Shown here: positions 1 to 64,000 of the stretch, in pieces
Numbering within the stretch: position 1 is the stretch's first letter
How the letters are laid out: every line of letters begins with the position of its first letter
The notes under the pieces: generated by a model
Told to the model about the DNA's origin: nothing
Seen by the model: only the letters and a program-made list of their open reading frames with translations
Databases searched by the model: none
Assembly (NCBI GenBank): GCA_900617105.1
Contig: UYFQ01000506.1
Span: forward strand, 1-64,000
Direction: 5' to 3'
DNA: 64,000 bases
Source of the DNA: Hydrurus foetidus
Lineage: Eukaryota
Position numbers and translations under genes: made by a program

Positions 1-73
1 CCGTCATTCACTGCTTCGTAGGAAGACAGAATGAAGACCGATTAAGGAGGCGATCTGAACGTGCGCCTTCGAT

Positions 74-1358
74 ATGGGGGTACCGGAGCCGACCCGCGGC
101 CGAGATCGTCGGGGTCCGTTGGCAGACGCTCGTGTTGCTGATGGCCTTCGCGTTCGGTCTGGTGCTGCATTCAATCCGCTGAGCGCGACTTGGGGCCTGC
201 CGTTTCTGCGGCTGAGCGACATGTTCGTCTTTCTCGCCCTAGCGATCTTTATACCAATGTTTGAGACCCGCGGAGATGATCCCGTTGGGCTTGGCGGCGG
301 CGGGGTTGGGGATCTTTTTCCTGGCCTCCTGATCTTTAAGACCGCCAGTCAGCAGGGCGACAGCTATATGACGCTGATGCTGTTCGCGAGCCTTGTCCTG
401 GCTCTGTGCATGGTGGCCATCGGCCGAGATGTGCCTCAGTTGGCCGTGTGGTTCTCGGTTGGCGTCCTGGTCGGGATGGCCTTGTCTCTGGTGATCCTGA
501 CGTTGCGGGCGTCAGGCCTTGATCTGACCTCCATAGGCTTGGGAACGCCCCAGCCATTGAGGCACCTCTTCGACATGTCGCGGGAGAAGCCCGGCGGGCT
601 TTGGACTCAGGGCAATGAGGCCGGCCAGGCACGCCTTGGCGGGCGCGCCTGCGCTATATCTCGCATTGCGCTACAATCGACCGTTGATCTGTACTGTCTA
701 CTACGTCCTATTCTTGGCAACCTTCGCCATTACTCCTGAACCGTGGGGCGTGATCGCCCCGACGCTCGGTCTGATCGTGGCGTTCCTGGCCGCCGGTCGC
801 ACGGGCGTTGGCCCGTTCGCCTTGACGCTGTTTGGAATCGCCATGATGTTCGTGATCGTGAGCCAATTGCCGCAATTCCAGGCCTGCGCCTGGCGTTCAG
901 ACGCCGCTTCGCGGGCGATGCTCACGCGACACAGAACCTCAGTGAGCGCTTTGAAACCCTGTTCGGGGCATCGAGGTCGCGTTACGCCATCCCTTCGGCG
1001 TCGGCTATGCGGAGCGCGTCCGGGAATTGTCATGCCAGCCAGGTCGTCAGCGGGTCGTCTCACAATGGGCTTATCGCTCTGACCTATCAGGCCGGCCTCT
1101 TTTTCACCGCGCTCTACATCGCGACAAGCGCCCGTATTCTTTCGCGCGACGTCAGGCCTTCCGCATGCCGTTCCTAATGACCGCCTTTACCCTGCCGTCT
1201 CTGATGTTCGAGGAACTGACCCTCAACCTAACTTTCAGTTCGCCATAGGACTGACGATCGCCACCCTGGCTGTGTCGTTCATGCGAGAAGCCGCGGGGCG
1301 CGCCTCGGAAAGCCGGATCAGGCCGCGAATGAGCGACGCGATCCGGCGAGAGCCATAG
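74..1358 (+). CDS. O-antigen ligase/polymerase-like multi-TM membrane protein (frameshifted; boundaries approximate)
   Basis: Hydrophobic segments spread over several + frames; C-terminal 'SSHNGLIALTYQAGLFF' resembles the HN motif of WaaL/Wzy_C proteins. Confidence 0.5.
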
Positions 1359-1391
1359 CGCACCTGGCGACCGACCAGGACGCGTCTTCGA

Positions 1392-2439
1392 TCAACGCAT
1401 CGCCAATCGTCGCCGAAGGTCATTGCCTAGAGCGATGCTGGGACGCTCCACGAAGCGATAGGCCAGGATGGAAACGCCGATGGTCAGCGCGACGTTGATG
1501 ACCACGAACCCTATGGATGCAGTACTCCGCCCGCAGGAGGCGCGGGTTTGTGCCAGCAGAAGCACGGCACCGTGAAAGATAGATTGAGTATGAAATCTCC
1601 CCAAGGCCTTTGAGTGCAGGTTTATTCGGCCGGCGCCAGTATAGCGCGGCAAGGAAAGCCGCCAAGGCCAGCAAATCCGCACTGAATTCGGGCGCAGCAC
1701 GTCCAGGCCCGAGGGCGAGAAGTGGGTGATGACGGTTGTCTTGACGACCACTCAGCGGCGATGCAGCCCCACACCGCGACCCAACCGGCGCGATCGGCAT
1801 GTTGTACGGCGTTTCTAATGCCGCTTCCAGAACATGAAGGCGATGGCGGTGGGGTTCTTCCGCCGGCGGGCGTCGGGCGACGCCATAAGCCCCTTGGCCA
1901 AGGACACGCCGAGGATGACCAGAGCAATCACGATCGGGGCCCAGCGTATTCTGGAAATCTGGTGACGAACAGGGCGGCACAACGCGTAGAAGACGAGTTC
2001 GATCAGAGGGCGTCCAGTAGGCGCTGATCAGATGGTCTACCCCAGCACGGTCACGGACCATTGTCCGATTGGTTAGAACCTGCACCGCGCTGGGTGCTTG
2101 CCGGTCACCAACCGGACCACAAACGCCAGGATCACAGAAAGCCAATAAGCCGGATAGAGGCGGAACGAATGCTGATGCCGGGCGCCACTAATGGCCGATC
2201 ATATTTGTCATTGAGACTGAACGGGATGACGAACCCGCTGATCAGAAAGAACAGCATCACGCCGAAGCGAAATTAACACACCGCCGAACACCTCATCGAG
2301 GATCGTTCGAACGATGTGGGACGACGGTTTGGCGCGGGGATGAGCTCATGATATGCTGCGCAACCACGCAGACGGCGGCTATACCCGAAGGCATGTCAGA
2401 TAGTCTAGGCGTACTCTGGGAAGCGGGGTCAGTGGCCAT
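1392..2439 (-). CDS. Acyltransferase family 3 (OafA-like) membrane O-acyltransferase (frameshifted)
   Basis: Across frames: GIAAVCVVAQH, FGVMLFFLISGFVIPFSL, LGEISYSIYL, LAYRFVERPS. Confidence 0.75.
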
Positions 2440-2723
2440 GAAGCGCCTGGATCAAGACGTTCTCCCGAAAAACGCGCCCTTGCGAAGCCGCAGATGAAAT
2501 AGTTCTAACTATGAATACGGGTTACTACCCAAATCATAGACGCCGTGTCGATTGGAAATATAGCTTCGCAAACGTACAGTTCTCGGCGACCTATGTGTTG
2601 AGTTGCCTTTATAGAGCGGCGGAGATGCGAATGAGGCGCGCGTTTGAGGGGCTCAAGTCGCCAGCGCATTCCGCCGGCCGACCAGCGGCCGTTCGACAGA
2701 CGGTTCTGGATATTCGGAAAGGT

Positions 2724-2797
2724 TGGAAGCCCGGCCCGAATCGAACCAAGGTAAACGGATCTGCAATCCGGCGCGTAACCACTACGCCACCGGGGCC
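2724..2797 (-). pseudogene. Degenerate tRNA-Cys(GCA) copy
   Basis: Colinear with tRNA-Cys at 5475-5548; keeps GCA anticodon and CCA end, but T-stem and acceptor stem carry mismatches/indels. Confidence 0.65.
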
Positions 2798-2999
2798 ATC
2801 CGGGATCAACGCAATAGGCGTTGGTGAAGGGACGGTTCGATACAGAACTGACCCTAGAGTCGCAGCCGGAACTTTGGACGATCGACCAGCGCCGCATCAA
2901 CCCGGTTCCAGTTGCGCCGCTGCGTCAAAGCGTTTTGCAAGCGAGAGCGACTGGCGCCGCGACGAGAGGCGCCGGTTGAACCCGAAGTTTGCGGCGGGC

Positions 3000-3750
3000 T
3001 AAGGCTTATGCGATTGTCGCGATCGGCGCCTCCAGACAAGCTGGGTTGCTGAAGGCGGTGACCGGTGCCGCCGCACTCTAACGTCCAACCGATGCCAGGC
3101 GGTGGGCAGCGATGTACCTCACACGTCTGGAAGGTCAGATCCGTGATGCCGGCCTGCGGCAGTAAAAGCGCCAGGCGTTTCGGAGGCCGCCCTCTGACGC
3201 CCGCGGTTGCCCATCGTTTCGTACCAGAATGAATGGAGAACGATCGCGGCGTGACCCGCAGCGCCTCGGCGAGGCCATGCGCGATCGGCAGCGACCTCCT
3301 GACGGGTCTTGCCTGCCGCAACCTGATGACGTCGCTATCGATATCGCTCCAGCGTGGAACCAATAGATCCTTGCCGCTGGCCGGTTTCAAGGCGAGCATC
3401 AGAGTCAAACCGAGATTGGCCGATGCGACGGCTGAAGGCGTCAAAATCCTCCTGACACCAGACCTATAGCGGCAGTCGTTTCTGTAGAGCGGCGGGATCC
3501 GGCGGTGCGGTTACCTCGACCAGGCCGCGACGGCCGCCCAGCCCAGAGGCGCTTTGGCCACCTGGAAGCCGTAGTCGGCGCGGCGAGGGCTGGTTGCGCT
3601 GCAGTCGGGCCAGGCGAACACCAGCTGGCGGCGGCCTTGTCGCGAAAGCGGTCGCATGTCGCGGCGCTGGACCGTGCCGGGATCAGCTGCCAATGCGGGC
3701 CAACAGCAGGGCGCAGATTAGGGCGATAGGGATCGACGACATCTTGCCGA
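3000..3750 (-). pseudogene. Decayed tyrosine recombinase/phage integrase (boundaries approximate)
   Basis: Fragments 'ATSPRRADYGFQV..LGWA', 'LMLAL..DLL..WSDIDSDVIRLRQ', 'AGITDLTF', followed by a broken HDxRGT motif with TGA at the Arg position. Confidence 0.65.
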
Positions 3751-3799
3751 GATCGCCCGGCTTTAAGCGCCCGCGTAGGGGAATGCGCGTATCCCGTCT

Positions 3800-5292
3800 T
3801 CAGATTTCCTGATTGTACTTGCCGACCCGGTCACCCAGGCGCGGCAACTTCTTGGCGGAACAGGGCGCGCATGTCGTCCCGGAGCTGGTGCTCTCGACCA
3901 CGACCACGATCTCGGGCTTGTTGGACGAGGCGCGGACCAGCACCCACGAGCCGTCTTCCAGATGCACCCGCACGCCGTTGACGGTGATCACCTCGGTGAT
4001 CTTGCGGCCCAGGATCGAGCCGCCGGCGGCGAACAGGTCCTGGTATTCCTTCACCACGTCATCGACGACGCCGTACTTCACCTCGTCGCCGCAGTGCGGG
4101 CTCATGGTGAGAGACGTGAAGGCCACCGGCAGGGCCTTGCGCATGTCCGACAGCTTCACGCCCGGATTGCGGTCCAGCATGGCCAGGACGGCGGCGGCGG
4201 CGGTCAGGCCGCAGTCATAGCCGTAGCCCAGGTCGCCGTTCATGAAGAAGTGGCCGCTCTTCTCGAAGCCGGCCAGGGCCCCGACCTCGGCGCTCTTGCG
4301 CTTGATGTAGCTGTGGCCGGTCTTCCAGTAGATCACCTTGCAGCCGTGTGCGCCAGGATCGGGTCGGTGGCGTAGAGGCCCGTCGACTTCACATCGACCA
4401 CGAAGGTCGCGCCGGGGTTCAGCGGGGCCAGATCGCGGGCCAGCATCAGGCCGATCTTGTCGGCGAAGATCTCCTCGCCCTCGTCGTCGACCACGCCGCA
4501 GCGGTCGCCGTCGCCGTCGAAGCCGAAGGCCAGGTCCGCGCCATGCTCACGCACGGCCGCGGCCATCGAGTGCAGCATTTCCACGTCTTCCGGGTTCGGA
4601 TTGTATTTCGGGAAGGTGTAGTCGAGCTCGACATCCATGCCGATGACATCCGACACGCCCATGCGCTGCAGGGCGTCGACCGCGAAGGCGCCGGCCGTGC
4701 CGTTGCCGCAGGCGGCGATGACCTTCAGGGGCCGGGTGATGCTGGCCCGCTTGGCGACGTCGGCGATGAAGCGCTCGGCCTCGCCCTCGACCCGGATCAG
4801 CTTGCCGCCGTCGCGTTCCACGAACTTGCCGCCCAGCACGATGTCGCGCAGGCGACCCATCTCGTCGGGGCCGAAGGTGAGGGGGCGTTGAGCGCCCATC
4901 TTTACGCCGGTCCAGCCGTTTTCGTTGTGGCTGGCGGTGACCATGGCCACGCAGGGGATGTCGAGATCGAACTGGGCGAAATAGGCGGTGGGCGACAGGG
5001 CCAGGCCGATGTCGTGCACCTCGCAGCCGGCCGAGATCAGGCCCAGGATCAGGGCGTTCTTGATCGAGCTGGAATAGGAGCGGAAGTCGTGGCCGACCAC
5101 GATCTTCGACAGGCCCAGTTCCTGGATATAGGTGCCAAGGCCCAGGCCAAGCGCCTGGATGCCCAGCAGGTTGATGTCGGGCCCAAACAGCCAGCGCGCG
5201 TCGTATTCGCGAAAGCCCGTGGCCTTGACCAGCGGCTCGTTCTCATAGGCGGCGGTATTGGGAACGAGGTCGGAGCGGGGCGCTGAGAACAT
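3800..5292 (-). CDS. manB: Phosphomannomutase/phosphoglucomutase (frameshift near 4335)
   Basis: Motifs VTASHN, FDGDGDR, FEKSGH, VLVRASSNKP. Confidence 0.9.
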
Positions 5293-5474
5293 CGGGGCTC
5301 GCATCAAGGTTGAGATCGTTGCTTTAGCGACCACGGGCCGGCGCTGCTAGCGTTCTCACATGACATCGATTGTCGAAACGTGACCGTCGCCTAGATAATG
5401 CCCGCCCGCAGCAGATCGTGGACATGCAGGATGCCGACAAGTTAGGTGGCGGGTCCAAAAAGCAGGCTTAGAGT

Positions 5475-5548
5475 TGGAGGCCCGGCCCGGAATCGAACCG
5501 GGGTGCACGGATTTGCAATCCGCTGCGTAACCACTCCGCCACCGGGCC
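5475..5548 (-). tRNA. tRNA-Cys(GCA)
   Basis: GGCCCGGTGGCGGAGTGGTTACGCAGCGGATTGCAAATCCGTGCACCCCGGTTCGATTCCGGGCCGGGCCTCCA; intact cloverleaf and CCA. Confidence 0.95.
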
Positions 5549-5966
5549 ATCCGGGGTCAACGCAAGCGGCGTTGGCGAAGAGAGGCGGTCGATACAGGAC
5601 TGGCGTGGGCCGCAACGGGCAAGTCGCTATCTCGGCGGTATCCCAAGCTTTGAGACTGAGCGCTGCAACCGCTGCTTTGTCGTGTGGCGCAAATCGAAGA
5701 CCGTGGCGGGCTACTGTCTCCGGGGCCTCCTGGATCGCTTTGCCGGCTGCTCAGATGAACCTGGCCACTTGACGATGGAGGCCGCTAGCCCGTCGCGAAC
5801 ATTGTTGGTCCCTGCGGCCGCAGGGTCTTGATCGGCCCCCGTCCTGAAGAGGTTGCAGTTCCCCAAGCGCTGGATCGCTAGCCGCCAGCCGCCAGACCGT
5901 CGGGCGCACGGGTCCGTTGCTGACGATCTTGAGGCCCGGCCCGGCTCGGCCAGGCCTGGGCTGAGT

Positions 5967-6701
5967 TCAAGCGGGCGCTATGAGCCGTCGCGTTTTCCGA
6001 TAACGGGATGGAGGGCCAGGGCCGCGCCCGCCGCGCGCCGGCGTCGTAGGCCTCTGGCGACACCATGCGGGTCGCGCGCGCACGGTCTTGAGCTTGAGAT
6101 CGAGCTTGTCGAGTTCGGCGTCGACGACCGACGCCTTGAGGACGACAAGATCACGTCCGGCGCCGGTGTTGGCTTGGTCGCGCCGGGCCTTCATCGCCGT
6201 CAATTTGGCAGCGATGGACGCGACCATGCCCAGGGTGAAGGACGCGTTGGCCATGTGTCGCTCCTGGTGCCGAAACCGCTGATAGTCGGCACTGGTCTTG
6301 TAGCGGCCGAGCTCGGAGCGAACGGCGAGATCGATCAGTTCGGTCAGGCAGTGCGCGGCTTCAACGTCGGATCGGAGCCCGAAAAAGACGTATCGCGCCT
6401 CGCCTGCCGGGTTTTTCTCGCGCCAGACCCGGCAATCGCAGAAGCCCGCGATCGCGCCAACGCAATCGTCCAGCGGTATGCGCTTGTTGTGATGGGTCTC
6501 GTAGTCTCGCCGCTCGCACGGCGCATCACGGATTTCGACATCGGTCAGCGACAGGTCGTAGCGATCCAGCAACTCGGCGACCTTGGCGGCGGCTGACAGA
6601 GCCTCGCCTTCGGTGCAGCCGTTGTCGGTGGTCTTGGCGCGCAGCCCCTGGATGCGGGTCTTGAGCCTATCGAGGGCGGCGAGATCGGACTTTTCGGTCA
6701 G
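5967..6701 (-). CDS. DUF2786-like domain protein (start uncertain; C-terminal frameshift)
   Basis: N-terminal 'LDRLKTRIQGLRAKT..GCTEGEALSAAAKVAELLDRYDL'; 'YVFFGLRSDVEAA', 'SFTLG'. Confidence 0.65.
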   Translation of the reverse strand: MTEKSDLAALDRLKTRIQGLRAKTTDNGCTEGEALSAAAKVAELLDRYDLSLTDVEIRDAPCERRDYETHHNKRIPLDDCVGAIAGFCDCRVWREKNPAGEARYVFFGLRSDVEAAHCLTELIDLAVRSELGRYKTSADYQRFRHQERHMANASFTLGMVASIAAKLTAMKARRDQANTGAGRDLVVLKASVVDAELDKLDLKLKTVRARPAWCRQRPTTPARGGRGPGPPSRYRKTRRLIAPA

Positions 6702-6968
6702 GACGGGTCCCGAATCAATCGACGTGGCGCCGACAGCAGCGCCTGCCCGCAGATCTACCAGAGCCGCCGCGCCGGGTCGGAAGATGCGGGCCCCAGGTTT
6801 TACGCCTGGCGTGCGGCCCGTCACAGGGCGATTGCAGCCCATGCCGGCGGGCTTTTCGCGGCGTTCGGCAGGGTCGCAGACTTTACGAGGGGCCTGTAAG
6901 TCATTGATTTTGCTGAATCGCGATTGTAAAAATCTGGCTAAGTCCTTATGGACACTGCACTAATTCGC

Positions 6969-7014
6969 GATTTTGGTACCGTCGTTCTAGGTTCGAGTCC
7001 TAGTTCCCCAGCCA
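6969..7014 (+). mobile_element. 3' half of tRNA-Gln(TTG): att-site duplication
   Basis: GATTTTGGTACCGTCGTTCTAGGTTCGAGTCCTAGTTCCCCAGCCA has anticodon loop, T-arm and CCA, but no 5' half; preceded by AT-rich TAAGTCATTGATTTT. Confidence 0.75.
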
Positions 7015-7347
7015 CTTCTCCATCATGTCAAACGCATCGCGGCCCCCGCCGCCTTGCGCCGCGGAGAGCGGCGAATAGACTGCCCGCAGCATGTATGTTA
7101 TCGGTGTCGAAAGTTGAGTTGCTGGTCTAGCCGAGCGCCGGGGCGAACTCTGTTACATTCTGACCAGCCGCAACGTTGTCGGGGATGGTCGTGACCGCGA
7201 TTCTCCGACCATCGATCTCTATTTCGCAGCCGGCGACAGAAAAGGCCGTTTGAACAAGCGATCTCGATGCCGGTGTGATCCAATCACTACTTGTATTCCA
7301 ACGTAGGGGGTGTATTTCCAAATCAAAGCATGATTGGAGACGTCATC

Positions 7348-7845
7348 GTGGAAGACAAAGCCTCGCTCATCGAGTTGACTGCGGAAATCGTGGCCAACTA
7401 TGTCGCGAATAACATCACGCCGGTATCCGAACTTCCGGCGCTGATTCGCGCCACGCATGATGCCCTTGCTGGTATTGGCTCGCCGGAAGCTCCGGTTGTC
7501 GAGGCGGTTACGAAGGCTACTTCGGCGCAGATTCGCAAGAGCATCACGCCGGACGCCCTGATCAGCTTTGAAGATGGCAAGCCCTACAAGACGCTGAAGC
7601 GCCACCTGACCACGCACGGCATGACCGTTGCCGAATACAAGGCCAAGTGGGGCCTGCCCAACGACTATCCTACGACCGCGCCCGCCTATAGCGAAGCCCG
7701 CTCGGCCATGGCCAAGGCCCTGGGCCTGGGTCAAGGCGGCCGCAAGGCCAAGAGCCCGGCCAAGGCGCCGCGAGGCGTAAGGTCTACGGACCTTTTGAAG
7801 CGAATGGCTTCAGAAGAGGGGCTGGCTCATGGCCAGCCCCTTTGA
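7348..7845 (+). CDS. mucR1: MucR/Ros family regulator, Cys-lacking zinc-finger type (true stop may be near 7780)
   Basis: ISFEDGKPYKTLKRHL..WGLPNDYP..APAYSEARS..GLG; GGAGA RBS before GTG. Confidence 0.9.
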   Translation: MEDKASLIELTAEIVANYVANNITPVSELPALIRATHDALAGIGSPEAPVVEAVTKATSAQIRKSITPDALISFEDGKPYKTLKRHLTTHGMTVAEYKAKWGLPNDYPTTAPAYSEARSAMAKALGLGQGGRKAKSPAKAPRGVRSTDLLKRMASEEGLAHGQPL

Positions 7846-7893
7846 TTCCGGCTCCTTGCGGATCCCAACCCGCCAAGCCTGACGTCAGCCGGC

Positions 7894-9679
7894 TCAGGCG
7901 ATGGTGCGGGCGTCGGCCTGATGATCCCGGGAAGATAGGATCCGGGTCAGGGCTTCGGCCAACCGCGTCACCTCGATGGGCTTGGCCACCAGGCCGTCCA
8001 TGCCGGCGTCTGCATAGAGGCTTTGCTCATGGCTCATTACGCTGGCGGTCACAGCCAGGATCGGCGTGCGCGGTTGGCCGGTGCGCTGCTCTGGCGGATG
8101 GTCCGGCTGGCCTCGACGCCGTCCATGATCGGCATGTGGATGTCCATTAGGATGGCGTCCCAATGTCCGTCTTGCCACATCGTCACGGCCTGCTGCCCAT
8201 CGACGGCGCTCTGGCCCTGAATGCCCAGGTGGCTCAGCAGGGTCAGCAGGACCGTGCGGTTGGTCTCATTGTCGTCGACGATCAGGATGCGTGAGGGGCG
8301 AACGTCATCTCGGGCCTCGATCACCATGTCCGGGGCTACGCCCTGAACGGCTTCGATCCGGCGCATGGCTGTATCGAAAGTGAACTCGGTGCCACCGCCG
8401 GCAGGGCTGGAAAAGTCGATTTCCCCCCCCATCAGACCGACCAGATCCTTGCAGATGGCCAGGCCCAGACCCGTGCCGCCGGCTCGCCGGGTGCTGGAGC
8501 CGTCAAGTTGCGAGAACTTCGAGAACACCAGGTCGCGCTGCGCCTCGGGAATGCCCACGCCGCTGTCCTTGACTGAAAAGATCAGGGTCGTGGCGTCGCC
8601 CTTGACCGTCACCTGAACAGCCCCGGCTTCGGTGAACTTGATCGCGTTGGAAATCAGGTTGCTCAACACCTGACGCAGGCGCTCGCAGTCGCCCATGCGC
8701 CAGCCCATCACGTCGGGCGCGACGTCGAGTGAAGGCCAGGCCCGCTCGCGCGCCAGGCCGCCGTACAGCTGGCCCATCGCATCGACAAGCGCGTCCAGAT
8801 GGAAGGGAGCGGCGATGATTTCGATCTTGCCCGCCTCGATCTTGGAGATGTCGAGGATGGCGTTGATAACGCCGAGCAAGGACTGGCCCGAAGCGGTGAT
8901 GATACCCAGATGGCGGCTCTGTTCGGCAGACAGCTCGCCGGCCGCCATGATCTGGGCCATGCCCAGAACGCCGTTTAACGGTGTGCGGATTTCGTGGCTC
9001 ATGATGGCCAGGAACTCGGTCTTGGCCCGGTTGGAGCCTGGGCGCTCAGGGCCAGAGCCTGGGTCTCGCATTGCAGGCGATGGTTTTCCTCGAGCTTGCG
9101 CTCAAGCTCGGTGTTGAGGGTTTCGCTGGCCAGGCGTGCGTGGACCTCGCGCTTGACGCGCCGCGCACCCGGCGGACATGCCAAGGGCGGCGAACGCGCC
9201 GGCCATCCCCATGAACATGTACTGGGCAATCATGTCGCCGGGGGCCTTGCGGGCCATCAGGAACAGTCCCGTCATCGCCAGGGCGACACTGATCAGCGCC
9301 ACCCGGCGGGTCGGGGCCGAGGCCGCAAACACCAGCGCCATCAGCACGAAATAGACCAGTTTCTGGGGTTCCAGGTGCAGCGTGTGGTGGGCGATGACAT
9401 TGGCCAACGACAGGCCGTTCATCCCCAGGACCACGGCCTCCAGCCGCCAGCCGGTCCAATGTCCGCGCCCCAGGCCCAGCCAGGCGACAAAGGCATAGGC
9501 TGCCACCGTCACCGACAGGCTACCCAGGATCAGCAGGTTCGAGGGGTTTCATAGAATGGATGCGAGAGGCTGATCACGCAGTAGTACACGGCCGCCGCAA
9601 TCAGATAGCCGCGTACGATCGGTACATAGGCCTGCATCAGGGCGGCCTCTGCGGGCCTTGATGTTGAGGTGATCGGCAA
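7894..9679 (-). CDS. Membrane hybrid sensor histidine kinase/response regulator (frameshifted)
   Basis: N-terminal TM helices, MSHEIRTPLNG H-box, NLISNAIKF, GGTGLGL, REC domain (DDN, LMDIHMP, AKP). Confidence 0.85.
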
Positions 9680-9786
9680 CGCCAAACCCTGTCTAGGACG
9701 TCAAGTGTTCCGCCAGTGCACCTTCTGTAGTCGAGGAAGAGTTAAGTCTTGGCCCAGGCCATGACTGAGACCTGTCAACTCAGGCT

Positions 9787-10338
9787 CTAGACACCGCTCA
9801 GCGCCAGTCCCGGCGCATCTGGATTTCGGGCTCCGCCGCCGTTCAGAGGGCGCTGCATCCATACCAGATCGACCCATCGGCCAAATTTGAAGCCCATGGC
9901 GGGGAAAACCCCCTGTTTTGCAAAGCCCATCGCCGCATGCAGGCCGATGGAGGCGCTGTTGCCGCTATCGCCGATCACCGCGACCATCTGACGCAGCCCC
10001 AGCGCTTCACAGGCCTCGATCAGCGCGGCCAGCAGGGCGCGGCCCACGCCCTGTCCCACGGCGTCTGGCGAAATATAGACGCTGTCCTCGACCGTGTAGC
10101 GATAGGCGGCGCGCAGACGGAACGGGCCGGCATAGGCATAGCCCAGCACGACCCCGTCCCGTTCGGCGACCAGATAGGGCAGGCCGCGATCGAGGAACGT
10201 GGCGCGGCGACGGGCCATCTCGTCCTGCGCGGGCGGGTCTTCCTCGAAGGTGCCCAGGCCGTTGCGGACATTCCAGCCATAGATGGCAGTGATCGCCGCC
10301 AGGTCGGCGTCGGTCGAGGGGCGGACGGTGAGGGTCAT
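9787..10338 (-). CDS. GNAT N-acetyltransferase (phosphinothricin/YncA-like)
   Basis: AYRYTVEDSVY, GQGVGRALL, NSASIGLH, GFKFGRWVD. Confidence 0.9.
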   Translation of the reverse strand: MTLTVRPSTDADLAAITAIYGWNVRNGLGTFEEDPPAQDEMARRRATFLDRGLPYLVAERDGVVLGYAYAGPFRLRAAYRYTVEDSVYISPDAVGQGVGRALLAALIEACEALGLRQMVAVIGDSGNSASIGLHAAMGFAKQGVFPAMGFKFGRWVDLVWMQRPLNGGGARNPDAPGLALSGV

Positions 10339-10341
10339 TGG

Positions 10342-10463
10342 AAAGTCCTCCCCCCGATGGGGGAGGCGGGCCGCAGGGCCGGAGGGGGAAGTGATCCCCG
10401 CCGTTGGCTGACTTCCCCCACCGTCGGCTTCGCCGACACCTCCCCCTTCAGGGGGAGGACCTT
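10342..10463. repeat. GC-rich palindromic intergenic repeat (family A, copy 1)
   Basis: Terminal inverted repeats GTCCTCCCCC...GGGGGAGGAC with nested hairpins; similar to 59498-59622. Confidence 0.85.
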
Positions 10464-10477
10464 GAAGTCAGGCACCC

Positions 10478-12644
10478 TTAAGCCTCCCAACCCTTGTCCA
10501 CCGCCCAGACCGCGAAGGCGTAGTCCAGGGCGATCTCCTTGAGGAAGTCGAACCGGCCCGAGGCCCCGCCGTGGCCGGCGTCCATGTTGATCTTCAGCAG
10601 GACGGGCCGGCCGCTGGTGCTGGCCGGGCGCAGCTTGGCCACCCACTTCTCGGGCTCCCAGTAGGTGACGCGCGGGTCCGACAGACCGCCCGTGGCCAGC
10701 ACCGCCGGATAGGGCTTGGCCTCGACATTGTCATAGGGGCTGTAGCTGGCGATGTAGTCATAGGCCGCCGCGTCCTCCAGCGGATTGCCCCATTCGGGCC
10801 ATTCGGGCGGGGTCAGGGGCAGGGAGGTGTCGCTCATGGTGTTGACCACGTCGACGAAGGGCACTGCGGCGATGATCCCGGCGAACAGGTCGGGCCGCAT
10901 GTTGGTGATCGCCCCCATCAGCAGGCCGCCGGCCGAGCCGCCATAGGCCACGGTATTGGCAGGCTTGCCGTAGCCGGCCCCATGCAGGTGCTCGGCGCAG
11001 GCGATGAAGTCGGTGAAGGTGTTCTTCTTCCTGTCCTTCTTGCCGTCCAGGAACCAGCTCCAGCCCTTTTCAGAGCCGCCGCGCGGGCAGGCCGTGGCCC
11101 AGATCCAGCCGCGATCCACCAGCGAGAAATTGCGGATCGAGAAGCTGGCCTCCATCGAGATGCCGTAGCTGCCGTAGCCGTAGAGGAGCAGCGGCGCCGA
11201 GCCGTCCAGCTTTGTGCCCTTCTTCATCAGGATGAAGACCGGCACCTCTGTCCCATCGCTGGCCTTGGCGTTCAGGCGGCGGGTCTCGTACTGGCTGGGA
11301 TCGTGGCCCGAGGGGATTTCCTGGGTCTTGCGCAGGGTCCGCTCGCGCGTCGCCATGTCGTAGTCGAACCACTGCCGGGGCGTGGTCATGGAGTTGTAGA
11401 CGAAGCGCACCGTGGTGGTGTCGTACTCGTAGCCGCCCTCCAGGCTCAGCGCATAGGCGGCCTCGTCGAAGTCGACGACGTGCTCCTCGCCCGCTTTCGC
11501 CGTGATGACGATGCGGTTGACCGCGTCCACCTTTTCCAGCCGCGCGAAGTGGTTCTGGAAGGCGATCATGCCGACGATCAGCCGGCCGGGCGTGTGGGCC
11601 ACCCAGTCCTTCCAGTGGGTCTTGCCGGGCGTGGCTTGTGGCGCGGTGACCAGCTTCCAGTCGACGGCGCCGTCGGCGTTGGTGCGGATCACGAAGTGGT
11701 CGTTCCAGTGGTCCAGCTCGTAGCGCAGGCCGACCTGGCGCGGCTCGACGACCACCGGCTTGGCGGTCGGGTCGCCGGCCGGGATCAGCAGGGTCTCGCT
11801 GGTCTCCTGGTTGCCGCAGCTGATGACGATGAACGTCTCGGACGACACCGTGCCGACGCCGATGAAGAAGCCTTCGTCGGGCTCGTCATAGATCAGCACG
11901 TCGTCCTTGGCGCCGCCGCGGGCCGGGCGGCGATGGATGCGAGCGGGCGGCCATTGTCGTCCCGGAAGGTCCAGAACAGCCACTGGCTGTCGGGCGAGAA
12001 GCAGAAGTCGCCGGTGGTGCTTTCGACCGGGCTTTCCAGCACCGCGCCGGTCGCCAGGTCCTTGACGTGGATGCGATAGACTTCCGAACCCTGCTCATCG
12101 ATCGCAAAGGCATAGAGCCTGTGGTCCGGCGAATGGCTGGCGGCGCCGACCTGGTAGAAGGCCTTGCCCTTGGCCTCTTCGTCCAGCAGGATCTGCTCGG
12201 CCCCGCCGCCCCTGGGCTTGCGGGCATGGATCGGGTGCTGCGCCCCGGTCTCGAAGCGGGTGTAGTATTCCCACAGACCGTCGGGGGCGGGGACGGAGGC
12301 GTCGTCCTGCTTGATGCGGCCCTTCATCTCCTCGAACATCGCCGTCTGCAGCGCCTCGGTCGAGGCCAGCATGGCCTTGGTGTAGGCGTTCTCGGCGGTC
12401 AGGTGTTCCTTGACGTCGGCCTTGATCAGCGACGGGTCGCGCAGGACCTTCTGCCAGTTGTCGTCCTTCATCCACGCATAGTCGTCGGTCCGCACCCGGC
12501 CCAGCTGCTCGATGCGCTTGGGCTCCCTGGCGACGGCGGGACGGGGCGAGCGGCTTTGGATGCGGACATGGAGATCCCGGGAATGAAAACTGGACTTGAA
12601 GTAAGCACGGCGGCCGCGCTCGTCATCATCTGACGTCGGTTCAT
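10478..12644 (-). CDS. ptrB: S9A oligopeptidase B (protease II) with twin-arginine-like N-terminus (frameshifted)
   Basis: DDYAWM, YGYGSYG, GGSAGG, DPRV, AGHGG. Confidence 0.9.
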
Positions 12645-12786
12645 GATGCTTGTTTCCCCCACCAACGCGTAAACGACCTCTGCGTCAGATCGCCAGCTTG
12701 CGGGCCATGGCAGGTCTGGTCAAACTTATCTGGCGAAGCGCACCGACGATGCGCCCAGCGGGGTGAGTAAAAGAGTAGGGGCGACG

Positions 12787-13635
12787 ATGGTTTACGACCT
12801 GTCCGTCGATCTGATCCAGGCGACGGTTCAGCTTGAGCAGCCGCTCAAGGACGGTTCGCGAACGGTCGGCACCGGGTTCCTGATCGCCGACATCGATCCC
12901 GACGGCAAACCCCGCACCATCCTGATCACCGCCGCCCACGTCTTTGACCGCATGCCGTCGTTCTCGGCCAAGATCGGCTACCGCATCCAGTCCCGTGACG
13001 GCGTCTGGCGCTATGATCCCCAGACCCTGAAGATTCGCGACGGCGACCATCCGCTGTGGGTCAAGCACGCGGGGCGCGATGTCGCCGCCCTCGTGGTCGA
13101 GGCGCCGCCGGAATTCGCCAAGGCGGCGATCCCGCTGGCCTGGCTGGCCAAGGACGACACCTTCAGCCAGTACAAGCTGGGCCCGGGCGACGAGATGATG
13201 GCCCTGGGTTTCCCGCGCGGCCTGTCGGCCAATCCGGCCGGCTTTCCCATTCTGCGGTCGGGCCGCGTGGCCTCCTATCCGCTGGCCCCGGCCACCGCCT
13301 TTCCGACCTTTCTGATGGATTTCTCGGTCTTCCCCGGCAATTCGGGCGGACCGGTGTTCATGGCTGAGGGCGCGCGCCGTCGGCCGGGCGCGACCGAAAG
13401 CCAGGAAGTGCAGTTCATCGCCGGCATCCTGACCCAGCAGGTCGAGCTGTCGGGCGAGCGGCTGGAGATCGGCATCGTCACCCACGCCAAATATATCCGC
13501 GAGACCATCAGCCTGCTGGGCAAGCCGTCGCCCCCGACGGCAGCCGCACGGTCCACCCGGATCGAACCGATGGTCGAGGGCGCGACGGCCGCCTCGGCTG
13601 CGGTCTCGGCCAGCGCCATGGGCGTGGGACGCTAG
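12787..13635 (+). CDS. Trypsin-like serine protease
   Basis: GTGF, ITAAHV, DVAAL, GNSGGP catalytic motifs. Confidence 0.85.
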   Translation: MVYDLSVDLIQATVQLEQPLKDGSRTVGTGFLIADIDPDGKPRTILITAAHVFDRMPSFSAKIGYRIQSRDGVWRYDPQTLKIRDGDHPLWVKHAGRDVAALVVEAPPEFAKAAIPLAWLAKDDTFSQYKLGPGDEMMALGFPRGLSANPAGFPILRSGRVASYPLAPATAFPTFLMDFSVFPGNSGGPVFMAEGARRRPGATESQEVQFIAGILTQQVELSGERLEIGIVTHAKYIRETISLLGKPSPPTAAARSTRIEPMVEGATAASAAVSASAMGVGR

Positions 13636-13643
13636 AAGGGCTG

Positions 13644-13669
13644 GGAACCTTTGCTTGAGCGGAGCCGTT
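13644..13669 (+). promoter_or_regulatory. SigT/EcfG general-stress promoter of csbD
   Basis: GGAAC-N17-CGTT upstream of the CsbD start. Confidence 0.75.
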
Positions 13670-13704
13670 CTTGTGGGGACATTCACCCCAACAGGAGCAC
13701 AGCC

Positions 13705-13887
13705 ATGAGCACCAATCGTGTTGAAGGCGCTATCGACAAGGGCGTCGGCGCAACCAAGGAAGCGATCGGCAAGGCGACAGGCAATGAACGCCTCGAAGCC
13801 GAAGGCCTGGCCCAGAAGGCCAAGGGCGACATCCAGAACAAGGTCGGCCAGGCGCAGGACGCCATCGGCGACGCCATCAAGAAGTAG
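13705..13887 (+). CDS. csbD: CsbD family stress protein
   Basis: KEAIGKATGNERLEAEG..KAKG; AGGAG RBS. Confidence 0.9.
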   Translation: MSTNRVEGAIDKGVGATKEAIGKATGNERLEAEGLAQKAKGDIQNKVGQAQDAIGDAIKK

Positions 13888-13911
13888 GGTCCGGTCCCGA
13901 CCAGACTGACG

Positions 13912-13948
13912 AACGGCCCCGGGCGCGATCCCGGGGCCGTTTTCGTTT
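13912..13948 (+). terminator. Intrinsic terminator after csbD
   Basis: AACGGCCCCGGG-loop-CCCGGGGCCGTT followed by T-rich tail. Confidence 0.8.
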
Positions 13949-14013
13949 CAGGGCTCTACCCGATGACGTCGGAGGTAATGGCGCGTCGGCCAAGCTCGAC
14001 CTAACTTGCCGTC

Positions 14014-14799
14014 ATGACCACCACCGTCCTTACCATCGGCGAGCGTCTGCGCGACTGGCGTCAGCGGCGCCGGCTCAGCCAGCTGGACCTGGCCTGCGAG
14101 GCCGAAATCTCGACCCGGCACTTGTCGTTCCTGGAAACCGGCCGCGCCGCGCCGAGTCGCGACATGGTGCTGCGCTTGGCCGAGGGGCTGGGCGTGCCGC
14201 TGCGCGAACGCAACGTCCTGCTGCTGGCCGCCGGCTTTGCGCCGCTGTTCCCGGAACGGTCGCTGGACGATCCGGGGCTGGAGGCCGCCAAGATCGCTGT
14301 CGAGACGCTGCTGGCGGCCCATATGCCGTTTCCGGCCCTGGCGATCGACCGGCGATGGACCCTGCTGGCCCACAACGCTTCGGCGGGGCTTCTGCTGGAG
14401 GGCGTCGACCCGAAGCTGCTGGAGGGGCCGGTCAATATGCTGCGCCTGAGCCTGCACCCCGACGGCGTCGCGCCTCGCATTGTCAATCTGGCCGAGCTGC
14501 GCGGCCACATCCTGTCGCGCCTGCGCCGGGAGCTGGCCGAGAATGGCGACGCGGGTCTGGCCGACCTGATCCGCGAGTTGTCGGCCTATCCTGGTGGCGA
14601 GGCCCATCCTCGCGGCGGCGAGGGGATGATCGCCGTGCCCCTGCGGCTGAACACGCCCTTGGGCGAACTGTCGTTCCTGACGACCACAATGACCTTCAGC
14701 GGCGCGCTGGACGTGACCGTGTCTGAACTGACGATCGAGACGTTCCTGCCGGCCGATCCCGCCACGGCCGCCGCTCTGCGGGGCGTGGCGGGAGGCTGA
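14014..14799 (+). CDS. XRE-family HTH regulator with MmyB-like ligand-binding domain
   Basis: LSQLDLA..ISTRHLSFLETGRAAPSR; HMPFPALAIDRRW; ELTIETFLPAD. Confidence 0.85.
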   Translation: MTTTVLTIGERLRDWRQRRRLSQLDLACEAEISTRHLSFLETGRAAPSRDMVLRLAEGLGVPLRERNVLLLAAGFAPLFPERSLDDPGLEAAKIAVETLLAAHMPFPALAIDRRWTLLAHNASAGLLLEGVDPKLLEGPVNMLRLSLHPDGVAPRIVNLAELRGHILSRLRRELAENGDAGLADLIRELSAYPGGEAHPRGGEGMIAVPLRLNTPLGELSFLTTTMTFSGALDVTVSELTIETFLPADPATAAALRGVAGG

Positions 14800-14803
14800 G
14801 GGT

Positions 14804-15253
14804 TTAGGCCCCGTAGATGATCGAGATGGTCTCGGCCACGCAGGCGGGGCGCTCTTCACCTTCGATTTCGATGGTGCACTCGTTCTTCATCTGCAGGCCG
14901 CCCGATTTGGGCTCGGCGCTGAGCAGCTTCTGGCGCATGCGCACGCGCTTGCCGACCCGGACCATGCCGGTGAAGCGGACCTTGTCGCAGCCGTAGTTGA
15001 TGCCGCGCGTCACGCCGGTGACGTGCAGGATGCCGGCGCCCAGCATCGGGATCAGCGACAGGGTCAGATAGCCGTGGGCGATCGGGCCACCGATTTCCCG
15101 GGTGGCGCGCTCGACATCGACATGGATCCACTGGTGATCACCGGTGGCCTCGGCGAACTGGTTGACCCGCTCCTGGCTGATCTCGACCCAGTCCGAAACA
15201 CCGATTTCCTGACCAACCAGGCTGGCGATATCCGCATAGGCGACTTGTTTCAT
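14804..15253 (-). CDS. MaoC family dehydratase
   Basis: FAEATGDHQWIHVD, IAHGYLTLS, NYG.DKVRF. Confidence 0.9.
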   Translation of the reverse strand: MKQVAYADIASLVGQEIGVSDWVEISQERVNQFAEATGDHQWIHVDVERATREIGGPIAHGYLTLSLIPMLGAGILHVTGVTRGINYGCDKVRFTGMVRVGKRVRMRQKLLSAEPKSGGLQMKNECTIEIEGEERPACVAETISIIYGA

Positions 15254-15648
15254 GGCGTTCTCCCAAACACGTCTTGTGCAAACAGTTGTTTGATTGATCC
15301 CATGGCGCGGCGCATCCGGCAAGGTCGAGGGCTGGCATTGTCTGGCATGGGCCGCCCGCAGCAGGGCCTGCGGTGTGTCAATTGGACACAGCCGGGCCGT
15401 CGGCGAGCCAGATTGTGTCGCGGCCTTTCCCGGAAAATCCACGAACAAAATGAATATCCATTAGTATAAATGAAAACTTAATAGATAACTCAATGTTTAC
15501 AATTGAGGAGTTTTCGCCATCAAAAATGAGCGATCTGTTCAAGCGGGCTGATTTTCTTGATCTAACAGGGTTAGTGGAAATTTACACTTCAGGCTGTTTC
15601 GGGGATTTCTGAGCAATACCGGAAATGGGGAGCGCCTTTGCCGTGCGG

Positions 15649-15664
15649 TGGCATGCGCCTTGCG
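15649..15664 (+). promoter_or_regulatory. Putative sigma54 (-24/-12) promoter
   Basis: TGGCAT-N5-TTGCG (GG-N10-GC) about 40 nt before the ATG at 15706; AT-rich block upstream. Confidence 0.6.
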
Positions 15665-15705
15665 AAGTACCATTCGCCGAATGTTCGGCTTAGTGGAGAA
15701 AACAG

Positions 15706-16311
15706 ATGAACCGCACCATCCTGCTCACTATCGCAGCCCTGGCCGTCGCTGGTACTGCCCAAGCTCAAACGATCAACAATGGCCAAACCAACAGCTCGAA
15801 TATTCGCGCCAAGCTCAATGCGACGGTCAGCGATGTTCAAGACAAGGTTGCCCTGACTGCGGCTGGTATCGGCAACAGCGTCACTCTGGAAGGCGCCACG
15901 GCCAACACCATCAACAATACGCAGCGCTTCTTCGGCGATGTTTCGTCTGAGCTGAACGCGACCGTCCGCAATGTTGGCAAGAGCGTCGACGCGACTTCGG
16001 CGGCGATCGCCAATACCGCTTCGATCAAGGCCGACTATGTCAACGTCGTGAACAATGTTCAGTACGCCAACTATGATCCGACCGCCGTCCTCAACGCCAC
16101 CCTGACCGATATCAGCGGCGAAGTGAACGCGACCGCTGCAGCGATCAGCAACACGGCCACCATCGAAGCCGATCTGGGCCAGGTCAACTCGACCCAGATC
16201 AACTACGCCGCCGTCAACGCCACCGCCAACACGACCATTCGCAATGTCAGCGACTCGGTCTCGGCGACGGCCGCAGCCATCGGCAACACCCTGTCCGTCA
16301 AGGGTTTCTAA
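15706..16311 (+). CDS. Secreted Asn/Thr/Ala-rich protein with four ~46-aa repeats (HfaD/curlin-like candidate amyloid subunit)
   Basis: Sec signal ending AQA; repeats N[NS]xQ..LNAT..VxATxAAIxN x4; no Cys; RBS GGAGA. Confidence 0.75.
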   Translation: MNRTILLTIAALAVAGTAQAQTINNGQTNSSNIRAKLNATVSDVQDKVALTAAGIGNSVTLEGATANTINNTQRFFGDVSSELNATVRNVGKSVDATSAAIANTASIKADYVNVVNNVQYANYDPTAVLNATLTDISGEVNATAAAISNTATIEADLGQVNSTQINYAAVNATANTTIRNVSDSVSATAAAIGNTLSVKGF

Positions 16312-16319
16312 GTCGGCAC

Positions 16320-16354
16320 AAGGACGCTCGTTGAGCGCTCGCGAGCGTCCTTTA
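16320..16354 (+). terminator. Intra-operon stem-loop after the repeat-protein gene
   Basis: AAGGACGCTCG...CGAGCGTCCTT followed by TA. Confidence 0.6.
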
Positions 16355-16402
16355 CTCCCGCTTTCAGCCGCGCCTTTTCCATCCTCTTCCAGGACCTGTC
16401 CC

Positions 16403-16840
16403 ATGCTCAAGATGTTCACGCCGGCCCTGACCGTCGCCCTGATCGCCCTGCCTGTTCAGGGCGGAGCGCAGACCCTGGGTCGCGACGGAATCGGCAGCCT
16501 CGAAGCCGGCTACGGCAATGCCCGGGCCATGGAGACCGAGCGCTTCAATCCTTCCACCCGCGACAGCCAGGGCAACCGCATCATCAAGGATGGTGTGATC
16601 CAGAGCGGCGTCGGCGGCAGCCAGATCACCACCAACACCAATAGCGCCGTCTATGGCGCGGCCTTTTTCGAGAGCGGCGCCAGCAACAGCGCCACCGCGA
16701 TCGGCAATCTGGTCAATGTCACGGTTGAGGGATCGAACAATACGGTCGTGCTCAACAGTGTTCAGACCAATACCGGATCGGTTTCGGCCACGGCTGTTCT
16801 CAATGGCTCGGCCGCCAAATCGACCGGGTCCAGCCAGTAG
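16403..16840 (+). CDS. HfaA-like (holdfast anchor family) secreted protein
   Basis: Signal peptide; STRDSQGNRIIKDG; SATAIGNLVNVTVEGSNNTVVLNSVQTNTGSVSA. Confidence 0.75.
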   Translation: MLKMFTPALTVALIALPVQGGAQTLGRDGIGSLEAGYGNARAMETERFNPSTRDSQGNRIIKDGVIQSGVGGSQITTNTNSAVYGAAFFESGASNSATAIGNLVNVTVEGSNNTVVLNSVQTNTGSVSATAVLNGSAAKSTGSSQ

Positions 16841-16882
16841 CCTCCCGACGAACGCCCTCGGTCTCATAAGGAAACCAGCACC

Positions 16883-17722
16883 ATGTTGATCGCTCGCGCC
16901 CTGGGGGCCGCAGGCCTTGCGGCGGCGATCCTCGCCGTTGCGCCGCCGAGCCTGGCTGCCGAAGCGGGCGGTGACTATGCGCGGCCGATCGGCGATGCGC
17001 CGGCCACCCGCAACCCGACGCCCTATACGCCGGCCCTGATCTGCCTGGCGCGCCAGCCGCTGAGCCGGCCGATGCCGCGCATCTCGGTCGGACGGATCTC
17101 TGACATGACCGGCAAGTCCGACTTCGAGACCGGCGCCAAGATCAGCCAGGGGGCCTCGCTGTTTGCGATCACGGCGCTCGGCAAGGCGGGCTTTCCGGTG
17201 GTCGAGCGGCTGGACAATTCCGTGGCCGAGATCGAGCTCAACTATGCCCGCCAGCGCCTGCTGTCCGACACGCCCGAACTGGCCGGCAGCAGCGGTGACA
17301 ATTTCCGCCGCATCCTGGCCGGTCAGATCGCCGGCTCGTCCTACTATATCGTCGGCGGCATCACGGAGCTGAACTACAACATCCGCTCGACCGGCGCCGA
17401 CGCCCAGATCGGCGACCGGGGTTTGAATGGTGTGCGGGCCGGCGCGGCGGGCCAGACCTATGTGCTCAATATCGCCATCGATCTTCGGCTCGTAAACTCA
17501 CGCTCCCAGGAGGTGGTCGACATGGTCTCGTATCAGAAGCAGCTGGTCGGACGCAGTCTTGACCTTGGCCTGACCGCCGGAGATGACCGGATCGGCGCAG
17601 CAGCCTCCTATGGCCGCAGCGGCATGGAGCCGATGCAGGCCGCCGTTCGCACCCTGGTCGAGCGCGGCGTGTTCGAGATGATCGCCGGCTTCCGTGGGGG
17701 AGGCGAAGAATCTTTGCCTTGA
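16883..17722 (+). CDS. CsgG/HfaB family outer-membrane secretion protein, paralog 1 (no lipobox; C-terminus probably frameshifted, may extend to ~17803)
   Basis: PIGDAP..NPTPY..ALICL, VGRISDMTGK, VVER, YIVGGITELNYNIRS, IAIDLRLV, SYQKQ, EPMQ.AVR. Confidence 0.85.
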   Translation: MLIARALGAAGLAAAILAVAPPSLAAEAGGDYARPIGDAPATRNPTPYTPALICLARQPLSRPMPRISVGRISDMTGKSDFETGAKISQGASLFAITALGKAGFPVVERLDNSVAEIELNYARQRLLSDTPELAGSSGDNFRRILAGQIAGSSYYIVGGITELNYNIRSTGADAQIGDRGLNGVRAGAAGQTYVLNIAIDLRLVNSRSQEVVDMVSYQKQLVGRSLDLGLTAGDDRIGAAASYGRSGMEPMQAAVRTLVERGVFEMIAGFRGGGEESLP

Positions 17723-17802
17723 TCCGGTAACCGAACCGCAGGGCCCGCGCTCCCGGCCTATGCGGCCTCGCGGACCGTTCAAGCCCAACCGAGGACCTGG
17801 TG

Positions 17803-18857
17803 ATGTCTCAAGACCTGGGCCTGATTGCCGGCCGTCACAGTGCACGGATCGCCGCGACCCTGGTCGCGCTGATGCTGGCCGGCTGCGCCTCGACCACAGC
17901 CGACAAGGTCACGGGTCTCTATGCCCAGCCCATCGGCGACGCCCCTGCGACCACCAATCCGACGCAGTATTCGTCGGCCCTGACCTGTCTGGCGTCGAAT
18001 GCCGCCGCGACCGGGCGGGCGTCGCCCCGGGTGGCGGTCGGCGCCATTGCCGATCTGACCGGCAAGCGCGACATCACGACCGGGGCCAAGGTCAGCCAGG
18101 GCGCGTCGCTGTTCGCGATCAGCGCCCTGGGCAAGGCCGGCCTGCGGCTGGTGGAGCGGAGCGATCGGGGCATTTCCGATACCGAACTGGCCTATGCCCA
18201 GAACCACACCCTGTCGGACTCTCCGGAAAAGGCGGGCTCCGACCCCGAAAACTATCGCCCCATCTATGCCGGACAGATCGCCGGCTCTGACTTCTACATT
18301 GTCGGCGGGCTTACGGAGCTGAACTACAATATCCGCTCGTCGGGCGTGGATGCGCGTGGCGGTGATGTGGGGACGGGCGGGCTGAAGGGGTCGCTGACCG
18401 GCAGCACCTATGTGATCAACATCGCCATCGACATGCGCATGGTCGACTCCCGCTCGCAGGAGATCATCGACATCACGTCGTACCAGAAGCAGATCATCGG
18501 CCGGGAGATCAAACCCGGCGTGTTCGACTTCTGAACGGCAATGTCATCGACGTGTCCGGCGGCAAGAGCGAGCTGGAGCCCATGCAGCTGGCGGCCCGCA
18601 CCCTGGTCGAGCGCAGCATCTATGACTTCGCCAGCACGCTGCTGCAGGTCAAGCCGACCCAATGCCTGAACGAGCAGGGTGACGGCGCCCGGCCTCGCCA
18701 GGCGCGCCCCGTCCAGAGCGTCCAGGCCCCGCCAGTTGCCGCGCCGGCGCCCAAACAGGCCGCTCCGGCGGTCGCCGCGCCAGCCTACAACGGCCCGTAC
18801 CTGGATCGCTCGCGCTGGCTGGCCCCGGACCGGGGCGCGGCTCCCAACCGGCCCTAG
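17803..18857 (+). CDS. CsgG/HfaB family lipoprotein, paralog 2 (frameshift near 18531)
   Basis: LAGC lipobox; same CsgG/HfaB motifs as paralog 1; restoring one base joins DF[L]NGNVIDVSGG..EPMQLAARTLVER. Confidence 0.85.
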
Positions 18858-18867
18858 GCCCTAGGCT

Positions 18868-20389
18868 CTAGGTCTTGGCCCAGTAGGCATCCCGGATCAG
18901 CCGCTTGTAGAGCTTGCCCGTCGCATGGCGGGCAGCTCCTGCATGAAGTCGATGCGGCGCGGCGATTTCACGTGGCTGAGATTGGCGCGCACGAAGGCCA
19001 TCAGCTCGTCGGCGAGATCAGAGTGATCCTCGGCCCAGGCCAGGGGCTGGATCACCGCCACGACCTTTTCGCCCATCTCCTCGCACGGCGCCCCGACCAC
19101 GGCGGCGTCGGCCACCATGGGGTGGGTGATCAGCAGGTTCTCGATCTCCTGCGGATAGATGTTCACCCCGCCGCTGATGATCATGAAGCTCTTGCGGTCG
19201 GTCAGGTAGAGGTAGCCCTCCTCGTCGACCCAGCCCACGTCGCCCAGGGTGGTCCAGCCGTGCTGGTTGTAGCTCTCGGCGGTCTTGTCCGGGGCGTTGT
19301 GATAGTTCACCGCCGGGCCGTTGGCGAAATAGACCGCGCCCTCGGTGCGGGGCGGAACGGGATTGCCGTCCTCATCGCAGATGCGCAGTTCGCCCAGCAC
19401 GGCCTGGCCGACGCTGCCCTTGTGGGTCAGCCAGTTCTGCGAATTGATCCAGCAGAAGCCGTTGCCCTCGGTGCCGGCATAGTATTCGAAGATCGCCGGG
19501 CCCCACCAGGCGATCATCTGTTCCTTGACCGGAACCGGGCAGGGGGCGGCGGCGTGGACGGCCGATTGCATCGACGAGACGTCGTACTTGGCGCGGGTCT
19601 CTTCGGGCAGTTTCAGCATCCGCACGAAGTGGGTCGGCACGAACTGGCCGCAGGTGACCTTGTACTTTTCGATCAGGGCCAGGGCGGCCTCGGGATCGAA
19701 CTTCTCCATCACGATCACCGTGCCGCCCAGCTTGTGGACGCTCATGCACCAGCGCAGCGGCGCGGCGTGATAGAGCGGGGCGGGGGACAGATAGACGCTG
19801 TCACCACTGAAGCCGAACAGGCCCTGGGCCATCATCTGCAGGGCGTTGGGCTGGTCGATCGGGCCGCCGTTCAGCGCCGGCTTGACGCCCTTGGGTCGGC
19901 CGGTGGTGCCCGACGAATACAGCATGTCCGAGCCGGCGCTCTCATCGGCGATCGGGGTGTCGGGCATGGCGGCGCGGGCCGCCTCGAAGTCGGCATAGGC
20001 GCCATGGGCGCCGCCCACCGTGTAGAGTTTCAGGCCCGGAACCAGCGCGGGGATTTCGTCGATCAGCGACCCCATCGCCACCGAGGTGATGAACACCTTG
20101 GCCCCGCAGTCCTGCAGGATGTACTGGGTTTCGGCCGCCGTCAGCTTGGTCGAGACGCAGACATAATAGAGCCCCGCGCGCTGGGCGGCCCAGGCGATCT
20201 CGAAGAACCGGGCATTGTTCTCCATCAGGATGGCGATGACGTCGCCGGTCTGCAGGCCCAGCGAGCGCAACAGTTGCGCCCCTGGTTGGAGCGGGCGTCC
20301 AGCTGGCCGTAGGTCACGACCTCGCCGGAGCCGGCCATGATGTAGGCGGGCTTTTGCGGTTGTGTCTGGGCGTGGATGAAGGGGTGCAT
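18868..20389 (-). CDS. Acyl-CoA synthetase (AMP-binding; frameshifts near both ends)
   Basis: YSSGTTGRPKG, EYYAGTE, TLGD, DRKSFMIISGGVNIYPQEIE. Confidence 0.9.
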
Positions 20390-20424
20390 GCCGGAAGCCT
20401 CGGATGACTTTGTTGGAGATTTGA

Positions 20425-20443
20425 TCTAGATTGCTTGTCTAGA
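20425..20443. promoter_or_regulatory. Probable vapBC autoregulatory operator
   Basis: TCTAGA-N7-TCTAGA dyad just upstream of the vapB RBS. Confidence 0.5.
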
Positions 20444-20453
20444 AACGGAGGTT

Positions 20454-20753
20454 GTGGTGGCGCTCAGCATCAAGACCGAAGAAGCCGACCGCCTGGCGCG
20501 CGACCTGTCCCGCCTGACCGGCGAGACCATGACCCAGGCCGTGACCGTGGCCCTGCGCGAGCGGCTGGAGCGCGAGCGGGCCGCCAAGACCGAGACGACG
20601 GAAGAGTTCGTCGCGCGGATCATGGCGTACACAGCCAAGATGCGAGAAGGAGTCGACTGTCGGCCGATCACGCCTGAAGAGTGGCTGGACGCTGGCGGCG
20701 ACGACCTTGACCATGAGCTTGCCGCCAAGGAAAAGGCCCAGGCCCAGCGCTGA
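20454..20753 (+). CDS. vapB: VapB antitoxin (Rv0623-like)
   Basis: [41 protein letters not shown] coupling to vapC. Confidence 0.85.
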
Positions 20754-21140
20754 TGGTCATCGACACCTCGGCGATCATCGCCATCATCCTTGGCGAGACC
20801 GCTGAGCCGCGCTTGCTCGCAAGAATCGAGGCCGCGAGCGTTCGCGAACTGTCGATGGTCAGCTATGTCGAGGCTGCCACCGTCTTGCTGGCGCGGAATA
20901 TGCCTGGCGCGGCTTGAAGGCTTGCATGGAACGTCTCGCCATCATCCTGGTCCCCGTCGACGAGGCCCAGGGCGCGCCGCCATCAGGGCCAGGATGGCGT
21001 ACGGCAAGGGCACGGGCCATCCCGCCAAGCTGAACCTCGGCGACACCTTCACCTATGCCCTGGCCAAGGTGCGCGGCGCGCCGCTGCTGTTCGTGGGCGA
21101 AGATTTTTCCCATACCGATCTCGTCTCCGCCCTGGCCTGA
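20753..21140 (+). CDS. vapC: VapC PIN-domain toxin (frameshifted)
   Basis: [43 protein letters not shown]. Confidence 0.85.
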
Positions 21141-21142
21141 TT

Positions 21143-22810
21143 TCACGCCGCGACGGGGGTCTTGGCGGCCTGCAGGATCATGGCCGCGCCCTTCTCGCCG
21201 ATCATGATGGTGGGGGCGTTGGTGTTGCCCGAGACCAGGCGCGGCATGATCGAGGCGTCGACGACCCGCAGGCCGTCCACACCGCGCACCCGCAGCTGGG
21301 CGTCGACCACGGCCATGGGCCCGCTGCCCATCGCGCAGGTGCCGACCGGGTGATAGAGGGTCGAGCCCGAGGCCTTGGCATATTCGAGCAGCATCTCGTC
21401 GCTCTCGAAGCCGGGGCCGGGGTTCATCTCCTGCTCGACATATTTGGCGATGGCCGGCTGCTCGCCGATCTTGCGCGCCCATTTGAGGCCGGCGATCGCG
21501 ACCTCCTGGTCCAGCGGATCGGCCAGATAGTTGGCGACGATGGCCGGATACTGCGACGGATCAGCTGACTTGATATGGATCGTGCCGCGGCTTTCCGGGC
21601 GCAGCTGGCAGGGCGCGATGGTCATGCCTGGCGCGTCCTCCAGCTCCATCTTCTGCTCGTTGAACAGCTTGTCCAGATCCATGGTGGCCGGCAGGATGTG
21701 GAACTGGATGTCCGGGCCTGACAGATCGGGCCGGGATTTGCAGAAGGCGGCGACATGCGCCGCCGACAGGGTCAGCAGGCCCTTGCGGAACAGCACATAT
21801 TTCAGCGCCTGGCCCGCCAGTTGGGCGCCCTTGCTCATGGCGTTGATCGACGGCGCGCCGGCCTTCAGGCGGTAGCGCACGCCGGTCAGATAGTGGTCCT
21901 GCAGATTCTCGCCGACGCCGGGAAGGTCGGAAACGACCGCGATGCCGCGCTGGCGCAGCAACTCGCCATTGCCGATGCCCGACAGTTCCAGAAGCTGGGG
22001 CGAATTGATCGCTCCGCCGGCCAGGATCACCTCGGCCCGGGCCTTGGCGGTGCGCTTGACGCCGTTCTGCACGAATTCGACGCCGGCGGCGCGCTTGCCC
22101 TCGAAGATCACGCGGCTGGCCAGGGCGTTGGTTTCGACCTGCAGGTTCGCCCGCTTCATGGCCGGGTGCAGATAGGCGACAGCGGCCGAGCAGCGCGCGC
22201 CGTTCTTCTGGGTCACCTGATACCAGGTGGCGCCTTCCTGATCCTTGCCGTTCAGGTCGTCATAGCGGGGGATGCCGGCCTGGTCGCAGGCCTCGATCAG
22301 GGCCTCTGAAATGACGTTGCCGTCGCGCATGTCGGAGACGTTCAGCGGGCCGCCGGTCGCGTGCAGGTCGCTGGCCCCGCGCTCCTGGTTCTGCGACTTG
22401 CGGAACCAGGGCAGGACGTCGTCCCAGGCCCAGCCTTCGCAGCCCAGCTGGCGCCAGCCGTCATAGTCGGCCTGCTGGCCGCGCACATACAGCATGGCGT
22501 TGATCGAGGACGAACCGCCCAGCACCTTGCCGCGCGGCCAGACGTGGGCGCGCCCGCCGGTGCCCGGATCGGGCTCGGTGGTATAGAGCCAGTTGACCTT
22601 GGGGTCCTTGAGGGTCTGGGCATAGCCGACCGGGATGTGGATCATCAGGTTCGAGGCGAACTGCGAGAGGTTCTTGGTCGGCCGATCATCGCCGCCGGCT
22701 TCCAGCAACAGCACCTTGAAGCGACCATCCTCGGAAAGCCGCGCGGCCAGAACGCAGCCGGCCGAACCGGCCCCGACGATGATGTAGTCCGCCTCGATGG
22801 TCGCGCTCAT
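21143..22810 (-). CDS. GMC oxidoreductase (choline/alcohol dehydrogenase-like)
   Basis: [37 protein letters not shown]. Confidence 0.92.
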
Positions 22811-23047
22811 CGCTCTCTCCCTAAAGCGCGCTTGGGCGCGCTGCATTTTTTATGTTTAGAGCCCGTCCATGCGGAAAGGCTCGGGGCCGTCTGCGTGTGT
22901 CCGCATGATCGGCGTTCACTCACAATGCGCAGGTCTGGGCCGAACGCAAAGCCTCACCTTGCGTCAGTTGCCGTCGCGGCGCCGTTGGCGCGCCATGTTT
23001 AGGCGCTATCGTCCCACCCACAGAACGACGTTCCCGGGAGACGATGC

Positions 23048-24382
23048 GTGGATTTGATCAGCCAGACAGTGGTGGACGGCAAGGCCGGTCCTGGAGCGGG
23101 AACCACCTATCCGACCCTGCCCGATATCGACCTCGCCGACATCTTCCGCTTCGCCAAGGGTCAGCCCTTCGCCGACTATGCGCGGATGCGGGTCGAGGCG
23201 CCGGTGATGTGGCATGCCGAGCCCTATGGCGGGCCGGGCTTCTGGGCGGTCACGCGGCATGAAGACGTGATGAGCGTCAACGGCGACCCGACCACCTATT
23301 CGTCGCAGCGCGGCGGCATCCTGATGGCCATGGGCCCGCCCGACCGCCGTCACGCCCTGCTGTTCCGGGCGTCGATGGACACCATGATCAATCTCGACGC
23401 GCCGCATCACCTGCAGCTGCGTCGCGAGCACATGCCCTATTTCACCCCGTCCTATCTGCGCGGGATCACCGAGGCGGTGAAGGGTGAGGTCACGCGGCTG
23501 CTCGACGCCATGGAGCCGCTGCTGGAAGGCGGCGCCACCATCGACATGGTCGAGCACTTCTCCAGCGTGCTGCCGCTGTTCACCCTGTGCGAGATCCTGG
23601 GCGTGCCGCCCGAGGATCGCCCCCGGTTCCTCAAGTGGATGCACTATCTGGAGCGCGCCCAGGATCTGGCCGTGCAGCAGGCTGCGGCCCCGATCACCCC
23701 GACGCTTGAGCTCATGCAGTTCGTCATGGACTTCAACAACAACGTCGAGGAGATGTTCGACTACGGCCGGATGATGCTGCTCAAGCGGCGTGAGGATCCC
23801 AAGGAAGACCTGCTGACCGCCATTGCCCGGGCCCAGGTGGACGGCGCCCTGCTGGCCGACGAATATCTGGACGGCTCATGGCTGCTGATCGTGTTCGCGG
23901 GCAATGACACCACGCGCAACACCCTGTCGGGCGCGATGAAGCTGCTGACCGAGTTCCCGGACCAGAAGCAGGCGCTGATCGACAATCCTGGCCTGCTGGG
24001 CGGCGCGGTCGACGAGTTCATCCGCATGGTCAGCCCGGTGATCTACATGCGCCGCACGGCCACAGCCGATGTCGAGCTGAACGGCCAGATGATCCGCGAG
24101 GGCGAGAAGGTCATCATGTACTACGGCGCGGCCAACCGCGATCCGGAGGTGTTCCCCGAGCCCGACCAGCTGGACGTGCGCCGCAAGAACGCGGCCAAGC
24201 ACATCGCCTTCGGCTACGGTCCCCACACCTGCATCGGCAAGCGTGTGGCCCAGATCCAGCTGGAAGAAGCCTATCGCCAGATCCTGGCCCGCTTCCCGGA
24301 CCTGAAGGCCACCGGCGAGATGGAGATCGCGCCCAACAACTTCGTGCACGCCATCAGCAAGCTGATGGTCAAGCGGGGGTAG
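23048..24382 (+). CDS. Cytochrome P450
   Basis: AGNDTT I-helix, EFIR (ExxR), FGYGPHTCIG heme ligand. Confidence 0.95.
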   Translation: MDLISQTVVDGKAGPGAGTTYPTLPDIDLADIFRFAKGQPFADYARMRVEAPVMWHAEPYGGPGFWAVTRHEDVMSVNGDPTTYSSQRGGILMAMGPPDRRHALLFRASMDTMINLDAPHHLQLRREHMPYFTPSYLRGITEAVKGEVTRLLDAMEPLLEGGATIDMVEHFSSVLPLFTLCEILGVPPEDRPRFLKWMHYLERAQDLAVQQAAAPITPTLELMQFVMDFNNNVEEMFDYGRMMLLKRREDPKEDLLTAIARAQVDGALLADEYLDGSWLLIVFAGNDTTRNTLSGAMKLLTEFPDQKQALIDNPGLLGGAVDEFIRMVSPVIYMRRTATADVELNGQMIREGEKVIMYYGAANRDPEVFPEPDQLDVRRKNAAKHIAFGYGPHTCIGKRVAQIQLEEAYRQILARFPDLKATGEMEIAPNNFVHAISKLMVKRG

Positions 24383-24428
24383 TGTCCAACCCCTCCGGAT
24401 CGCGTCGCGCTTTCCGGAGGGGGCAGGG

Positions 24429-25331
24429 CTAGACGGCCGGCGGCCTGGCGAACTGGCCGGCGCGCCAGGCCATCCAGGTGACGCCAAGGCCGATGGCGGT
24501 GCAGACCACCAGGGCCGGCAGCGAGGCCTCGGGGCCGAAGGCGCCGCCGGTCAGCCATTCGGGGAAACCCGGGCGCGCCGTGCTCGACGCCATCGCGGGG
24601 CCGAAGTCGCCGCCGGACACAGCGGCGCCGAACAGATAGCCCTGAGTGAAATTCCAGGCCGCGTGCACGCCGATCGACATCCAGACCCGCCCCGTCAGCG
24701 CATAGAAGGCGCCCAGCATGATCCCGGCCTCCAGCGCGATGGCGATGGCCGCGAACACGGTCGCGTTCGGATTGGGCAGGTGGCCAAAGCCGAACAGGGC
24801 TGCGGAGATCGCGAAGGCCACCCAGGGGCCGAACGCCCTCCAGGTCAGGCGCAGCAGGATGGCGCGGATCATGATCTCCTCGATCACGCCGGACTGAACG
24901 GCCTTGCCGATGGCGATCCAGGCGGGCGCGGCGCCGAGGGCCCGGATGTCATAGAGGCCGAACACGGCCATGATCGCCATCACGGCGGCGAACATCGCCA
25001 CCCCGATCAGCAGGCCCGCAACCAGTTGCGGAAGAGCGGGTCGCCAGGCGATCTCGGACGGCCAGCGTCCTTCGGCCAGTCGTACCGCCAGGGCATAGAC
25101 CCCCAGCCCCACCAGCACCGCCACGATATTGGCCGCCAGCTGCGCCGCGCCGGACGTCTTGGGCAAGGCCTTGCCCAGGGCTTCGCCTGTCGACAGCGAC
25201 GCCAGGGCGATCAGGAAGAACAGCGCCAGGGCCCAGCCGAGGGCCCTGAGCCAGCGCAGCGGTCCGGGATGCAGAAACCGGCGCTCGCCCAGCTCAAGGG
25301 GGTGGGTCCAGCGCGTCATATCGATCTTCAT
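24429..25331 (-). CDS. CPBP/CAAX family intramembrane glutamic endopeptidase
   Basis: EEIMIR, FGFGH, HAAWNF. Confidence 0.85.
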   Translation of the reverse strand: MKIDMTRWTHPLELGERRFLHPGPLRWLRALGWALALFFLIALASLSTGEALGKALPKTSGAAQLAANIVAVLVGLGVYALAVRLAEGRWPSEIAWRPALPQLVAGLLIGVAMFAAVMAIMAVFGLYDIRALGAAPAWIAIGKAVQSGVIEEIMIRAILLRLTWRAFGPWVAFAISAALFGFGHLPNPNATVFAAIAIALEAGIMLGAFYALTGRVWMSIGVHAAWNFTQGYLFGAAVSGGDFGPAMASSTARPGFPEWLTGGAFGPEASLPALVVCTAIGLGVTWMAWRAGQFARPPAV

Positions 25332-25858
25332 GATGTCGGGTGCTCAGGGGTAAGCTTGCTTGAAGGGGCAGGCGAGGCGTGGTCCGGCGCGGAAAGCGTC
25401 TGGGTCTGCGCCAGGATCCGCTGGCCGAACGGCCGGTGGCTCAGGGCGGTGATCGCTTCGCGGATGACGCCGGACAGCGGGGCCGAAAGCTCGGCGTCCA
25501 TAGCGTCGGCGGCGGCGTTGACCGCGGCCCACTGGCGTTGAAGGGCCGGGACCATGGCCTGCGCCTTGGGCGTCAGGGCGACGATGCGCTCGCGGGCGTC
25601 GGCGCCCGGCTTCAGCTCGACCAGGTCGTCCTTGACCATCTGCGCGACCGTCTGGCTGACGGCCGAATGGCTGATGCCGATCTTCAGCGCCAGCGCTTTG
25701 ATCGACGCCGGGCCCAGGCTCATCAGGCCTCGCAGAACCGGCGTATAGCGCGGTCGCCAGGCCAGGCCGGCGGTGGTGTAGGCCGCCTGCACATCGCCAT
25801 CCAACAGTTCGATCAGGTGGTGCAGCAGGGTGCCAAGCGTGGGGGAAGGCGATGACAT
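25328..25858 (-). CDS. MarR-family winged-helix regulator
   Basis: SIKALA..ISHSAVSQTV..DARER..LTPK. Confidence 0.8.
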   Translation of the reverse strand: MSSPSPTLGTLLHHLIELLDGDVQAAYTTAGLAWRPRYTPVLRGLMSLGPASIKALALKIGISHSAVSQTVAQMVKDDLVELKPGADARERIVALTPKAQAMVPALQRQWAAVNAAADAMDAELSAPLSGVIREAITALSHRPFGQRILAQTQTLSAPDHASPAPSSKLTPEHPTS

Positions 25859-25865
25859 CCAGATA

Positions 25866-25887
25866 ATGTATAAGCACTGTTATATAT
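25866..25887. promoter_or_regulatory. AT-rich dyad, probable MarR operator
   Basis: ATGTATAA-N6-TTATATAT immediately upstream of the MarR start. Confidence 0.45.
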
Positions 25888-25990
25888 CGTCAAGGCGCGA
25901 TCGAGCGTGTCGCACGCAAGTCTGGGGAGAAGGAACGTTGCCCCAATTTCATACGCATGTTTGACTGACCTAAAATCAGGAGGAACACCC

Positions 25991-26875
25991 ATGCCATCCC
26001 CCACCTTCGAGACCCTGCTCTATGACGTCGAGGACGGGATCGCGACGATCACCCTGAACCGGCCCGAGCGGATGAACGCCTTCACCGCCCGGATGATGAA
26101 GGACCTGATCGAGGTGTTCGACGTCACCGACGCCGATGACGACGTGAAGGTGGTGATCGTCACCGGCGCGGGCCGGGCGTTCTGCGCCGGGGCCGATCTG
26201 GGCGGCGGCGGGGCGACCTTCGATCGCACCTCGCCCCAGGCGCTGGAGCGCGAAGAGGGCAAGGTCGGCGACATCTATCGCGACGGCGGCGGCCGCTGCA
26301 CCCTGCGCATGTACGAGAGCCTGAAACCCATCATCGCCGCCGTGAACGGCGCGGCCGTGGGCGTGGGCGTGACCATGCAGCTGCCGATGGACATCCGCCT
26401 GGCCTCGACCGACGCCAAGTTCGGCTTCGTGTTCGCGCGGCGCGGCATCAATCCGGAAGCGGCCTCGTCCTGGTTCCTGCCGCGCCTGGTCGGCCTGCAG
26501 ACGGCGCTGGAATGGTGCTATACCGGCCGGGTGTTCGGCGCGCAGGAAGCGCTGGATCGCGGGCTGGTCCGCTCGCTGCACGCGCCCGAAGACCTGCTGC
26601 CCGCCGCCCGGGCCCTGGCCCGCGAGATCGCCGACAATTCAGCCCCGGTTTCGATCGCCCTGACCCGCCAGTTGCTGTGGCGCATGGCCGGCGCCGATCA
26701 TCCGATGGAAGCCCACAAGGCCGACAGCCGGGCCATCCAGGCGCGGGGCGCGGCCGCCGACGCCAAGGAAGGGGTCACCTCGTTCCTGGAGAAGCGCACG
26801 CCGGTCTATCCCGACAAGGTCTCGACCGACCTGCCCGATATCTGGCCCCAATGGGGCGAGCACCCGTTTAGCTGA
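25991..26875 (+). CDS. Crotonase/enoyl-CoA hydratase family protein
   Basis: ITLNRPERMNA, AFCAGADL, KPIIAAVNGAAVGVG. Confidence 0.92.
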   Translation: MPSPTFETLLYDVEDGIATITLNRPERMNAFTARMMKDLIEVFDVTDADDDVKVVIVTGAGRAFCAGADLGGGGATFDRTSPQALEREEGKVGDIYRDGGGRCTLRMYESLKPIIAAVNGAAVGVGVTMQLPMDIRLASTDAKFGFVFARRGINPEAASSWFLPRLVGLQTALEWCYTGRVFGAQEALDRGLVRSLHAPEDLLPAARALAREIADNSAPVSIALTRQLLWRMAGADHPMEAHKADSRAIQARGAAADAKEGVTSFLEKRTPVYPDKVSTDLPDIWPQWGEHPFS

Positions 26876-26994
26876 CGCAGTTTGGTCGCGGTTCGGCGTC
26901 ATCGTGTCGCGCACGCCGAACCGACCCGCTCATCGGACGTTAATGAGGATCTGATCAGTTCGGGATGACGGCTGATTTGACCGTCAGGATCACC

Positions 26995-28216
26995 ATGAGC
27001 GAACCCGCGCCGATCACCCCGTTTCCGCAAGCCGAGGCTCAAAAGCCGCCGGCGCGTTCGCGCGCGGCCCTGCTCAAGCGCCTGGCCGACGTGGTTTGCC
27101 TGCCCGCCAGCCGGGTCAACGCCTTTGAACGGGCCATGACCGCCGACCTGCTGGTCGAGATGCTGCGCGATGCGGTCACCGAGGAGCGCGAGAAGGTCGC
27201 CCGTCGCCTGGCCAATCTGGTCGAGATGCCCGGCACGCTGATCCGCCTGATCCTGCGCGACGAGATTTCGGTGGCGCGCGCGCTGCTGGAAAACTCGCCA
27301 AGCCTGGGTGACGCCGACCTGATCGACTGCGCCCGCAGCGCCACCACCGAGCACCGGCGGATGATCGCCCAGCGCCGCGGCGTGGGCGAGATGGTCGCCG
27401 ACGCCCTGGTCGAGGCCGGCGAGGCCGGTCGTTGAAGTCCTGCTGCGCAATGAACTGGTGAAGTTCAGCCATCACACGATCGAGACCGTGGTGGCCATGT
27501 CACGCGACAATCCGCGCCTGCTGCCGCTGCTGCTGCGCCGGGCCGAGCTTCGCCCCAGCCATGCCTATGTGATGTTCTGGTGGGCGGACGCCGACGCCCG
27601 CAAGCTGATCCTGCAACGCTTCGCCGTTTCGCGGGAGATCCTGCAGGACGCGGTGGGCGACCTGTTCGCCGTGGCCTCCGAGGAGGGCTGGCAGGACCCG
27701 ATGTCGCGCAAGGCCCTGCAGTTCATCGAGCGTCGCCAGCGCAACCGCGCCGCCATCGCCAAGAGCCCGTTCGACAGCCTCGACGACGCCATCGCCGCCG
27801 CCCAGAACGGCATGACCCGCGACGTGGCCGAAGAGATCTCCTACCTGTCGGGCCTCAAGCCCATGACCGGCGCCAAGATCTTCACCGATCCAGGCGGCGA
27901 GCCGCTGGCGATCCTGTGCAAGGCCACCGGCCTGCCGCGCACGGCGATCAAGGCCCTGTGGCGGGGTCTGCGCCGTCCCGAGGTCGACTCGACCGGCGCC
28001 ATGGTTCCGGCGCTGGAGCGGGTGATGGCGGTGTTCGACATGATCGCCGTCGATCGCGCCCAGACCGTGCTGCGCTACTGGAACTGGTCGCTGTCCTCGG
28101 CCCTGACCCCGGCCCTGCTGAAGGCGATCCGTGAGGGCGACGAGGCGGCTGTGGACGAATATTCGGTGCCCCAGCGCGCGGCGATGCTAGCGCTATCACG
28201 CGACTTTGGTCGCTAA
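26995..28216 (+). CDS. DUF2336 domain protein (frameshift near 27430)
   Basis: RDEISVARALLENSPSL.DADL, HRRMIAQR, LLRN. Confidence 0.8.
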
Positions 28217-28414
28217 CTCAAATATCATTGAACGCATTCGTCCAATTGTTGCCGGGTGATGTTGAACTCAACCCCAGTGCGCCACCCCGCCAGATGAATT
28301 GACGTGTACTGTTGATTTCTGGATATTGCCGCCTGCGGCTATTGTCGGTATCCACGCGATGACTGATTTTCGGAATCAGCAAAGAACAAGCAAAATCGCG
28401 ACGGGCTAGATCAG

Positions 28415-28834
28415 ATGGACGACCATTCGGACCTCCTCGACATGACGGCGGGCATTGTCTCGGCCTATGTCGGCAACAACACCGTGACGGCGACCGATGT
28501 GCCGGCGCTGATCCGGCAGGTTCACAGCGCCCTGTCGGCGATCGGTGGTCCCGTCGAGGTCGCGCCCGCCGCGCCCAGGGAACCTGCGGTTCCGGTCAAG
28601 CGCTCGATCGCGGCCGACCACCTCGTGTGCCTGGAGGATGGTCGCAAGTTCAAGTCGCTCAAGCGCCACCTGCGCACCAAGTACGACATGAGCCCCGAAG
28701 AGTACCGGGCCAAGTGGAACCTGCCCAAGGACTACCCGATGGTCGCCCCCAACTACGCCAAGGCGCGTTCGGAGCTCGCCAAGTCCATGGGCCTGGGGCA
28801 GGGCGGTCGCAAACCGCCGCGCGGCGGAAAATAG
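28415..28834 (+). CDS. mucR2: MucR/Ros family regulator, Cys-containing type
   Basis: LVCLEDGRKFKSLKRHL..YRAKWNLPKDYPMVAPNY. Confidence 0.92.
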   Translation: MDDHSDLLDMTAGIVSAYVGNNTVTATDVPALIRQVHSALSAIGGPVEVAPAAPREPAVPVKRSIAADHLVCLEDGRKFKSLKRHLRTKYDMSPEEYRAKWNLPKDYPMVAPNYAKARSELAKSMGLGQGGRKPPRGGK

Positions 28835-28880
28835 CCGAGTCGGATCAAGCGCTTGCCGCCATGGCGGCCTGAAATCCTCG

Positions 28881-28914
28881 ACGCCCGCGCTCCGAACCGG
28901 AGGGCGGGCGTTTC
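28881..28914 (+). terminator. Terminator after mucR2
   Basis: ACGCCCGC...GCGGGCGT followed by TTC. Confidence 0.6.
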
Positions 28915-29035
28915 GCTTGCGGATTGACTCTTTACCGAAATCTTGGCTGGCGACGCTGTTTTTGCTTGCTCGCGATTCGGTCCTTAAGCGATAGTGAATC
29001 GTCGTGATTCCAACGGCTTGTTAAGGAATCTGAAG

Positions 29036-29523
29036 ATGAACGCGCAGTTGAGCGCATCGGCCTCTGCGGCCCGCGCTCACCAGGAGATGTTCGCCTACTG
29101 GGCGTCACTCCGACGGGGGGCCCTCCCGGCGCGTGCGGACCTGAATCCGCTCGGCATCAAGCGCATGCTGCCCACCGTCAGCCTGATCGACGTGATCAAC
29201 GAGCCGCGCGACTATCGCCTGCGTCTGGCCGGCACGGCCTGTACGGCGTCTATGGCCGCGAGATCACCGGCAAGGGTCTGTCGGAAGTCTACAACACCGC
29301 CGCCGGCGACTACTGGCGCAAGGAGCTGGACAAGGTGGTCGATGGCCGCCGTCCGGGCGTCGGCGTCCACAGCATGGCCTGGCGCGGCGCGCCGCACATG
29401 TCGATCCTGTGGCTGCGCCTGCCGCTGGCCAGCAACGGCAAGGACGTCGACATGATCCTCGGCTATGACGCGGTGATCGGCTCGGCCTCGGATCACGGCT
29501 TCAGCGGCATCCGCGCGGCCTGA
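29036..29523 (+). CDS. Stand-alone PAS domain protein (PAS_5/DUF1457-like; frameshifted)
   Basis: FAYWASLR..LPARADLNP..LP.VSLIDV..YRLRLAGT; LRLPL..VDMILG. Confidence 0.75.
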
Positions 29524-29526
29524 TCC

Positions 29527-30436
29527 TCACCCCTCCAGAAACGCCTCGACCTCGCGCTTGCTGGGCATGGACGGCGCGGCGCCGGACTTCTGCACCGACA
29601 GGGCGGCGGCGGCGTTGGCCATTTCGACGGCTTCGCGCAGATCCATATTGATCGACAGGCAGGCCGCCAGGGCGCCGCAGAAGCAGTCGCCGGCCCCGGT
29701 GGTGTCGAGGGCCTTGACCTTGCGGCCCTCGATCAGGAAGGCCTCGTCGCGGCGGATGCAGGCCACGCCCGCTGCGCCCAGGGTGACGATCACCACCTGG
29801 TCAGGGCGGCTCATCAGCTTGCGCGACGCGCGCGACACCTCTTCCAGCCGCACGGGCTCCTGGTCGAGCTTGGCGTAGGTGGCCAGTTCGGTCTGGTTGA
29901 GGATCAGGATGTCGGTCAGCGGAAACAGCGCCGCGCCCTGGGGCAGGGCGGGGGCGGCGTTCAGCATCCGCAGGGCGCCCTTGGCGGCGCCGGCCCGGAA
30001 CAGGGTCTCGATCGCGTGGGCCGGGGATTCCAGCTGGCTGAGCAGGATCCGCTGGGCGTCCAGCGACGTGGCGGCCACGTGTTGCGGGGTGATAGCGGCG
30101 TTGGCGCCGCTGGTCACCACGATCATGTTCTCGCCGCTGGACGCCACCCAGACATGGGCCTGGCCCGTCGGGACACCGGGCAGCTCCAGGACATCGCCGA
30201 CCTGCACGCCATATTCCGACAGCTTGGTCTTCAGCCCGGGGCCGGCGTCTTCCTTGCCCACCGCGCCCATCAGCCGGGTCGGGGCCCATGCGTGCGGCGG
30301 CCACCGCCTGGTTGGCGCCCTTGCCGCCGGGAAACAGCTCCAGCGACAGGCCCGCCACCGTCTCGCCCGGACGCGGCAGGTCATCAACCCGCGCGACGGC
30401 GTCCAGATTGATGGAACCCAGAACAAAGACGCTCAT
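29527..30436 (-). CDS. rbsK: Ribokinase (PfkB family; frameshift near 30290)
   Basis: [29 protein letters not shown]. Confidence 0.88.
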
Positions 30437-30446
30437 AGCCTGACCC

Positions 30447-31244
30447 TTAACCCCCAGCGCCGCGCTGGAAACTCTCAACAAGACTGCCTGCAACGAGTCG
30501 CCAGCCGTCCACCAGGACGAAGAAGATCAGCTTGAACGGCAGACTGATTGTGGCTGGCGGCAGCATCATCATGCCCATGCTCATCAGCACGCTGGCGACC
30601 ACCAGGTCGATGACCAGGAAGGGGATGAACAGCAGAAAGCCGATCGTGAAGGCGCGCTTCAGTTCGGAAATCATGAAGGCCGGCGTCACCACCTTCAGCG
30701 GGGTGTCTGCGGCGGTCTTGGGCGTGGGGATCTTCGACAGGCGCACAAACAGGGCCAGGTCCTCGCGATCCACCTGCTTGAGCATGAATTCCTTCACCGG
30801 CCCGCCAGCCGCCTCGAACGCCTCGGGCAGCTCCATCTGCTTGTCCAGCAGCGGCTTGACGCCCAGATCGTAGGACCGCTCGAAGGTCGGGCCCATGACG
30901 ATGGCGGTCAGGAACAGGGCCAGGCTGATGATCACCGGATTGGGCGGGCTCTGCTGCACGCCGATGGCGGTGCGCAAAAGGCCCAGCACCACGACGATGC
31001 GCACGAACGAGGTGGTCATGATCACGATCGACGGCGCCAGCGACAGCACCGTCAGCAGGCCGACCATCTGGACGACGCGCTCGGACAGTCCCGCGCCGGT
31101 GCCCAGGTTCACATTGATCGCCGACGAGGCGAAGGCGGCGGCCGGCAGCACCGCCGTGCCGAAGGCGACCAGCACCGAGATGATGGCGGCGCGGCGCAGG
31201 TCCTGCGAATTGGCGCCGGTGATGGATTTGATCAGGCTGCGCAT
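30447..31244 (-). CDS. fliP: Flagellar export pore protein FliP
   Basis: [37 protein letters not shown]. Confidence 0.95.
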
Positions 31245-31553
31245 CAGGCCACGGGCTCCGGAGCGGGAACGGCGGGGGAGGGAAGGGCGCCGGCGGGTTT
31301 GGGGCCCCAGTCCAGCAACGTGCCCTCGCCCAGCAGCATCAGGCGCTCCTCGCCGTCCAGGCTGAAGAGCACCAGGCGTCGCGTAGGATCCAGGATCAGG
31401 CTCGACCACCCGCAGCCTGCGCACCTGCCGGGCGTGAACCAGGCGCGTCAGGGCGTCGGGCCCAAAGCGGCGCAGGGCATAGGCGGCCAGGCCGATCAGG
31501 CCCAGGGTGACGGCCAGGGCGGCGATGGCGCGGATGAGTTCCAGAATGTTCAT
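31244..31553 (-). CDS. fliO: FliO family protein (frameshifted)
   Basis: Single TM then RRLRVVE..LDPTRRLVL..EERLMLLGEG across frames; TGATG coupling to fliP. Confidence 0.8.
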
Positions 31554-31722
31554 GACGCCCGGATCGACCAACTCTGCGAGACAAGATGGCGCAGGCGAAA
31601 CACCCGACCATGTCCAGAAGATTTTCGAAGAAAAATCTTCCAGTTCAATAGTTTAGTGCGTGACGGACGCCGAAACCGGCAGCCACTTTCGGCTATCACG
31701 CACTGAATGTGCCTGAGGCTCC

Positions 31723-31738
31723 TTAATGGCCGATTAAC
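31723..31738 (+). promoter_or_regulatory. CtrA binding box in the fliO/flgB intergenic region
   Basis: TTAA-N7-TTAAC. Confidence 0.85.
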
Positions 31739-31752
31739 CCTGTTTCTTCACC

Positions 31753-32208
31753 ATGATCGCCATGGGTCCCGACGACATTCCCCTTTTTGGCATGCTCAAG
31801 AGCCGGCTGGGCTATCTGTCCGAGCGGCAGAAGGTCATCGCCCAGAACGTGGCCAACGCCAGCACGCCCGGCTATCAGCCGCGCGACCTGAAGCCCTACA
31901 GCTTCCAGGCCTCGCTGATGAACCACGGCTCGGGCCAGCAGCCCTATCGCGGCGGCCGGGTCGCCCCGACCAGCGGCGTCTCGATGATGGCCACCTCGGC
32001 CTCGCACATGGCGCCGTCCAACGCGCCCAGCGCCTGGCGGGCCACGGCGGGCGCCGATTCGGAAACCACCCTCGACGGCAACGCCGTGAGCCTCGAGGAC
32101 CAGATGCTCAAGATGTCCGACGCGCGCATGAACTATGACGCCGCCGTCGGCTTCTACCAGAAGTCCATGACCATGCTGCGGATGGCCGCCCGCAAGGTTA
32201 ACGGGTGA
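31753..32208 (+). CDS. flgB: Flagellar basal-body rod protein FlgB (start may be 31762)
   Basis: RQKVIAQNVANASTPGY..DGNAVSLE. Confidence 0.95.
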   Translation: MIAMGPDDIPLFGMLKSRLGYLSERQKVIAQNVANASTPGYQPRDLKPYSFQASLMNHGSGQQPYRGGRVAPTSGVSMMATSASHMAPSNAPSAWRATAGADSETTLDGNAVSLEDQMLKMSDARMNYDAAVGFYQKSMTMLRMAARKVNG

Positions 32209-32219
32209 GGGAGGATTAG

Positions 32220-32639
32220 ATGCCCGAGATCAAGTCCAACTCGCTGTCGACCATGGCCGTGGCCACCTCGGCCCTGCGCGCCCAGCAGGGCCGCATGCGG
32301 GTCATCGCCGAGAACATCGCCAACGCCAATTCCACCGCCCGCACCCCCGGCGGCGATCCCTACCGCCGCCAGGTGCCGGTGTTCAAGCCGACCAAGATCG
32401 AGGGCGCCGAGGGCGTCCAGATGCTGCGCGTCGACGCCGACCAGAGCGACTTCAAGACCGAGTACGAGCCGGGCAATCCGGCCGCCGACGCCAAGGGCTA
32501 TGTCAAGCTGCCCAACGTCAATTCGCTGGTCGAGGCCCTGGACATGAAAGAGGCGCAGCGCGCCTACGAAGCCAATCTCAACGTCATCGAGACCGCGCGC
32601 GCCATGCAGTCGCGCACCCTCGACATGCTGCGCAAATAG
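32220..32639 (+). CDS. flgC: Flagellar basal-body rod protein FlgC
   Basis: IAENIANANST..DPYRR..GYVKLPNVN..AQRAYEANL. Confidence 0.97.
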   Translation: MPEIKSNSLSTMAVATSALRAQQGRMRVIAENIANANSTARTPGGDPYRRQVPVFKPTKIEGAEGVQMLRVDADQSDFKTEYEPGNPAADAKGYVKLPNVNSLVEALDMKEAQRAYEANLNVIETARAMQSRTLDMLRK

Positions 32640-32649
32640 GGGCTGACCG

Positions 32650-32958
32650 ATGATCACCGCGCTCGCCGCCGCCAAGGCCTATGCGTCGCAAGGCGCCATG
32701 TCTGTCGGCTCGATCGGCGGCGGCACGACCGCCGCCAAGGGCATGGACTTCGGGGACCTCCTGAAGTCGGCCATGAACGACGTCACCCAGACCTCCAAGG
32801 CCGCCGAAATGAAGGTCGCCCAGCAGGTGGCCGGCAAGGCTGAGCTGATCGACGTGGTCACCGCCATCTCGTCGGCGGAAGCCAGCCTTGAGACCGTGAT
32901 GGCCGTGCGCGATCAGGTGATCTCGGCGTATCAGGAAATCATGCGGATGCCGATCTAG
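32650..32958 (+). CDS. fliE: Flagellar hook-basal body protein FliE
   Basis: [18 protein letters not shown]-terminus. Confidence 0.95.
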
Positions 32959-32981
32959 CGGGCTAGTCGCTAAACTCAGCA

Positions 32982-33127
32982 GCGCCCCCTCCGTCACGCT
33001 GCGTATTCGCAGCGCGCCACCTCCCCCGCACGCTTCGCTACGGGGCAGGAGGGTGAAGCTGCCCTTCTCCTGCCCCGCTTGCGTGGGAGGTGGCGCGGCG
33101 CGGATACGCGACGTGACGGAGGGGGCG
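32982..33127. repeat. GC-rich palindromic intergenic repeat (family B)
   Basis: CGCCCCCTCCGTCACG...CGTGACGGAGGGGGCG terminal inverted repeat with internal hairpins. Confidence 0.8.
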
Positions 33128-33154
33128 TCCGGCGCTGGCCAGCTACCCCAATCC

Positions 33155-35133
33155 TCACTCCACCACAGCCGCCCGCCCACCCTGCTGGATGATCCGCGAC
33201 AGGGCCTCCATCGAATAGGGCTTCTGCAGCAGGTCGAACCCCTGGCCCTCGCTGTTGGCCAGGGCGTCGCTGTAGCCGCTGGTCAGGATCACCGGCAGGT
33301 CGGGGCGGGTCTCGCGCAGTCGCTTGGCCAGCTGCAGGCCATTGATCTCGCCGGGCATGACCACGTCGGTGAACACCACGTCGAACGCGTCGGGATCGAC
33401 CTCCAGCAGCGCCTGGGCCTGGACGGCGCTGCGGGCCAGGGTGACCGTATAGCCAAGGTCGGTCAGCAGCTGGTGGCCAAAGGCCCCGACCTCGACATTG
33501 TCCTCGACCATCAGCACGCGACGGCGTTGCGGCGCCACGGCCTCGGTGAACGCGAAGGGGGCGGCTTTTTCGGCCAGACGCTTGGCCGTGGCCGGCAGAT
33601 AGAGCGAGAAGGTCGCGCCCTGGCCCGGCAGGCTGCCCACGCGCACGTCGCCGCCCGACTGCCGGGCGAAGCCATAGACCTGGCTCAGCCCCAGGCCCGT
33701 GCCCTTGCCGACGGCCTTGGTGGTGTAGAACGGCTCGAAGATCCGCTCCATCTGGCTGGGGGCGATGCCCGGCCCGGTGTCGGTCAGGGCCACCACGATG
33801 AAGCGCCCCGATACCGCCGACGCGGCCCGCCCGCCGGGAATGACATCGGATGTCGAAACCTGGATCGACAGTCGGCCGCGCCCGTCCATGGCGTCGCGGG
33901 CGTTGACCGCCATGTTGATCAGGGCCGTCTCGTACTGGCCCCGGTCGGCCTCCACCGCGCAGGTCTCGCAAGCGGACTCGACCTCCAGCGCGACATTGGC
34001 CCCGACCAGGGTCTGCAGCATGGCCTGCAGCCGCCGGACGCTGTCGACGGCGTCGAACACTTCGGTCTTCAGGGGCTGGCGCCGGGCGAAGGCCAGCAGC
34101 TGGGCGGTCAGTTGCGCGGCCCGGTCCGCCGTCTCGCCGATCGCGTCGATATAGCGCCGCCGGCGGCGCTCATCGAGGTCTGGCCGACGCAGCAGGTCGA
34201 CGCTGGAGCGGATTACCGTCAGCAGGTTGTTGAAGTCGTGGGCCACCCCGCCGGTCAGCTGGCCGATGGCCTCCATCTTCTGGGCCTGGCGCAGGGCGGC
34301 GTGGGCGTCTTCCAGCTCGGCCGCGGTGCTGGTCTCCAGGGTGGCGTCGCGGCCCGAGATGTAGATGCGGTCCTTCTCGGCCACCAGGGTCCACTGCACG
34401 GTCAAGACGCCGCCCTCCGGCCCGACCACACCGGCTGGTGAAGCCACCGGCGTCTTGCGGCCGCGCGTCACCGCGAAGTGGCGGCTGCGGTCCTGGTCCT
34501 CGGCGGGCCTGATCCCAGAACGGGTGATGAACAGTCATCTCGTCAGCCCAGGCGACGGCTCCAGACCGGTTGCAGGCGGTCATCAGCCCGTCCAGACCGC
34601 AGATGGCCAGGAAGTCGGCTCAGCTCCCAGGCGGCTGAGCTCGGCCGTGCGGGCCTTGATCTCGGCCTGCAGACCCTGGTTCAGCCGGCGCAGCGCCTGC
34701 TCGGCCACGTCGCGGGCGGTGTCATCGCGAACCGTCAGCACCGCGCCGATCTGCACGCCTTCGGCGTCGCGGACAGGCGAGGCGCCGCCGATCGCCAGCA
34801 CCGAAACCCCGTCAGGCCGCCCGATGCGCCAGCGCGCCTCGCTGACCACCTCGCCGCGTATGGCGCGGCCAGCGGTAGTCGGCAGGCGGATGCGGCGCGC
34901 CGTCCAGGGTGCGCAGGGAATAGGCCCTGGCGCGTATCTTCGGGCCGATCTTCAGGTGGGAGGCACCGTGAATGCGTACGCGCAACCTCGGCGTGATACA
35001 TCAGGATGCAGGCCGCTCGCGTGCGGCGATACCGCCCTCCGGTCAGCTGCGCGTAGAACGCCGCCACCTGCTCGATGCGGTGGAAATCGACTTGCGCCGC
35101 GCCAGAACGCTTGCACTTTCCACGGCAGCGCAT
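33155..35133 (-). CDS. Cytoplasmic PAS hybrid histidine kinase/receiver (heavily frameshifted N-terminus; start approximate)
   Basis: PAS/PAC fragments, QKMEAIGQLTGGVAHDFNNLL, GTGLGLS, REC (DVVMPG, QKP). Confidence 0.85.
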
Positions 35134-35857
35134 CGATCGGTCGATAGGTCAGCTGTTTGAGCCCTGGGCCACAGGCTCACCGGCTGGGTAAAACAGGCGC
35201 GATTTGCGGGGCTGAGCTGAGAGGGATCGGCGATCCCCGGCCGACGCCACAGGCTTATCCTGACCGCTTCGCGGTCGCCTCCGCCTTTCGGGGAAGATGG
35301 GTCCGCGCAGTTCTCTGCTTCGAAGGAAACGGCTCCCCGTAGCGAGAACGACTACGGGGAATAGACGCCTCAATCCCGTGATGTCAGGTGTGAACCATCA
35401 ACGAATCAATGCCCGAAAATAAGACGAAACGCGCCTGTCAGACGCGCAAAACCTCCGTATTCTTGTCCACCTCGTCCGCGAGGAAAGGGCGCAAGGCCAG
35501 CGACCATTGCGGCAGCGGGGGGTGATCGAGCGGGACTGGGGCGAGGGATACTCGACCGGTCCGGGGATCCAGCGTTGCGGGACTGCCCCGCCGTTGGCGT
35601 GGACGGAAGACCACGGTAGTACGGCCCTCGATGCTTCGACAACTGAATGGCTCCGGAAACGGAGCGGTTCGGGTCCTGCTAAGGCCTCAACAGGGCCACC
35701 TGGCGGGACGCTGACGGACAACGACCGCGCGGAGCGCTCGGCTTCGTCGAAACGGTTATTCTATTTCTCATCCGGACGTCGTCCGGACGCTCCGCGACCC
35801 TTTCCATTCCTCGGCGGTTTCCGCGCGAGGTCGCGAAGCCGTGTCCGCCAGCGGCGC

Positions 35858-36040
35858 TCAAAGCCCCGCGAAGAAGCGCGGATCCAGGGCGAAGACGCCG
35901 TGGGTGAGGGCGTAGATCGCGTACCACAGGGCCGCATTGGCCACGGTCATGACCAGCACCGACAGGCCCAGCGGCCACTGGCTGGCGCGGCGCTTGGCGC
36001 GGCGCGCGTCGAAGGGGGCGGACTGCAGGGACGAGGCCAT
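35858..36040 (-). CDS. Small (60 aa) single-TM hypothetical protein
   Basis: MASSLQS..WPLGLSVLVMTVANAALWYAIYAL; GGAG RBS; promoter-like motif upstream. Confidence 0.55.
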   Translation of the reverse strand: MASSLQSAPFDARRAKRRASQWPLGLSVLVMTVANAALWYAIYALTHGVFALDPRFFAGL

Positions 36041-36062
36041 CTGTGATCTCCGATTAACCATC

Positions 36063-36088
36063 AACAGGATCGGGATTGAGTCGGTTCC
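36063..36088 (-). promoter_or_regulatory. Putative SigT/EcfG promoter
   Basis: GGAAC-N17-TGTT on the minus strand upstream of the small protein. Confidence 0.5.
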
Positions 36089-36186
36089 GCACCACTGCGA
36101 CATTCGCCGCGCGCCGCCTTGTCGCACCCGCGCTTTGCGTTGGCCGCGATCCGGGCCAGGGTAGGGCGCGCGCCCTCGGAGACTGC

Positions 36187-36983
36187 ATGACCGCTCCACA
36201 CCCCCTTCCTGGCGCCATCGTCCTCGACGGCATCGGCAAGACCTATGACGGCGCGCCGGTGCTGACCGGCGCCAGCCTGTCGATCGCCCGGGGCCAGTTT
36301 GTGGCCCTGGTCGGCGGATCGGGGGCGGGCAAGACCACCCTGCTCAAGACCATCAACGCCCTGATCGTCCCGACCACCGGGCGGGTGCTGATCGACGGCC
36401 AGGATGTGGCCGGACAGCCCGGCCCGGCCCTGCGCCGCCGCATCGGCTATGTCTTCCAGGAGGTGGGCCTGTTTCCCCACATGACCGTGGCCCAGAACAT
36501 CGGGATCACCCCCAGCCTGCTGGACTGGCCGGCCGAGACGATCGCCGCGCGGGTCGACACCCTGCTGGACCTGATCGCGCTGCCCCGCGACATCGCCGCG
36601 CGTCTGCCGGCCGAATTGTCGGGCGGACAGCGTCAGCGGGTCGGCGTCGCCCGGGCCCTGGCGGCCGAGCCGTCGATCCTGCTGATGGATGAGCCGTTCG
36701 GCGCGCTCGACCTGTGACCCGCGTGGCGTTGGCGCAAGACGTCCGGCGTCTGCATGACGCGCTGAACCTGACCACGGTGATGGTCACTCACGATGTCGGC
36801 GAGGCGCTACTGACCGCCGACCGGATCGTGGTCATGGCGGCTGGAGAGCGAGGTGGCGAGATCATCGCCGACGACACGCCCGCCGCCCTGCTGTCGGGCG
36901 GTCACGCCGATCCCCGCGTCGCCGCCCTGATCGACGCCCCGCGCCGTCAGGCCGAGAAGCTGGCGAGGCTCGCTCATGGATGA
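36187..36983 (+). CDS. ABC transporter ATP-binding protein, osmoprotectant (OpuA/ProV-like) type (frameshift near 36713)
   Basis: [31 protein letters not shown]. Confidence 0.88.
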
Positions 36984-38517
36984 TCGCCTGCATCAGGCCC
37001 TGGCCCTGCTGCCCGAGCGGCTGGGCTGGCATGTGGCCCTGTCGGCGGCGGCCCTCGCGCTGGGCCTGCTGATCGCCCTGCCGCTGGGCGTCCTGGCGGC
37101 GCAACCCCGCCTGCGCTGGGTTTCGCTGTCGTTGGCGGGGCTGGTCAGACCATTCCCAGCCTGGCCCTGCTGGCCCTGTTCTTCCCGCTGCTCTCCTGCT
37201 GTCGGGCCTGTCGCCGAAGCCTGACCGGCCATGGCTTTCGGCCCTGGGCTTCCTGCCGTCGCTGCTGGCCCTGACCCTGTATTCGATGCTGCCGATCCTG
37301 CGGAACACGGCGGCCACGGCCTGACCGGGGTCGATCCGGCCGTGGTCGAGGCGGCGCGCGGCGTCGGCATGACCGACCGCCAGAGGCTGTGGCGCGTGGA
37401 GCTGCCCCTGGCCCTGCCGGTGATCATGGCCGGGGTGCGGACGGCGGCGGTGTGGACCATCGGCGCGGCCACCCTTTCGACCCCCGTCGGCCAGACCTCG
37501 CTGGGCGACTACATCTTCTCGGGGCTGCAGACCGAGGACTGGGTGGCGGTGCTGGTCGGCTGCGCGGCCTCCGCCGTGCTGGCCATGGTCGTCGACCAGC
37601 TGCTGGGCCTGATCGAGAGCGGCGTCGGGCGGCGGGTTCGCGGCCGCTGGATCGTCGGCGTGGCCGGTCTGGCCGTCGGCCTCCGTCGCCGCGCTGGCCC
37701 TGGCCGGCGTGGCGTTGAGCCGGGGCAGCCCAGCTACGTGATCGGGGCCAAGAACTTCTCCGAGCAATATGTGCTGGCCGAGCTGATGGCGACGCGGGTC
37801 GAGGCGCGCGGCGGGCGGGTCGAGCGCAAGATCAACCTCGGCTCGGCGGTGGCCTACCGCGCCCTCGCCGCCGGCGAGATTGACGCCTATGTCGACTATT
37901 CGGGCACCCTCTGGGCCAATGTGCTGGGCCGCAGGGACAATCCCGGCCGGCAGGCGGTGCTGGACCAGCTGCGCACCGGCCTGATGGAGCGCGACGGCGT
38001 GGTGCTGCTGGCCCCGCTGGGCTTCGAGAACGCCTACGCCCTGGCGATGCGCCGGGATACGGCCGAGCGGCTGGGGATCAGGACCCTGGCCGACCTCGCC
38101 AAGGGCGAAAGCCTGACCATGGGCGGCGACCTGGAGTTCTTCTCCCGCCCCGAATGGAAGAGCGTCGAGACCGCCTATGGCCTGAGCTTCAGGGCCAAAC
38201 GCCAGTTCCAGCCCACCTTCATGTACCGCGCCCTGGCCTCGGGCGAGGCCGACGTGATCTCGGCCTTTTCCAGCGACGGGCGGATCGCGGCCGATGACCT
38301 GGTGCTGCTGGGCGACCCCAAGGGGGCCCTGCCGCCCTATGACGCCGTGATCCTGATCTCGCCGAAGCGGGCCGGGGACCGGCGGCTGGTCTCCGCCCTG
38401 TCGCCGCTGGCCGGCAGCATCGACGTGAAGCGCATGCAGGCGGCCAACTACGCGGTGGACCGCGATGCAAACAAGCTCAGCGCGGCGGAGGCGGCGAAGA
38501 TGCTGGAGGCAAACTAA
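36976..38517 (+). CDS. Fused ABC permease/substrate-binding protein, quaternary-amine (OpuBC-like) type (frameshifted)
   Basis: EAARGVGMT loop; [28 protein letters not shown]. Confidence 0.85.
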
Positions 38518-39744
38518 GAATCCCCGGCAGATCAGACCCTTCTCCCGGGCGCAATCCACTGCGATCTCATACCCCGCATCGGCGTGGCGCATGACCCCGC
38601 TGGCCGGGTCGTTCCACAGCACCCGGGCCAGACGTTTGGCGGCCCTCGGTGCCGTCGGCCACGATGACCATGCCGGCGTGCTGCGAGAAGCCCATGCCCA
38701 CCCCGCCGCCATGGTGCAGCGACACCCAGGTGGCGCCCGAGGCCGTGTTGAGCAGGGCGTTCAGCAGCGGCCAGTCCGAGACCGCGTCGGATCCGTCCTT
38801 CATCGCCTCGGTCTCGCGATTGGGCGAGGCGACCGAGCCGCTATCCAGGTGATCGCGGCCGATGACGACGGGGGCCTTGAGTTCGCCGCTGGCGACCATC
38901 GCGTTGAAGGCCAGACCCAGCCGGTGACGGTCGCCCAGGCCGACCCAGCAGATGCGAGCGGGCAGACCCTGGAACTTGATCCTCTCGGCCGCCATATCGA
39001 GCCAGTTATGCAGGTGGCGATTGTCGGGGATCAGTTCCTTGACCTTGGCGTCGGTCTTGGCGATGTCCTCCGGATCGCCCGACAGCGCCGCCCAGCGGAA
39101 CGGCCCGATGCCCCGGCAGAACAGCGGGCGGATATAGGCCGGCACGAAGCCCGGAAAGTCGAAGGCGTTGGTCACGCCTTCCTCCAGCGCCATCTGGCGG
39201 ATGTTGTTGCCATAGTCGACGGTCGGCACGCCGGCGGCCTGGAAATCGAGCATGGCCTGGACGTGCACCGCCATCGAGGCGCGGGCGGCGCGGTTGACGC
39301 TTTCCGGGTCGCGCTCCTTGGCGGTCGCCCACTGCTCCAGCGTCCAGCCGGCCGGCAGATAGCCGTTGATCGGATCGTGGGCGCTGGTCTGGTCGGTCAG
39401 CAGGTCGGGCCGGATGCCGCGCTGGAACATCGCTGGCAGCAGCTCGGCGGCGTTGCCCAGCAGGCCGACCGAGATCGGGCTCTTGGCCTGCGCGATCCAG
39501 GCCAGGGCCTCGTCGAGGCTGTCGGTCGACCGGTCCAGATAGCCGGTGCGCAGCATCTCGATCCGCAGGCTGGCACTCGATGGCCAGGCACGAGGCGGCC
39601 ATCACCGCCCAGCGGCGGCCCCTGCCCATGCCGCCAAGGCCCGCCGTCAGCAGCCACTTGCCCGACAGGTCGCCGCCATGGTGCTGGCGGCCCATCTCGA
39701 CGAAGGTCTCGTAGGTGCCCTGAACGATGCCCTGGGCGCCGATA

Positions 39745-39779
<35 letters not shown>

Positions 39780-40154
39780 GGCCAGGCCCTTGCGATCCAG
39801 TTCGTTGAAATGCTCCCAGGTCGCCCAGCGCGGCACCAGGTTGGAATTGGCGATCAGCACCCGGGGCGCGTCGGCGTGGGTCTTGAACACCCCGACCGGC
39901 TTGCCCGACTGGACCAGCAGGGTCTCGTCATCCTCCAGCCGCCGCAGGGTCTCGACGATCTTGTCAAAGCTCTCCCAATCGCGCGCCGCCCGGCCGATGC
40001 CGCCATAGACCACCAGTTCCTCGGGCCGCTCGGCGACGTCGGGATGCAGGTTGTTCATCAGCATCCGCAGCGGGGCCTCGGTCAGCCACGACTTGGCGGT
40101 CAGCTCGGTTCCGGTGGCGGCGCGGATGACGCGGCTGTTGTCGATGCGGGTCAT
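38514..40154 (-). CDS. hutU: Urocanate hydratase (frameshifted)
   Basis: [40 protein letters not shown]. Confidence 0.95.
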
Positions 40155-40962
40155 GCAGGGGGTCTCGCAAAGGCGATGCAGGCGGAAAGGACGTCGTTCA
40201 GAACCGCGCGCATCGGCGCGGCCTGGTCGGAACGATAGGGGGCGGGCCAGGTGTCGGGCGTCGGGGCTTTGACCGGGTCGTCCATGTAGCCGCGGCAGGC
40301 CAGCTCCATCTGGATGGCGTGAACGCCCTCCGACGGCTGGCCATAGTGGCGCGTGGTCCAGCCGCCCTTGAAGCGGCCGTTGGTGACGCGGCTCAGGCTT
40401 GATGCGTCGCAAGCCGCCTCCACCGCCGCCGTCAGGGCCGCGTCGCAGCTACCGCCGCTGTTGGTCCCGAGGTTGAACTGCGCCAGTTGGCCTTCGAACA
40501 GGCGCGGAACGAGCGAGCGGATCGAATGGGCCTCGTAGAGCACGACCCGCTCATGGCTTTGCCGCAGCCGGGCGATCTCGTCGGTCAGCGCCGCGTGGTA
40601 GGGCTCGAAATAGGCGACGCGTCGGCGGTCGATCTCGGCGTCGTCCGGAGCCTGGCCGTCGCGATACAGCGGCTCGCCGTCGAAGGTCGTGCTCGGGCAA
40701 AGCTCGGTGGTCGTCTGGCCCGGATAGAGCGAGGCCGGACGGGTCGCGATTGACGTCGATCACCGTGCGCGAGATCGCTGTCCGGATCACGGTGGCTTGG
40801 TCGCCGGCGAAGTCGTAGAGTTTGTCCACCCACCAGTCGGCGTCCTTGCGGGCCAGCCAGGGCGAGACGAGGCGGGCCTCGATCTCCGGCGGGATCTCGG
40901 TTCCGGTGTGCGGCAGGCTGACGATCAGCGGGGCGTCGCCGCGCGATCTGGAGCCAGGACAT
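40151..40962 (-). CDS. hutG: N-formylglutamate deformylase (frameshifted)
   Basis: [34 protein letters not shown]. Confidence 0.9.
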
Positions 40963-42498
40963 CACACCACCCCCGGCAGGTCGCTCGCCGCCGCGATCAC
41001 CGCGCCGGAGCGGACCAGCCGGTTGGCGGCCTCCATGTCGGGGTGGAAATGCCGGTCGTCTTCCAGATGCGGCACCTGCTTGCGCACCAGTCCGCGCACC
41101 GCCTCCAGCACCTCGCTCGACTTCAGCGGGGCGTGGAAGTCGCAGCCCTGGGCGGCCGCCAGCAGCTCGATGCCGATCACCGCCGTGGCGCTCTCGACCA
41201 TGGCCAGCAGGCGCCGGGCGCCGTGGGCGGCCATCGAGACGTGGTCTTCCTGGTTGGCCGAAGTCGGGATCGAGTCGACGCTGGCCGGATAGGCCTTCTG
41301 CTTGTTCTCCGACACCAGGGCCGCCGCCGTGACCTGCGGGATCATGAAGCCGGAGTTGAGGCCCGGCTTGGGCGTCAGGAAGGCCCGGCAGGGCCGGGTC
41401 GACCAGCATGGCGATGCGGCGCTCGGCGATCGAGCCGACTTCGGCGATCGCCAGCGCGATGCCATCAGCGGCCAGCGCAACGGCCACCGGCTCGGCGTGG
41501 AAGTTGCCGCCCGACAGGGCCTCGTCGCCGCCCTCCACGTCGCTGGGGAAGATCAGCGGATTGTCCGACACGCCATTGGCCTCGGTGGCCAGGGTGGTCG
41601 CCGCCTGTTTCAGCACGTCCAGCGCCGCGCCCATCACCTGGGGCTGGCAGCGCAGGCAGTAGGGATCCTGAACCCGCTCGTCCTCCTTCAGGTGCGAAGC
41701 GCGGATGGCCGAGCCGGCCATCAGGCTGCGCAGGGCGGCGGCGGTCTCGATCTGGCCAACATGGCGGCGCAGCAGGTGGATGCGCGGGTCGAACGGGGTG
41801 TCCGAACCCTTGGCGGCTTCGGTCGACAGGGCGCCGGTGATCAGGGCCGACTGGAACAGCAGCTCGGCCTCGAACAGGGCGGCCAGGGCGTTGGCGTTGG
41901 AGAACTGGGTGCCGTTCAGCAGGGCCAGACCTTCCTTGGGGCCCAGCACCAGCGGCGTCAGGCCGGCGTCTTCGAGGGCCTGGACGGCGGGGACGCGGAC
42001 GCCGTCGACGAAGATCTCGCCCACGCCGATCATGGTCGCGGCCATGTGAGCCAGCGGGGCCAGATCGCCCGAGGCCCCGACCGAGCCCTGGCAGGGGACT
42101 GCCGGCGTCAGGTTCTGACCAGCATCGCCTCCAGCAGCCTGACGGTCGCGGCCCGCACGCCCGACGCGCCCCTGGGCCAGGCTGGCCAGCTTCAGGGCCA
42201 TCATCAGGCGGATCACGGCAACCGGCGACGGCTCGCCCGTGCCGGCGGCGTGGGAGAGCACGATGTTGCGCTGCAGCCGTTCCAGGTCCTCGTCGCCGAT
42301 GCGGACGCTTGCCAGTTTCCCAAAGCCGGTATTGATCCCGTAGACCGGCTCGCCCCGGGCCAGGATGCGCTCCACAGCCCGGGCGCTCTCCTCGATCACC
42401 GGCCAGGCGTCGTCATGCAGCCGGGCGGGCTCGCCGCGATAGACCTTCTTCCACTCCATCAGGAAGACTTCGCCGGGATGCAGAACAACCATGGTCAA
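40962..42498 (-). CDS. hutH: Histidine ammonia-lyase (frameshifted)
   Basis: [20 protein letters not shown] (MIO), [19 protein letters not shown]. Confidence 0.95.
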
Positions 42499-43700
42499 TG
42501 ACCCTTCCAGACGCGGGCATGCAGCGGGTTGAAGCCCATGCGATAAACAAGTTCGGCGGGACGCTCGATGTCCCAGATGGCCAGATCACAGGCCTTGCCC
42601 GCCTGCAGCGTGCCCCGGTCAGCCAGCAGGCCCAGCGCCCGGGCGGCCTCGCGGGTGAAACCGGTCAGGCACTCTTCGACGGTCATGCGAAACAGGGTGG
42701 CGGCCATGTTCATGACCAGCAGCGGCGAGGTCATCGGCGAGGTGCCGGGATTGCAGTCGGTGGCCAGGGCCATCGGCACCCCGGCCGCGCGCAGGGCCTC
42801 GATCGGCGGCAGCTTGTGCTCGCGCGTGAAATAGAAGGCCCCGGGCAGCAGGGTCGCCACCGTGCCGGCGGCGGACATGGCCTCGACTCCGGTCTGATCC
42901 AGATGTTCCAGGTGATCGGCCGACAGGGCCCAGAACTCGGCGGCCAAGGCCGCGCCGTTCTGGTTGGACAGCTGCTCGGCGTGGATCTTGATCTTCAGGC
43001 CCCGTTTGTGGGCGGCCTCGAACACCCGCCTTGTCTGGGCCGGGGTGAAGCCGATGCCCTCGCAGAATACATCGACCGCCTCGGCCAGCTTCGCGTCCGC
43101 GACGGCGGGGATCATCTGCTTGCAGACCAGGTTGATGTAGCCGTCAGGATCACCCTTGAACTCGGGCGGCAGGGCGTGGGCGCCCAGCAGGGTGGTGCGG
43201 ATATCGATCGAACGGCAGTCGGCCAGGGCCCGGGCGGCGCGCAGGCATTTCAGCTCATCGTCCAGCGACAGGCCGTAGCCGGACTTGATCTCGACCGTTG
43301 TCACGCCCTGCGCGATCAGGGCGTCCAGGCGGGGCAGGGCGGCGGCGACCAGCTGTTGTTCGGACGCCGCGCGGGTGGCGGTCATGGTCGAGACGATGCC
43401 GCCGCCGGCCCGGGCGATCTCCTCATAAGAAGCGCCGGCCAAGCGTAGCTCGAACTCATGGGCGCGGTCGCCGGCGAAGACCAGATGGGTGTGGGGATCT
43501 ATCAGGCCGGGGGTGATCCAGCGGCCGTCGCAGTCGATCGTTTCAGCGGCTTCGAAGGCAGGGGCCTCGGCCACGTCGCCGGCATAAACGATGCGGCCCT
43601 CACGGGCTGCGACCACGCCGCGCTCGACGAGTCCCAGGCCCTCGCGCGCCGGATCAAGGGTGGCGAGCCGGCACGTTGTCCACAGTGTGTCGCACTGCAT
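42495..43700 (-). CDS. hutI: Imidazolonepropionase
   Basis: [29 protein letters not shown]. Confidence 0.95.
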
Positions 43701-43732
43701 TGCGCCCGCCTCCCTCTCTTGCGGCAGTGTTC

Positions 43733-43750
43733 AATATGTATAGACATATT
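43733..43750. promoter_or_regulatory. HutC operator
   Basis: AATATGTATAGACATATT dyad containing TGTATAGACA between divergent hutI and hutF. Confidence 0.8.
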
Positions 43751-43772
43751 AGCAAGCGAGGAGCCCTGTCCA

Positions 43773-45161
43773 GTGACCGACACGCAGATTCCCGAAGCCC
43801 CCATGGACACGGGCGCGACCGTCGTCTGGTGCCAGAGCGCGCTGCTGGCCGACGGCTGGGCGCGAAGTGTCAGGCTGACCCTGTCGGAGGGTCGCATCGC
43901 CCGCATCGACACTGACGCTCCCGCCGGCGACGCCACCCGCCTGGGCGCACCCTGCCGGGGCTGGCCACGTTCACAGCCACGCCTTCCAGCGGGCCATGGC
44001 CGGCCTGGCCGAGGCGCGGGGCGACACCGGCGACAACTTCTGACCTGGCGCGAGGTGATGTACCGCTTCCTGGGCCGCCTGGGTCCGGACGAGGTCCAGA
44101 CCATCGCCGCCATGGGCCAGATCGAGATGCTGGAGGGCGGCTTCACCCGCGTGGGCGAGTTCCACTATCTGCACCACGACCCAGCGGGCGGCGTCTATGA
44201 CGACCCCGCCGAGATGGCCGTGCGGATTGCTGCGGCGGCCGACGAGACGGGCATCGGCCTGACCTTGCTGCCGGTGTTTTACGCCCACTCGAACTTCGGC
44301 GGCGCACCTCCGACGGATGGGCAGAAGCGCTTCATCCACGACGTCGACGGCTTCGCACGTCTGGTCGAGCGTTGCCGCGAGATCGTGTCCGGCACGCCGG
44401 ACGCTGTGGTCGGCATCGCCCCCCACAGCCTGCGCGCGGTGACGGCCGAGGAACTGGACGCCATCCTGCCGCTGGCCGGCGACGGCCCGATCCACATGCA
44501 CGTGGCCGAGCAGACCAAGGAGGTCGACGACTGTCTGGCCGCCACCGGCCAGCGGCCCGTCCGCTGGCTGATGAACCACACGCCGGTCGACAAGCGCTGG
44601 TGCCTGATCCACGCCACCCACATCAACGCCATGGAGACCGAGCGCCTGGCCAAGAGCGGCGCGGTGGCGGGCCTGTGCCCGGTCACCGAGGCCAATCTGG
44701 GTGACGGCGTCTTCCCGACCCACGACTATCTGGCGGCCGGCGGGGCATTTGGCCTGGGCACAGACTCCAACATCCTGATCGACGCGGCCGAGGAGGTGCG
44801 GGCCTGAATACGCCCAGCGCCTGACCCGCCGGGCTCGCAACGTCCTGGCCGGCGGACCCCGGCGCTCGACCGGCGGCGAACTTTGGCGCGGCCTGCGCGG
44901 GCGGCTTCAGGCGCTTGGCTCGGGACGGGCGGGCTGAAGCGCGGCGCGGCGGCCGACTTCACTCACCTGGACGCTGAGCATCCGGCCCTGATCGGACGCG
45001 AGGGCGACACCCTGATCGACAGCCTGGTCTTCGCCGGTCGCCACGGCGCCATCGACACCGTCTGGCGGCAGGGCCGGCAGGTGGTCGCGGGCGGTCGCCA
45101 CCATGCCCGCGACGCGGTCGCCGCGCGCTATCGCCAGACCCTGAAGGCCCTGCTGGCGTGA
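43773..45161 (+). CDS. hutF: Formiminoglutamate deiminase (frameshifted)
   Basis: HSHAFQR (alternate frame), TWREVMYRF, EFHYLHH, APHSLRA, HVAEQ, GTDSN. Confidence 0.9.
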
Positions 45162-45868
45162 CCTCGGTCCCGCTGCACCAGCGCATTCGCGGCGACATCG
45201 AGGACCGCATCCGCTCGGGCGACTGGCCGCCGGGCCACCGCGTGCCGTTCGAGACCGAGCTGATGGCGCAATATGGCTGCGCCCGCATGACGGTCAGTAA
45301 GGCCATGGCGGCCCTGGTCGAGGCCGGACTGATCGTGCGCCGCAAGCGGGCCGGCTCGTTCGTGGCCCGGCCCAGGGTGCATGCCCCGGTGCTGAACATT
45401 CCCGACATCCAGTCGGCGATCCCGTCGCGCGGCGAGACCTATGCCTTCCGCCTGCTGTCGAGCCGCACGCGCGGCGCCGAGCGGGGCAATGCCGACGAGC
45501 GCGAGCTGGCGGCGGGCGGCAAGTTGCTGGCGCTGGAGGGCGTCCACGACGCCGGCGGCCGGCCCTTTGCTCTGGAGCGTCGCCTGATCAGCCTGAAGAC
45601 CGCGCCGGGCGCCGCCATCGCCGACCTATCAGCCACGCCGCCCGGCGCCTGGCTGCTGGAACACGTCGCCTGGACCGAGGCCGAAAGCCGGATCAGCGCC
45701 GTCAACGCCGACGCCGAGGTCGCTGCCCGGCTCGACCTGGACGAAGGCGCGGCCTGCCTGGTCGTCGACCGCCGCACCTGGCGCGCCGGCGAGCACGTCA
45801 CCCGTGTGCGGCAGGTGTTCCCCGGCGAGGCCTACGACCTGGTGGCGCGGTTCGGGCCGGGGACTTAG
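45158..45868 (+). CDS. hutC: Histidine utilization repressor (GntR/UTRA)
   Basis: SGDWPPGHRVPFETEL..CARMTV..GSFV; UTRA domain; hut context. Confidence 0.92.
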   Translation: MTSVPLHQRIRGDIEDRIRSGDWPPGHRVPFETELMAQYGCARMTVSKAMAALVEAGLIVRRKRAGSFVARPRVHAPVLNIPDIQSAIPSRGETYAFRLLSSRTRGAERGNADERELAAGGKLLALEGVHDAGGRPFALERRLISLKTAPGAAIADLSATPPGAWLLEHVAWTEAESRISAVNADAEVAARLDLDEGAACLVVDRRTWRAGEHVTRVRQVFPGEAYDLVARFGPGT

Positions 45869-45892
45869 CGTTCTCTCGAGCAGGTCGCCCGA

Positions 45893-47348
45893 TCACGCCA
45901 GCTTGAACTGCGGTGGCGGCAGGCTCAGCCGGGTGTCGGCCACGGCTTCACCCCGGAAGAACCGCAGCAGCAGCCCCTGCACGTCGGGATGGGCCTCGAA
46001 GACATTGTGGCCGGCGTTCTCGACGATCACCCGGGATTTGCGCCGGAACTGGGCGGCCACCTCGTCCTGCTCGGGCATCGGCGTGCGGCCGTCCAGCGTC
46101 CCGGCGACCAGCAGGGCGGGATGGTCGATGCGGAGCGGCGCCCGGAAGCCTTCGCCGAGGTCCGCGCCCGGGACGGCGCCCAGCAGCTGCGGCATCGGGA
46201 AGTTCAGCGCCGTGCCCAGCACAGCGGTCTTGGCCTCGCGTCGCACCAGGGCCAGCCGGGCCGGCGAGATCCCGAGCCAGATCCGTGGCCTCGGGCATGC
46301 CGGCAATGCCGAGAAGGCCGGCGAATTCGTTTGCGAAGGGCTTCAGCACGTCGGTCTGACCGGCGTCGAGCGCCAGGTAGAGTCCCGGCAGCATGACCAG
46401 GGTCTGCGGATTGGCGATCAGCCCGCCCGACATCAGCTGAATGGCAAAGCCGCCAATCCGCAAATCGACCGGCGCGCCGTTCAGCGTAGCGGTCAGGCTG
46501 ATGGGCACCGCTTCCAGCTTGGCGTGCACCCGTCGCATCAGGGCCGGCAGGTCGGGGATCGCCGCGCGGACGGCGGGATCGGCGGCCAGCAGGCCATCCA
46601 CCTGGCGCAGAAGGGCGTCGATCGCCGCCGGCCGCTTCACCGTCTGGTCCTGGCCCTCCAGGCTGGCCAGGGCCACGCGGCTCACACGGTCGCCGTGCCG
46701 TTTGAGCATGCTCAGCGCCAGGTGCGTGCCATAGCTGATGCCCCAGAGGTCGACCTTTTCCGCGCCCAGGTGGCGTCGCAGATCATCGATGTCGTCGGCG
46801 TTCTGTTCGGTGTTGTACCCCGTCATGGCCACGCCGGCCTTGGTCCAGTCGGCCCAGGCCTCCTGGAAGTCTTCCCGGAAATAGGCGCTCAGCCCGGCTT
46901 CCGTGAACACCGGCGGTGGGCGCGTCGAGGCCGGCCGCTCCGGGATGGCGTTGGACAGGCCCGTGCCACGCTGGTCGAAGGCGATGACGTCGGCCACCTC
47001 ACGCAGGGCCATAAAGATCGGAAAGCGCGGTCCGCCCGCCGCCTGCGTCGCCCGGCCGCCCGGTCCGCCCGCCAGGTAGATGATCGGCGGTCCCGGCCTG
47101 GCCGCTGTGGAGGCAAAGCGGACATAGCTCAGCCGGATCTTCCGCGAGCCGGGATCGCGGCGATCCTCGGGGACCTCGAAGAAGCCCCGCTCGGCGTCGG
47201 CCTCCGCGCCCCGCCAGCCCTTGAAACGGATGGGGCCGGCCTGCGTCGGCGATGTCGCCGGAGCAGAGCTCTGGGCGAAGGCCAGGGTCGGAAGAACGAG
47301 GCCGGCGGCGGCGAGCAGGGCGCGGCGATGGAGCGATGTGTGGGTCAT
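45893..47348 (-). CDS. Tat-exported alpha/beta hydrolase (TAP-like peptidase; frameshift near 46280)
   Basis: HRRALL signal, GGPG, DQRGTG, GISYG, DGRTP, AGH. Confidence 0.85.
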
Positions 47349-47460
47349 GCCGACAGCTGAGCCGCCCGCAGCGCCGTCCGCCACGCCGCTTCGGTCAATG
47401 GCGCCTCCTCCTCGGCGAATGGCGGAGCATCTCGGTCAGCGGCGCCCTAAGAATGGGGCC

Positions 47461-48905
47461 ATGTGGCGAATCCTGATCCTCACCGTCCTGCTGACCGGTC
47501 TCGCGACCCTGGCCCGAGCCGAGGATACAGCATGGCAGGCCTGCCATGGCGCGCTCGGCCCGAGCGGTCCCGTGCTGAGCGACTGCCGCCCGGTCCAGGA
47601 TTTTGTCGATCCCCAGGGGCGGGAGCTCTGGGTCCGCTCCACGATCGAAGCCCCGAACCTGGCCTTGGGCGACACCCGGCCGCGCGCCCTCTATCTGGCG
47701 GGCGTCGCCTCGTCCGAGGCTTGGCTCAACGGTCAGCGCCTGGGCGCCAATGGCCGTCCCGGCGCGACGGCGCGGGACGAGGTCCCCGGGCGCTACCAGG
47801 CGATCTTCCCGATCCGCGAGACCACCTGGCGGACCGGGGAGAATGTTCTGGTGCTGCACCTGTCGTCCTTCCATGGCGGCCTGCGGTTCGCCCGCCCGAT
47901 GAGCGCCATGGGTGTCTGGCCCTATCCGTTTCCGCAGCGCACCGCGCTGCTGGCCGTCACCTTCGTGGCGGCCGGGACCCTGCTGGCGGCGGCGTTCGGC
48001 TTTGGCGTCATCCACGCCCTGCGTCGCACGGGGTCCAGTCTCACCCTGGCCGCCATGGCCGGGGTCGCGGCCGTCCAGGCCATTGTCGAGAGTCTGAGGC
48101 CGTTGTTCGACTATCCCTATCCGCTGCACGCCTGGCGGATGAGCGCGATCTGGCTGCTGGCGGCGGCCTTCGCGGTGCTGCTGGTGAGCTATGTCTCCAG
48201 CCGGTTCCTGCCCAGGGCGCGCGCCCTGATGATCGGCCTGGCCCTGGGTGTGGTCGGCGCCACGGCCTTGTTGCCCGGCTTCGATATCAAGACGGTCTGG
48301 GCGCTGATCCTGGGGGTGGCGCTGGCCGCCCTGCCAGCCGGGGCGGGCGTACGTGGCAAACGCTCCGGCGCGCGGCTGACCCTGGCCTATCTGGCGCTGT
48401 TCCTCGCCCTGGCCCTCGGGTTCCCCGAATGGCTGGCCGACCTCTCCTTCTTCCTGCTCGCCGCCGGCCTGGTGCTGCCTTTGCTGGTGGTCGAGCTGGT
48501 GCGGCTGGGCCGGGACGACCGGGGCCGCGAAGCCGCCCTGACCCGCGCCGCCAGCCGCCCCGACCGCCTGACCGTGGCCTCGGCGCGAGGCGTCGAGCTG
48601 GCGCCGATCGCAGAGATCCTGGCGGTGGTGGGGGCCGATGACTATGTCGAGCTGCGGATGGTCGGCGGCCGCAGCCTGCTGCACGCCGCGCGCCTCGACG
48701 GGCTGTCGACCCAGCTACCGGGCAACTTCCTGCGCATCCACCGCTCGGTGATCGCCAACCTGACCCACGTGCAGCGCCTGGAGCGCGACGGCGACCGCTG
48801 GCGGCTGCACCTGAGCGACGCGCCCTGCCTGTCAGCCGTTCGCGCCAGCCAGCCCTGCGCGAGGCGCTGGACGCTCCTCCCCCCGTGGGGACGGTGTCGA
48901 GGTAA
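47461..48905 (+). CDS. Membrane-anchored LytTR regulator (periplasmic beta domain, multiple TM helices, LytTR)
   Basis: Signal peptide; AWLNGQRLG..GENVL; TM block; ADDYVEL..FLRIHRS..N; +1 frame ends PVSRSR..TAA. Confidence 0.8.
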
Positions 48906-48982
48906 CAGGCAACGCGCCATCGGCGTTGTTGTCACGACCGGCGGCCAGGCCTGTTTACCGTTCCAGCGTCCGGTTCTGACGC

Positions 48983-49432
48983 TCAGCTGCGCTTTCTCAG
49001 AGCTCGACTGAAAACCTCGCCGCTTTCGACAAAGCCCGTGGCCAGACAAAATGTGCGCAGGTCTCCGGGCTCGATCGGCGGGTGAAGCACAAGCTCGCCG
49101 CACCCTGCAGAGCGGGCGGCCTGGGAGGCGGCCTTGAGAAGCAGGCGCGCGACCCCGTTTCGACGCCGGTCTGGATCGACGAAGAGGGTGGAGATCCACC
49201 CCACCTTCAGGTCGGCCGTGAGCACCGAATGCCAATGCGCCGCGATGACGCCCGAGGGTGGGCCCCATTCGTCGGCGATGAGCAGGACGCCGGGTTGGTC
49301 CTGAATGGCCCTGAGGCGCCGGGCAAGTTGCTCTCTGGCGACGGTCGGGCCTGCGGCTTTGAGCAGTTGCGCCAATCCGTCCACGTCGCCGCTGTCGGCG
49401 GCTCGAATGGACAGGCCATGGCGGCTCGACAT
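48983..49432 (-). CDS. GNAT N-acetyltransferase
   Basis: ISTLFVDPDRRRNGVARLLL..F..GF. Confidence 0.75.
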   Translation of the reverse strand: MSSRHGLSIRAADSGDVDGLAQLLKAAGPTVAREQLARRLRAIQDQPGVLLIADEWGPPSGVIAAHWHSVLTADLKVGWISTLFVDPDRRRNGVARLLLKAASQAARSAGCGELVLHPPIEPGDLRTFCLATGFVESGEVFSRALRKRS

Positions 49433-49445
49433 GGCGGTTTGCCCC

Positions 49446-50102
49446 TCAGGCGAGGCGGTCGATCAGGAAACGCCCGCCGAGCTGGAGGCCGGGTTCATCG
49501 ATGCTGTGGCCAAGACCGGGCGAAACGTGGGCGGCGACGTCGAAGTCCAGGCCTTTGAGCTGGAGCTGGGCGTGATGCAGCGCTTCGACGGGCAGGACGT
49601 CGTCGCGGTCGCCGTGGACCAGGAGAATGGGCGGCCTGGTCGCGACCTCGACGGCCAGGGCGTCTGGATCGGCCAGCATGCCGGAGAAGCCGATGATCCC
49701 GGCCAGGGCCTTGGCCCGGCGCGGCCCGACATGCAGCGCCATCATCGAGCCCTGGCTGAACCCGACCAGGGCCAGCCTGTCTTCGCTGAGGCCATGGGCG
49801 GCGAGCTGGGCGTCGATATAGGCGTTCAGGGCCGGGGCCGAGACGCGGACGCCCGCCGCGCGCGCTGCCGGCGTCAGGCTGGTCAGGGGCCACCACTGTC
49901 GACCAAGGGGACGCCGTCGCAGGGCTGGGGCGCGTCGGGCGAGGAACAGCGTGTCGGGCAGGGCAGAGGCCCAGTAGGGCGCCAGGTCGATCAGGTCCGC
50001 GCCGTTCGATCCATAGCCGTGCAGGAAGATCACCAGGGATTTGGCCGGGCCGCCCGAGATCGGCGCCGCGCGGGGACCGTCGAGCATTGGGATCTGGGTC
50101 AT
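49446..50102 (-). CDS. Phospholipase/carboxylesterase
   Basis: FLHGYGSNG, GFSQG, HGDRDDV, GHSI. Confidence 0.88.
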   Translation of the reverse strand: MTQIPMLDGPRAAPISGGPAKSLVIFLHGYGSNGADLIDLAPYWASALPDTLFLARRAPALRRRPLGRQWWPLTSLTPAARAAGVRVSAPALNAYIDAQLAAHGLSEDRLALVGFSQGSMMALHVGPRRAKALAGIIGFSGMLADPDALAVEVATRPPILLVHGDRDDVLPVEALHHAQLQLKGLDFDVAAHVSPGLGHSIDEPGLQLGGRFLIDRLA

Positions 50103-50341
50103 GGCGGTTCCTGGTCGGATCGGTTCGGCTGGGGCGATCCTTATAGCCGCGCGGACGCGGCGGCGTCGCGCGCCAAGACTTGACCGGGGTGTTGTCAGGA
50201 TCGTTTTGCGGCTTTCGGACGGTCCTCAGCATCAACAGATAGCCCGATCCCCATCTCATCGGCGTGGCCGCGCCATCGGGAGATCATCCGTGGTGCTCAC
50301 GGCAACCGAGGGCAAAGCCCCCGATTGCCGCAGCAGGACCC

Positions 50342-50767
50342 TTAGGCCTTGGGCAACAGCACGGCGTCGATCACGTGGATGACGCCATTGGTGCAGGCGA
50401 TATCCGCAGTCACAACCTTGGCGCCATTGACCGTCACGCCATCGGAGCCGTCGACATGCACGGTTGCGCCGCCGGCGGTTGCCGCATCCATCACCTTGCC
50501 CGTGACGTCAGCAGCCATGACCTGGCCGGGCAGGACGTGGAGCAGCAGGATCGCCGTCAACTTGTCCTTGTTCTCGGGCTTGACGAGGTCTTCGACCGTG
50601 CCGGCCGGCAGGGCGGCAAACGCCTCATCCGACGGGGCGAAGACCGTGAACGGACCTGCGCTCTTCAGCGTATCGACCAGACCGGCGGCCGTGACGGCGG
50701 CGACCAGCGTCGTGAAGGCGCCGGCGGCAACGGCGGTATCGACGATATCGTGCGTCTGATCAGTCAT
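50342..50767 (-). CDS. Fasciclin (FAS1) single-domain protein
   Basis: [32 protein letters not shown]. Confidence 0.92.
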
Positions 50768-50929
50768 GTTGGGTTCCTTTGGAACGATCGGCATTGGGGA
50801 GGGAGAAGCGATCTTCAGCGACACAAGGCGCGCCGCAGATCGGAGGTAGGGAAGCGCTTGCATCGATACGGCGCGAGCGTGTCGCCACCGCGGAGGGCAA
50901 GTCCCACAGATCCCCGCAGCGGCCCATAC

Positions 50930-50941
50930 GGGCTTTGGGCC
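50930..50941. promoter_or_regulatory. Candidate EL222-type binding site
   Basis: GGGCTTTGGGCC matches RGNCYWWRGNCY, in the divergent fasciclin/CBS intergenic region. Confidence 0.4.
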
Positions 50942-51097
50942 ATCTGGTAACCGCAGCAATCCGCCATCAAGGTCGGGCGTCCTGCGAACAGGCGAACCAT
51001 CGTGCCCCATGGGCAAACCGGCCATCGCCAGATGCGATGGGAGACGGTGTTGGCCGCCTCTTCGTCCTGACCCCATCATCGCCCAGGAGAGATTGCC

Positions 51098-51613
51098 GTG
51101 AAGATCAAGGACAGGCCGGAGTTTCGAAGCAAGGCCGCAGTATTGACGTTCGGGCCCGATGTGCCGGTCGCCGAGGCCGTCGCCGTGATGAGCGAGCGCA
51201 ACTACGGGGCGGCGGTCATCGTCAGTCCCGACCGCAAACCGCTCGGCATCGTGACGGAACGCGATTTCATGCGCCGTCTGCTCAACAAGCGGATGAACCC
51301 GGACGAGACGACCCTCTCCCAGATCATGACGACGGATCTGAAGATGGCCAGGGCCGACGACGACCTTCTCGACTGGCTGCGCATCATGTCCAACGAGAGA
51401 TTTCGCCACCTGCCGGTGGTCGACGACCAGGGCGTGATCATCAGTATGATGAGCCAGGGCGACTTCGTGAGCTATACTTGGCCAGAACTGATGGGGCGAC
51501 TGAAAGAGCAGGCCCGGGCCACGTTCAATGTCAGTCCCTCGTTGGTGATGATTATCGCCTGTGCCGCCATCTTCGCGGCCTGGTCCGTGACGATCTTCGC
51601 GCAACTTCGCTGA
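51098..51613 (+). CDS. CBS-pair protein with C-terminal TM helix
   Basis: [19 protein letters not shown]. Confidence 0.88.
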
Positions 51614-51632
51614 TTGACGGGGACGATCGGAG

Positions 51633-51673
51633 CAAGACAGGCCTGCCACCCGTGGGGTGGCAGGCCTGTCTTG
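51633..51673. terminator. Perfect 19-bp hairpin between convergent CBS and blh genes
   Basis: CAAGACAGGCCTGCCACCC-GTG-GGGTGGCAGGCCTGTCTTG. Confidence 0.75.
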
Positions 51674-51674
51674 A

Positions 51675-52598
51675 TCAGCGCCTGGCCGCAGCCTGCACCC
51701 TTCGCTCCAGCCAATGCGACAACAACAGGTGCGGGGCGGCGACAGCGGCAAGCAACTGAAAGGCCTGCGACGTCAAGTTCGCGTCGACCCTGAACGGGAA
51801 CAGCACCTGCAGCGCCAGCCACCCCACGATCGTGGCGCCTGACAGCAAACCGCCTGTCGCGATCCAGCGCGACCGCGACATGTCGCGGAGTATGCCGCGC
51901 GCCTTATCAAGGTGCAGTGGCGAATGCAGGAAGACAAAAAACAGGGCGAAGCCGATCACGGGCGGGGCGACCGCGAGCACGACGAGGCAGAGCGTCACCG
52001 CTTTCGCCCACGTCCGAGACCCACCCAGCCAGGCTGTCGCGATGCCGACGGCGGTGACAAGCAATGTCACGGGCGCGGCTGCGGAAATGACGCGGACCAA
52101 TAGCGTCGCCCGGTCATCGCTCATCGCGACAAACAGGGCCGCCACCGCCGCCGGATGGCTGATGGTCGGCACGGTGATCACCGCCGCCCCTGCCGCGATG
52201 CGCAGCAGCGGCGCTTCAAGCATTTGCCAATCCTCGCCGAAATGCACAGCCGAGATCGACAGGAACAGGACCAGCGCCAGCAGGGGCAGCGTCATCCACA
52301 GCAGCGCCATGGCGACGGCGATCGCGACGTAGCCGCCGATCACGAGCGCCAGAACGCGCCACCCCGGCGCGATGGCTCTGCGCAGCAAGGCGATATCGTA
52401 GGCGCCGTGTGGCAGGCCGCCGCCCAGAAACAGGGCCGTGGCGACGGTAACCGCCATCGACTGTCCCAGCGGAGCGCCCAGCCATGCCGCCAGCAGCAGG
52501 GCGACTGCGACGGGCCAGAAGACCGGAAGCACCCGGTTGCAACGTCCCAAGGGCGCGTGGCAACCGGGTGCAGTTGGGGCTAACCCAATCCCTTTCAT
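51675..52598 (-). CDS. blh: Brp/Blh beta-carotene 15,15'-dioxygenase
   Basis: [29 protein letters not shown] His motifs; directly downstream of rhodopsin. Confidence 0.9.
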
Positions 52599-52602
52599 GG
52601 GA

Positions 52603-53370
52603 TTAGGCAGCGTAGGCCTTGCCGCCATTGGTGTCGGACTCCGACTTCCGGACCGCGATCAGGAAGATGAGGATGCCGATGCCGGCCTTGGCGATCAGGT
52701 CAGCGATCGTGTAGCCGACCTGGATGGTCGTCTCGACGGCGCCGCCGGTCAGGCCCATGAACGGCGCGAAGAAGACGATCGGGTAGAAGCCCCATGACGC
52801 AACCGTCACCAGGCGAGCCGTGCGGATCAGACCTTGCGCGGCGGCCGGCTGCTCCTTGATCGACTTGCCCAGCCCAACGAACAGCTGGAAGACGATGTAG
52901 AGGAACGGGACCATGGACAGCGAGCCCCACAAGGCGCGCGTCGCCAGATCGGTGGCGATTTCGCCGGGATAGCCCAGCACGATCATCAGCGCTGCGGCCA
53001 GCCCGAGGGAGACCGACTTCGACGTGGTTTCCGCTCGCGACAGGCGCATCACCAGGATCAGTTCGATGAGCAGCAGGGGAACCGTCAGCAGCCAGTCGAC
53101 ATAGCGATAGGCGTCGTTGAAGGCGATGCCGGTCGCCGTCACCACGCCGTCCTTGAACGTGTAGGCGTCGTGCCAGCTCTCGAAGATGCGGAAATAGTGA
53201 TAGGCCGCGATGGCGGTGACAACGCCCGAGATGGTCAGGGCCGTGCGGTAGGCCGACGCGACTTGTGACCGGCTGAGCCACAAGAACATCGTGGCGGCGG
53301 CCATCGCCGCAAAAGCGAATGAAAACGCGTTGTAGATCAGCTCGTATTGGAAGGGTGTAACAGTATCCAT
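52603..53370 (-). CDS. Xanthorhodopsin-type light-driven proton pump (DTE)
   Basis: FNDAYRYVDWLLTVPLLLIE (D/T/E), AAYHY, LWGSLS, ADLIAKAG Schiff-base Lys. Confidence 0.95.
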   Translation of the reverse strand: MDTVTPFQYELIYNAFSFAFAAMAAATMFLWLSRSQVASAYRTALTISGVVTAIAAYHYFRIFESWHDAYTFKDGVVTATGIAFNDAYRYVDWLLTVPLLLIELILVMRLSRAETTSKSVSLGLAAALMIVLGYPGEIATDLATRALWGSLSMVPFLYIVFQLFVGLGKSIKEQPAAAQGLIRTARLVTVASWGFYPIVFFAPFMGLTGGAVETTIQVGYTIADLIAKAGIGILIFLIAVRKSESDTNGGKAYAA

Positions 53371-53572
53371 TGAAGTCTCCGTCGCAGTTGTCCGCAGCGC
53401 GATTGCGCCGGGCAGGGGTGTTGCGGAGGTCGCACGATCATAGTGAGACGATCTTCGGGCCCCCGAAGCGTCGTGACAGCGGCATTACTGGAAACATGAA
53501 TGTCGACCGCGCGCGCAAAACTCGGAGCGCGCAGCCATGCCGCTATGACAACCTGGATGGGATAGGCTGCGG

Positions 53573-54277
53573 TCAAGTTTTCGGCGATACGGACCTTCTG
53601 CCGTATCGGCGACAATGACGATCTAGGCCGGCCTCGACGGCGAGGCGGATCAGGTCGGCTGTCGTATGCAGCCCCAGCCGGTTCATCAGGATGGCGCGGT
53701 GCATCTTGACGGTCTTCTCGGCCAGATTCAGGTGGGCCGCGATCTGCTTGTTCAGCAGCCCGCTGGCGACCAGCTTGAGCACCTGGCCTTGCCTCGGCGA
53801 CAGCGACTTGACCATTTCCGCAGCCCGGATCCGGCGCATGCTCGACGGCGCCGCCGCATCGGCGTCGATTTCGACCTGCGAGCCGAGGAAATACAGCAAG
53901 GCGTCTTCCTCGTCGTAGATCGGCGCGACAAGGACGGCGTTGCGAAAGGGTTGGCCATTGCGCTTGTAGTTCAGGATCTCGACGAGCACGGGACGATGTT
54001 CGCGCACCCCGCGACGGATTTCCTCGGTCAGCCACGGCTCGGTCGCCGGTCCCGACAGGAAACGGCAGTTTCGCCCCACCACCTCCTCGGGCGGATAGCC
54101 CGTGAGCTCGCAAAAGGCTTCGTTGCAGGCGATGATCGGATTGTCGGGCAGTCGCGGGTCGCTGATCACCGAAGGGATCGGGCTATCCGTCACAAGCCGC
54201 ATATGGCGGCCGTCAGCGATACAGACATTGGCGTCTATCGCCAGATCAGTGCCTGTTTTGTTCATCCTGGAGACCAT
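53573..54277 (-). CDS. EL222-like LOV-LuxR HTH blue-light transcription factor (true stop may be near 53623)
   Basis: [50 protein letters not shown]. Confidence 0.93.
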
Positions 54278-54553
54278 GCCAGATGCAGAACGCTCTTACA
54301 CTCGTTTTGATGCCATGCCGCCAATCTTGGCAGTGTCGCTTCTGTCCGCGCGTCGTTGTCATGCGCCAAGCATGCCGTGCTGAGCAAAGGTCAATAAAAT
54401 TAGATCGTTAAAGACTGTCATGCGTTGCATGAACACATCTGGGGAGAGCGTTTTGGCTCGTGACCTTACCCCAACCTTGGACCAGGTCGGGCTGGGACTT
54501 TGGCCAGCTTCGTCAAGCGGCCGAACAACCGGAGAGCTCTGGGAAATCCGTCC

Positions 54554-54630
54554 TGGTGGTTGGAGGCGGGATCGAACCGCCGACCTGTGGGTTATGAATC
54601 CACCGCTCTAACCATCTGAGCTACCCAACC
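54554..54630 (-). tRNA. tRNA with CAT anticodon (probably elongator tRNA-Met)
   Basis: GGTTGGGTAGCTCAGATGGTTAGAGCGGTGGATTCATAACCCACAGGTCGGCGGTTCGATCCCGCCTCCAACCACCA; G1-C72 paired. Confidence 0.92.
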
Positions 54631-54690
54631 GCACCAGGACGGGAGCGGGGCTTATAGTCGAGAAGCGCGCGGGATTTCAAGCGACCCCGT

Positions 54691-55164
54691 TCAGGCCACG
54701 ATCGACGCCGCCTTCGCGCCCAGCGCCGCGACCAGATCGGCGGGCGCAAGACGGATCTGCAGGCCACGCTGGCCGCCGTTCACGAACACATAGGGCTGGG
54801 CCAAGGTCGCTTCCTCGACCGCCGTCGGCAGGCGCTTTTTCTGGCCGAAGGGGCTGACGCCGCCGACCTTGTAGCCGGTAATCCGCTCTGCGTCGGGCAC
54901 GGGCATCATGGCCGCCGACTTGCCGCCCAGGGCGGCGGCCAGCTTCTTCATGCTGACCTCCTTGTCCGACGGCAGCACCACGCAGGCCGGCTTGCCGTCG
55001 AGCAGCACGACCAGGGTCTTGAGCACCCGGGCGGGATCTTCCCCCAGGGCCTCGGCGGCCTGCAGACCCACCCGTTCTGAGCCGGGGTCGTAGTCATACG
55101 TAGCCAGATCGAACGCGACCCCGGTCTTGGCCAGGGCTAGGGTGGCGGGTGTGCTTCTGGACAT
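54691..55164 (-). CDS. ybaK: Cys-tRNA(Pro) deacylase
   Basis: TPAT..LKTL..TGYKVGGVSPFGQK..GGQRG. Confidence 0.92.
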   Translation of the reverse strand: MSRSTPATLALAKTGVAFDLATYDYDPGSERVGLQAAEALGEDPARVLKTLVVLLDGKPACVVLPSDKEVSMKKLAAALGGKSAAMMPVPDAERITGYKVGGVSPFGQKKRLPTAVEEATLAQPYVFVNGGQRGLQIRLAPADLVAALGAKAASIVA

Positions 55165-55245
55165 GGGGCAGGTGATATCCCAAGTGTCCGCAGGTGTGGA
55201 GCGGGGCATGCGCCGCCTGGGTGCCAAACCGGAGACGTGATCGTT

Positions 55246-56899
55246 ATGCAGGCCCTCGACCGCCGCCAGATGCTCGCCGCCGCGACGGGAGCGGGCCTTG
55301 GCGCTCTGCTGCCGGCCTGGGCGCGGGCCGGGACCGGCAAGGCGCCCGAGGTGCTGAGCGGCGAGGACATCCGCCTGACCATCGGCCATGCGCCCATGAC
55401 GGTCGACGGCAAGGCGGGCCACGCCATGGCCGTCAACGGCACCGTGCCGGGCCCGCTGATCCGCCTGAAGGAAGGCCAGACGTCCGGCTGTCGGTGACCA
55501 ACACGCTCTCCGAGGACACCTCGATCCACTGGCATGGCCTGCTGGTGCCGTTCCAGATGGACGGCGTGCCGGGCGTCAGCTTTCCCGGCATTCCGCCCGG
55601 CGAAACCTTCGTCTACGAATTCCCGGTCAAGCAGTCGGGCACCTACTGGTATCACAGCCATTCGGGCTGCAGGAGGCCGAGGGCCACTATGGCCCCATCG
55701 TCATCGAGCCGGCCGCGCCCGATCCGGTCGCCTATGACCGCGAGCATGTGATGGTGCTGTCGGACTTAGCTTCATGCATCCGAAAGCTGAAGAAGCTCAC
55801 GCCGGCTATTTCAATGACCGCAAGCAGACGGTGGCGGGCCTGCTGGCCGGCAGCGACCAGTCGCTGAAGGAGCGCCGAATGGGCGAAGATGCGGATGGAC
55901 CCGACCGACATCCTCGACGTCACGGGCTCGGTCTATCGCTGATCAATGGCCACGGTCGGTGGAGAACTGGACGGGCCTGTTCCGCCCGGCGAGCGGGTGC
56001 GGCTGCGTGTCATCAACGCCGGCGCCATGACGATCTTCAATGTCCGCATCCCGGGCCTGCCGATGACCGTGGTCAGGCCGACGGTCAGAACGTGCGGCCG
56101 GTCGAGTCGACGAGTTCCAGATCTCGCCGGCCGAGACCTATGACGTCATCGTTCAGCCGACTGAGGATCGGGCCTTCACCCTGGTGGCCGAGGCGTCTGA
56201 TCGCTCGGGCATGGCGCGCGGGACCCTGTCCCCGCGGCCGGGCCTGAGCGCGCCGGTCCCGCCGCTGCGCGAGCGCCCGCTGGCCAACATGAAGGACATG
56301 GGCATGGACATGTCCGCCCACGCCGGCCACGACATGGGCGGCATGGGCATGCGCGACGGCGCCAATGCGCCGGGCGTAAAGCTCGGCCCCGGCGTCCAGA
56401 CCATTTCGCCCATGCCGATGGACCGCCTGGGTGAGCCGCCGCAGGGCCTCGAAGACGTCGGCCACAAGGTTCTGCTCTATACCGATCTCGTTTCGCTGGA
56501 CCCCAATCCCGATCCGCGCCCGCCCGGCCGCACGGTCGAGATCCACCTGACCGGCAACATGGAACGCTTCATGTGGGGGTTCGACGGCGAGAAGTTTGGT
56601 CCGCTGAAGAAGCCCATCGCTTTCGGCGCGACGAGCGGGTGCGGGTGCTGCTGGTCAATGACACCATGATGGCCCACCCGATCCACCTGCACGGCCATTT
56701 CTTCGAGGTCGTGAACGGTCATGAGGGGCGCCAGCCGCGCAAGCACACGGTCAATGTCGCCCCCGGCGGCAAGGTGGCCTTTGACCTGACCGCCGACGAG
56801 CCCGGCGACTGGGCCTTCCACTGCCACATGCTGATGCACATGCATGCGGGGATGTTCAACGTCGTCACGGTGCGGCCGCTCGACGGAGCCCCGGCATGA
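55246..56899 (+). CDS. pcoA: Copper-resistance multicopper oxidase (multiple frameshifts)
   Basis: Tat signal [32 protein letters not shown]; Met-rich insert. Confidence 0.92.
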
Positions 56900-57782
56900 G
56901 CGCGCCGCTCCTGATGGCCCTGGCCCTGATGCAGCACGCGCATCACCAGATGACGCCGCCGCCCGCGCCGGTTCAGCAAGCGCCGGTCGATCCGCACGCG
57001 GGGCATCAGATGCCGCCCCAGGCCGTGCAGCCCGACCCGCATGCCGGCCACGCCATGCCGCCGGTCAGCCCGCGAACCGGAATGGCGTCACCCCGCCGCC
57101 GCCGACCGACTACGCCGCAGAGCGCTTCTACGACCCCGCCGTGATGGCCTCGGCCCGGGCGGTGCTGCGGCAGGAGCACGGCGGGGGCCGCTACTGGATG
57201 GTCCTGGCCGACCAGGCCGAGCGCCGCTCGGGCCAGGGCGCCGACGCCACGGCCTTCGAGGGCGAGGGCTGGTTTGGCGACGACTTCGGCAAGTGGGCGG
57301 TCAAGGCGCGCGGCGAGCATGTCGACGGCCACGGCTGGGAGAGCGCCGAACTGCAGGCCCTGCGCGCCCGGCCGATCGGTCCCTATTTCGATCTCGAAGC
57401 CGGTTTGCGGGTGGATGTCGAACCCCGGGGCCGCACCTACGCCACCCTGGGCGTCGAGGGTGTCGCGCCCTACTGGATCGAGACGCGGGCGGCGGCCTTC
57501 CTGTCGGATCGCGGCGACCTGTCAGCCCGGATCGAAGCCTCGCACGACCTGCGCCTGACGACCCGGCTGATCCTGCAGTCGAAGGTCGAGACCAGCCTGG
57601 CCGAGAGCGGGAGCGACGCCGAACTGGGCCTGCGCCTGCGCTACGAGATCCGCCGTGAGTTCGCGCCCTATGTCGGCGTGCTGCGCCATCGCACCTTCGG
57701 CGACGCCGCTGATCTGGCCCTCGCGGCCGGCGACCGGACGGGTCAGACCCGCGTGGTGTTCGGCGTCAGGGCCTGGTTCTAG
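56896..57782 (+). CDS. pcoB: Copper-resistance outer-membrane protein B (frameshift near 57070)
   Basis: His/Met-rich N-terminus DPHAGH; GLRLRYEIRREFAPYVG, GVRAWF. Confidence 0.9.
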
Positions 57783-57910
57783 ATTTTGTGAAGCCCTTGC
57801 CGCAACGGCATGGCTTTACCTGCGCGTAAAGACGCCCCAACATCTGTTTGACCTGATCGGAAGCGGTGGATTCACACGCCGCGCGACGGGCCAAAGGGAG
57901 ATCAGGGCGT

Positions 57911-59498
57911 ATGTCAGCCATCGACTTTGACCGCATGCCGACCCTGGGCGACGTCGCCCGCTATCATGCGGAGGCGCGGCCCGACGCCGTGGCCCTCAGC
58001 TTCGAAGGGCGCGACACCACCTTCGCCGAATTCGACCGCAAGACCAGCCAGGTCGCCAACGCCCTGCTGGCCGCCGGCCTGAAGACCGGCGACCGGATCG
58101 CCTATGTCGGCAAGAACAGCGACCTCTATTTCGAGCTGCTGTTCGGCGCGGCCAAGGCCGGCGTGGTCACCGCGCCCATCGGCTGGCGACTGGCCCCGCC
58201 GGAGGTCGCCTATATCGTCGGCGACAGCGACGCCAAGCTGGTTTTCGTCGGCCCCGAACTGGTCGACCAGATCGAGAGCGTCGCCGCCGAACTGACCTGG
58301 CGACCCGAGGTGGTGGTCATGGAACCGGTGGCGGGCGACGCCCACCGCACGTTCGAGGCCTGGCGCGACGCCCAGCCGGACACCGATCCCAAGGTCGCCA
58401 TCAAGACCTCCGACATCGCCATCCAGCTCTATACCTCGGGCACCACGGGCCGTCCCAAGGGCGCCATGCTGACCCATGACAACCTGCTGTCCATGCGCAA
58501 ACTGGCCGCCGAGAACCCGTTGGCCTGGAACCAGTGGGGGCCCGAGGATGTCAGCCTGGTGGCCATGCCTGTGTCCCATATCGGCGGCACCGGCTGGGGT
58601 CTGGTGGGCCTGCTGAACGGCGCCAAGGGCGTGGTGGCGCGCGAGTTCGATCCATTCAAGGTGCTGGACTATATCGAGCATGATCACATCTCGAAGATGT
58701 TCATGGTGCCTGCCGCCCTGCAGATCGTGGTGCGCCAGCCCCGGGCCCGCGAGGTCGACTATTCGCGCCTGTCCCACATCCTGTACGGCGCCGCGCCCAT
58801 CCCGCTGGACCTGCTGCGCGAGTGCATGGAGGTGTTCGGCTGCGGCTTCGTCCAGCAGTACGGCATGACCGAGACCACCGGCACGGTCGTCTATCTGCCG
58901 CCCGAGGATCATGACCCGGCCGGCAATGCGTGCATGCGCTCGGCTGGCCTGCCGATGCCGGGGTGAGCTGAAGGTCATGGATGAGGCCGGCGCCAGCCTG
59001 CCGCCCAACACCGTGGGCGAGGTGGCCGTGCGCTCCAGCGCCAACATGGCCGGCTACTGGAAGCTGGACCAGGCCACAGCCGCCACCATCGACGCCGACG
59101 GCTGGCTGCGCACCGGCGACGCCGGCTATCTGGATGAGGACGGCTATCTGTTCATCCACGACCGGGTGAAGGACATGATCATCTCGGGCGGCGAGAACAT
59201 CTATCCGGCCGAGGTCGAGAGCGCCGTCTATGGCCACCCGCACGTGGCCGAGGTGGCGGTGATCGGCGTGCCCGATGACAAGTGGGGCGAGGCGGTCAAG
59301 GCGGTGGTGGCCCTCAAGCCCGGCGCGCCGCGCGATCCCGACAGCATCATCGCCTTTGCCCGCACGCGGATCGCCGCGTTCAAGGCGCCCAAGAGCATCG
59401 ACTTCATCGACGTCCTGCCGCGCAATCCGTCAGGCAAGATCCTGCGCCGGGAACTGCGCGCACCGTACTGGGAGGGGCGGACGCGGCAGGTGAACTGA
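57911..59498 (+). CDS. Long-chain fatty acid-CoA ligase (frameshift near 58962)
   Basis: YTSGTTGRPKG, YGMTE, TGD, DRVKDMIISGGENIY, SGKILR. Confidence 0.92.
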
Positions 59499-59622
59499 AA
59501 GTCCTCCCCCTGAAGGGGGAGGTGGTCGCGCAGCGACCGGAGGGGGAAGTGATGCGGAGGGGCGGCTGATACTTCCCTCTCCGTCGCCTGTGGCGACACC
59601 TCTCCCTTCAGGGAGAGGACTT
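59498..59622. repeat. GC-rich palindromic intergenic repeat (family A, copy 2)
   Basis: AAGTCCTCCCCCTGAAGGGGGAGG...CCTCTCCCTTCAGGGAGAGGACTT; similar to 10342-10463. Confidence 0.85.
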
Positions 59623-59623
59623 G

Positions 59624-60549
59624 CTACTCGATAAACGCCTCGACCAGCTCCCGCGTGCCGACCAGGAACGCATCCGCCACCAGGGCCAACGGTCGCACGT
59701 CGGCTTCCGACTTACCCGCCCGGATCAGCTCGCCGAACCGCCCATAGAGCCCGGATACTCCGCCTCGGCGGCCTGGACCACCGGCTGGCCGTCGATCTCG
59801 ATGATGGCCCCGCCACTCGACAGGCGCAGGGTCCCCTCGTCGGCGACGACCGTGATGTCCCAGGTCTGGGGGCCGGTCTGCAGGAAGTCGAAGTCGGCGG
59901 TGATCCTGACGCCGTCGATGTCGGTCATGGCCAGGTGCGCCGCGACCGGCGACTGGACGTTTTCCGGAACCTGAAGCCGCGCGTCGGTGACGAACACTTC
60001 GCGGGGCATGATCTCGGTCAGGATCGACAGGGCGTTGATGCCCGGATCAAAGACGCCCAGGCCGCCGGCCTCCCAGATCCAGGTCTGGCCCGGGTGCCAG
60101 CGGCGCACGTCCTCGCGCCACTGGATGTCGACGCTGCGAAGGGTGCGAGCGGCCAGCCACGCCTTGGCGGCGGGCACGCCGGCGGCGAAGCGCGAGTGCC
60201 AGCTGGCGAACAGGGTCACGCCCTGCTCGGCGGCCAGGGCGGAGAGGTCGCCGACCTCGCCCACGGTCGCGCCGGGCGGCTTTTCCAGGAACACGTGCTT
60301 GCCGGCCCGCAGGGCCGTCAGCGCCGACTCGCGCCGCACCTGGGGCGGGGTGCACAGGGCGACGGCGTCCAGGGCGATCCCGCTCTGCAGCATCTCCTCC
60401 AGCGACTCGAAGGCGGGGACGCCCACGTCCGGCCGGCTGCGGCTGGCCACGGCGACCAGCTCCAGGCCCGGATCGGCCGCTATGGCGGGGATGTGCTGAT
60501 CCCGCGCGATCTTGCCGACCCCGACGATCCCGACCCTGATGATGCTCAC
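59624..60549 (-). CDS. Gfo/Idh/MocA sugar dehydrogenase (galactose/arabinose 1-dehydrogenase-like; C-terminal frameshift)
   Basis: GVGKIARDQH, CTPPQVR, LEKPPG, WREDVRRWHPGQ, FDPGINALS. Confidence 0.88.
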
Positions 60550-60934
60550 GCCGCAGCTCCCTGAACTCTCTGCCGATCTATTATCGTACAAATGGGGCGC
60601 GCCAAGCGATTTCATGACGGCGCTCCGCCAGCATCCTCGCCGTTCACCGGGGGCAAGAGCCATGGCGGGCGCGCCGGGCCGGTTGCCGGCCGCGTCAGAT
60701 CTGAGTTCGGGGAGGGGAGCCGGCCGGGGATAGAAAAGCATCCCCGGCCAGCGGGTACCGACGGTGGGGACCTATCGATAACCAAGCTTTGATGTGGGTC
60801 GGCGCTCAGGGCAAGGCCATGGCTAATATGTCGCAGGGGGCGTTCTGAAGGCTCCGGCCATCGCCGCGCCGCGAGATTTAGGGATGGCGCCCTCTCGCGC
60901 GCGAAGGGGGGCGGGGCAAGGCGCCCAGATCGAA

Positions 60935-61104
60935 CCCTTCTCCCAGAGGGAGAAGGAGGGGCCCGCGCCGCAGGCGTGGGAGGATGAGGGGTTTGCGAAG
61001 CCCTTCCGGACAAGGCAGGGCCTTCGGGCGCCAGGACGGCCGGCGGTGTAACCCCTCACCCTCCCACGCAAGCGTGGGTCCCTCCCTCTCCCTCTGGGAG
61101 AGGG
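60935..61104. repeat. GC-rich palindromic repeat (family C)
   Basis: CCCTTCTCCCAGAGGGAGAAGG...CCCTCTCCCTCTGGGAGAGGG with nested inverted repeats. Confidence 0.8.
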
Positions 61105-61129
61105 CTGGGCGTACGGGGATTGGTCGCGC

Positions 61130-61624
61130 TCAATCCCCGTAGTTTTCGGAACAAACCCCAGCCCAATCAACCGCTTGTAAAATAGTTGATCGCGCCCATC
61201 AGACGCGTCGAAACCCGCTGCATAATCAGAGCTGTCCCCGTCGCAGGGGGAGGCGCCTGGATCCGGCCCAACAGCGGCGATGGGGATGGAGCTGAGCGGG
61301 GCCGCGCGGTCACGCGGCGAGGACGAAGGTGGTCTGTTCGTTGGATTGATCCGGGACCACCGGAGGGCTCGTCGGAGGAACCGCGTGGAGCAACAGGGCG
61401 AGGGATCGTAAACCCGCCTATCGCGCATCGTCGGCGTCGAGACGGTTAGCCGATCGACGGGATGCGCGCCCGTACGGGGGCTCTTGGGTATCAGAGCTGA
61501 AAGACGCTCGCTTGGCCCGATCCTCACGCAAGAACAGCTTCTGCGAAGCGGACAGGTCGAGCCGAAACGCAAACAACACATCACGGTCATCCGGGTTCGC
61601 CCCGGCCGCTTCGCGCCTCCCCAA
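61130..61624 (-). pseudogene. Possible fragmented hypothetical gene between two palindromic repeats
   Basis: Protein-like pieces in different frames (DVLFAFRLDLSASQKLFLRED; CDGDSSDYAAGFD..FYKRLIGLGF); no family recognised. Confidence 0.3.
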
Positions 61625-61665
61625 CCCCTTCAGTGGCTGATGCCGCGTGAGGCTGAGAGCCCGTG

Positions 61666-61807
61666 TCTTCTCCCTTCCCCCTTTGATGGGGGAAGGGCGG
61701 GGATGGGGGTGACCCCGCCGGACGATTTCACACCGTCAGAGCCACATCCTGAACCGCTGTCGCCCCCATCCCCAACCCTTCCCCCATCCAAGGGGGAAGG
61801 GAGAAGA
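61666..61807. repeat. GC-rich palindromic repeat (family D)
   Basis: TCTTCTCCCTTCCCCCTT...AAGGGGGAAGGGAGAAGA terminal inverted repeat. Confidence 0.8.
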
Positions 61808-61839
61808 AAGCCAGTGACCTAGAGAGCAAGTGACGCCGC

Positions 61840-64000
61840 CTATTTCGCCAGCGGCGAGACCGGCAGGGCCTGGGCCTTGAGCGACACGGTCGAGGTCAGC
61901 GACTGGGCGCGCGAGGAGGCCCCGACCGAGACCGCATAGTCGCCGGCCGCGATCGACCAGCCGTTGGCCTTGCCGTCCCAGGTCGACAGCAGGCGCGGGT
62001 CGACCGTCACCGTCACCGAGGTGCTGGCGCCGGGCGCGAGTTCGACCTTGCGGAAACCGCCCAGGCGCTGGGGCGCTTCCCAAGACGCCCCATTGGCGCC
62101 GGCCTTGGGCGCGACATAGACCTGCGGCACGTCCTTGCCGGTCCGCGCGCCGACATTCTGGACGTCGAAGCTGACGGTCAGAACGCCGTTGGCGTCAGAC
62201 GCCTTGAGGTTCGAATAGGCGAACTGGGTGTAGGACAGGCCATAGCCGAACGGGAACAGCGGCTCGTGCTTCTTGAGGTCGAACCACTTGTAACCGATCG
62301 CTGCGCCTTCGATCCGGTAGTCGACGTCGAACAGGACGTCGGGCGTCTTGGGATCGCCGTCCAGCTTGGGACGGGGCAGTTGGGTGACGTCCCTGGGGAA
62401 GGTCACGGGCAGGCGGCCCGAGGCGTCGACCTCGCCGGTCAGCACGCGGGCGATGGCCTCGCCGCCATTGGTGCCGGGAACCAGGCCTGCAACACGGCGC
62501 TGACCTCGTTCAGCCAGGGCATGAGCACGGGCCGCCGGTCTCCAGCACGACCACCGTCCTGGCGTTGGCCTTGGCGACGGCGGCGATGGTGGCGTCCTGG
62601 TTGTTGGGCAGGTTCAGGGTCCAGACGTCTTCCGACTCGGTGGTCCACTGGTCGGCAAAGACGATGGCCAGGTCGCTGGCGGCGGCCAGCTTGGCGGCGG
62701 CGGCCGGGTCCCGCCGTCGGCGAAGGTGATCCTGGCGTTCGGGAAGCGGGCCTGCAGCGCCTTCAGCGGCGAGGAGGATAGTAGATCACCGGGCCCGGCC
62801 AGGTGGCGGGCAAGAGGCCCTGCACAGCGCGACCGCCGGCCGGATAGACCTGCGAGGAGCCGCCGCCCGACAGCACCCCGACATCGGCATGGGCGCCGAT
62901 CACGGCGATGGTTTTTGCGGTCTTGGCCAGGGGCAGGAGACCCCCCTGGTTCTTCAGCAGGACCATGCCTTCCTCGGCGTCGGCCTGGCTGACCAGACCG
63001 TTGGCCTTCAGGTCGATGGGCGCGATCTTGACCGGGTGATCGACCGCGCCGCTGGCGAACAGGGCGCGGGTGATGCGGCGAGCCATGTCGTCCAGCCGCG
63101 CGCCGCTGACGGCGCCGCTGGCCAGGTCGGCCTTGAGCACCGAGCCCAGGAAGTTCTGCTTGTCGAAGGCGTCGCCGGCCGACTGCTGGTCGAGGCCCGC
63201 ATTGACCGCCTTGGAGCCGGAATGCACCGCGCCCCAGTCGCTCATCACATAGCCCTTGAAGCCCCAGTCCTTCTTCAGGACCGTGTTCAGCAGCCAGTCG
63301 TTCTCGCAGGCATAGACGCTGTTGACGCGGTTATAGGCGCACATCACCGACTGCGGGTCGGACTGCTCGATGGCGAACTGGAAGGCCAGCAGGTCCGACA
63401 TCCGGGCCGAGGTCTCGTCGATATTGGCGCTGAGGATGAAGCGGCCGGTCTCCTGATTGTTCAGGGCGTAGTGCTTGATCGTGGAGACGATGTGGTTGGA
63501 CTGGATGCCCTTGATCTGGGCGGCCACCATTGTGCCGGCCAGCAGCGGATCCTCGCCGCCATATTCGAAGTTGCGGCCGTTGCGGGGCTCGCGCACCAGA
63601 TTGACGCCGCCGGCCAGCATGACGTTGAAGCCGGAATTGCGGGCCTCCGAGCCGATCATCGCGCCGCCCTTGAACGCCAGGTCGGGGTTCCAGGTGGCGG
63701 TCGTGGCCATACCCGAGGGCAGGGCGGTGCGTTCGCGGAATTCCTTGGCGCTGCCCTGGGTTGCGACGCCGATGCCGGCGTCGGTCTCCCACTGCTCGGG
63801 GATGCCCAGGCGCGGGATGCCCTTCACGTAACCGGCCGAGCCGGGCAGGGAGCCTTCGATGCGCGTGTACTTGGGCTTCATGTCGGCGCCGAAATAGCCG
63901 AACACCAGGGTCAGCTTCTCGTCCTGGGTCATGGCCTTGACGACCAGGTCGGCGCGGGTGTCGGGATCAAGCTTGGCGTTCAGCCAGGGCTGGGCGGCTG
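61840..64000 (-). CDS. GH3 beta-glucosidase/xylosidase (frameshifted; N-terminus beyond window)
   Basis: GRNFEY..EDP, KHY, YVMSDW, VLLKN, GYKWF..PLFPFGYGLSYT, Fn3-like C-terminus. Confidence 0.92.

What the first reader, a model, noticed from the sequence alone, without database searches (positions are those of the whole stretch)
15440..18857. Candidate new curli/holdfast-anchor-like fibre system: repeat subunit + HfaA-like + two CsgG/HfaB pores
Seen: a compact four-gene operon between metabolic genes, with a sigma54-type promoter, a secreted 4-repeat protein, a stem-loop, an HfaA-like protein and two tandem CsgG/HfaB homologs. Established: CsgG is the curli (type VIII) secretion pore. The Caulobacter hfa operon is ordered hfaA-hfaB-hfaD with a single HfaB, and HfaA/HfaD have amyloid-like properties. 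Here the order, the short repeat protein placed first, the duplicated pore and the absence of csgE/csgF or hfs genes match neither system. Inference: an independent functional-amyloid/surface-fibre export system built from hfa-family parts.
Basis: partly seen in the sequence, partly recalled or inferred. Interest (0 to 1): 0.87.

Follow-up and report, generated by a model that had tools for sequence, protein, structure and literature searches.

The report
Second holdfast-type fibre export operon
About one in ten genomes of the Caulobacter family carry, besides their normal glue-anchoring genes, an apparently undescribed second gene set; it likely exports a small repeat protein through a curli-type channel, here predicted to be built from two unlike subunits, and likely assembles it into an amyloid-like surface fibre.

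Summary
The four genes are real; both pore genes carry frameshifts that look like sequencing errors. The window's genome is not held, but the nearest complete genome (G001) has this operon intact plus a separate hfaABD. The cassette (short HfaD-like gene, hfaA-like, one or two hfaB) occurs in 23 of 251 Caulobacteraceae genomes, each with another hfaB elsewhere. Its two HfaB copies form old sister clades apart from canonical HfaB. The first copy has lost the aromatic membrane-hairpin motif (0 of 15) and lacks a lipobox (12 of 15, 3 ambiguous); the second keeps them (15 of 15; 14 of 15). The lead protein is a four-repeat HfaD-family member, predicted all-beta (pLDDT 90), with FapC and CsgA as nearest, weak, fold matches. 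A sigma54-type motif and a hairpin after gene 1 are conserved. Best reading: accessory curli-like fibre export (0.6); rival: auxiliary holdfast anchor (0.25). Polymer formation and subunit binding are untested. The parts belong to known families, so this is a new variant, not a new kind. The scan noted related HfaB modules on other DNA before, including an unlipidated/lipidated pair.

The parts
15374..15390 (.). Perfect inverted repeat (6 bp arms, 5 bp spacer), 332 bases upstream of gene 1; candidate regulator site, for this operon or for the divergent maoC-like gene
   Evidence: Conserved in the window and 4 close relatives; only such site in the window; among 22 loci, present at this position only in the window, L004 and L012, which share the maoC context
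15440..15640 (.). AT-rich upstream region (39% GC vs 67% for the window), poorly conserved
   Evidence: GC; diverged between close relatives
15649..15663 (+). sigma54-type -24/-12 promoter motif, 57 bases before the gene 1 start
   Evidence: Only strict match in the window; conservation begins sharply at the motif; best motif at -43 to -72 in 20 of 22 loci, per-locus shuffle p <= 0.05 in 18 of 22
15706..16311 (+). Gene 1, 'HfaD2': 201-aa secreted protein, signal peptide plus four 42-46 aa Asn/Gln-patterned repeats; short HfaD-family member; predicted major fibre subunit
   Evidence: HfaD model 23.5 bits vs cut-off 100; profile match to HfaD 97.8%, E 1e-12; AF2 pLDDT 90, all-beta; FapC/CsgA best fold matches
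16320..16353 (+). GC-rich hairpin after gene 1; predicted attenuator or mRNA stabiliser giving an excess of gene 1 product
   Evidence: 18 of 22 loci at z <= -2
16403..16840 (+). Gene 2, HfaA-family secreted protein (145 aa) whose C-terminal part resembles one HfaD2 repeat; predicted nucleator/adaptor
   Evidence: NF037934 80.9 bits vs cut-off 50; weak profile match to HfaD2, probability 57%, E 1e-4
16883..17803 (+). Gene 3, HfaB' (CsgG family): no lipobox cysteine, aromatic motif of hairpin 2 lost. Reads to a stop at 17722 in the window because of a frameshift near 17698; 307 aa in G001
   Evidence: NF037935 379 bits; frameshift; lipobox, motif; AF2 model of the G001 copy keeps both hairpins and matches CsgG, E 2e-15
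17803..18857 (+). Gene 4, HfaB'' (CsgG family lipoprotein) with lipobox, aromatic hairpin motif and a Pro/Ala-rich tail ending in a conserved motif. Split at about 18530 in the window; 351 aa in G001
   Evidence: NF037935 350 bits plus 32 bits on the second piece

Best explanation
This is a second, accessory operon of HfaD, HfaA and HfaB family genes that likely works like curli, exporting the short repeat protein through a CsgG-type channel so that it likely polymerises into an amyloid-like fibre or coat on the cell surface. Shown: the gene set, its family assignments, its presence beside a separate hfaB locus, and the split of the pore into a lipidated and an unlipidated clade. Inferred steps: (1) a sigma54-type promoter drives one transcript, and the hairpin after gene 1 leaves HfaD2 in excess; (2) Sec exports HfaD2, HfaA2 and HfaB' to the periplasm, while HfaB'' goes to the outer membrane as a lipoprotein; (3) HfaB'' supplies the lipid anchor and membrane-inserting aromatics, and HfaB' joins it, either as a mixed ring (about 45%) or as a periplasmic ring or cap in the place of the missing CsgE (about 35%); (4) HfaA2, with its one repeat-like rung, stays at the pore and nucleates or tethers HfaD2, doing the job of CsgB/CsgF; (5) HfaD2 beta-solenoids stack into a fibre used for adhesion or aggregation.
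For: Cassette in 23 of 251 Caulobacteraceae genomes, 5 of 25 genera (24 hits, G020 was canonical HfaD). D-A-B order in 19 of 20 fetched loci. Each of the 23 has a further HfaB elsewhere; A-B-D order confirmed in 20 of them. Canonical HfaB forms one side of a branch, 99/94; HfaB' plus HfaB'' form a clade, SH-aLRT 95, with matching branching in both copies. Promoter motif and post-gene-1 hairpin are conserved. AF2 gives an all-beta repeat fold; the top matches are FapC (Foldseek E 3.8e-4) and CsgA fibril (Z 7.3). Repeat number varies from 4 to about 13 at these loci, and extra subunit copies occur (L013, L064), as for CsgA (PMC3521004 passages). No other gene is conserved around the cassette, including holdfast synthesis genes. 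[quoted passage not shown] Non-lipidated CsgG forms a soluble pre-pore ring (PMC4389571).
Against: Fold matches are weak: Foldseek TM-score 0.15; VIA Z 7.3 at rmsd 8.2 and Z 5.9 at rmsd 3.2 over 112 residues, in the range the tool calls possibly a common arrangement. All 23 carriers also have another hfaB locus, where about 185 of 251 genomes pass the HfaB cut-off. That hints at dependence on the holdfast or its regulators, though kin are not independent. Four-repeat HfaD forms occupy the ordinary third position of hfaABD operons in 6 other alphaproteobacterial genomes, so short length does not by itself mean a free fibre. The canonical hfaA has the same sigma54-type motif in 5 of 7 loci checked, and I recall (no call) that hfaA transcription was found not to need sigma54. 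With outgroups, canonical HfaB has only SH-aLRT 65 support. No expression level, localisation or polymer data exist.
Confidence: 0.6

Rival explanations
1. The cassette is an auxiliary holdfast anchor: short HfaD2/HfaA2 polymers at the pole or stalk tip tether the holdfast polysaccharide under conditions where the main anchor is not enough, or anchor a second polysaccharide.
For: All parts are Hfa-family members. All 23 carriers have another hfaB locus. Short HfaD forms are the third gene of canonical-order operons elsewhere. The promoter motif is shared with canonical hfaA.
Against: A redundant anchor would not need the subunit placed first with a hairpin behind it in 22 of 22 loci, nor varying repeat number and extra subunit copies. 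No polysaccharide genes travel with it. 228 of 251 family genomes searched lack it.
Confidence: 0.25
2. The cassette exports HfaD2 as a non-amyloid beta-solenoid adhesin or surface-layer-like protein that stays monomeric or forms small oligomers at the pore.
For: Beta-solenoid folds are common among monomeric adhesins, and filamentous-haemagglutinin-type domains score Z 4.5-5.0, close to FapC at 5.9. [quoted passage not shown]
Against: The protein is only signal peptide plus repeats, with no capping domain. Gln/Asn positions are invariant or nearly so. The channel family secretes unfolded amyloid subunits (PMC4389571).
Confidence: 0.12
3. The locus in this window is a decaying duplicate: both pore genes are truly frameshifted.
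For: Both hfaB genes are broken as the window reads. Run X1, the closest match, has no contig over either break.
Against: G001 and L009, L011, L012 have both genes intact. Contigs of X2, X4 and X5 restore both frames. X1 itself fills a similar 1-base gap at 18929 in the neighbouring gene. 1-base deletions are scattered through unrelated genes of the window.
Confidence: 0.03

Closest known systems
Caulobacterales holdfast anchor HfaA-HfaB-HfaD (with HfaE)
   Same: All three protein families (HfaA and HfaB above NCBIfam cut-offs; HfaD by profile match); same repeat type; sigma54-type motif upstream; CsgG-type lipoprotein channel.
   Different: A second locus in the same genomes; order D-A-B(-B) instead of A-B-D; HfaD-like protein with 4 repeats (about 200 aa) instead of about 8 (about 410 aa); hairpin after the subunit gene; two diverged HfaB copies in 15 of 23 genomes, one unlipidated; patchy and at unrelated chromosomal sites.
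Curli / type VIII secretion (CsgA, CsgB, CsgE, CsgF, CsgG)
   Same: CsgG-fold channel; small secreted all-repeat beta-solenoid subunit with variable repeat number; a second, minor secreted partner.
   Different: No curlin repeat; no curlin or CsgF match in 5 carrier genomes; repeat of about 45 aa rather than about 22 (curli length recalled); two unlike channel subunits, where CsgG is a homo-nonamer.
Pseudomonas Fap amyloid (FapC)
   Same: Best Foldseek match; imperfect repeats with conserved Asn/Gln, each forming one layer (PMC12392863 abstract).
   Different: Low TM-score (0.15); no linkers between repeats; export through a CsgG-type channel rather than FapF (recalled); no Fap Pfam match.

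Membership tests
Holdfast anchor hfaABD | HfaA family member | tested here: met
   NF037934 80.9 bits vs cut-off 50
Holdfast anchor hfaABD | HfaB family member | tested here: met
   NF037935 379 and 350 bits vs cut-off 300
Holdfast anchor hfaABD | Full HfaD equivalog | tested here: not met
   23.5 bits vs cut-off 100; homologous by profile comparison; the true HfaD lies elsewhere in 5 of 5 carrier genomes
Holdfast anchor hfaABD | Gene order hfaA-hfaB-hfaD, conserved in Caulobacterales (10.1101/523142) | tested here: not met
   D-A-B(-B) in the window and 19 of 20 fetched loci
Holdfast anchor hfaABD | HfaB orthologous to canonical HfaB | tested here: not met
   Both copies fall outside the 20-row canonical group (99/94); mean identity to canonical 46-48% vs 69% within canonical. 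Canonical support falls to 65 with outgroups, while HfaB'+HfaB'' stay together at 95
Holdfast anchor hfaABD | Needed to retain holdfast at the pole | not testable with these tools
   Needs deletion mutants
Curli (type VIII secretion) | CsgG-fold channel | tested here: met
   PF03783; alignment to CsgG chains; fold match E 2e-15
Curli (type VIII secretion) | CsgA/CsgB curlin repeats | tested here: not met
   No PF07012 on the five ORFs or in 5 carrier genomes; control rings in E. coli
Curli (type VIII secretion) | CsgF (CsgE not searched genome-wide) | tested here: not met
   PF10614 in 0 of 5 carrier genomes; many alphaproteobacterial curli loci also lack csgE/F (PMC3521004)
Curli (type VIII secretion) | Cross-beta amyloid fibre on the surface | not testable with these tools
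   Only a monomer model was made
Fap amyloid | FapC-like fold of the subunit | tested here: inconclusive
   Foldseek E 3.8e-4 but TM 0.15; VIA Z 5.9, rmsd 3.2, 112 aligned
Fap amyloid | fapA-F operon with FapF channel and FapD peptidase (recalled) | tested here: not met
   Only D, A and B genes are conserved at 23 loci
sigma54-dependent promoter | -24/-12 GG-N10-GC motif at a fixed distance (consensus recalled) | tested here: met
sigma54-dependent promoter | Transcription needs RpoN and an enhancer-binding protein | not testable with these tools
   No activator gene is conserved nearby

The most novel reading that the evidence does not exclude
A third class of proteobacterial functional amyloid, beside curli and Fap, built from HfaD-type 45-residue repeats and exported through a two-component CsgG-type channel in which an unlipidated paralog co-assembles with, or caps, the lipidated pore. 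The holdfast anchor would then be one specialised use of a wider fibre system.
Probability: 0.35. Interest if true: 0.82.

Novelty: new variant of a known kind. Interest (0 to 1): 0.6.

Why it matters
How holdfast is tied to the cell is still open, and no close solved structure of an HfaD-type repeat turned up. A 180-residue, four-repeat paralog that is probably made in bulk is a far easier object for ThT assays and cryo-EM than the polysaccharide-bound anchor, and named isolates carry it (C. henricii CCUG 49339, Caulobacter sp. ErkDOM-C and ErkDOM-E). If it forms fibres, Caulobacter-family bacteria have a protein adhesion system missed because most species lack it. A CsgG-type channel of two unlike subunits would depart from the homo-nonamer known for curli.

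Tried and rejected
Window's own genome: not held, so its canonical hfaABD is inferred from relatives. Complex prediction of HfaD2 with HfaA2 was not available; nothing was folded, so binding and stacking are untested. The wide VIA fold search never ran, and the protein atlas did not answer. The name of PF27277, carried by 14 of 15 homologs, could not be looked up. No plasmid match for HfaD2, so mobility rests only on patchy presence, unrelated neighbours and tree discordance (G197 groups with G031 of another genus for HfaB'). RNA-library contigs touch all four genes but cannot show transcription or rank genes; not used as evidence. The consensus scan found no sigma70 promoter or classical terminator at the operon ends beyond chance. 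The upstream inverted repeat was rejected as a general cassette element (3 of 22 loci). G020 was dropped as a canonical HfaD hit; G084 has two canonical-type hfaB and no HfaD2. The 9 single-pore HfaB rows are rejected as one clade (p-AU 0.002); all accessory HfaB together are not rejected as a clade but not shown (p-AU 0.43). Rows left out of trees: L047, L013, L054 as duplicates, and 11 more near-duplicates. Two papers asked for by id were not held.
Full report
Observation. The window holds four same-strand genes at 15706-16311, 16403-16840, 16883-about 17803 and 17803-18857, between a MaoC-like gene and an AMP-binding enzyme gene. Gene 2 passes the NCBIfam HfaA cut-off; genes 3 and 4 pass HfaB; gene 1 scores 23.5 bits on HfaD against a cut-off of 100. 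Gene 1 is a signal peptide plus four repeats of 46, 46, 45 and 42 residues. The nearest complete genome, G001 (97% identical over the operon), has them whole at 307 and 351 aa. Contigs of 3 of 4 DNA runs laid on the window carry the missing bases; the fourth (X1) does not cover the breaks. Single-base deletions also hit neighbouring genes. I treat these as read errors.

Is it the only hfa locus? The window's genome is not held. G001 has three HfaB matches: two in this operon and one in a separate hfaA-hfaB-hfaD. In 251 Caulobacteraceae genomes, 191 had an HfaB match and 24 matched a profile of gene 1. One of these, G020, was a canonical HfaD, leaving 23 genomes in 5 of 25 genera. All 23 have a further HfaB elsewhere. 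I fetched that locus for 20 of them, G001 included, and found A-B-D each time; G083, G145 and G210 were not fetched. Of 20 fetched accessory loci, 19 show D-A-B; in L054 no hfaA ORF was detected. 15 of the 23 genomes have two hfaB at the locus (in G139 the second is upstream and divergent) and 8 have single-pore loci. No other gene is shared across 23 loci beyond generic kinases and near-kin synteny. Named carriers are Caulobacter sp. VAR_39, ErkDOM-E, ErkDOM-C, C. henricii CCUG 49339, isolate MiH-16 and one further MAG. That scan returned no C. vibrioides record, but it finds close relatives only.

The two pores are not equivalent. In a tree of 59 HfaB rows, canonical (20), first-copy (15) and second-copy (15) rows each form one side of a branch, with support 99/94, 100/98 and 87/60. 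With outgroups, first and second copies are sister groups (SH-aLRT 95) with matching internal branching, while canonical support drops to 65. The copies are about 48% identical. The first copy has no cysteine in its signal region in 12 of 15 rows; 3 are ambiguous. The second copy has a lipobox in 14 of 15, canonical rows in 20 of 20, single-pore rows in 9 of 9, one read by eye. The G-x-F-x-F/L motif of hairpin 2 aligns with the matching aromatic stretch of CsgG; placing it in the membrane-spanning part is from recall. It is present in 20 of 20 canonical, 15 of 15 second, 7 of 9 single and 0 of 15 first copies. Yet HfaB' keeps both hairpins at full length in an AF2 model of modest confidence (pLDDT 66) and matches CsgG. 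Non-lipidated CsgG is known to form a soluble pre-pore ring, and CsgE caps the periplasmic face (PMC4389571, passages). So HfaB' likely depends on HfaB'', as a ring partner or a cap. I looked at lipidation after an earlier scan note (e1-4181087) described such a pair elsewhere.

The subunit. Gene 1 is a short HfaD homolog (profile probability 97.8%, E 1e-12). Relatives at these loci have 4 to about 13 repeats, and 327 cluster representatives match at E <= 0.001, up to 1089 aa long among the 150 listed. AF2 gives an all-beta model at pLDDT 90 in four of five models. The only Foldseek hit under E 0.001 is FapC, with a TM-score of just 0.15. A second aligner ranks CsgA fibril (Z 7.3, rmsd 8.2), SufD-type chains (5.9) and FapC (5.9, rmsd 3.2) on top. 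That places it among amyloid-type solenoids but does not show a polymer. Against over-reading: in 401 Alphaproteobacteria, 13 matched; of 11 loci fetched, 6 have a short HfaD in the ordinary A-B-D order. HfaA2 ends in a stretch like one repeat (weak, probability 57%). No curlin or CsgF was found in 5 carrier genomes.

Regulation. The sigma54-type motif at 15649 is unique in the window. It lies 43-72 bases before gene 1 in 20 of 22 loci, and beats shuffles at p <= 0.05 in 18 of 22. The canonical hfaA has the same motif in 5 of 7 loci checked, and I recall, without a call, a report that hfaA does not need sigma54; function is therefore open. A GC-rich hairpin follows gene 1 in all 22 loci (18 at z <= -2). 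This is the layout expected for a major subunit made in excess.

Mechanism and rivals. Best: curli-like export and polymerisation of HfaD2, nucleated or tethered by HfaA2, through an HfaB''/HfaB' channel (0.6). Rivals: auxiliary holdfast anchor (0.25), favoured by the presence of another hfaB locus in all carriers; non-amyloid adhesin (0.12); decay (0.03). It works like curli but fails curli membership (no curlin repeat, no CsgF). It is built from Hfa families but fails the canonical operon on order, HfaD length and HfaB orthology.

Literature. Ten full-text searches returned no paper describing a second hfa locus, a short HfaD or paired HfaB, judged from listings and the passages read. Seen: PMC6707917 passages; 10.1101/2022.07.20.500906, first of six parts and passages; 10.1101/523142 passages, which call hfaABD order conserved and used reciprocal best hits, a method that hides paralogs; PMC3521004 passages; PMC4389571 passages; PMC12392863 abstract; PMC12700997 passages and a term search of 4 supplementary files, no hit. 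Subscription papers and bioRxiv supplements were not visible and could mention the locus. Earlier scan notes describe related HfaB modules in other genomes, none found by sequence similarity to gene 1; they are unchecked leads.

Verdict. Real, conserved and apparently undescribed: a new variant of the Hfa/curli kind.

Noticed in passing
window 20454-21140: A VapB-type antitoxin gene (PF07704) and what looks like a PIN-domain partner, seemingly frameshifted, lie in a roughly 750-base stretch absent from G001 (gap in the alignment).
   Followed up: partly
window 8400-27100: Many 1-base deletions relative to G001, often in homopolymer runs, break genes such as the oligopeptidase (about 11945-12170) and the AMP-binding enzyme (18929); the assembly looks like unpolished long reads.
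   Followed up: partly
window 15330-15648: The upstream region diverges strongly between close relatives while coding DNA is 97% identical; conservation resumes exactly at the -24 motif, with a second conserved block near 15567-15602.
   Followed up: partly
L061:6716-8053 (G139): HfaB' with a long Gln/Tyr/Pro-rich low-complexity C-terminal tail; its partner HfaB'' sits upstream on the opposite strand.
   Followed up: no
L058:3841-5763 (G057); L059; L056: Single-pore loci whose subunit has about 5 to 13 repeats (up to 640 aa ORF).
   Followed up: no
L102:3300-7008 (G559); L103:5295-6707 (G308): Outside Caulobacteraceae: two tandem HfaD2-like genes, in G559 transcribed divergently from hfaA-hfaB, in G308 with no hfaA/hfaB within the 12 kb fetched.
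   Followed up: no
L050, L051, L055, L063 gene 1: A subgroup of subunits carries a conserved N-terminal two-cysteine peptide before the repeats; L061 has other cysteine pairs.
   Followed up: no
gene 4 C-terminus, window about 18790-18825: Most second HfaB copies end in a conserved Tyr-x-Gly-Pro-Tyr-Leu-Asp-Arg-x-x-Trp motif after a Pro/Ala linker; canonical HfaB has a different conserved Trp-containing tail, and single-pore copies lack one.
   Followed up: no
G222 C1 and C4 (L013-L015, L017, L040, L044): The same single-pore locus appears three times with identical scores; real duplication or assembly redundancy not resolved.
   Followed up: no
L111 (G567), L112 (G542): Distant CsgG/HfaB-type genes followed by acidic secreted proteins with weak HfaD2-type repeats; in G567 the pair is duplicated in tandem.
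   Followed up: no

Follow-up and report, generated by a model that had tools for sequence, protein, structure and literature searches.

The locus analyzed here is best compared with the holdfast anchor formed by HfaA, HfaB, and HfaD (plus HfaE) in Caulobacter crescentus and Hirschia baltica. According to the available parts of the papers cited here, HfaA, HfaD, and HfaE are thought to be amyloid-like and HfaB is needed for export (10.1101/2022.07.20.500906), HfaA and HfaD form SDS-resistant multimers whose targeting to the surface needs HfaB (PMC6707917; 10.1101/2022.07.20.500906), HfaAD occupies the outer face and HfaB the periplasmic side (PMC6707917), the gene order hfaA–hfaB–hfaD is conserved (10.1101/523142), and all that tomography of the anchor displays is a broad density at the membrane's outer face (PMC6707917). 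In the literature surveyed, HfaA and HfaD are called amyloid-like without a structure, and our search, outside which lay most subscription papers and supplements, found neither a second hfa-type operon nor an HfaD fold described. Two other secreted amyloids are also relevant, again as described in the parts of the sources available. In curli, head-to-tail stacking has been shown, and the curlin repeat spans 23 ± 5 aa with a QX10Q kernel (PMC10192328). In FapC of Pseudomonas (PDB 9U4U), each cross-β layer is formed by one long imperfect repeat, folded as a bent arch with buried Asn/Gln and carrying the motif GN..G..N..aaG.gNqQN (PMC12392863); the protein has three repeats of 38–39 aa with loose linkers, and its exit route is FapF instead of a CsgG-type pore (PMC12392863, PMC12822426).

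The window, that is, the whole stretch of 64,000 nucleotides that was analyzed, carries an operon whose first gene encodes a repeat protein (table 1). Near-identical genes are found in named Caulobacter records (protein identity 91–100%), L007 coming from a Caulobacter henricii strain, and the nearest genome available, G001, 94.5% identical over 11.4 kb, served as a stand-in for the window. The open reading frame and its four 46-aa repeats are real: the repeats quoted in the original prediction are present letter for letter (46, 46, 46, and 43 aa), and the self-score of the protein (ungapped, off-diagonal) reaches 169 at offset 46, against a mean of 39 and a maximum of 72 for the best offset of 1,000 shuffles. 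The aligned Asn and Gln columns noticed at the time form a regular ladder (Q27/Q73/Q119/Q164 and N57/N103/N149/N194), the TxAxIxN motif starts at residues 51, 97, 143, and 188, and the mature part is, as had been stated, devoid of Cys and endowed with a single Pro. The protein is made of 17% Ala, 14% Asn, 13% Thr, and 9% Ser, and residue A20 of its signal peptide is nearly invariant in the family alignment. The curlin consensus was said to be absent, and no QX10Q kernel is present in the sequence. The proposed division of each repeat into two units of about 23 aa fared differently: the best self-score at offsets 20–26 is 27, a value reached in 421 of the 1,000 shuffles. With dN/dS values of 0.02, 0.13, 0.14, and 0.15 against loci L004–L007, the repeat gene is under purifying selection.

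Table 1. Features of the repeat operon and their positions in the window
Feature	Positions	Strand	Description	Basis
Repeat protein gene	15706..16311	+	201 aa; HfaD-family repeat ×4; proposed major fiber subunit	
Putative signal peptide, type I	15706..15765	+	residues 1–20; cleavage between AQA and Q, first mature codon at 15766; no Cys	inferred from sequence
Repeat 1	15766..15903	+	residues 21–66; Q27, N57	self-score, covariation
Repeat 2	15904..16041	+	residues 67–112; Q73, N103	self-score, covariation
Repeat 3	16042..16179	+	residues 113–158; Q119, N149	self-score, covariation
Repeat 4	16180..16308	+	residues 159–201; Q164, N194; last strand is the protein end	self-score, model, covariation
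Stem-loop	16320..16352	+	outer stem of 11 bp; separated from the stop codon by 8 nt	folding z, conserved in related loci
hfaA-like gene	16403..16840	+	145 aa; permuted match to one repeat over the C-terminal ~43 residues; nucleator/anchor (proposed)	NF037934, 80.9 bits (cut-off 50)
First hfaB/CsgG-like gene	16883..17803	+	307 aa in relatives; without lipobox	NF037935, 378.9 bits (cut-off 300)
Second hfaB/CsgG-like gene	17800..18857	+	352 aa in relatives; with lipobox	NF037935, 349.5 + 32.4 bits

Judged from its sequence, the repeat protein is a half-length homolog of HfaD, with four repeats against about eight in the canonical protein, and is not the HfaD ortholog. Its score against the HfaD equivalog NF037936 is 23.5 bits for the whole protein and 24.4 for the mature part, below the cut-off of 100, and pairwise BLAST to the HfaD of G001 gives a weak match; at the level of the family, 84 of 88 members match NF037936 at E ≤ 0.01, and a profile–profile comparison pairs the family with an HfaD alignment (41 rows, i.e., 24 genome HfaD and 17 database proteins of similar length) at 99.8% and E 4.6e-29. 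Invariant or nearly invariant columns of this alignment (Q11/N41, Q58/N89, Q106/N137, Q154/N184, N231, Q248/N277, Q294/N324, and Q344/N373) display about eight times a Gln–Asn pair 30 apart, the same pair as in the repeat protein, and a permuted form of one repeat is recognized in the last 43 columns of an HfaA alignment (94.5%, E 7.5e-8). PF27277, which is HfaD in Pfam 38.1, is annotated on 14 of 15 homologs and on every one of the 120 listed, in precomputed annotations that concern these homologs rather than the protein itself (nearest cluster 0.95); the copy of Pfam that we scanned, which is without PF27277, holds no family for the repeat protein, and a search of PDB sequences returned chance matches only (best E 0.027 and 0.13).

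The locus departs from the holdfast anchor in several other respects. Canonical HfaD has about 400 aa, with a Cys pair before the last of its approximately eight repeats, and its gene comes last in hfaA–hfaB–hfaD, whereas the 201-aa repeat protein has four repeats and no Cys and is encoded by the first gene of its operon. Members of the HfaA and HfaB families, both above their cut-offs, are co-encoded with it, as in an Hfa system. In other families, a short HfaD-like gene is found in the canonical hfaA–hfaB–hfaD order (L103–L106, L135–L137, L187, L206, and L207), so that the length of HfaD varies from about four to about eight repeats. Homologs as a whole range from about 175 to more than 1,000 aa. 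Some members (P0123, P0126, P0127, and L201) are labeled Rubrimonas or Myxococcales by their sources, these being labels of metagenome bins, and forms of 637–1,089 aa are also encountered; the module may extend beyond holdfast makers.

The company of the repeat gene is conserved. The hfaA-like gene lies directly 3′ of it in 28 of 29 genome loci, and an hfaB-like gene is found in all 20 of the wider loci, 12 of which have two copies; in metagenomes, where several gene orders are seen, an hfaB-like gene is present in 59 of 79 loci and in 33 of the 34 loci of at least 8 kb. Matches to the CsgG-family pore PF03783 occur in the operon of the window at E 1.3e-14 and 2.9e-7, and none of its open reading frames is another csg gene. 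A lipobox is missing from the first HfaB paralog in 11 of the 12 operons scored and present in the second in 12 of 13 and in canonical HfaB in 20 of 20, according to a simple pattern test in which one row has no anchor. The two paralogs (L004–L013, L047–L061, and the window) split into two old subclades in the HfaB tree, and it is possible that they form a mixed pore or that one of them acts as a periplasmic adaptor.

Both pore genes are broken in the window, the first reading to 17722, with bases missing near 17700 and 17744, and the second being split by one missing base near 18530, as judged against L004, L006, L013, and contigs of DNA run X5. Because a neighboring ligase gene is damaged in a like manner at 18930, where the base is present in the closest run, X1 (the listed pieces of which do not span the hfaB sites), these frameshifts are likely errors of assembly or sequencing. 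With a further small gene-breaking indel near 11943, and with relatives and matching contigs intact at these positions, the window looks like an error-prone assembly.

A few observations concern the surroundings of the operon and of its relatives. A second member with six repeats (about 325 aa) lies convergently at the operon end in L052 (5637–6623), L053 (8999–10018), L176, and L184, and two repeat genes are found at L008, L064, L130, L131, L179, and L185. Upstream of the operon, the segment 15440–15600 is AT-rich and variable between close relatives, and is likely the promoter region; it contains no sigma-70 match, and the scan for promoters and terminators gave nothing above chance. Downstream, a stretch at about 20390–21147 is absent from L004 and L013 and includes a 99-aa open reading frame and a following frame, which we take to resemble a toxin–antitoxin pair of the VapBC type.

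From an evolutionary perspective, the repeat operon and the canonical hfaABD operon coexist in G001, at 1.13 and 3.09 Mb, respectively, thus about 2 Mb apart. The family profile finds a match in 59 of 401 Caulobacteraceae genomes, 34 of them at E < 1e-18, the remaining 25 being weak matches in frames of HfaD length (part of them checked); at most seven candidates were scored per genome, so that some members may have been missed. In this set of 401 genomes, 269 have a canonical HfaD above its cut-off, whereas the repeat operon is patchy (34 of 401). As many as 32 of the 34 carriers also hold a canonical HfaD at E ≤ 2e-48, and, as for the two carriers without a strong HfaD match, G063 has a second hfaB and G129 is 88% complete. 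Class-wide, 13 of 401 genomes match; among clusters built at 50% identity, 535 do so at E ≤ 0.001, those of HfaD length included. No match was obtained by tblastn in phage and plasmid records, and none of the 79 pattern matches in viral contigs was confirmed. In quick maximum-likelihood trees, rooted at midpoints only, a branch (SH-aLRT 96) divides the 23 HfaA-like rows from canonical HfaA, and 24 canonical and 6 other-family HfaB are separated from 39 repeat-operon rows and 2 distant rows (SH-aLRT 96). As far as such phylogenies tell, the repeat operon is a separate and old system, paralogous to the holdfast anchor operon.

With regard to the fold, an uncapped β-solenoid had been proposed, and the AlphaFold2 monomer model, built from 88 sequences (pLDDT 97.5, pTM 0.89), is in line with it: residues 2–179 are predicted to form only strands and short turns, which follow one pattern of elements in every repeat, with no helix and no cap elements. 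The conservation of the Gln/Asn ladder in the first and last repeats too agrees with open ends. The same pattern is predicted over 384 residues for the HfaD of G001 (pLDDT 96.4), for which an uncapped all-β fold is thus likewise predicted. According to the available parts of PMC10192328, the handedness that AlphaFold2 gives to solenoids of the CsgA type, which is left-handed and has two strands, is unreliable.

The architecture of a single rung can be approached through covariation. A mean-field coupling analysis was run on 1,114 distinct repeats (effective number 849), left from 1,749 matches once gappy and duplicate rows had been removed; seeds were picked by motif, pairs of gap-rich end columns were ignored, and scores were obtained without a shuffled control. 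In the numbering of repeat 2, the top pairs are F75–V79, Q73–N103, F75–A102, A99–T104, and L83–S98, followed by T97–T104, S81–S98, A85–A96, N71–A105, and I69–I107, with scores of 1.6–3.3 against a mean of −0.01 and a standard deviation of 0.40 over all pairs. These pairs are of the hairpin type and fall into two constant-sum series in steps of two, with no i,i+23 ladder, and therefore describe one β-arch kinked at the Gln–Asn pair rather than two rungs of 23 residues, which indicates one kinked rung per 46-aa repeat and again goes against the half-repeats originally envisaged.

The Greek-key bent arch of FapC is a possible counterpart of such a rung, and covariation fits a kinked arch. Three repeats of the model align on three FapC layers (Z 6.1, rmsd 3.2, 113 residues, 18% identity), and FapC is the only Foldseek match at E ≤ 0.001 (8.8e-4, TM-score 0.11). 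The resemblance lies in the predicted fold: FapC gives no match at E ≤ 10 in the PDB sequence search, its motif is absent from the repeat protein, and, unlike the fapA–F operon with its FapF, the repeat operon has members of the HfaA and HfaB families as its other genes. Of 48,161 chains, the best two are CsgA (Z 7.9, rmsd 7.8, 93 residues) and FapC, both modest matches under the tool's level of Z 8; SufB ties with FapC in a second-look list (Z 6.2), and an insect antifreeze solenoid comes third for the repeat protein model (Z 4.9, rmsd 6.8). The longer HfaD model best matches nonfibrous β-helices, SufB/SufD (Z 14.2) and others (Z and rmsd about 14 and 4 over about 215 residues), and has no Foldseek match at E ≤ 0.001; FapC and CsgA are not among its best 50 structure matches, which does not exclude them. 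A library of viral folds yielded nothing usable (best TM 0.24). Since FapC and CsgA both stay below Z 8, SufB ties with the former, and the HfaD model is nearest to β-helices, we describe the predicted fold as a wide-rung solenoid for which no close solved relative was found.

The idea that the repeat protein is a major subunit, already present in the original prediction, receives indirect support from the first position of its gene, from a conserved intergenic hairpin, and from codon bias. Hairpins of this kind at the 3′ end favor the upstream mRNA. Here, a hairpin with z ≤ −2 follows the repeat gene in 28 of 30 genome loci, the window being one of the 30, and in 35 of 36 distinct metagenome loci, that is, in 63 of 66 in total, when 45-nt segments are compared with 20–25 dinucleotide shuffles each. 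The corresponding control after the hfaA-like gene reaches this value in 2 of 27 genome and 2 of 34 metagenome loci, and the canonical operons do so in 2 of 20 cases after hfaA, 7 of 20 after hfaB, and 6 of 20 after hfaD, these controls being largely coding sequence. Stem sequences are unrelated between metagenome loci, only 5 of 36 of which have a U tract, and the hairpin of the window itself has a z of −4.4 for a 45-nt segment and of only −1.6 when the whole gap is folded. It is likely that this hairpin raises the mRNA of the first gene over that of the downstream genes. As for the codons used in G001, the score of the repeat gene (0.05) falls within the leave-one-out range (0.03–0.15) of a reference made of 12 translation genes beside tuf, the names of which are our assumption, and is higher than that of 57 of 58 background open reading frames; the hfaA-like gene, both hfaB-like genes, and the canonical genes hfaA and hfaD lie between −0.07 and −0.12, with canonical hfaB at −0.06. 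The conserved hairpin and a codon bias at ribosomal level are thus consistent with a major subunit. Contigs of four freshwater or lake RNA libraries overlap parts of the gene with few differences (X17, 15959–16431; X18, 15905–16109; X19, 15694–16159; X20, 15900–16303), and two other RNA runs, X15 and X16, cover much of the flanks too. We do not take them as evidence of abundance, because contigs cannot show transcription or rank genes and because X15 and X16 also cover the flanks.

On the whole, we lean toward the view that the repeat gene encodes the major subunit of an Hfa-type secreted cross-β surface fiber, paralogous to the holdfast anchor. By analogy with curli and Hfa, the subunit would be exported by Sec to the periplasm and pass through an HfaB/CsgG-type outer-membrane pore, often with a lipidated and a nonlipidated paralog. 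Each repeat is predicted to fold as a kinked β-arch rung, in which two arms are zipped together and the Gln–Asn pair is buried at the bend, and four such rungs would make an uncapped solenoid. Following the same analogy, the HfaA-like protein could act as a template through its one terminal rung, and head-to-tail stacking, the last rung on the first, would generate an amyloid-like cross-β fiber, while the hairpin after the repeat gene would keep the subunit in excess over pore and anchor. Such a fiber would likely serve in adhesion or as a biofilm matrix. A long fiber does not follow from an open end, because HfaD is also predicted to be uncapped, yet tomography has only a broad density to offer.

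Another explanation, which we consider less probable though far from negligible, is that the operon encodes an accessory or second holdfast anchor, in which the repeat protein, like HfaD, would join the HfaA-like protein in a short complex resistant to SDS and, in the absence of long fibers, tether to the outer membrane the holdfast or some other polysaccharide. All three types of gene are indeed Hfa homologs, and an accessory role in the holdfast fits equally well, because nearly all carriers (32 of 34) also hold the holdfast anchor. Four repeats may even suffice for such a role, because short HfaD-like proteins, with a core of about 220 aa, occupy the canonical order in other families (L103–L106). 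However, the repeat gene comes first, is followed by a conserved hairpin, and has the codons of highly expressed genes, none of which applies to canonical hfaD; separate HfaA and HfaB lineages are maintained beside an intact hfaABD; and extra copies of the repeat gene exist at L008, L052, L053, L064, and L130. Rather unlikely, in our opinion, is a secreted β-solenoid that does not polymerize or that forms a lattice, i.e., an adhesin, a coat, or an ice- or mineral-binding protein acting through flat Thr/Ser/Asn faces as a monomer or small oligomer. The composition in Ala, Asn, Thr, and Ser, the wide range of homolog lengths, the proximity of the HfaD model to monomeric β-helices, and the third rank of the insect antifreeze solenoid would suit such a protein, but the model has no caps, the buried ladder is fully conserved in the first and last repeats, the partner genes are amyloid-type secretion genes, and the available parts of PMC6707917 and 10.1101/2022.07.20.500906 report SDS-resistant multimers of HfaA and HfaD. 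Finally, a divergent curlin made of eight CsgA-type rungs of 23 aa and exported by CsgG, although evoked by the CsgG-family pore genes of the operon and by the first rank of CsgA in the wide fold search, is very improbable given the lack of a 23-aa periodicity and of the QX10Q kernel, an rmsd to CsgA of 7.8–8.0, a covariation that fits a 46-aa rung, and the absence of any curlin family among the 25 listed of 28 weak Pfam matches of the 88 members, none of which concerns the repeat protein.

The repeat operon shares with curli CsgA/CsgB a CsgG-family pore and an open-ended β-solenoid subunit, the latter predicted here, and departs from them by a repeat of 46 aa with Q-X29-N. More speculatively, the amyloids that bacteria secrete might include, in addition to curli and Fap, a third class represented by the HfaD repeat and defined by a kinked rung of 46 residues, a Fap-like cross-section, and a CsgG-type pore (in many genomes with a lipidated and a nonlipidated paralog). 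The repeat operon would then be the fiber-producing form, and the holdfast anchor a specialized use at low copy, with HfaA as a one-rung seed and HfaD as an eight-rung extension; we hold this broader proposal as tentative, somewhat short of an even bet.

Although the HfaD repeat family is known, a paralogous operon bearing the marks of a bulk fiber subunit is undescribed in the literature surveyed. The analysis of the repeats offers a concrete and testable architecture for proteins hitherto called amyloid-like, in which HfaD would have about eight rungs and HfaA one permuted rung, and the 181-residue, Cys-free protein, with its four predicted rungs, is a much easier object for fiber assays and cryo-EM. 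If fibers do form, CsgG-type pores would export a second class of amyloid subunit, and cultured freshwater Caulobacter (named records L005–L007) would have an undescribed surface fiber beside the holdfast.

Follow-up and report, generated by a model that had tools for sequence, protein, structure and literature searches.

A predicted EL222 box upstream of a xanthorhodopsin gene in a cassette that Caulobacter likely acquired from Sphingomonas

What controls a bacterial rhodopsin gene that lies next to a gene for an EL222-type light-responsive regulator? This question is raised by a cassette within a 64,000-nucleotide stretch of Caulobacter-like DNA (the window), where an EL222 orthologue is followed by a DTE-motif xanthorhodopsin (XR) gene and blh, and then by a CBS gene on the opposite strand and a fasciclin gene. 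EL222 serves as a standard tool of optogenetics, and to our knowledge few mechanisms for the light regulation of bacterial rhodopsins have been worked out. This type of cassette has been described before in one Sphingomonas strain, Sphingomonas glacialis AAP5, which has the same module (Kopejtka et al. 2022, PMC9897461, cited throughout from the part of that source available); the present analysis suggests in addition a conserved box upstream of the rhodopsin gene, a second box toward fasciclin, and that the AAP5 leader RNA is a covarying, end-paired fold. The reading considered probable here is that the XR-blh cassette, likely derived from Sphingomonas, is controlled by its EL222 orthologue acting as a blue-light activator of initiation at a palindrome upstream of the rhodopsin promoter.

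The cassette proved genuine and non-chimeric, because a complete one-contig genome (G001) is collinear with the window (95% over 13.6 kb) and a single independent contig of 10,557 bp from run X7 covers 49400-54571 with 129 differences; the chimeric or contaminant origin that had been raised as a concern is thereby ruled out. All five genes were found at the positions proposed by an earlier, sequence-only reading. Its view that the ORFs are essentially intact holds for the genes and their key residues, but two bases are missing at the LOV-HTH stop codon, and the order of CBS and fasciclin after blh was likewise given correctly, but CBS is encoded on the forward strand. The GC3 of the cassette (0.81-0.87) is just slightly under that of the neighbouring genes, and composition is therefore uninformative.

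The regulator gene (53624..54277, reverse strand) encodes a predicted LOV-HTH protein of 218 amino acids whose best PDB match is EL222 (E 1e-84, over residues 27-218), in line with its earlier description as EL222-like. It consists of PAS_9 and GerE domains (PF00196 at residues 157-213) with no extra domain, and carries GRNCRFL at 68 (C71 intact), GSQVE at 132 and the recognition helix EKTVKMHR at 187, so that the photoactive Cys, the GSQ Gln, the LuxR/GerE HTH and the full-length likeness expected of an EL222-type protein are all present. In the window the ORF runs on to 53573 (53573-54277, reverse strand) through the two-base deletion, which would add 16 residues to the C-terminus. Because the two bases are present in G001 and in contigs of runs X2, X5 and X7, this tail most likely stems from an error in the assembly, and the true C-terminus is most likely at residue 218, as in EL222.

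The rhodopsin gene (52603..53370, reverse strand) belongs to the xanthorhodopsin family, its nearest solved structures being psXR, Gloeobacter rhodopsin and xanthorhodopsin. Its key residues are D92-T96-E103, H58, G149 and the retinal-binding K228, and G149 aligns with the WG of xanthorhodopsin (XR G156) and Gloeobacter rhodopsin, that is, with the glycine of the antenna fenestration. Motif, histidine, Schiff-base lysine and nearest structures thus agree with the DTE assignment made from the sequence, and an outward proton pump is predicted. The assignment of blh (51675..52628, reverse strand), a beta-carotene 15,15'-dioxygenase gene, was also upheld, as its product passes the curated cut-offs of PF15461 and TIGR03753 (127.7 bits, cut-off 95.25); its histidines are at 74, 129, 235, 239 and 300, and translation may in fact begin downstream of 52628. 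With regard to carotenoid supply, crtY was found in all five carriers tested, and crtZ, crtB, crtI and crtY are clustered in G001, the CrtZ-like gene being part of that set. Since a reaction-centre gene (PF00124) was found in none of the five carriers tested, XR would be the sole photosystem in Caulobacter carriers.

The CBS-pair protein (51098..51613, forward strand; recognized by domain scan, with a hydrophobic C-terminal tail) is a frequent neighbour of the module; its gene converges on blh, diverges from fasciclin and, being on the forward strand, lies outside the operon. The fasciclin gene (50342..50767, reverse strand; PF02469) encodes a single domain, and its AAP5 counterpart is co-induced by light together with XR (PMC9897461).

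The origin of the cassette is likely to be found in Sphingomonas. In quick LG+G4 trees, on which the tests also rest, the Caulobacter copies of XR and EL222 are nested among Sphingomonas homologues, and AU tests reject monophyly of the Caulobacteraceae (p 2.6e-4 and 1.5e-5 for the XR and EL222 trees, respectively). The cassette is patchy, being present in 10/127 genomes of the genus, and XR-type genes occur in 20/401 genomes of the family. The comparison with Sphingomonadales homologues therefore bears out the proposal that the cassette was acquired. A tRNA-Met gene (54554..54630, reverse strand) was correctly noted beside it, with its 3′ end at 54554, 277 bp upstream of the LOV-HTH gene. This tRNA was rejected as an attachment site of a genomic island: its 3′-end 19-mer has one match in the window, the tRNA itself, leaving no direct repeat, no integrase was found among the 45 window ORFs scanned, and it adjoins the cassette in only 3/10 carriers, the others having the cassette elsewhere. 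Plasmid carriage was rejected too, with just two Polymorphobacter plasmids found, at 66% identity.

The evidence on regulation starts from two predicted EL222 operators. The first, an 18-bp palindrome at 53588..53605 (reverse strand), has a 12-bp core that fits the EL222 consensus RGNCYWWRGNCY, taken from PMC10521638, at 10/12 positions; the second, at 50927..50944 (reverse strand) and tied to fasciclin, fits at 12/12. The consensus alone is unselective, the window containing 6 perfect matches to it and 761 with two mismatches, and the XR box departs from it at two of twelve positions. With a matrix built from seven sites of other genera, the two cassette boxes take the top two places in the 64-kb window, by a small held-out margin (12.5 versus 11.0 for the next match). 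A natural EL222 site shares the RGCAG half-site deviation, and EL222 can activate from a site overlapping the −35 element (PMC10521638, PMC5001607). When neighbourhoods were surveyed, the box was found upstream of XR in 13/13 family genomes with both EL222 and XR and in 0/6 informative XR genomes lacking EL222, and among further loci in 38/40 with tandem EL222 versus 4/22 with none in the fetched DNA; the genomes are related, and these counts are therefore not independent. The box remains at XR where the regulator gene lies 3.3 kb (G178) or about 1.95 Mb (G360) away, and it keeps a fixed spacing both from a conserved TA and from the 5′ arm of a leader helix, P1. In divergently arranged loci the matrix finds the box in only 1/10, and near EL222 genes of genomes without XR in 1/9. 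CBS was rejected as a direct EL222 target, the box being missing near an unlinked CBS gene in G178, in G074, and upstream where fasciclin is absent. A wider regulon was set aside as well, since most one-mismatch matches inspected in G001, G096 and G266 fall inside genes; one extra exact intergenic match in G001 is absent from the other two, and the crt region of G001 holds no box scoring >7. This last result counts against the model, as in AAP5 all retinal-pathway genes were found to be activated by light (PMC9897461). Because the EL222-type box is conserved and the homologous AAP5 locus is light-induced, though only below 16 C (PMC9897461), the cassette is likely light-inducible, as first proposed.

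Downstream of the first box, a weak −10 element is predicted at 53559..53564 (reverse strand), its TA nearly invariant and at constant spacing to the box (alignment A1, T45 and A46), and transcription is predicted to start at about 53552, which centres the box near −44.5, an activator distance; a sigma-70 scan returned no promoter. The leader (53470..53552, reverse strand; 83 nt) is a predicted three-way junction homologous to the 86-nt AAP5 transcript. Its closing helix P1 pairs 53552-53538 with 53484-53470, and the end-paired fold is conserved with covariation; P1 was not recovered by RNAalifold, each of its arms can also self-fold, and Rfam gave no match at E<=5 over 53470-53552. One genome (G526) carries all three published AAP5 primer sites, which fall on P2 and the 3′ arm of P1; its box is at −240..−223 and its P1 at −187..−102, against −185..−99 for the published AAP5 leader. 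With regard to a possible RNA thermometer, the Shine-Dalgarno sequence at the ribosome site is mostly paired at 7-37 C, with only a small shift from 0.21 to 0.11 unpaired.

In the proposed mechanism, blue light would form an FMN-cysteine adduct, upon which the LOV-HTH protein would dimerise and bind DNA, as is established for EL222. Bound to the first box, abutting the −35 element like LuxR-type activators, it would drive XR-blh from the weak promoter, and the second box would drive fasciclin. Blh would cleave beta-carotene made by crtB, crtI and crtY elsewhere on the chromosome, and the retinal-loaded XR would pump protons out, possibly with a xanthophyll antenna. Less surely, the first 83-91 nt would fold end-paired and outlast mRNA decay, and the 86-nt AAP5 RNA would be abundant in dark phases because this leader survives. 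More speculatively, cold dependence could come in addition from a LOV dark recovery that is slower at low temperature.

The published AAP5 data were read differently by their authors. There, XR is induced by light and cold, only below 16 C, and the EL222-like gene is proposed as regulator; the model holds that a promoter constitutive in the cold is followed by a dark stop after the 86-nt leader, an attenuator or switch, and that read-through is allowed by light, with the EL222-like protein as a possible mediator (PMC9897461). The AAP5 leader far exceeds read-through (about 3.5%), coverage breaks off sharply in darkness, and the ratio of the two is set by light (PMC9897461); the covariation of the leader fits such a role, and the self-folding P1 arms offer an alternative conformation. 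The box, however, lies upstream of the start and outside the leader, the place of initiation activators, and no U-tract follows P1 nor is there a terminator-like site at the leader 3′ end. Moreover, 63 other XR loci, many of them with the box, have no such leader, and sampling at 1 h and 6 h in 12 h/12 h cycles (PMC9897461) is compatible with a stable remnant. The read-through model is thus judged unlikely for this locus.

It is more improbable still that the palindrome just serves the LOV-HTH gene as an RNA hairpin or terminator, or is bound by a different regulator, with EL222 as a hitch-hiker controlling stress genes. The palindrome is indeed self-complementary and lies 15-35 bp past the LOV-HTH stop in tandem loci; the strict box pattern also matches 15 genomes that lack EL222, 11 of which belong to genus g18, where matches are often intergenic and full EL222 was found in 0/5 genomes tested, and 9/22 EL222 genomes have no XR-type gene. 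Yet the palindrome is followed by no U-tract, conserves its would-be loop letters, fits the EL222 consensus, remains at XR even with the regulator gene in another place, and has a second copy at fasciclin. Scarcely credible, finally, is an intact cassette whose rhodopsin is silent in Caulobacter or serves sensing or pH homeostasis instead of energy supply: AAP5 XR was silent in all conditions first tested, with a sensory role proposed (available part of PMC7762795), and no transcript of this organism was seen (raw RNA runs X8 and X9 gave one read each), but the DTE motif, His and Lys are preserved, the XR sequence is 82-98% conserved among carriers, no transducer gene accompanies the cassette, and the XR homologue (78% identity in G526) is part of the type of locus for which a light-dependent gain in ATP and growth was subsequently demonstrated. 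Of the other runs, X2 and X3 yielded RNA contigs that mostly derive from relatives <95% alike, and X1 is probably DNA.

Beyond activated initiation by the EL222 orthologue, a two-layer switch, so far undescribed, may tentatively be envisaged. The orthologue, at a class-II-type promoter, would integrate light and cold through temperature-dependent dark recovery, and the 83-91-nt three-way-junction RNA would have a function in its own right, as a conformational switch or a small RNA that is released, and would have come into Caulobacter from Sphingomonas. If true, this would replace the read-through model and make control of rhodopsin phototrophy a defined natural job for the EL222 family. At this locus, operator, start site and leader fold are all defined as exact candidates, in an organism closely related to the genetically tractable Caulobacter and free of the confounding bacteriochlorophyll system of AAP5, and activation of initiation and read-through are separable with few mutants.

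Light harvesting as such has precedents within the order. Caulobacterales, which the sequence-only reading took for a chemoheterotrophic lineage, are no longer seen as purely so, with photosynthesis genes in 35/347 species (PMC12700997) and an XR-crt-blh operon in one marine metagenome-assembled genome (PMC13043013). The former survey covers bacteriochlorophyll genes, the word rhodopsin occurring 0 times in its main text and four supplements, and the latter mentions neither LOV nor EL222; the cassette thus adds rhodopsin phototrophy to a family whose recent phototrophy survey left rhodopsins unmentioned. The rhodopsin protein shows nothing unusual against xanthorhodopsin-family pumps, sharing the DTE motif, His, Lys and antenna Gly with psXR (9WFA), Gloeobacter rhodopsin (6NWD), xanthorhodopsin (3DDL) and Kin4B8 (7YTB). 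With the AAP5 locus the cassette shares the EL222-like LOV-HTH gene, about 300 bp of conserved intergenic sequence, the fasciclin neighbour and the leader. AAP5 differs in its dual phototrophy, having a photosynthesis gene cluster, and the available text and supplement of PMC9897461 name no operator or RNA fold. In one Sphingomonas locus (L082) a crtI-like gene and an oxidoreductase follow blh, whereas here CBS takes that place and fasciclin is inverted. EL222 of Erythrobacter litoralis (PDB 3P7N, 8A5R) has the same LOV-HTH architecture, Cys, signalling Gln and recognition helix, and its consensus is likewise fitted by the sites predicted here, which differ from it as longer, 18-bp palindromes with TAC/GTA flanks, located at a rhodopsin promoter.

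All five genes that the sequence-only reading had placed at 50342..54277 are found there. The LOV-HTH gene (53624..54277, minus strand) encodes a protein that matches EL222 across residues 27-218 (E 1e-84) and keeps the GSQ motif, the EKTVKMHR helix and Cys71, in agreement with the proposed EL222-like regulator with an intact cysteine. The adjacent rhodopsin (XR; 52603..53370, minus strand) possesses D92-T96-E103, H58, G149 and K228, and its closest solved structures are xanthorhodopsin-family pumps, which favors the predicted DTE xanthorhodopsin-type pump; the blh call was borne out by scores exceeding curated cut-offs. The CBS gene is present but not co-oriented, as it lies on the plus strand, convergent with blh. 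The open reading frames (ORFs) keep their key residues; at the LOV-HTH stop the window lacks two bases that are present in the complete genome G001 and in contigs from sequencing runs X2, X5 and X7, most likely through an assembly error. A chimeric block is ruled out, because G001 is collinear with it at 95% identity and a single X7 contig covers 49400-54571; fetched locus L079 shares 91% identity with the 4.7 kb on the cassette's right-hand side. Elsewhere in the window, two tRNA-Cys genes (2724-2796 and 5475-5548) lie 2.7 kb apart around a phosphomannomutase-like gene, within a stretch of lower GC, and a REP-like repeat of about 120 bp (59499-59624) recurs dozens of times in G001, in either orientation, at 70-92% identity.

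Rhodopsin matches occur in 33 of 401 family genomes, 20 being XR-type (62-98% identity) and 13 distant (33-35%). Genus g6 (loci L027-L036) has a distant rhodopsin, 33-35% identical to the window XR, in 11 of its 13 genomes. EL222 orthologues (E<=1e-45) were detected in 22 of the 401 and accompany XR in 13; of these, 11 have the regulator immediately upstream of XR, G178 has it 3.3 kb away, and in G360 it is unlinked. Within the genus, blh-XR-EL222 forms a single DNA match in at least 10 of 127 genomes among the matches listed; the five-gene form is found in five of these ten carriers, CBS without fasciclin in three, and neither gene in two, one of which sits on a short contig. A CBS subfamily with a hydrophobic tail (window 51098-51613; loci L119, L125 and L241-L244) was noted in 9/401 family genomes, eight of them with EL222 and XR, and in Brevundimonas-type loci CBS follows blh in the same direction; these proteins may play a part in energy sensing. 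A second type of XR module (L051-L056 from G360, G144, G069, G283, G033 and G052, and L050 from G378) has a TonB-dependent receptor after XR and no blh at the locus. In G378 a CarH-like MerR-B12 regulator adjoins this module, with a homologue near XR in G283; the gene content points to a further light switch and, perhaps, to uptake of retinal or carotenoids.

Three of the ten carriers have the cassette beside tRNA-Met, but others have it next to dxs, murG-like genes or IS6-family transposases, and no second copy of the tRNA end was found in the 64-kb window. In L039 (G266) the cassette's EL222 is immediately preceded by a DXP synthase gene (9849-11693), whose product opens the route to isoprenoids. 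Transposase genes of the IS6 family border the cassette in L040 (G367; 10704-11420) and L041 (G321; 4545-5297 and 12194-12892); in L041 they stand on both sides in inverted orientation, resembling a composite transposon. The cassette is therefore either mobile or has been acquired repeatedly, and integration at the tRNA lacks support.

The suggestion that the cassette was acquired is upheld by phylogeny. In a quick XR tree (96 rows) the window copy falls inside a starred 31-row group that, Brevundimonas-type copies excepted, otherwise consists mostly of Sphingomonas and other Sphingomonadales. A single clade for the 13 Caulobacteraceae XRs is rejected (AU test, 44 of the 96 rows, p 2.6e-4), and a quick EL222 tree (76 rows) is concordant (starred 30-row group, p 1.5e-5); the tests were run under LG+G4, the trees were midpoint-rooted, and the tested groups were named only after the first XR tree was known. 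Transfer is well supported, and Sphingomonas would be the donor, as the Caulobacter copies are nested and the cassette is patchy.

An 18-bp palindrome, TAC-N12-GTA, precedes XR in 13/13 family genomes with EL222 and XR and in 0/6 with XR alone (truncated G052 dropped), the pattern having been defined after viewing these sequences. Its core agrees with the EL222 consensus RGNCYWWRGNCY (PMC10521638), and the window's predicted box (53588-53605) has one RGCAG half-site, a deviation shared by the natural "peak B" site described there. Among 77 of 80 further contig loci (L079, L080 and L107 dropped as training duplicates; two of the 77 too short), the box score exceeded 12 (99th percentile of the background, 10.0; n=1079) in 38/40 tandem, 2/3 non-adjacent and 1/10 divergent loci, and in 4/22 without EL222 in the fetched DNA; RGNCYWWRGNCY alone gave 37/40, 1/3, 2/10 and 8/22, respectively. 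Speaking against the operator reading, a strict box pattern matched 10/13 EL222+XR genomes but also 15/388 others, the reversed-pattern control matching in nine genomes. Eleven of the 15 belong to genus g18, where box-like palindromes, many intergenic, occur in 11/44 genomes without an EL222 match (L203-L213); a full EL222 was found in 0/5 g18 genomes examined, and these palindromes may be sites of another regulator. In XR-less genomes only one of nine EL222 genes has boxes within 1.5 kb, the remaining eight forming a distant clade in the EL222 tree. At L075 (G377) a rhodopsin-less EL222 gene lies between two boxes (1472 and 2134) that stand ahead of two further genes, presumably one for a small membrane protein and the other for a general-stress-like protein.

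A matrix built from seven sites of other genera ranks 50927 first in the 64-kb window (14.7) and 53588 second (12.5), the next scoring 11.0. The box at 50927 is tied to fasciclin, as it is present in 5/5 five-gene carriers, recurs near fasciclin in G056, L092, L131 and L132, and is absent where CBS stands alone.

A 32-row alignment shows an almost invariant TA downstream of the XR box, at constant spacing from it. Taken as -12/-11, this TA would centre the box near -44.5 and put the start near 53552; at or close to that start begins a helix (P1) whose partner arm stops 100 nt before the ATG. For Sphingomonas glacialis AAP5, PMC9897461 reports an 86-nt RNA mapped to -185 to -99. Genome G526 contains all three reported AAP5 primer sites, and in it the box spans -240..-223 and P1 spans -187..-102; the AAP5 RNA thus coincides, give or take a few bases, with the domain that P1 closes. 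Across 29 leaders (L089, L090 and L095 excluded as divergent or misaligned; L128 and L151 outside the alignment) P1 is 88.7% paired, against 19-63% in slid controls, and 7 of its 15 pairs show two-sided changes (3.7 on average after shuffling); a second helix, P2, scores 32 double-change cells versus 10.9, although kinship among the sequences inflates these comparisons. Fold z-scores were -3.4 to -5.6 in 5/5 leaders folded. Instead of P1, RNAalifold selected P2 together with a hairpin formed within the 5′ arm, which advises caution on P1 and may indicate an alternative conformation. Rfam gave no match over the leader (53470..53552, minus strand), and a leader model recovered 4/4 additional Caulobacter carriers of the Sphingomonas type but matched 0/65 other XR loci.

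In the model proposed by the AAP5 authors, the promoter is constitutive in the cold and read-through depends on light (PMC9897461). Against this, the predicted operator is located upstream of the start, both ends of the leader RNA are paired, no terminator was found after the leader (nor any U-tract), and the AAP5 transcript samples described there come from light-dark cycles. For these reasons we favor a leader that would be a stable piece surviving mRNA decay. Here, the light-activated EL222 orthologue would most likely bind the box and switch on initiation for both XR-blh and fasciclin; activation by EL222 from a site that overlaps -35 is on record (PMC5001607). Beta-carotene would be supplied by a separate crtZ/B/I/Y cluster, which lies apart from the cassette in G001; crtY is present in 5/5 carriers examined, and no reaction-centre gene was found in these five. 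EL222 is reported to recover fast in the dark, at 20 C within about 40 s (PMC11928941), and, speculatively, a slowing of this recovery by cold could add cold dependence.

In a search that took in few subscription journals, PMC9897461 alone tied EL222 to rhodopsin in Sphingomonas, and no literature joined EL222, rhodopsin and blh. The main text of PMC9897461 lacks the term "binding site" and two of its supplement files lack "EL222"; "rhodopsin" is absent from the portion of PMC12700997 consulted and four supplement files, and PMC13043013 describes a single Caulobacterales MAG with an XR operon. Compared with the AAP5 locus, for which the EL222-XR module is on record (PMC9897461), the cassette is the same module, once described, in a new host, to which are added a precise predicted operator, a leader whose fold is conserved, and a challenge to the published model of regulation that can be put to the test.
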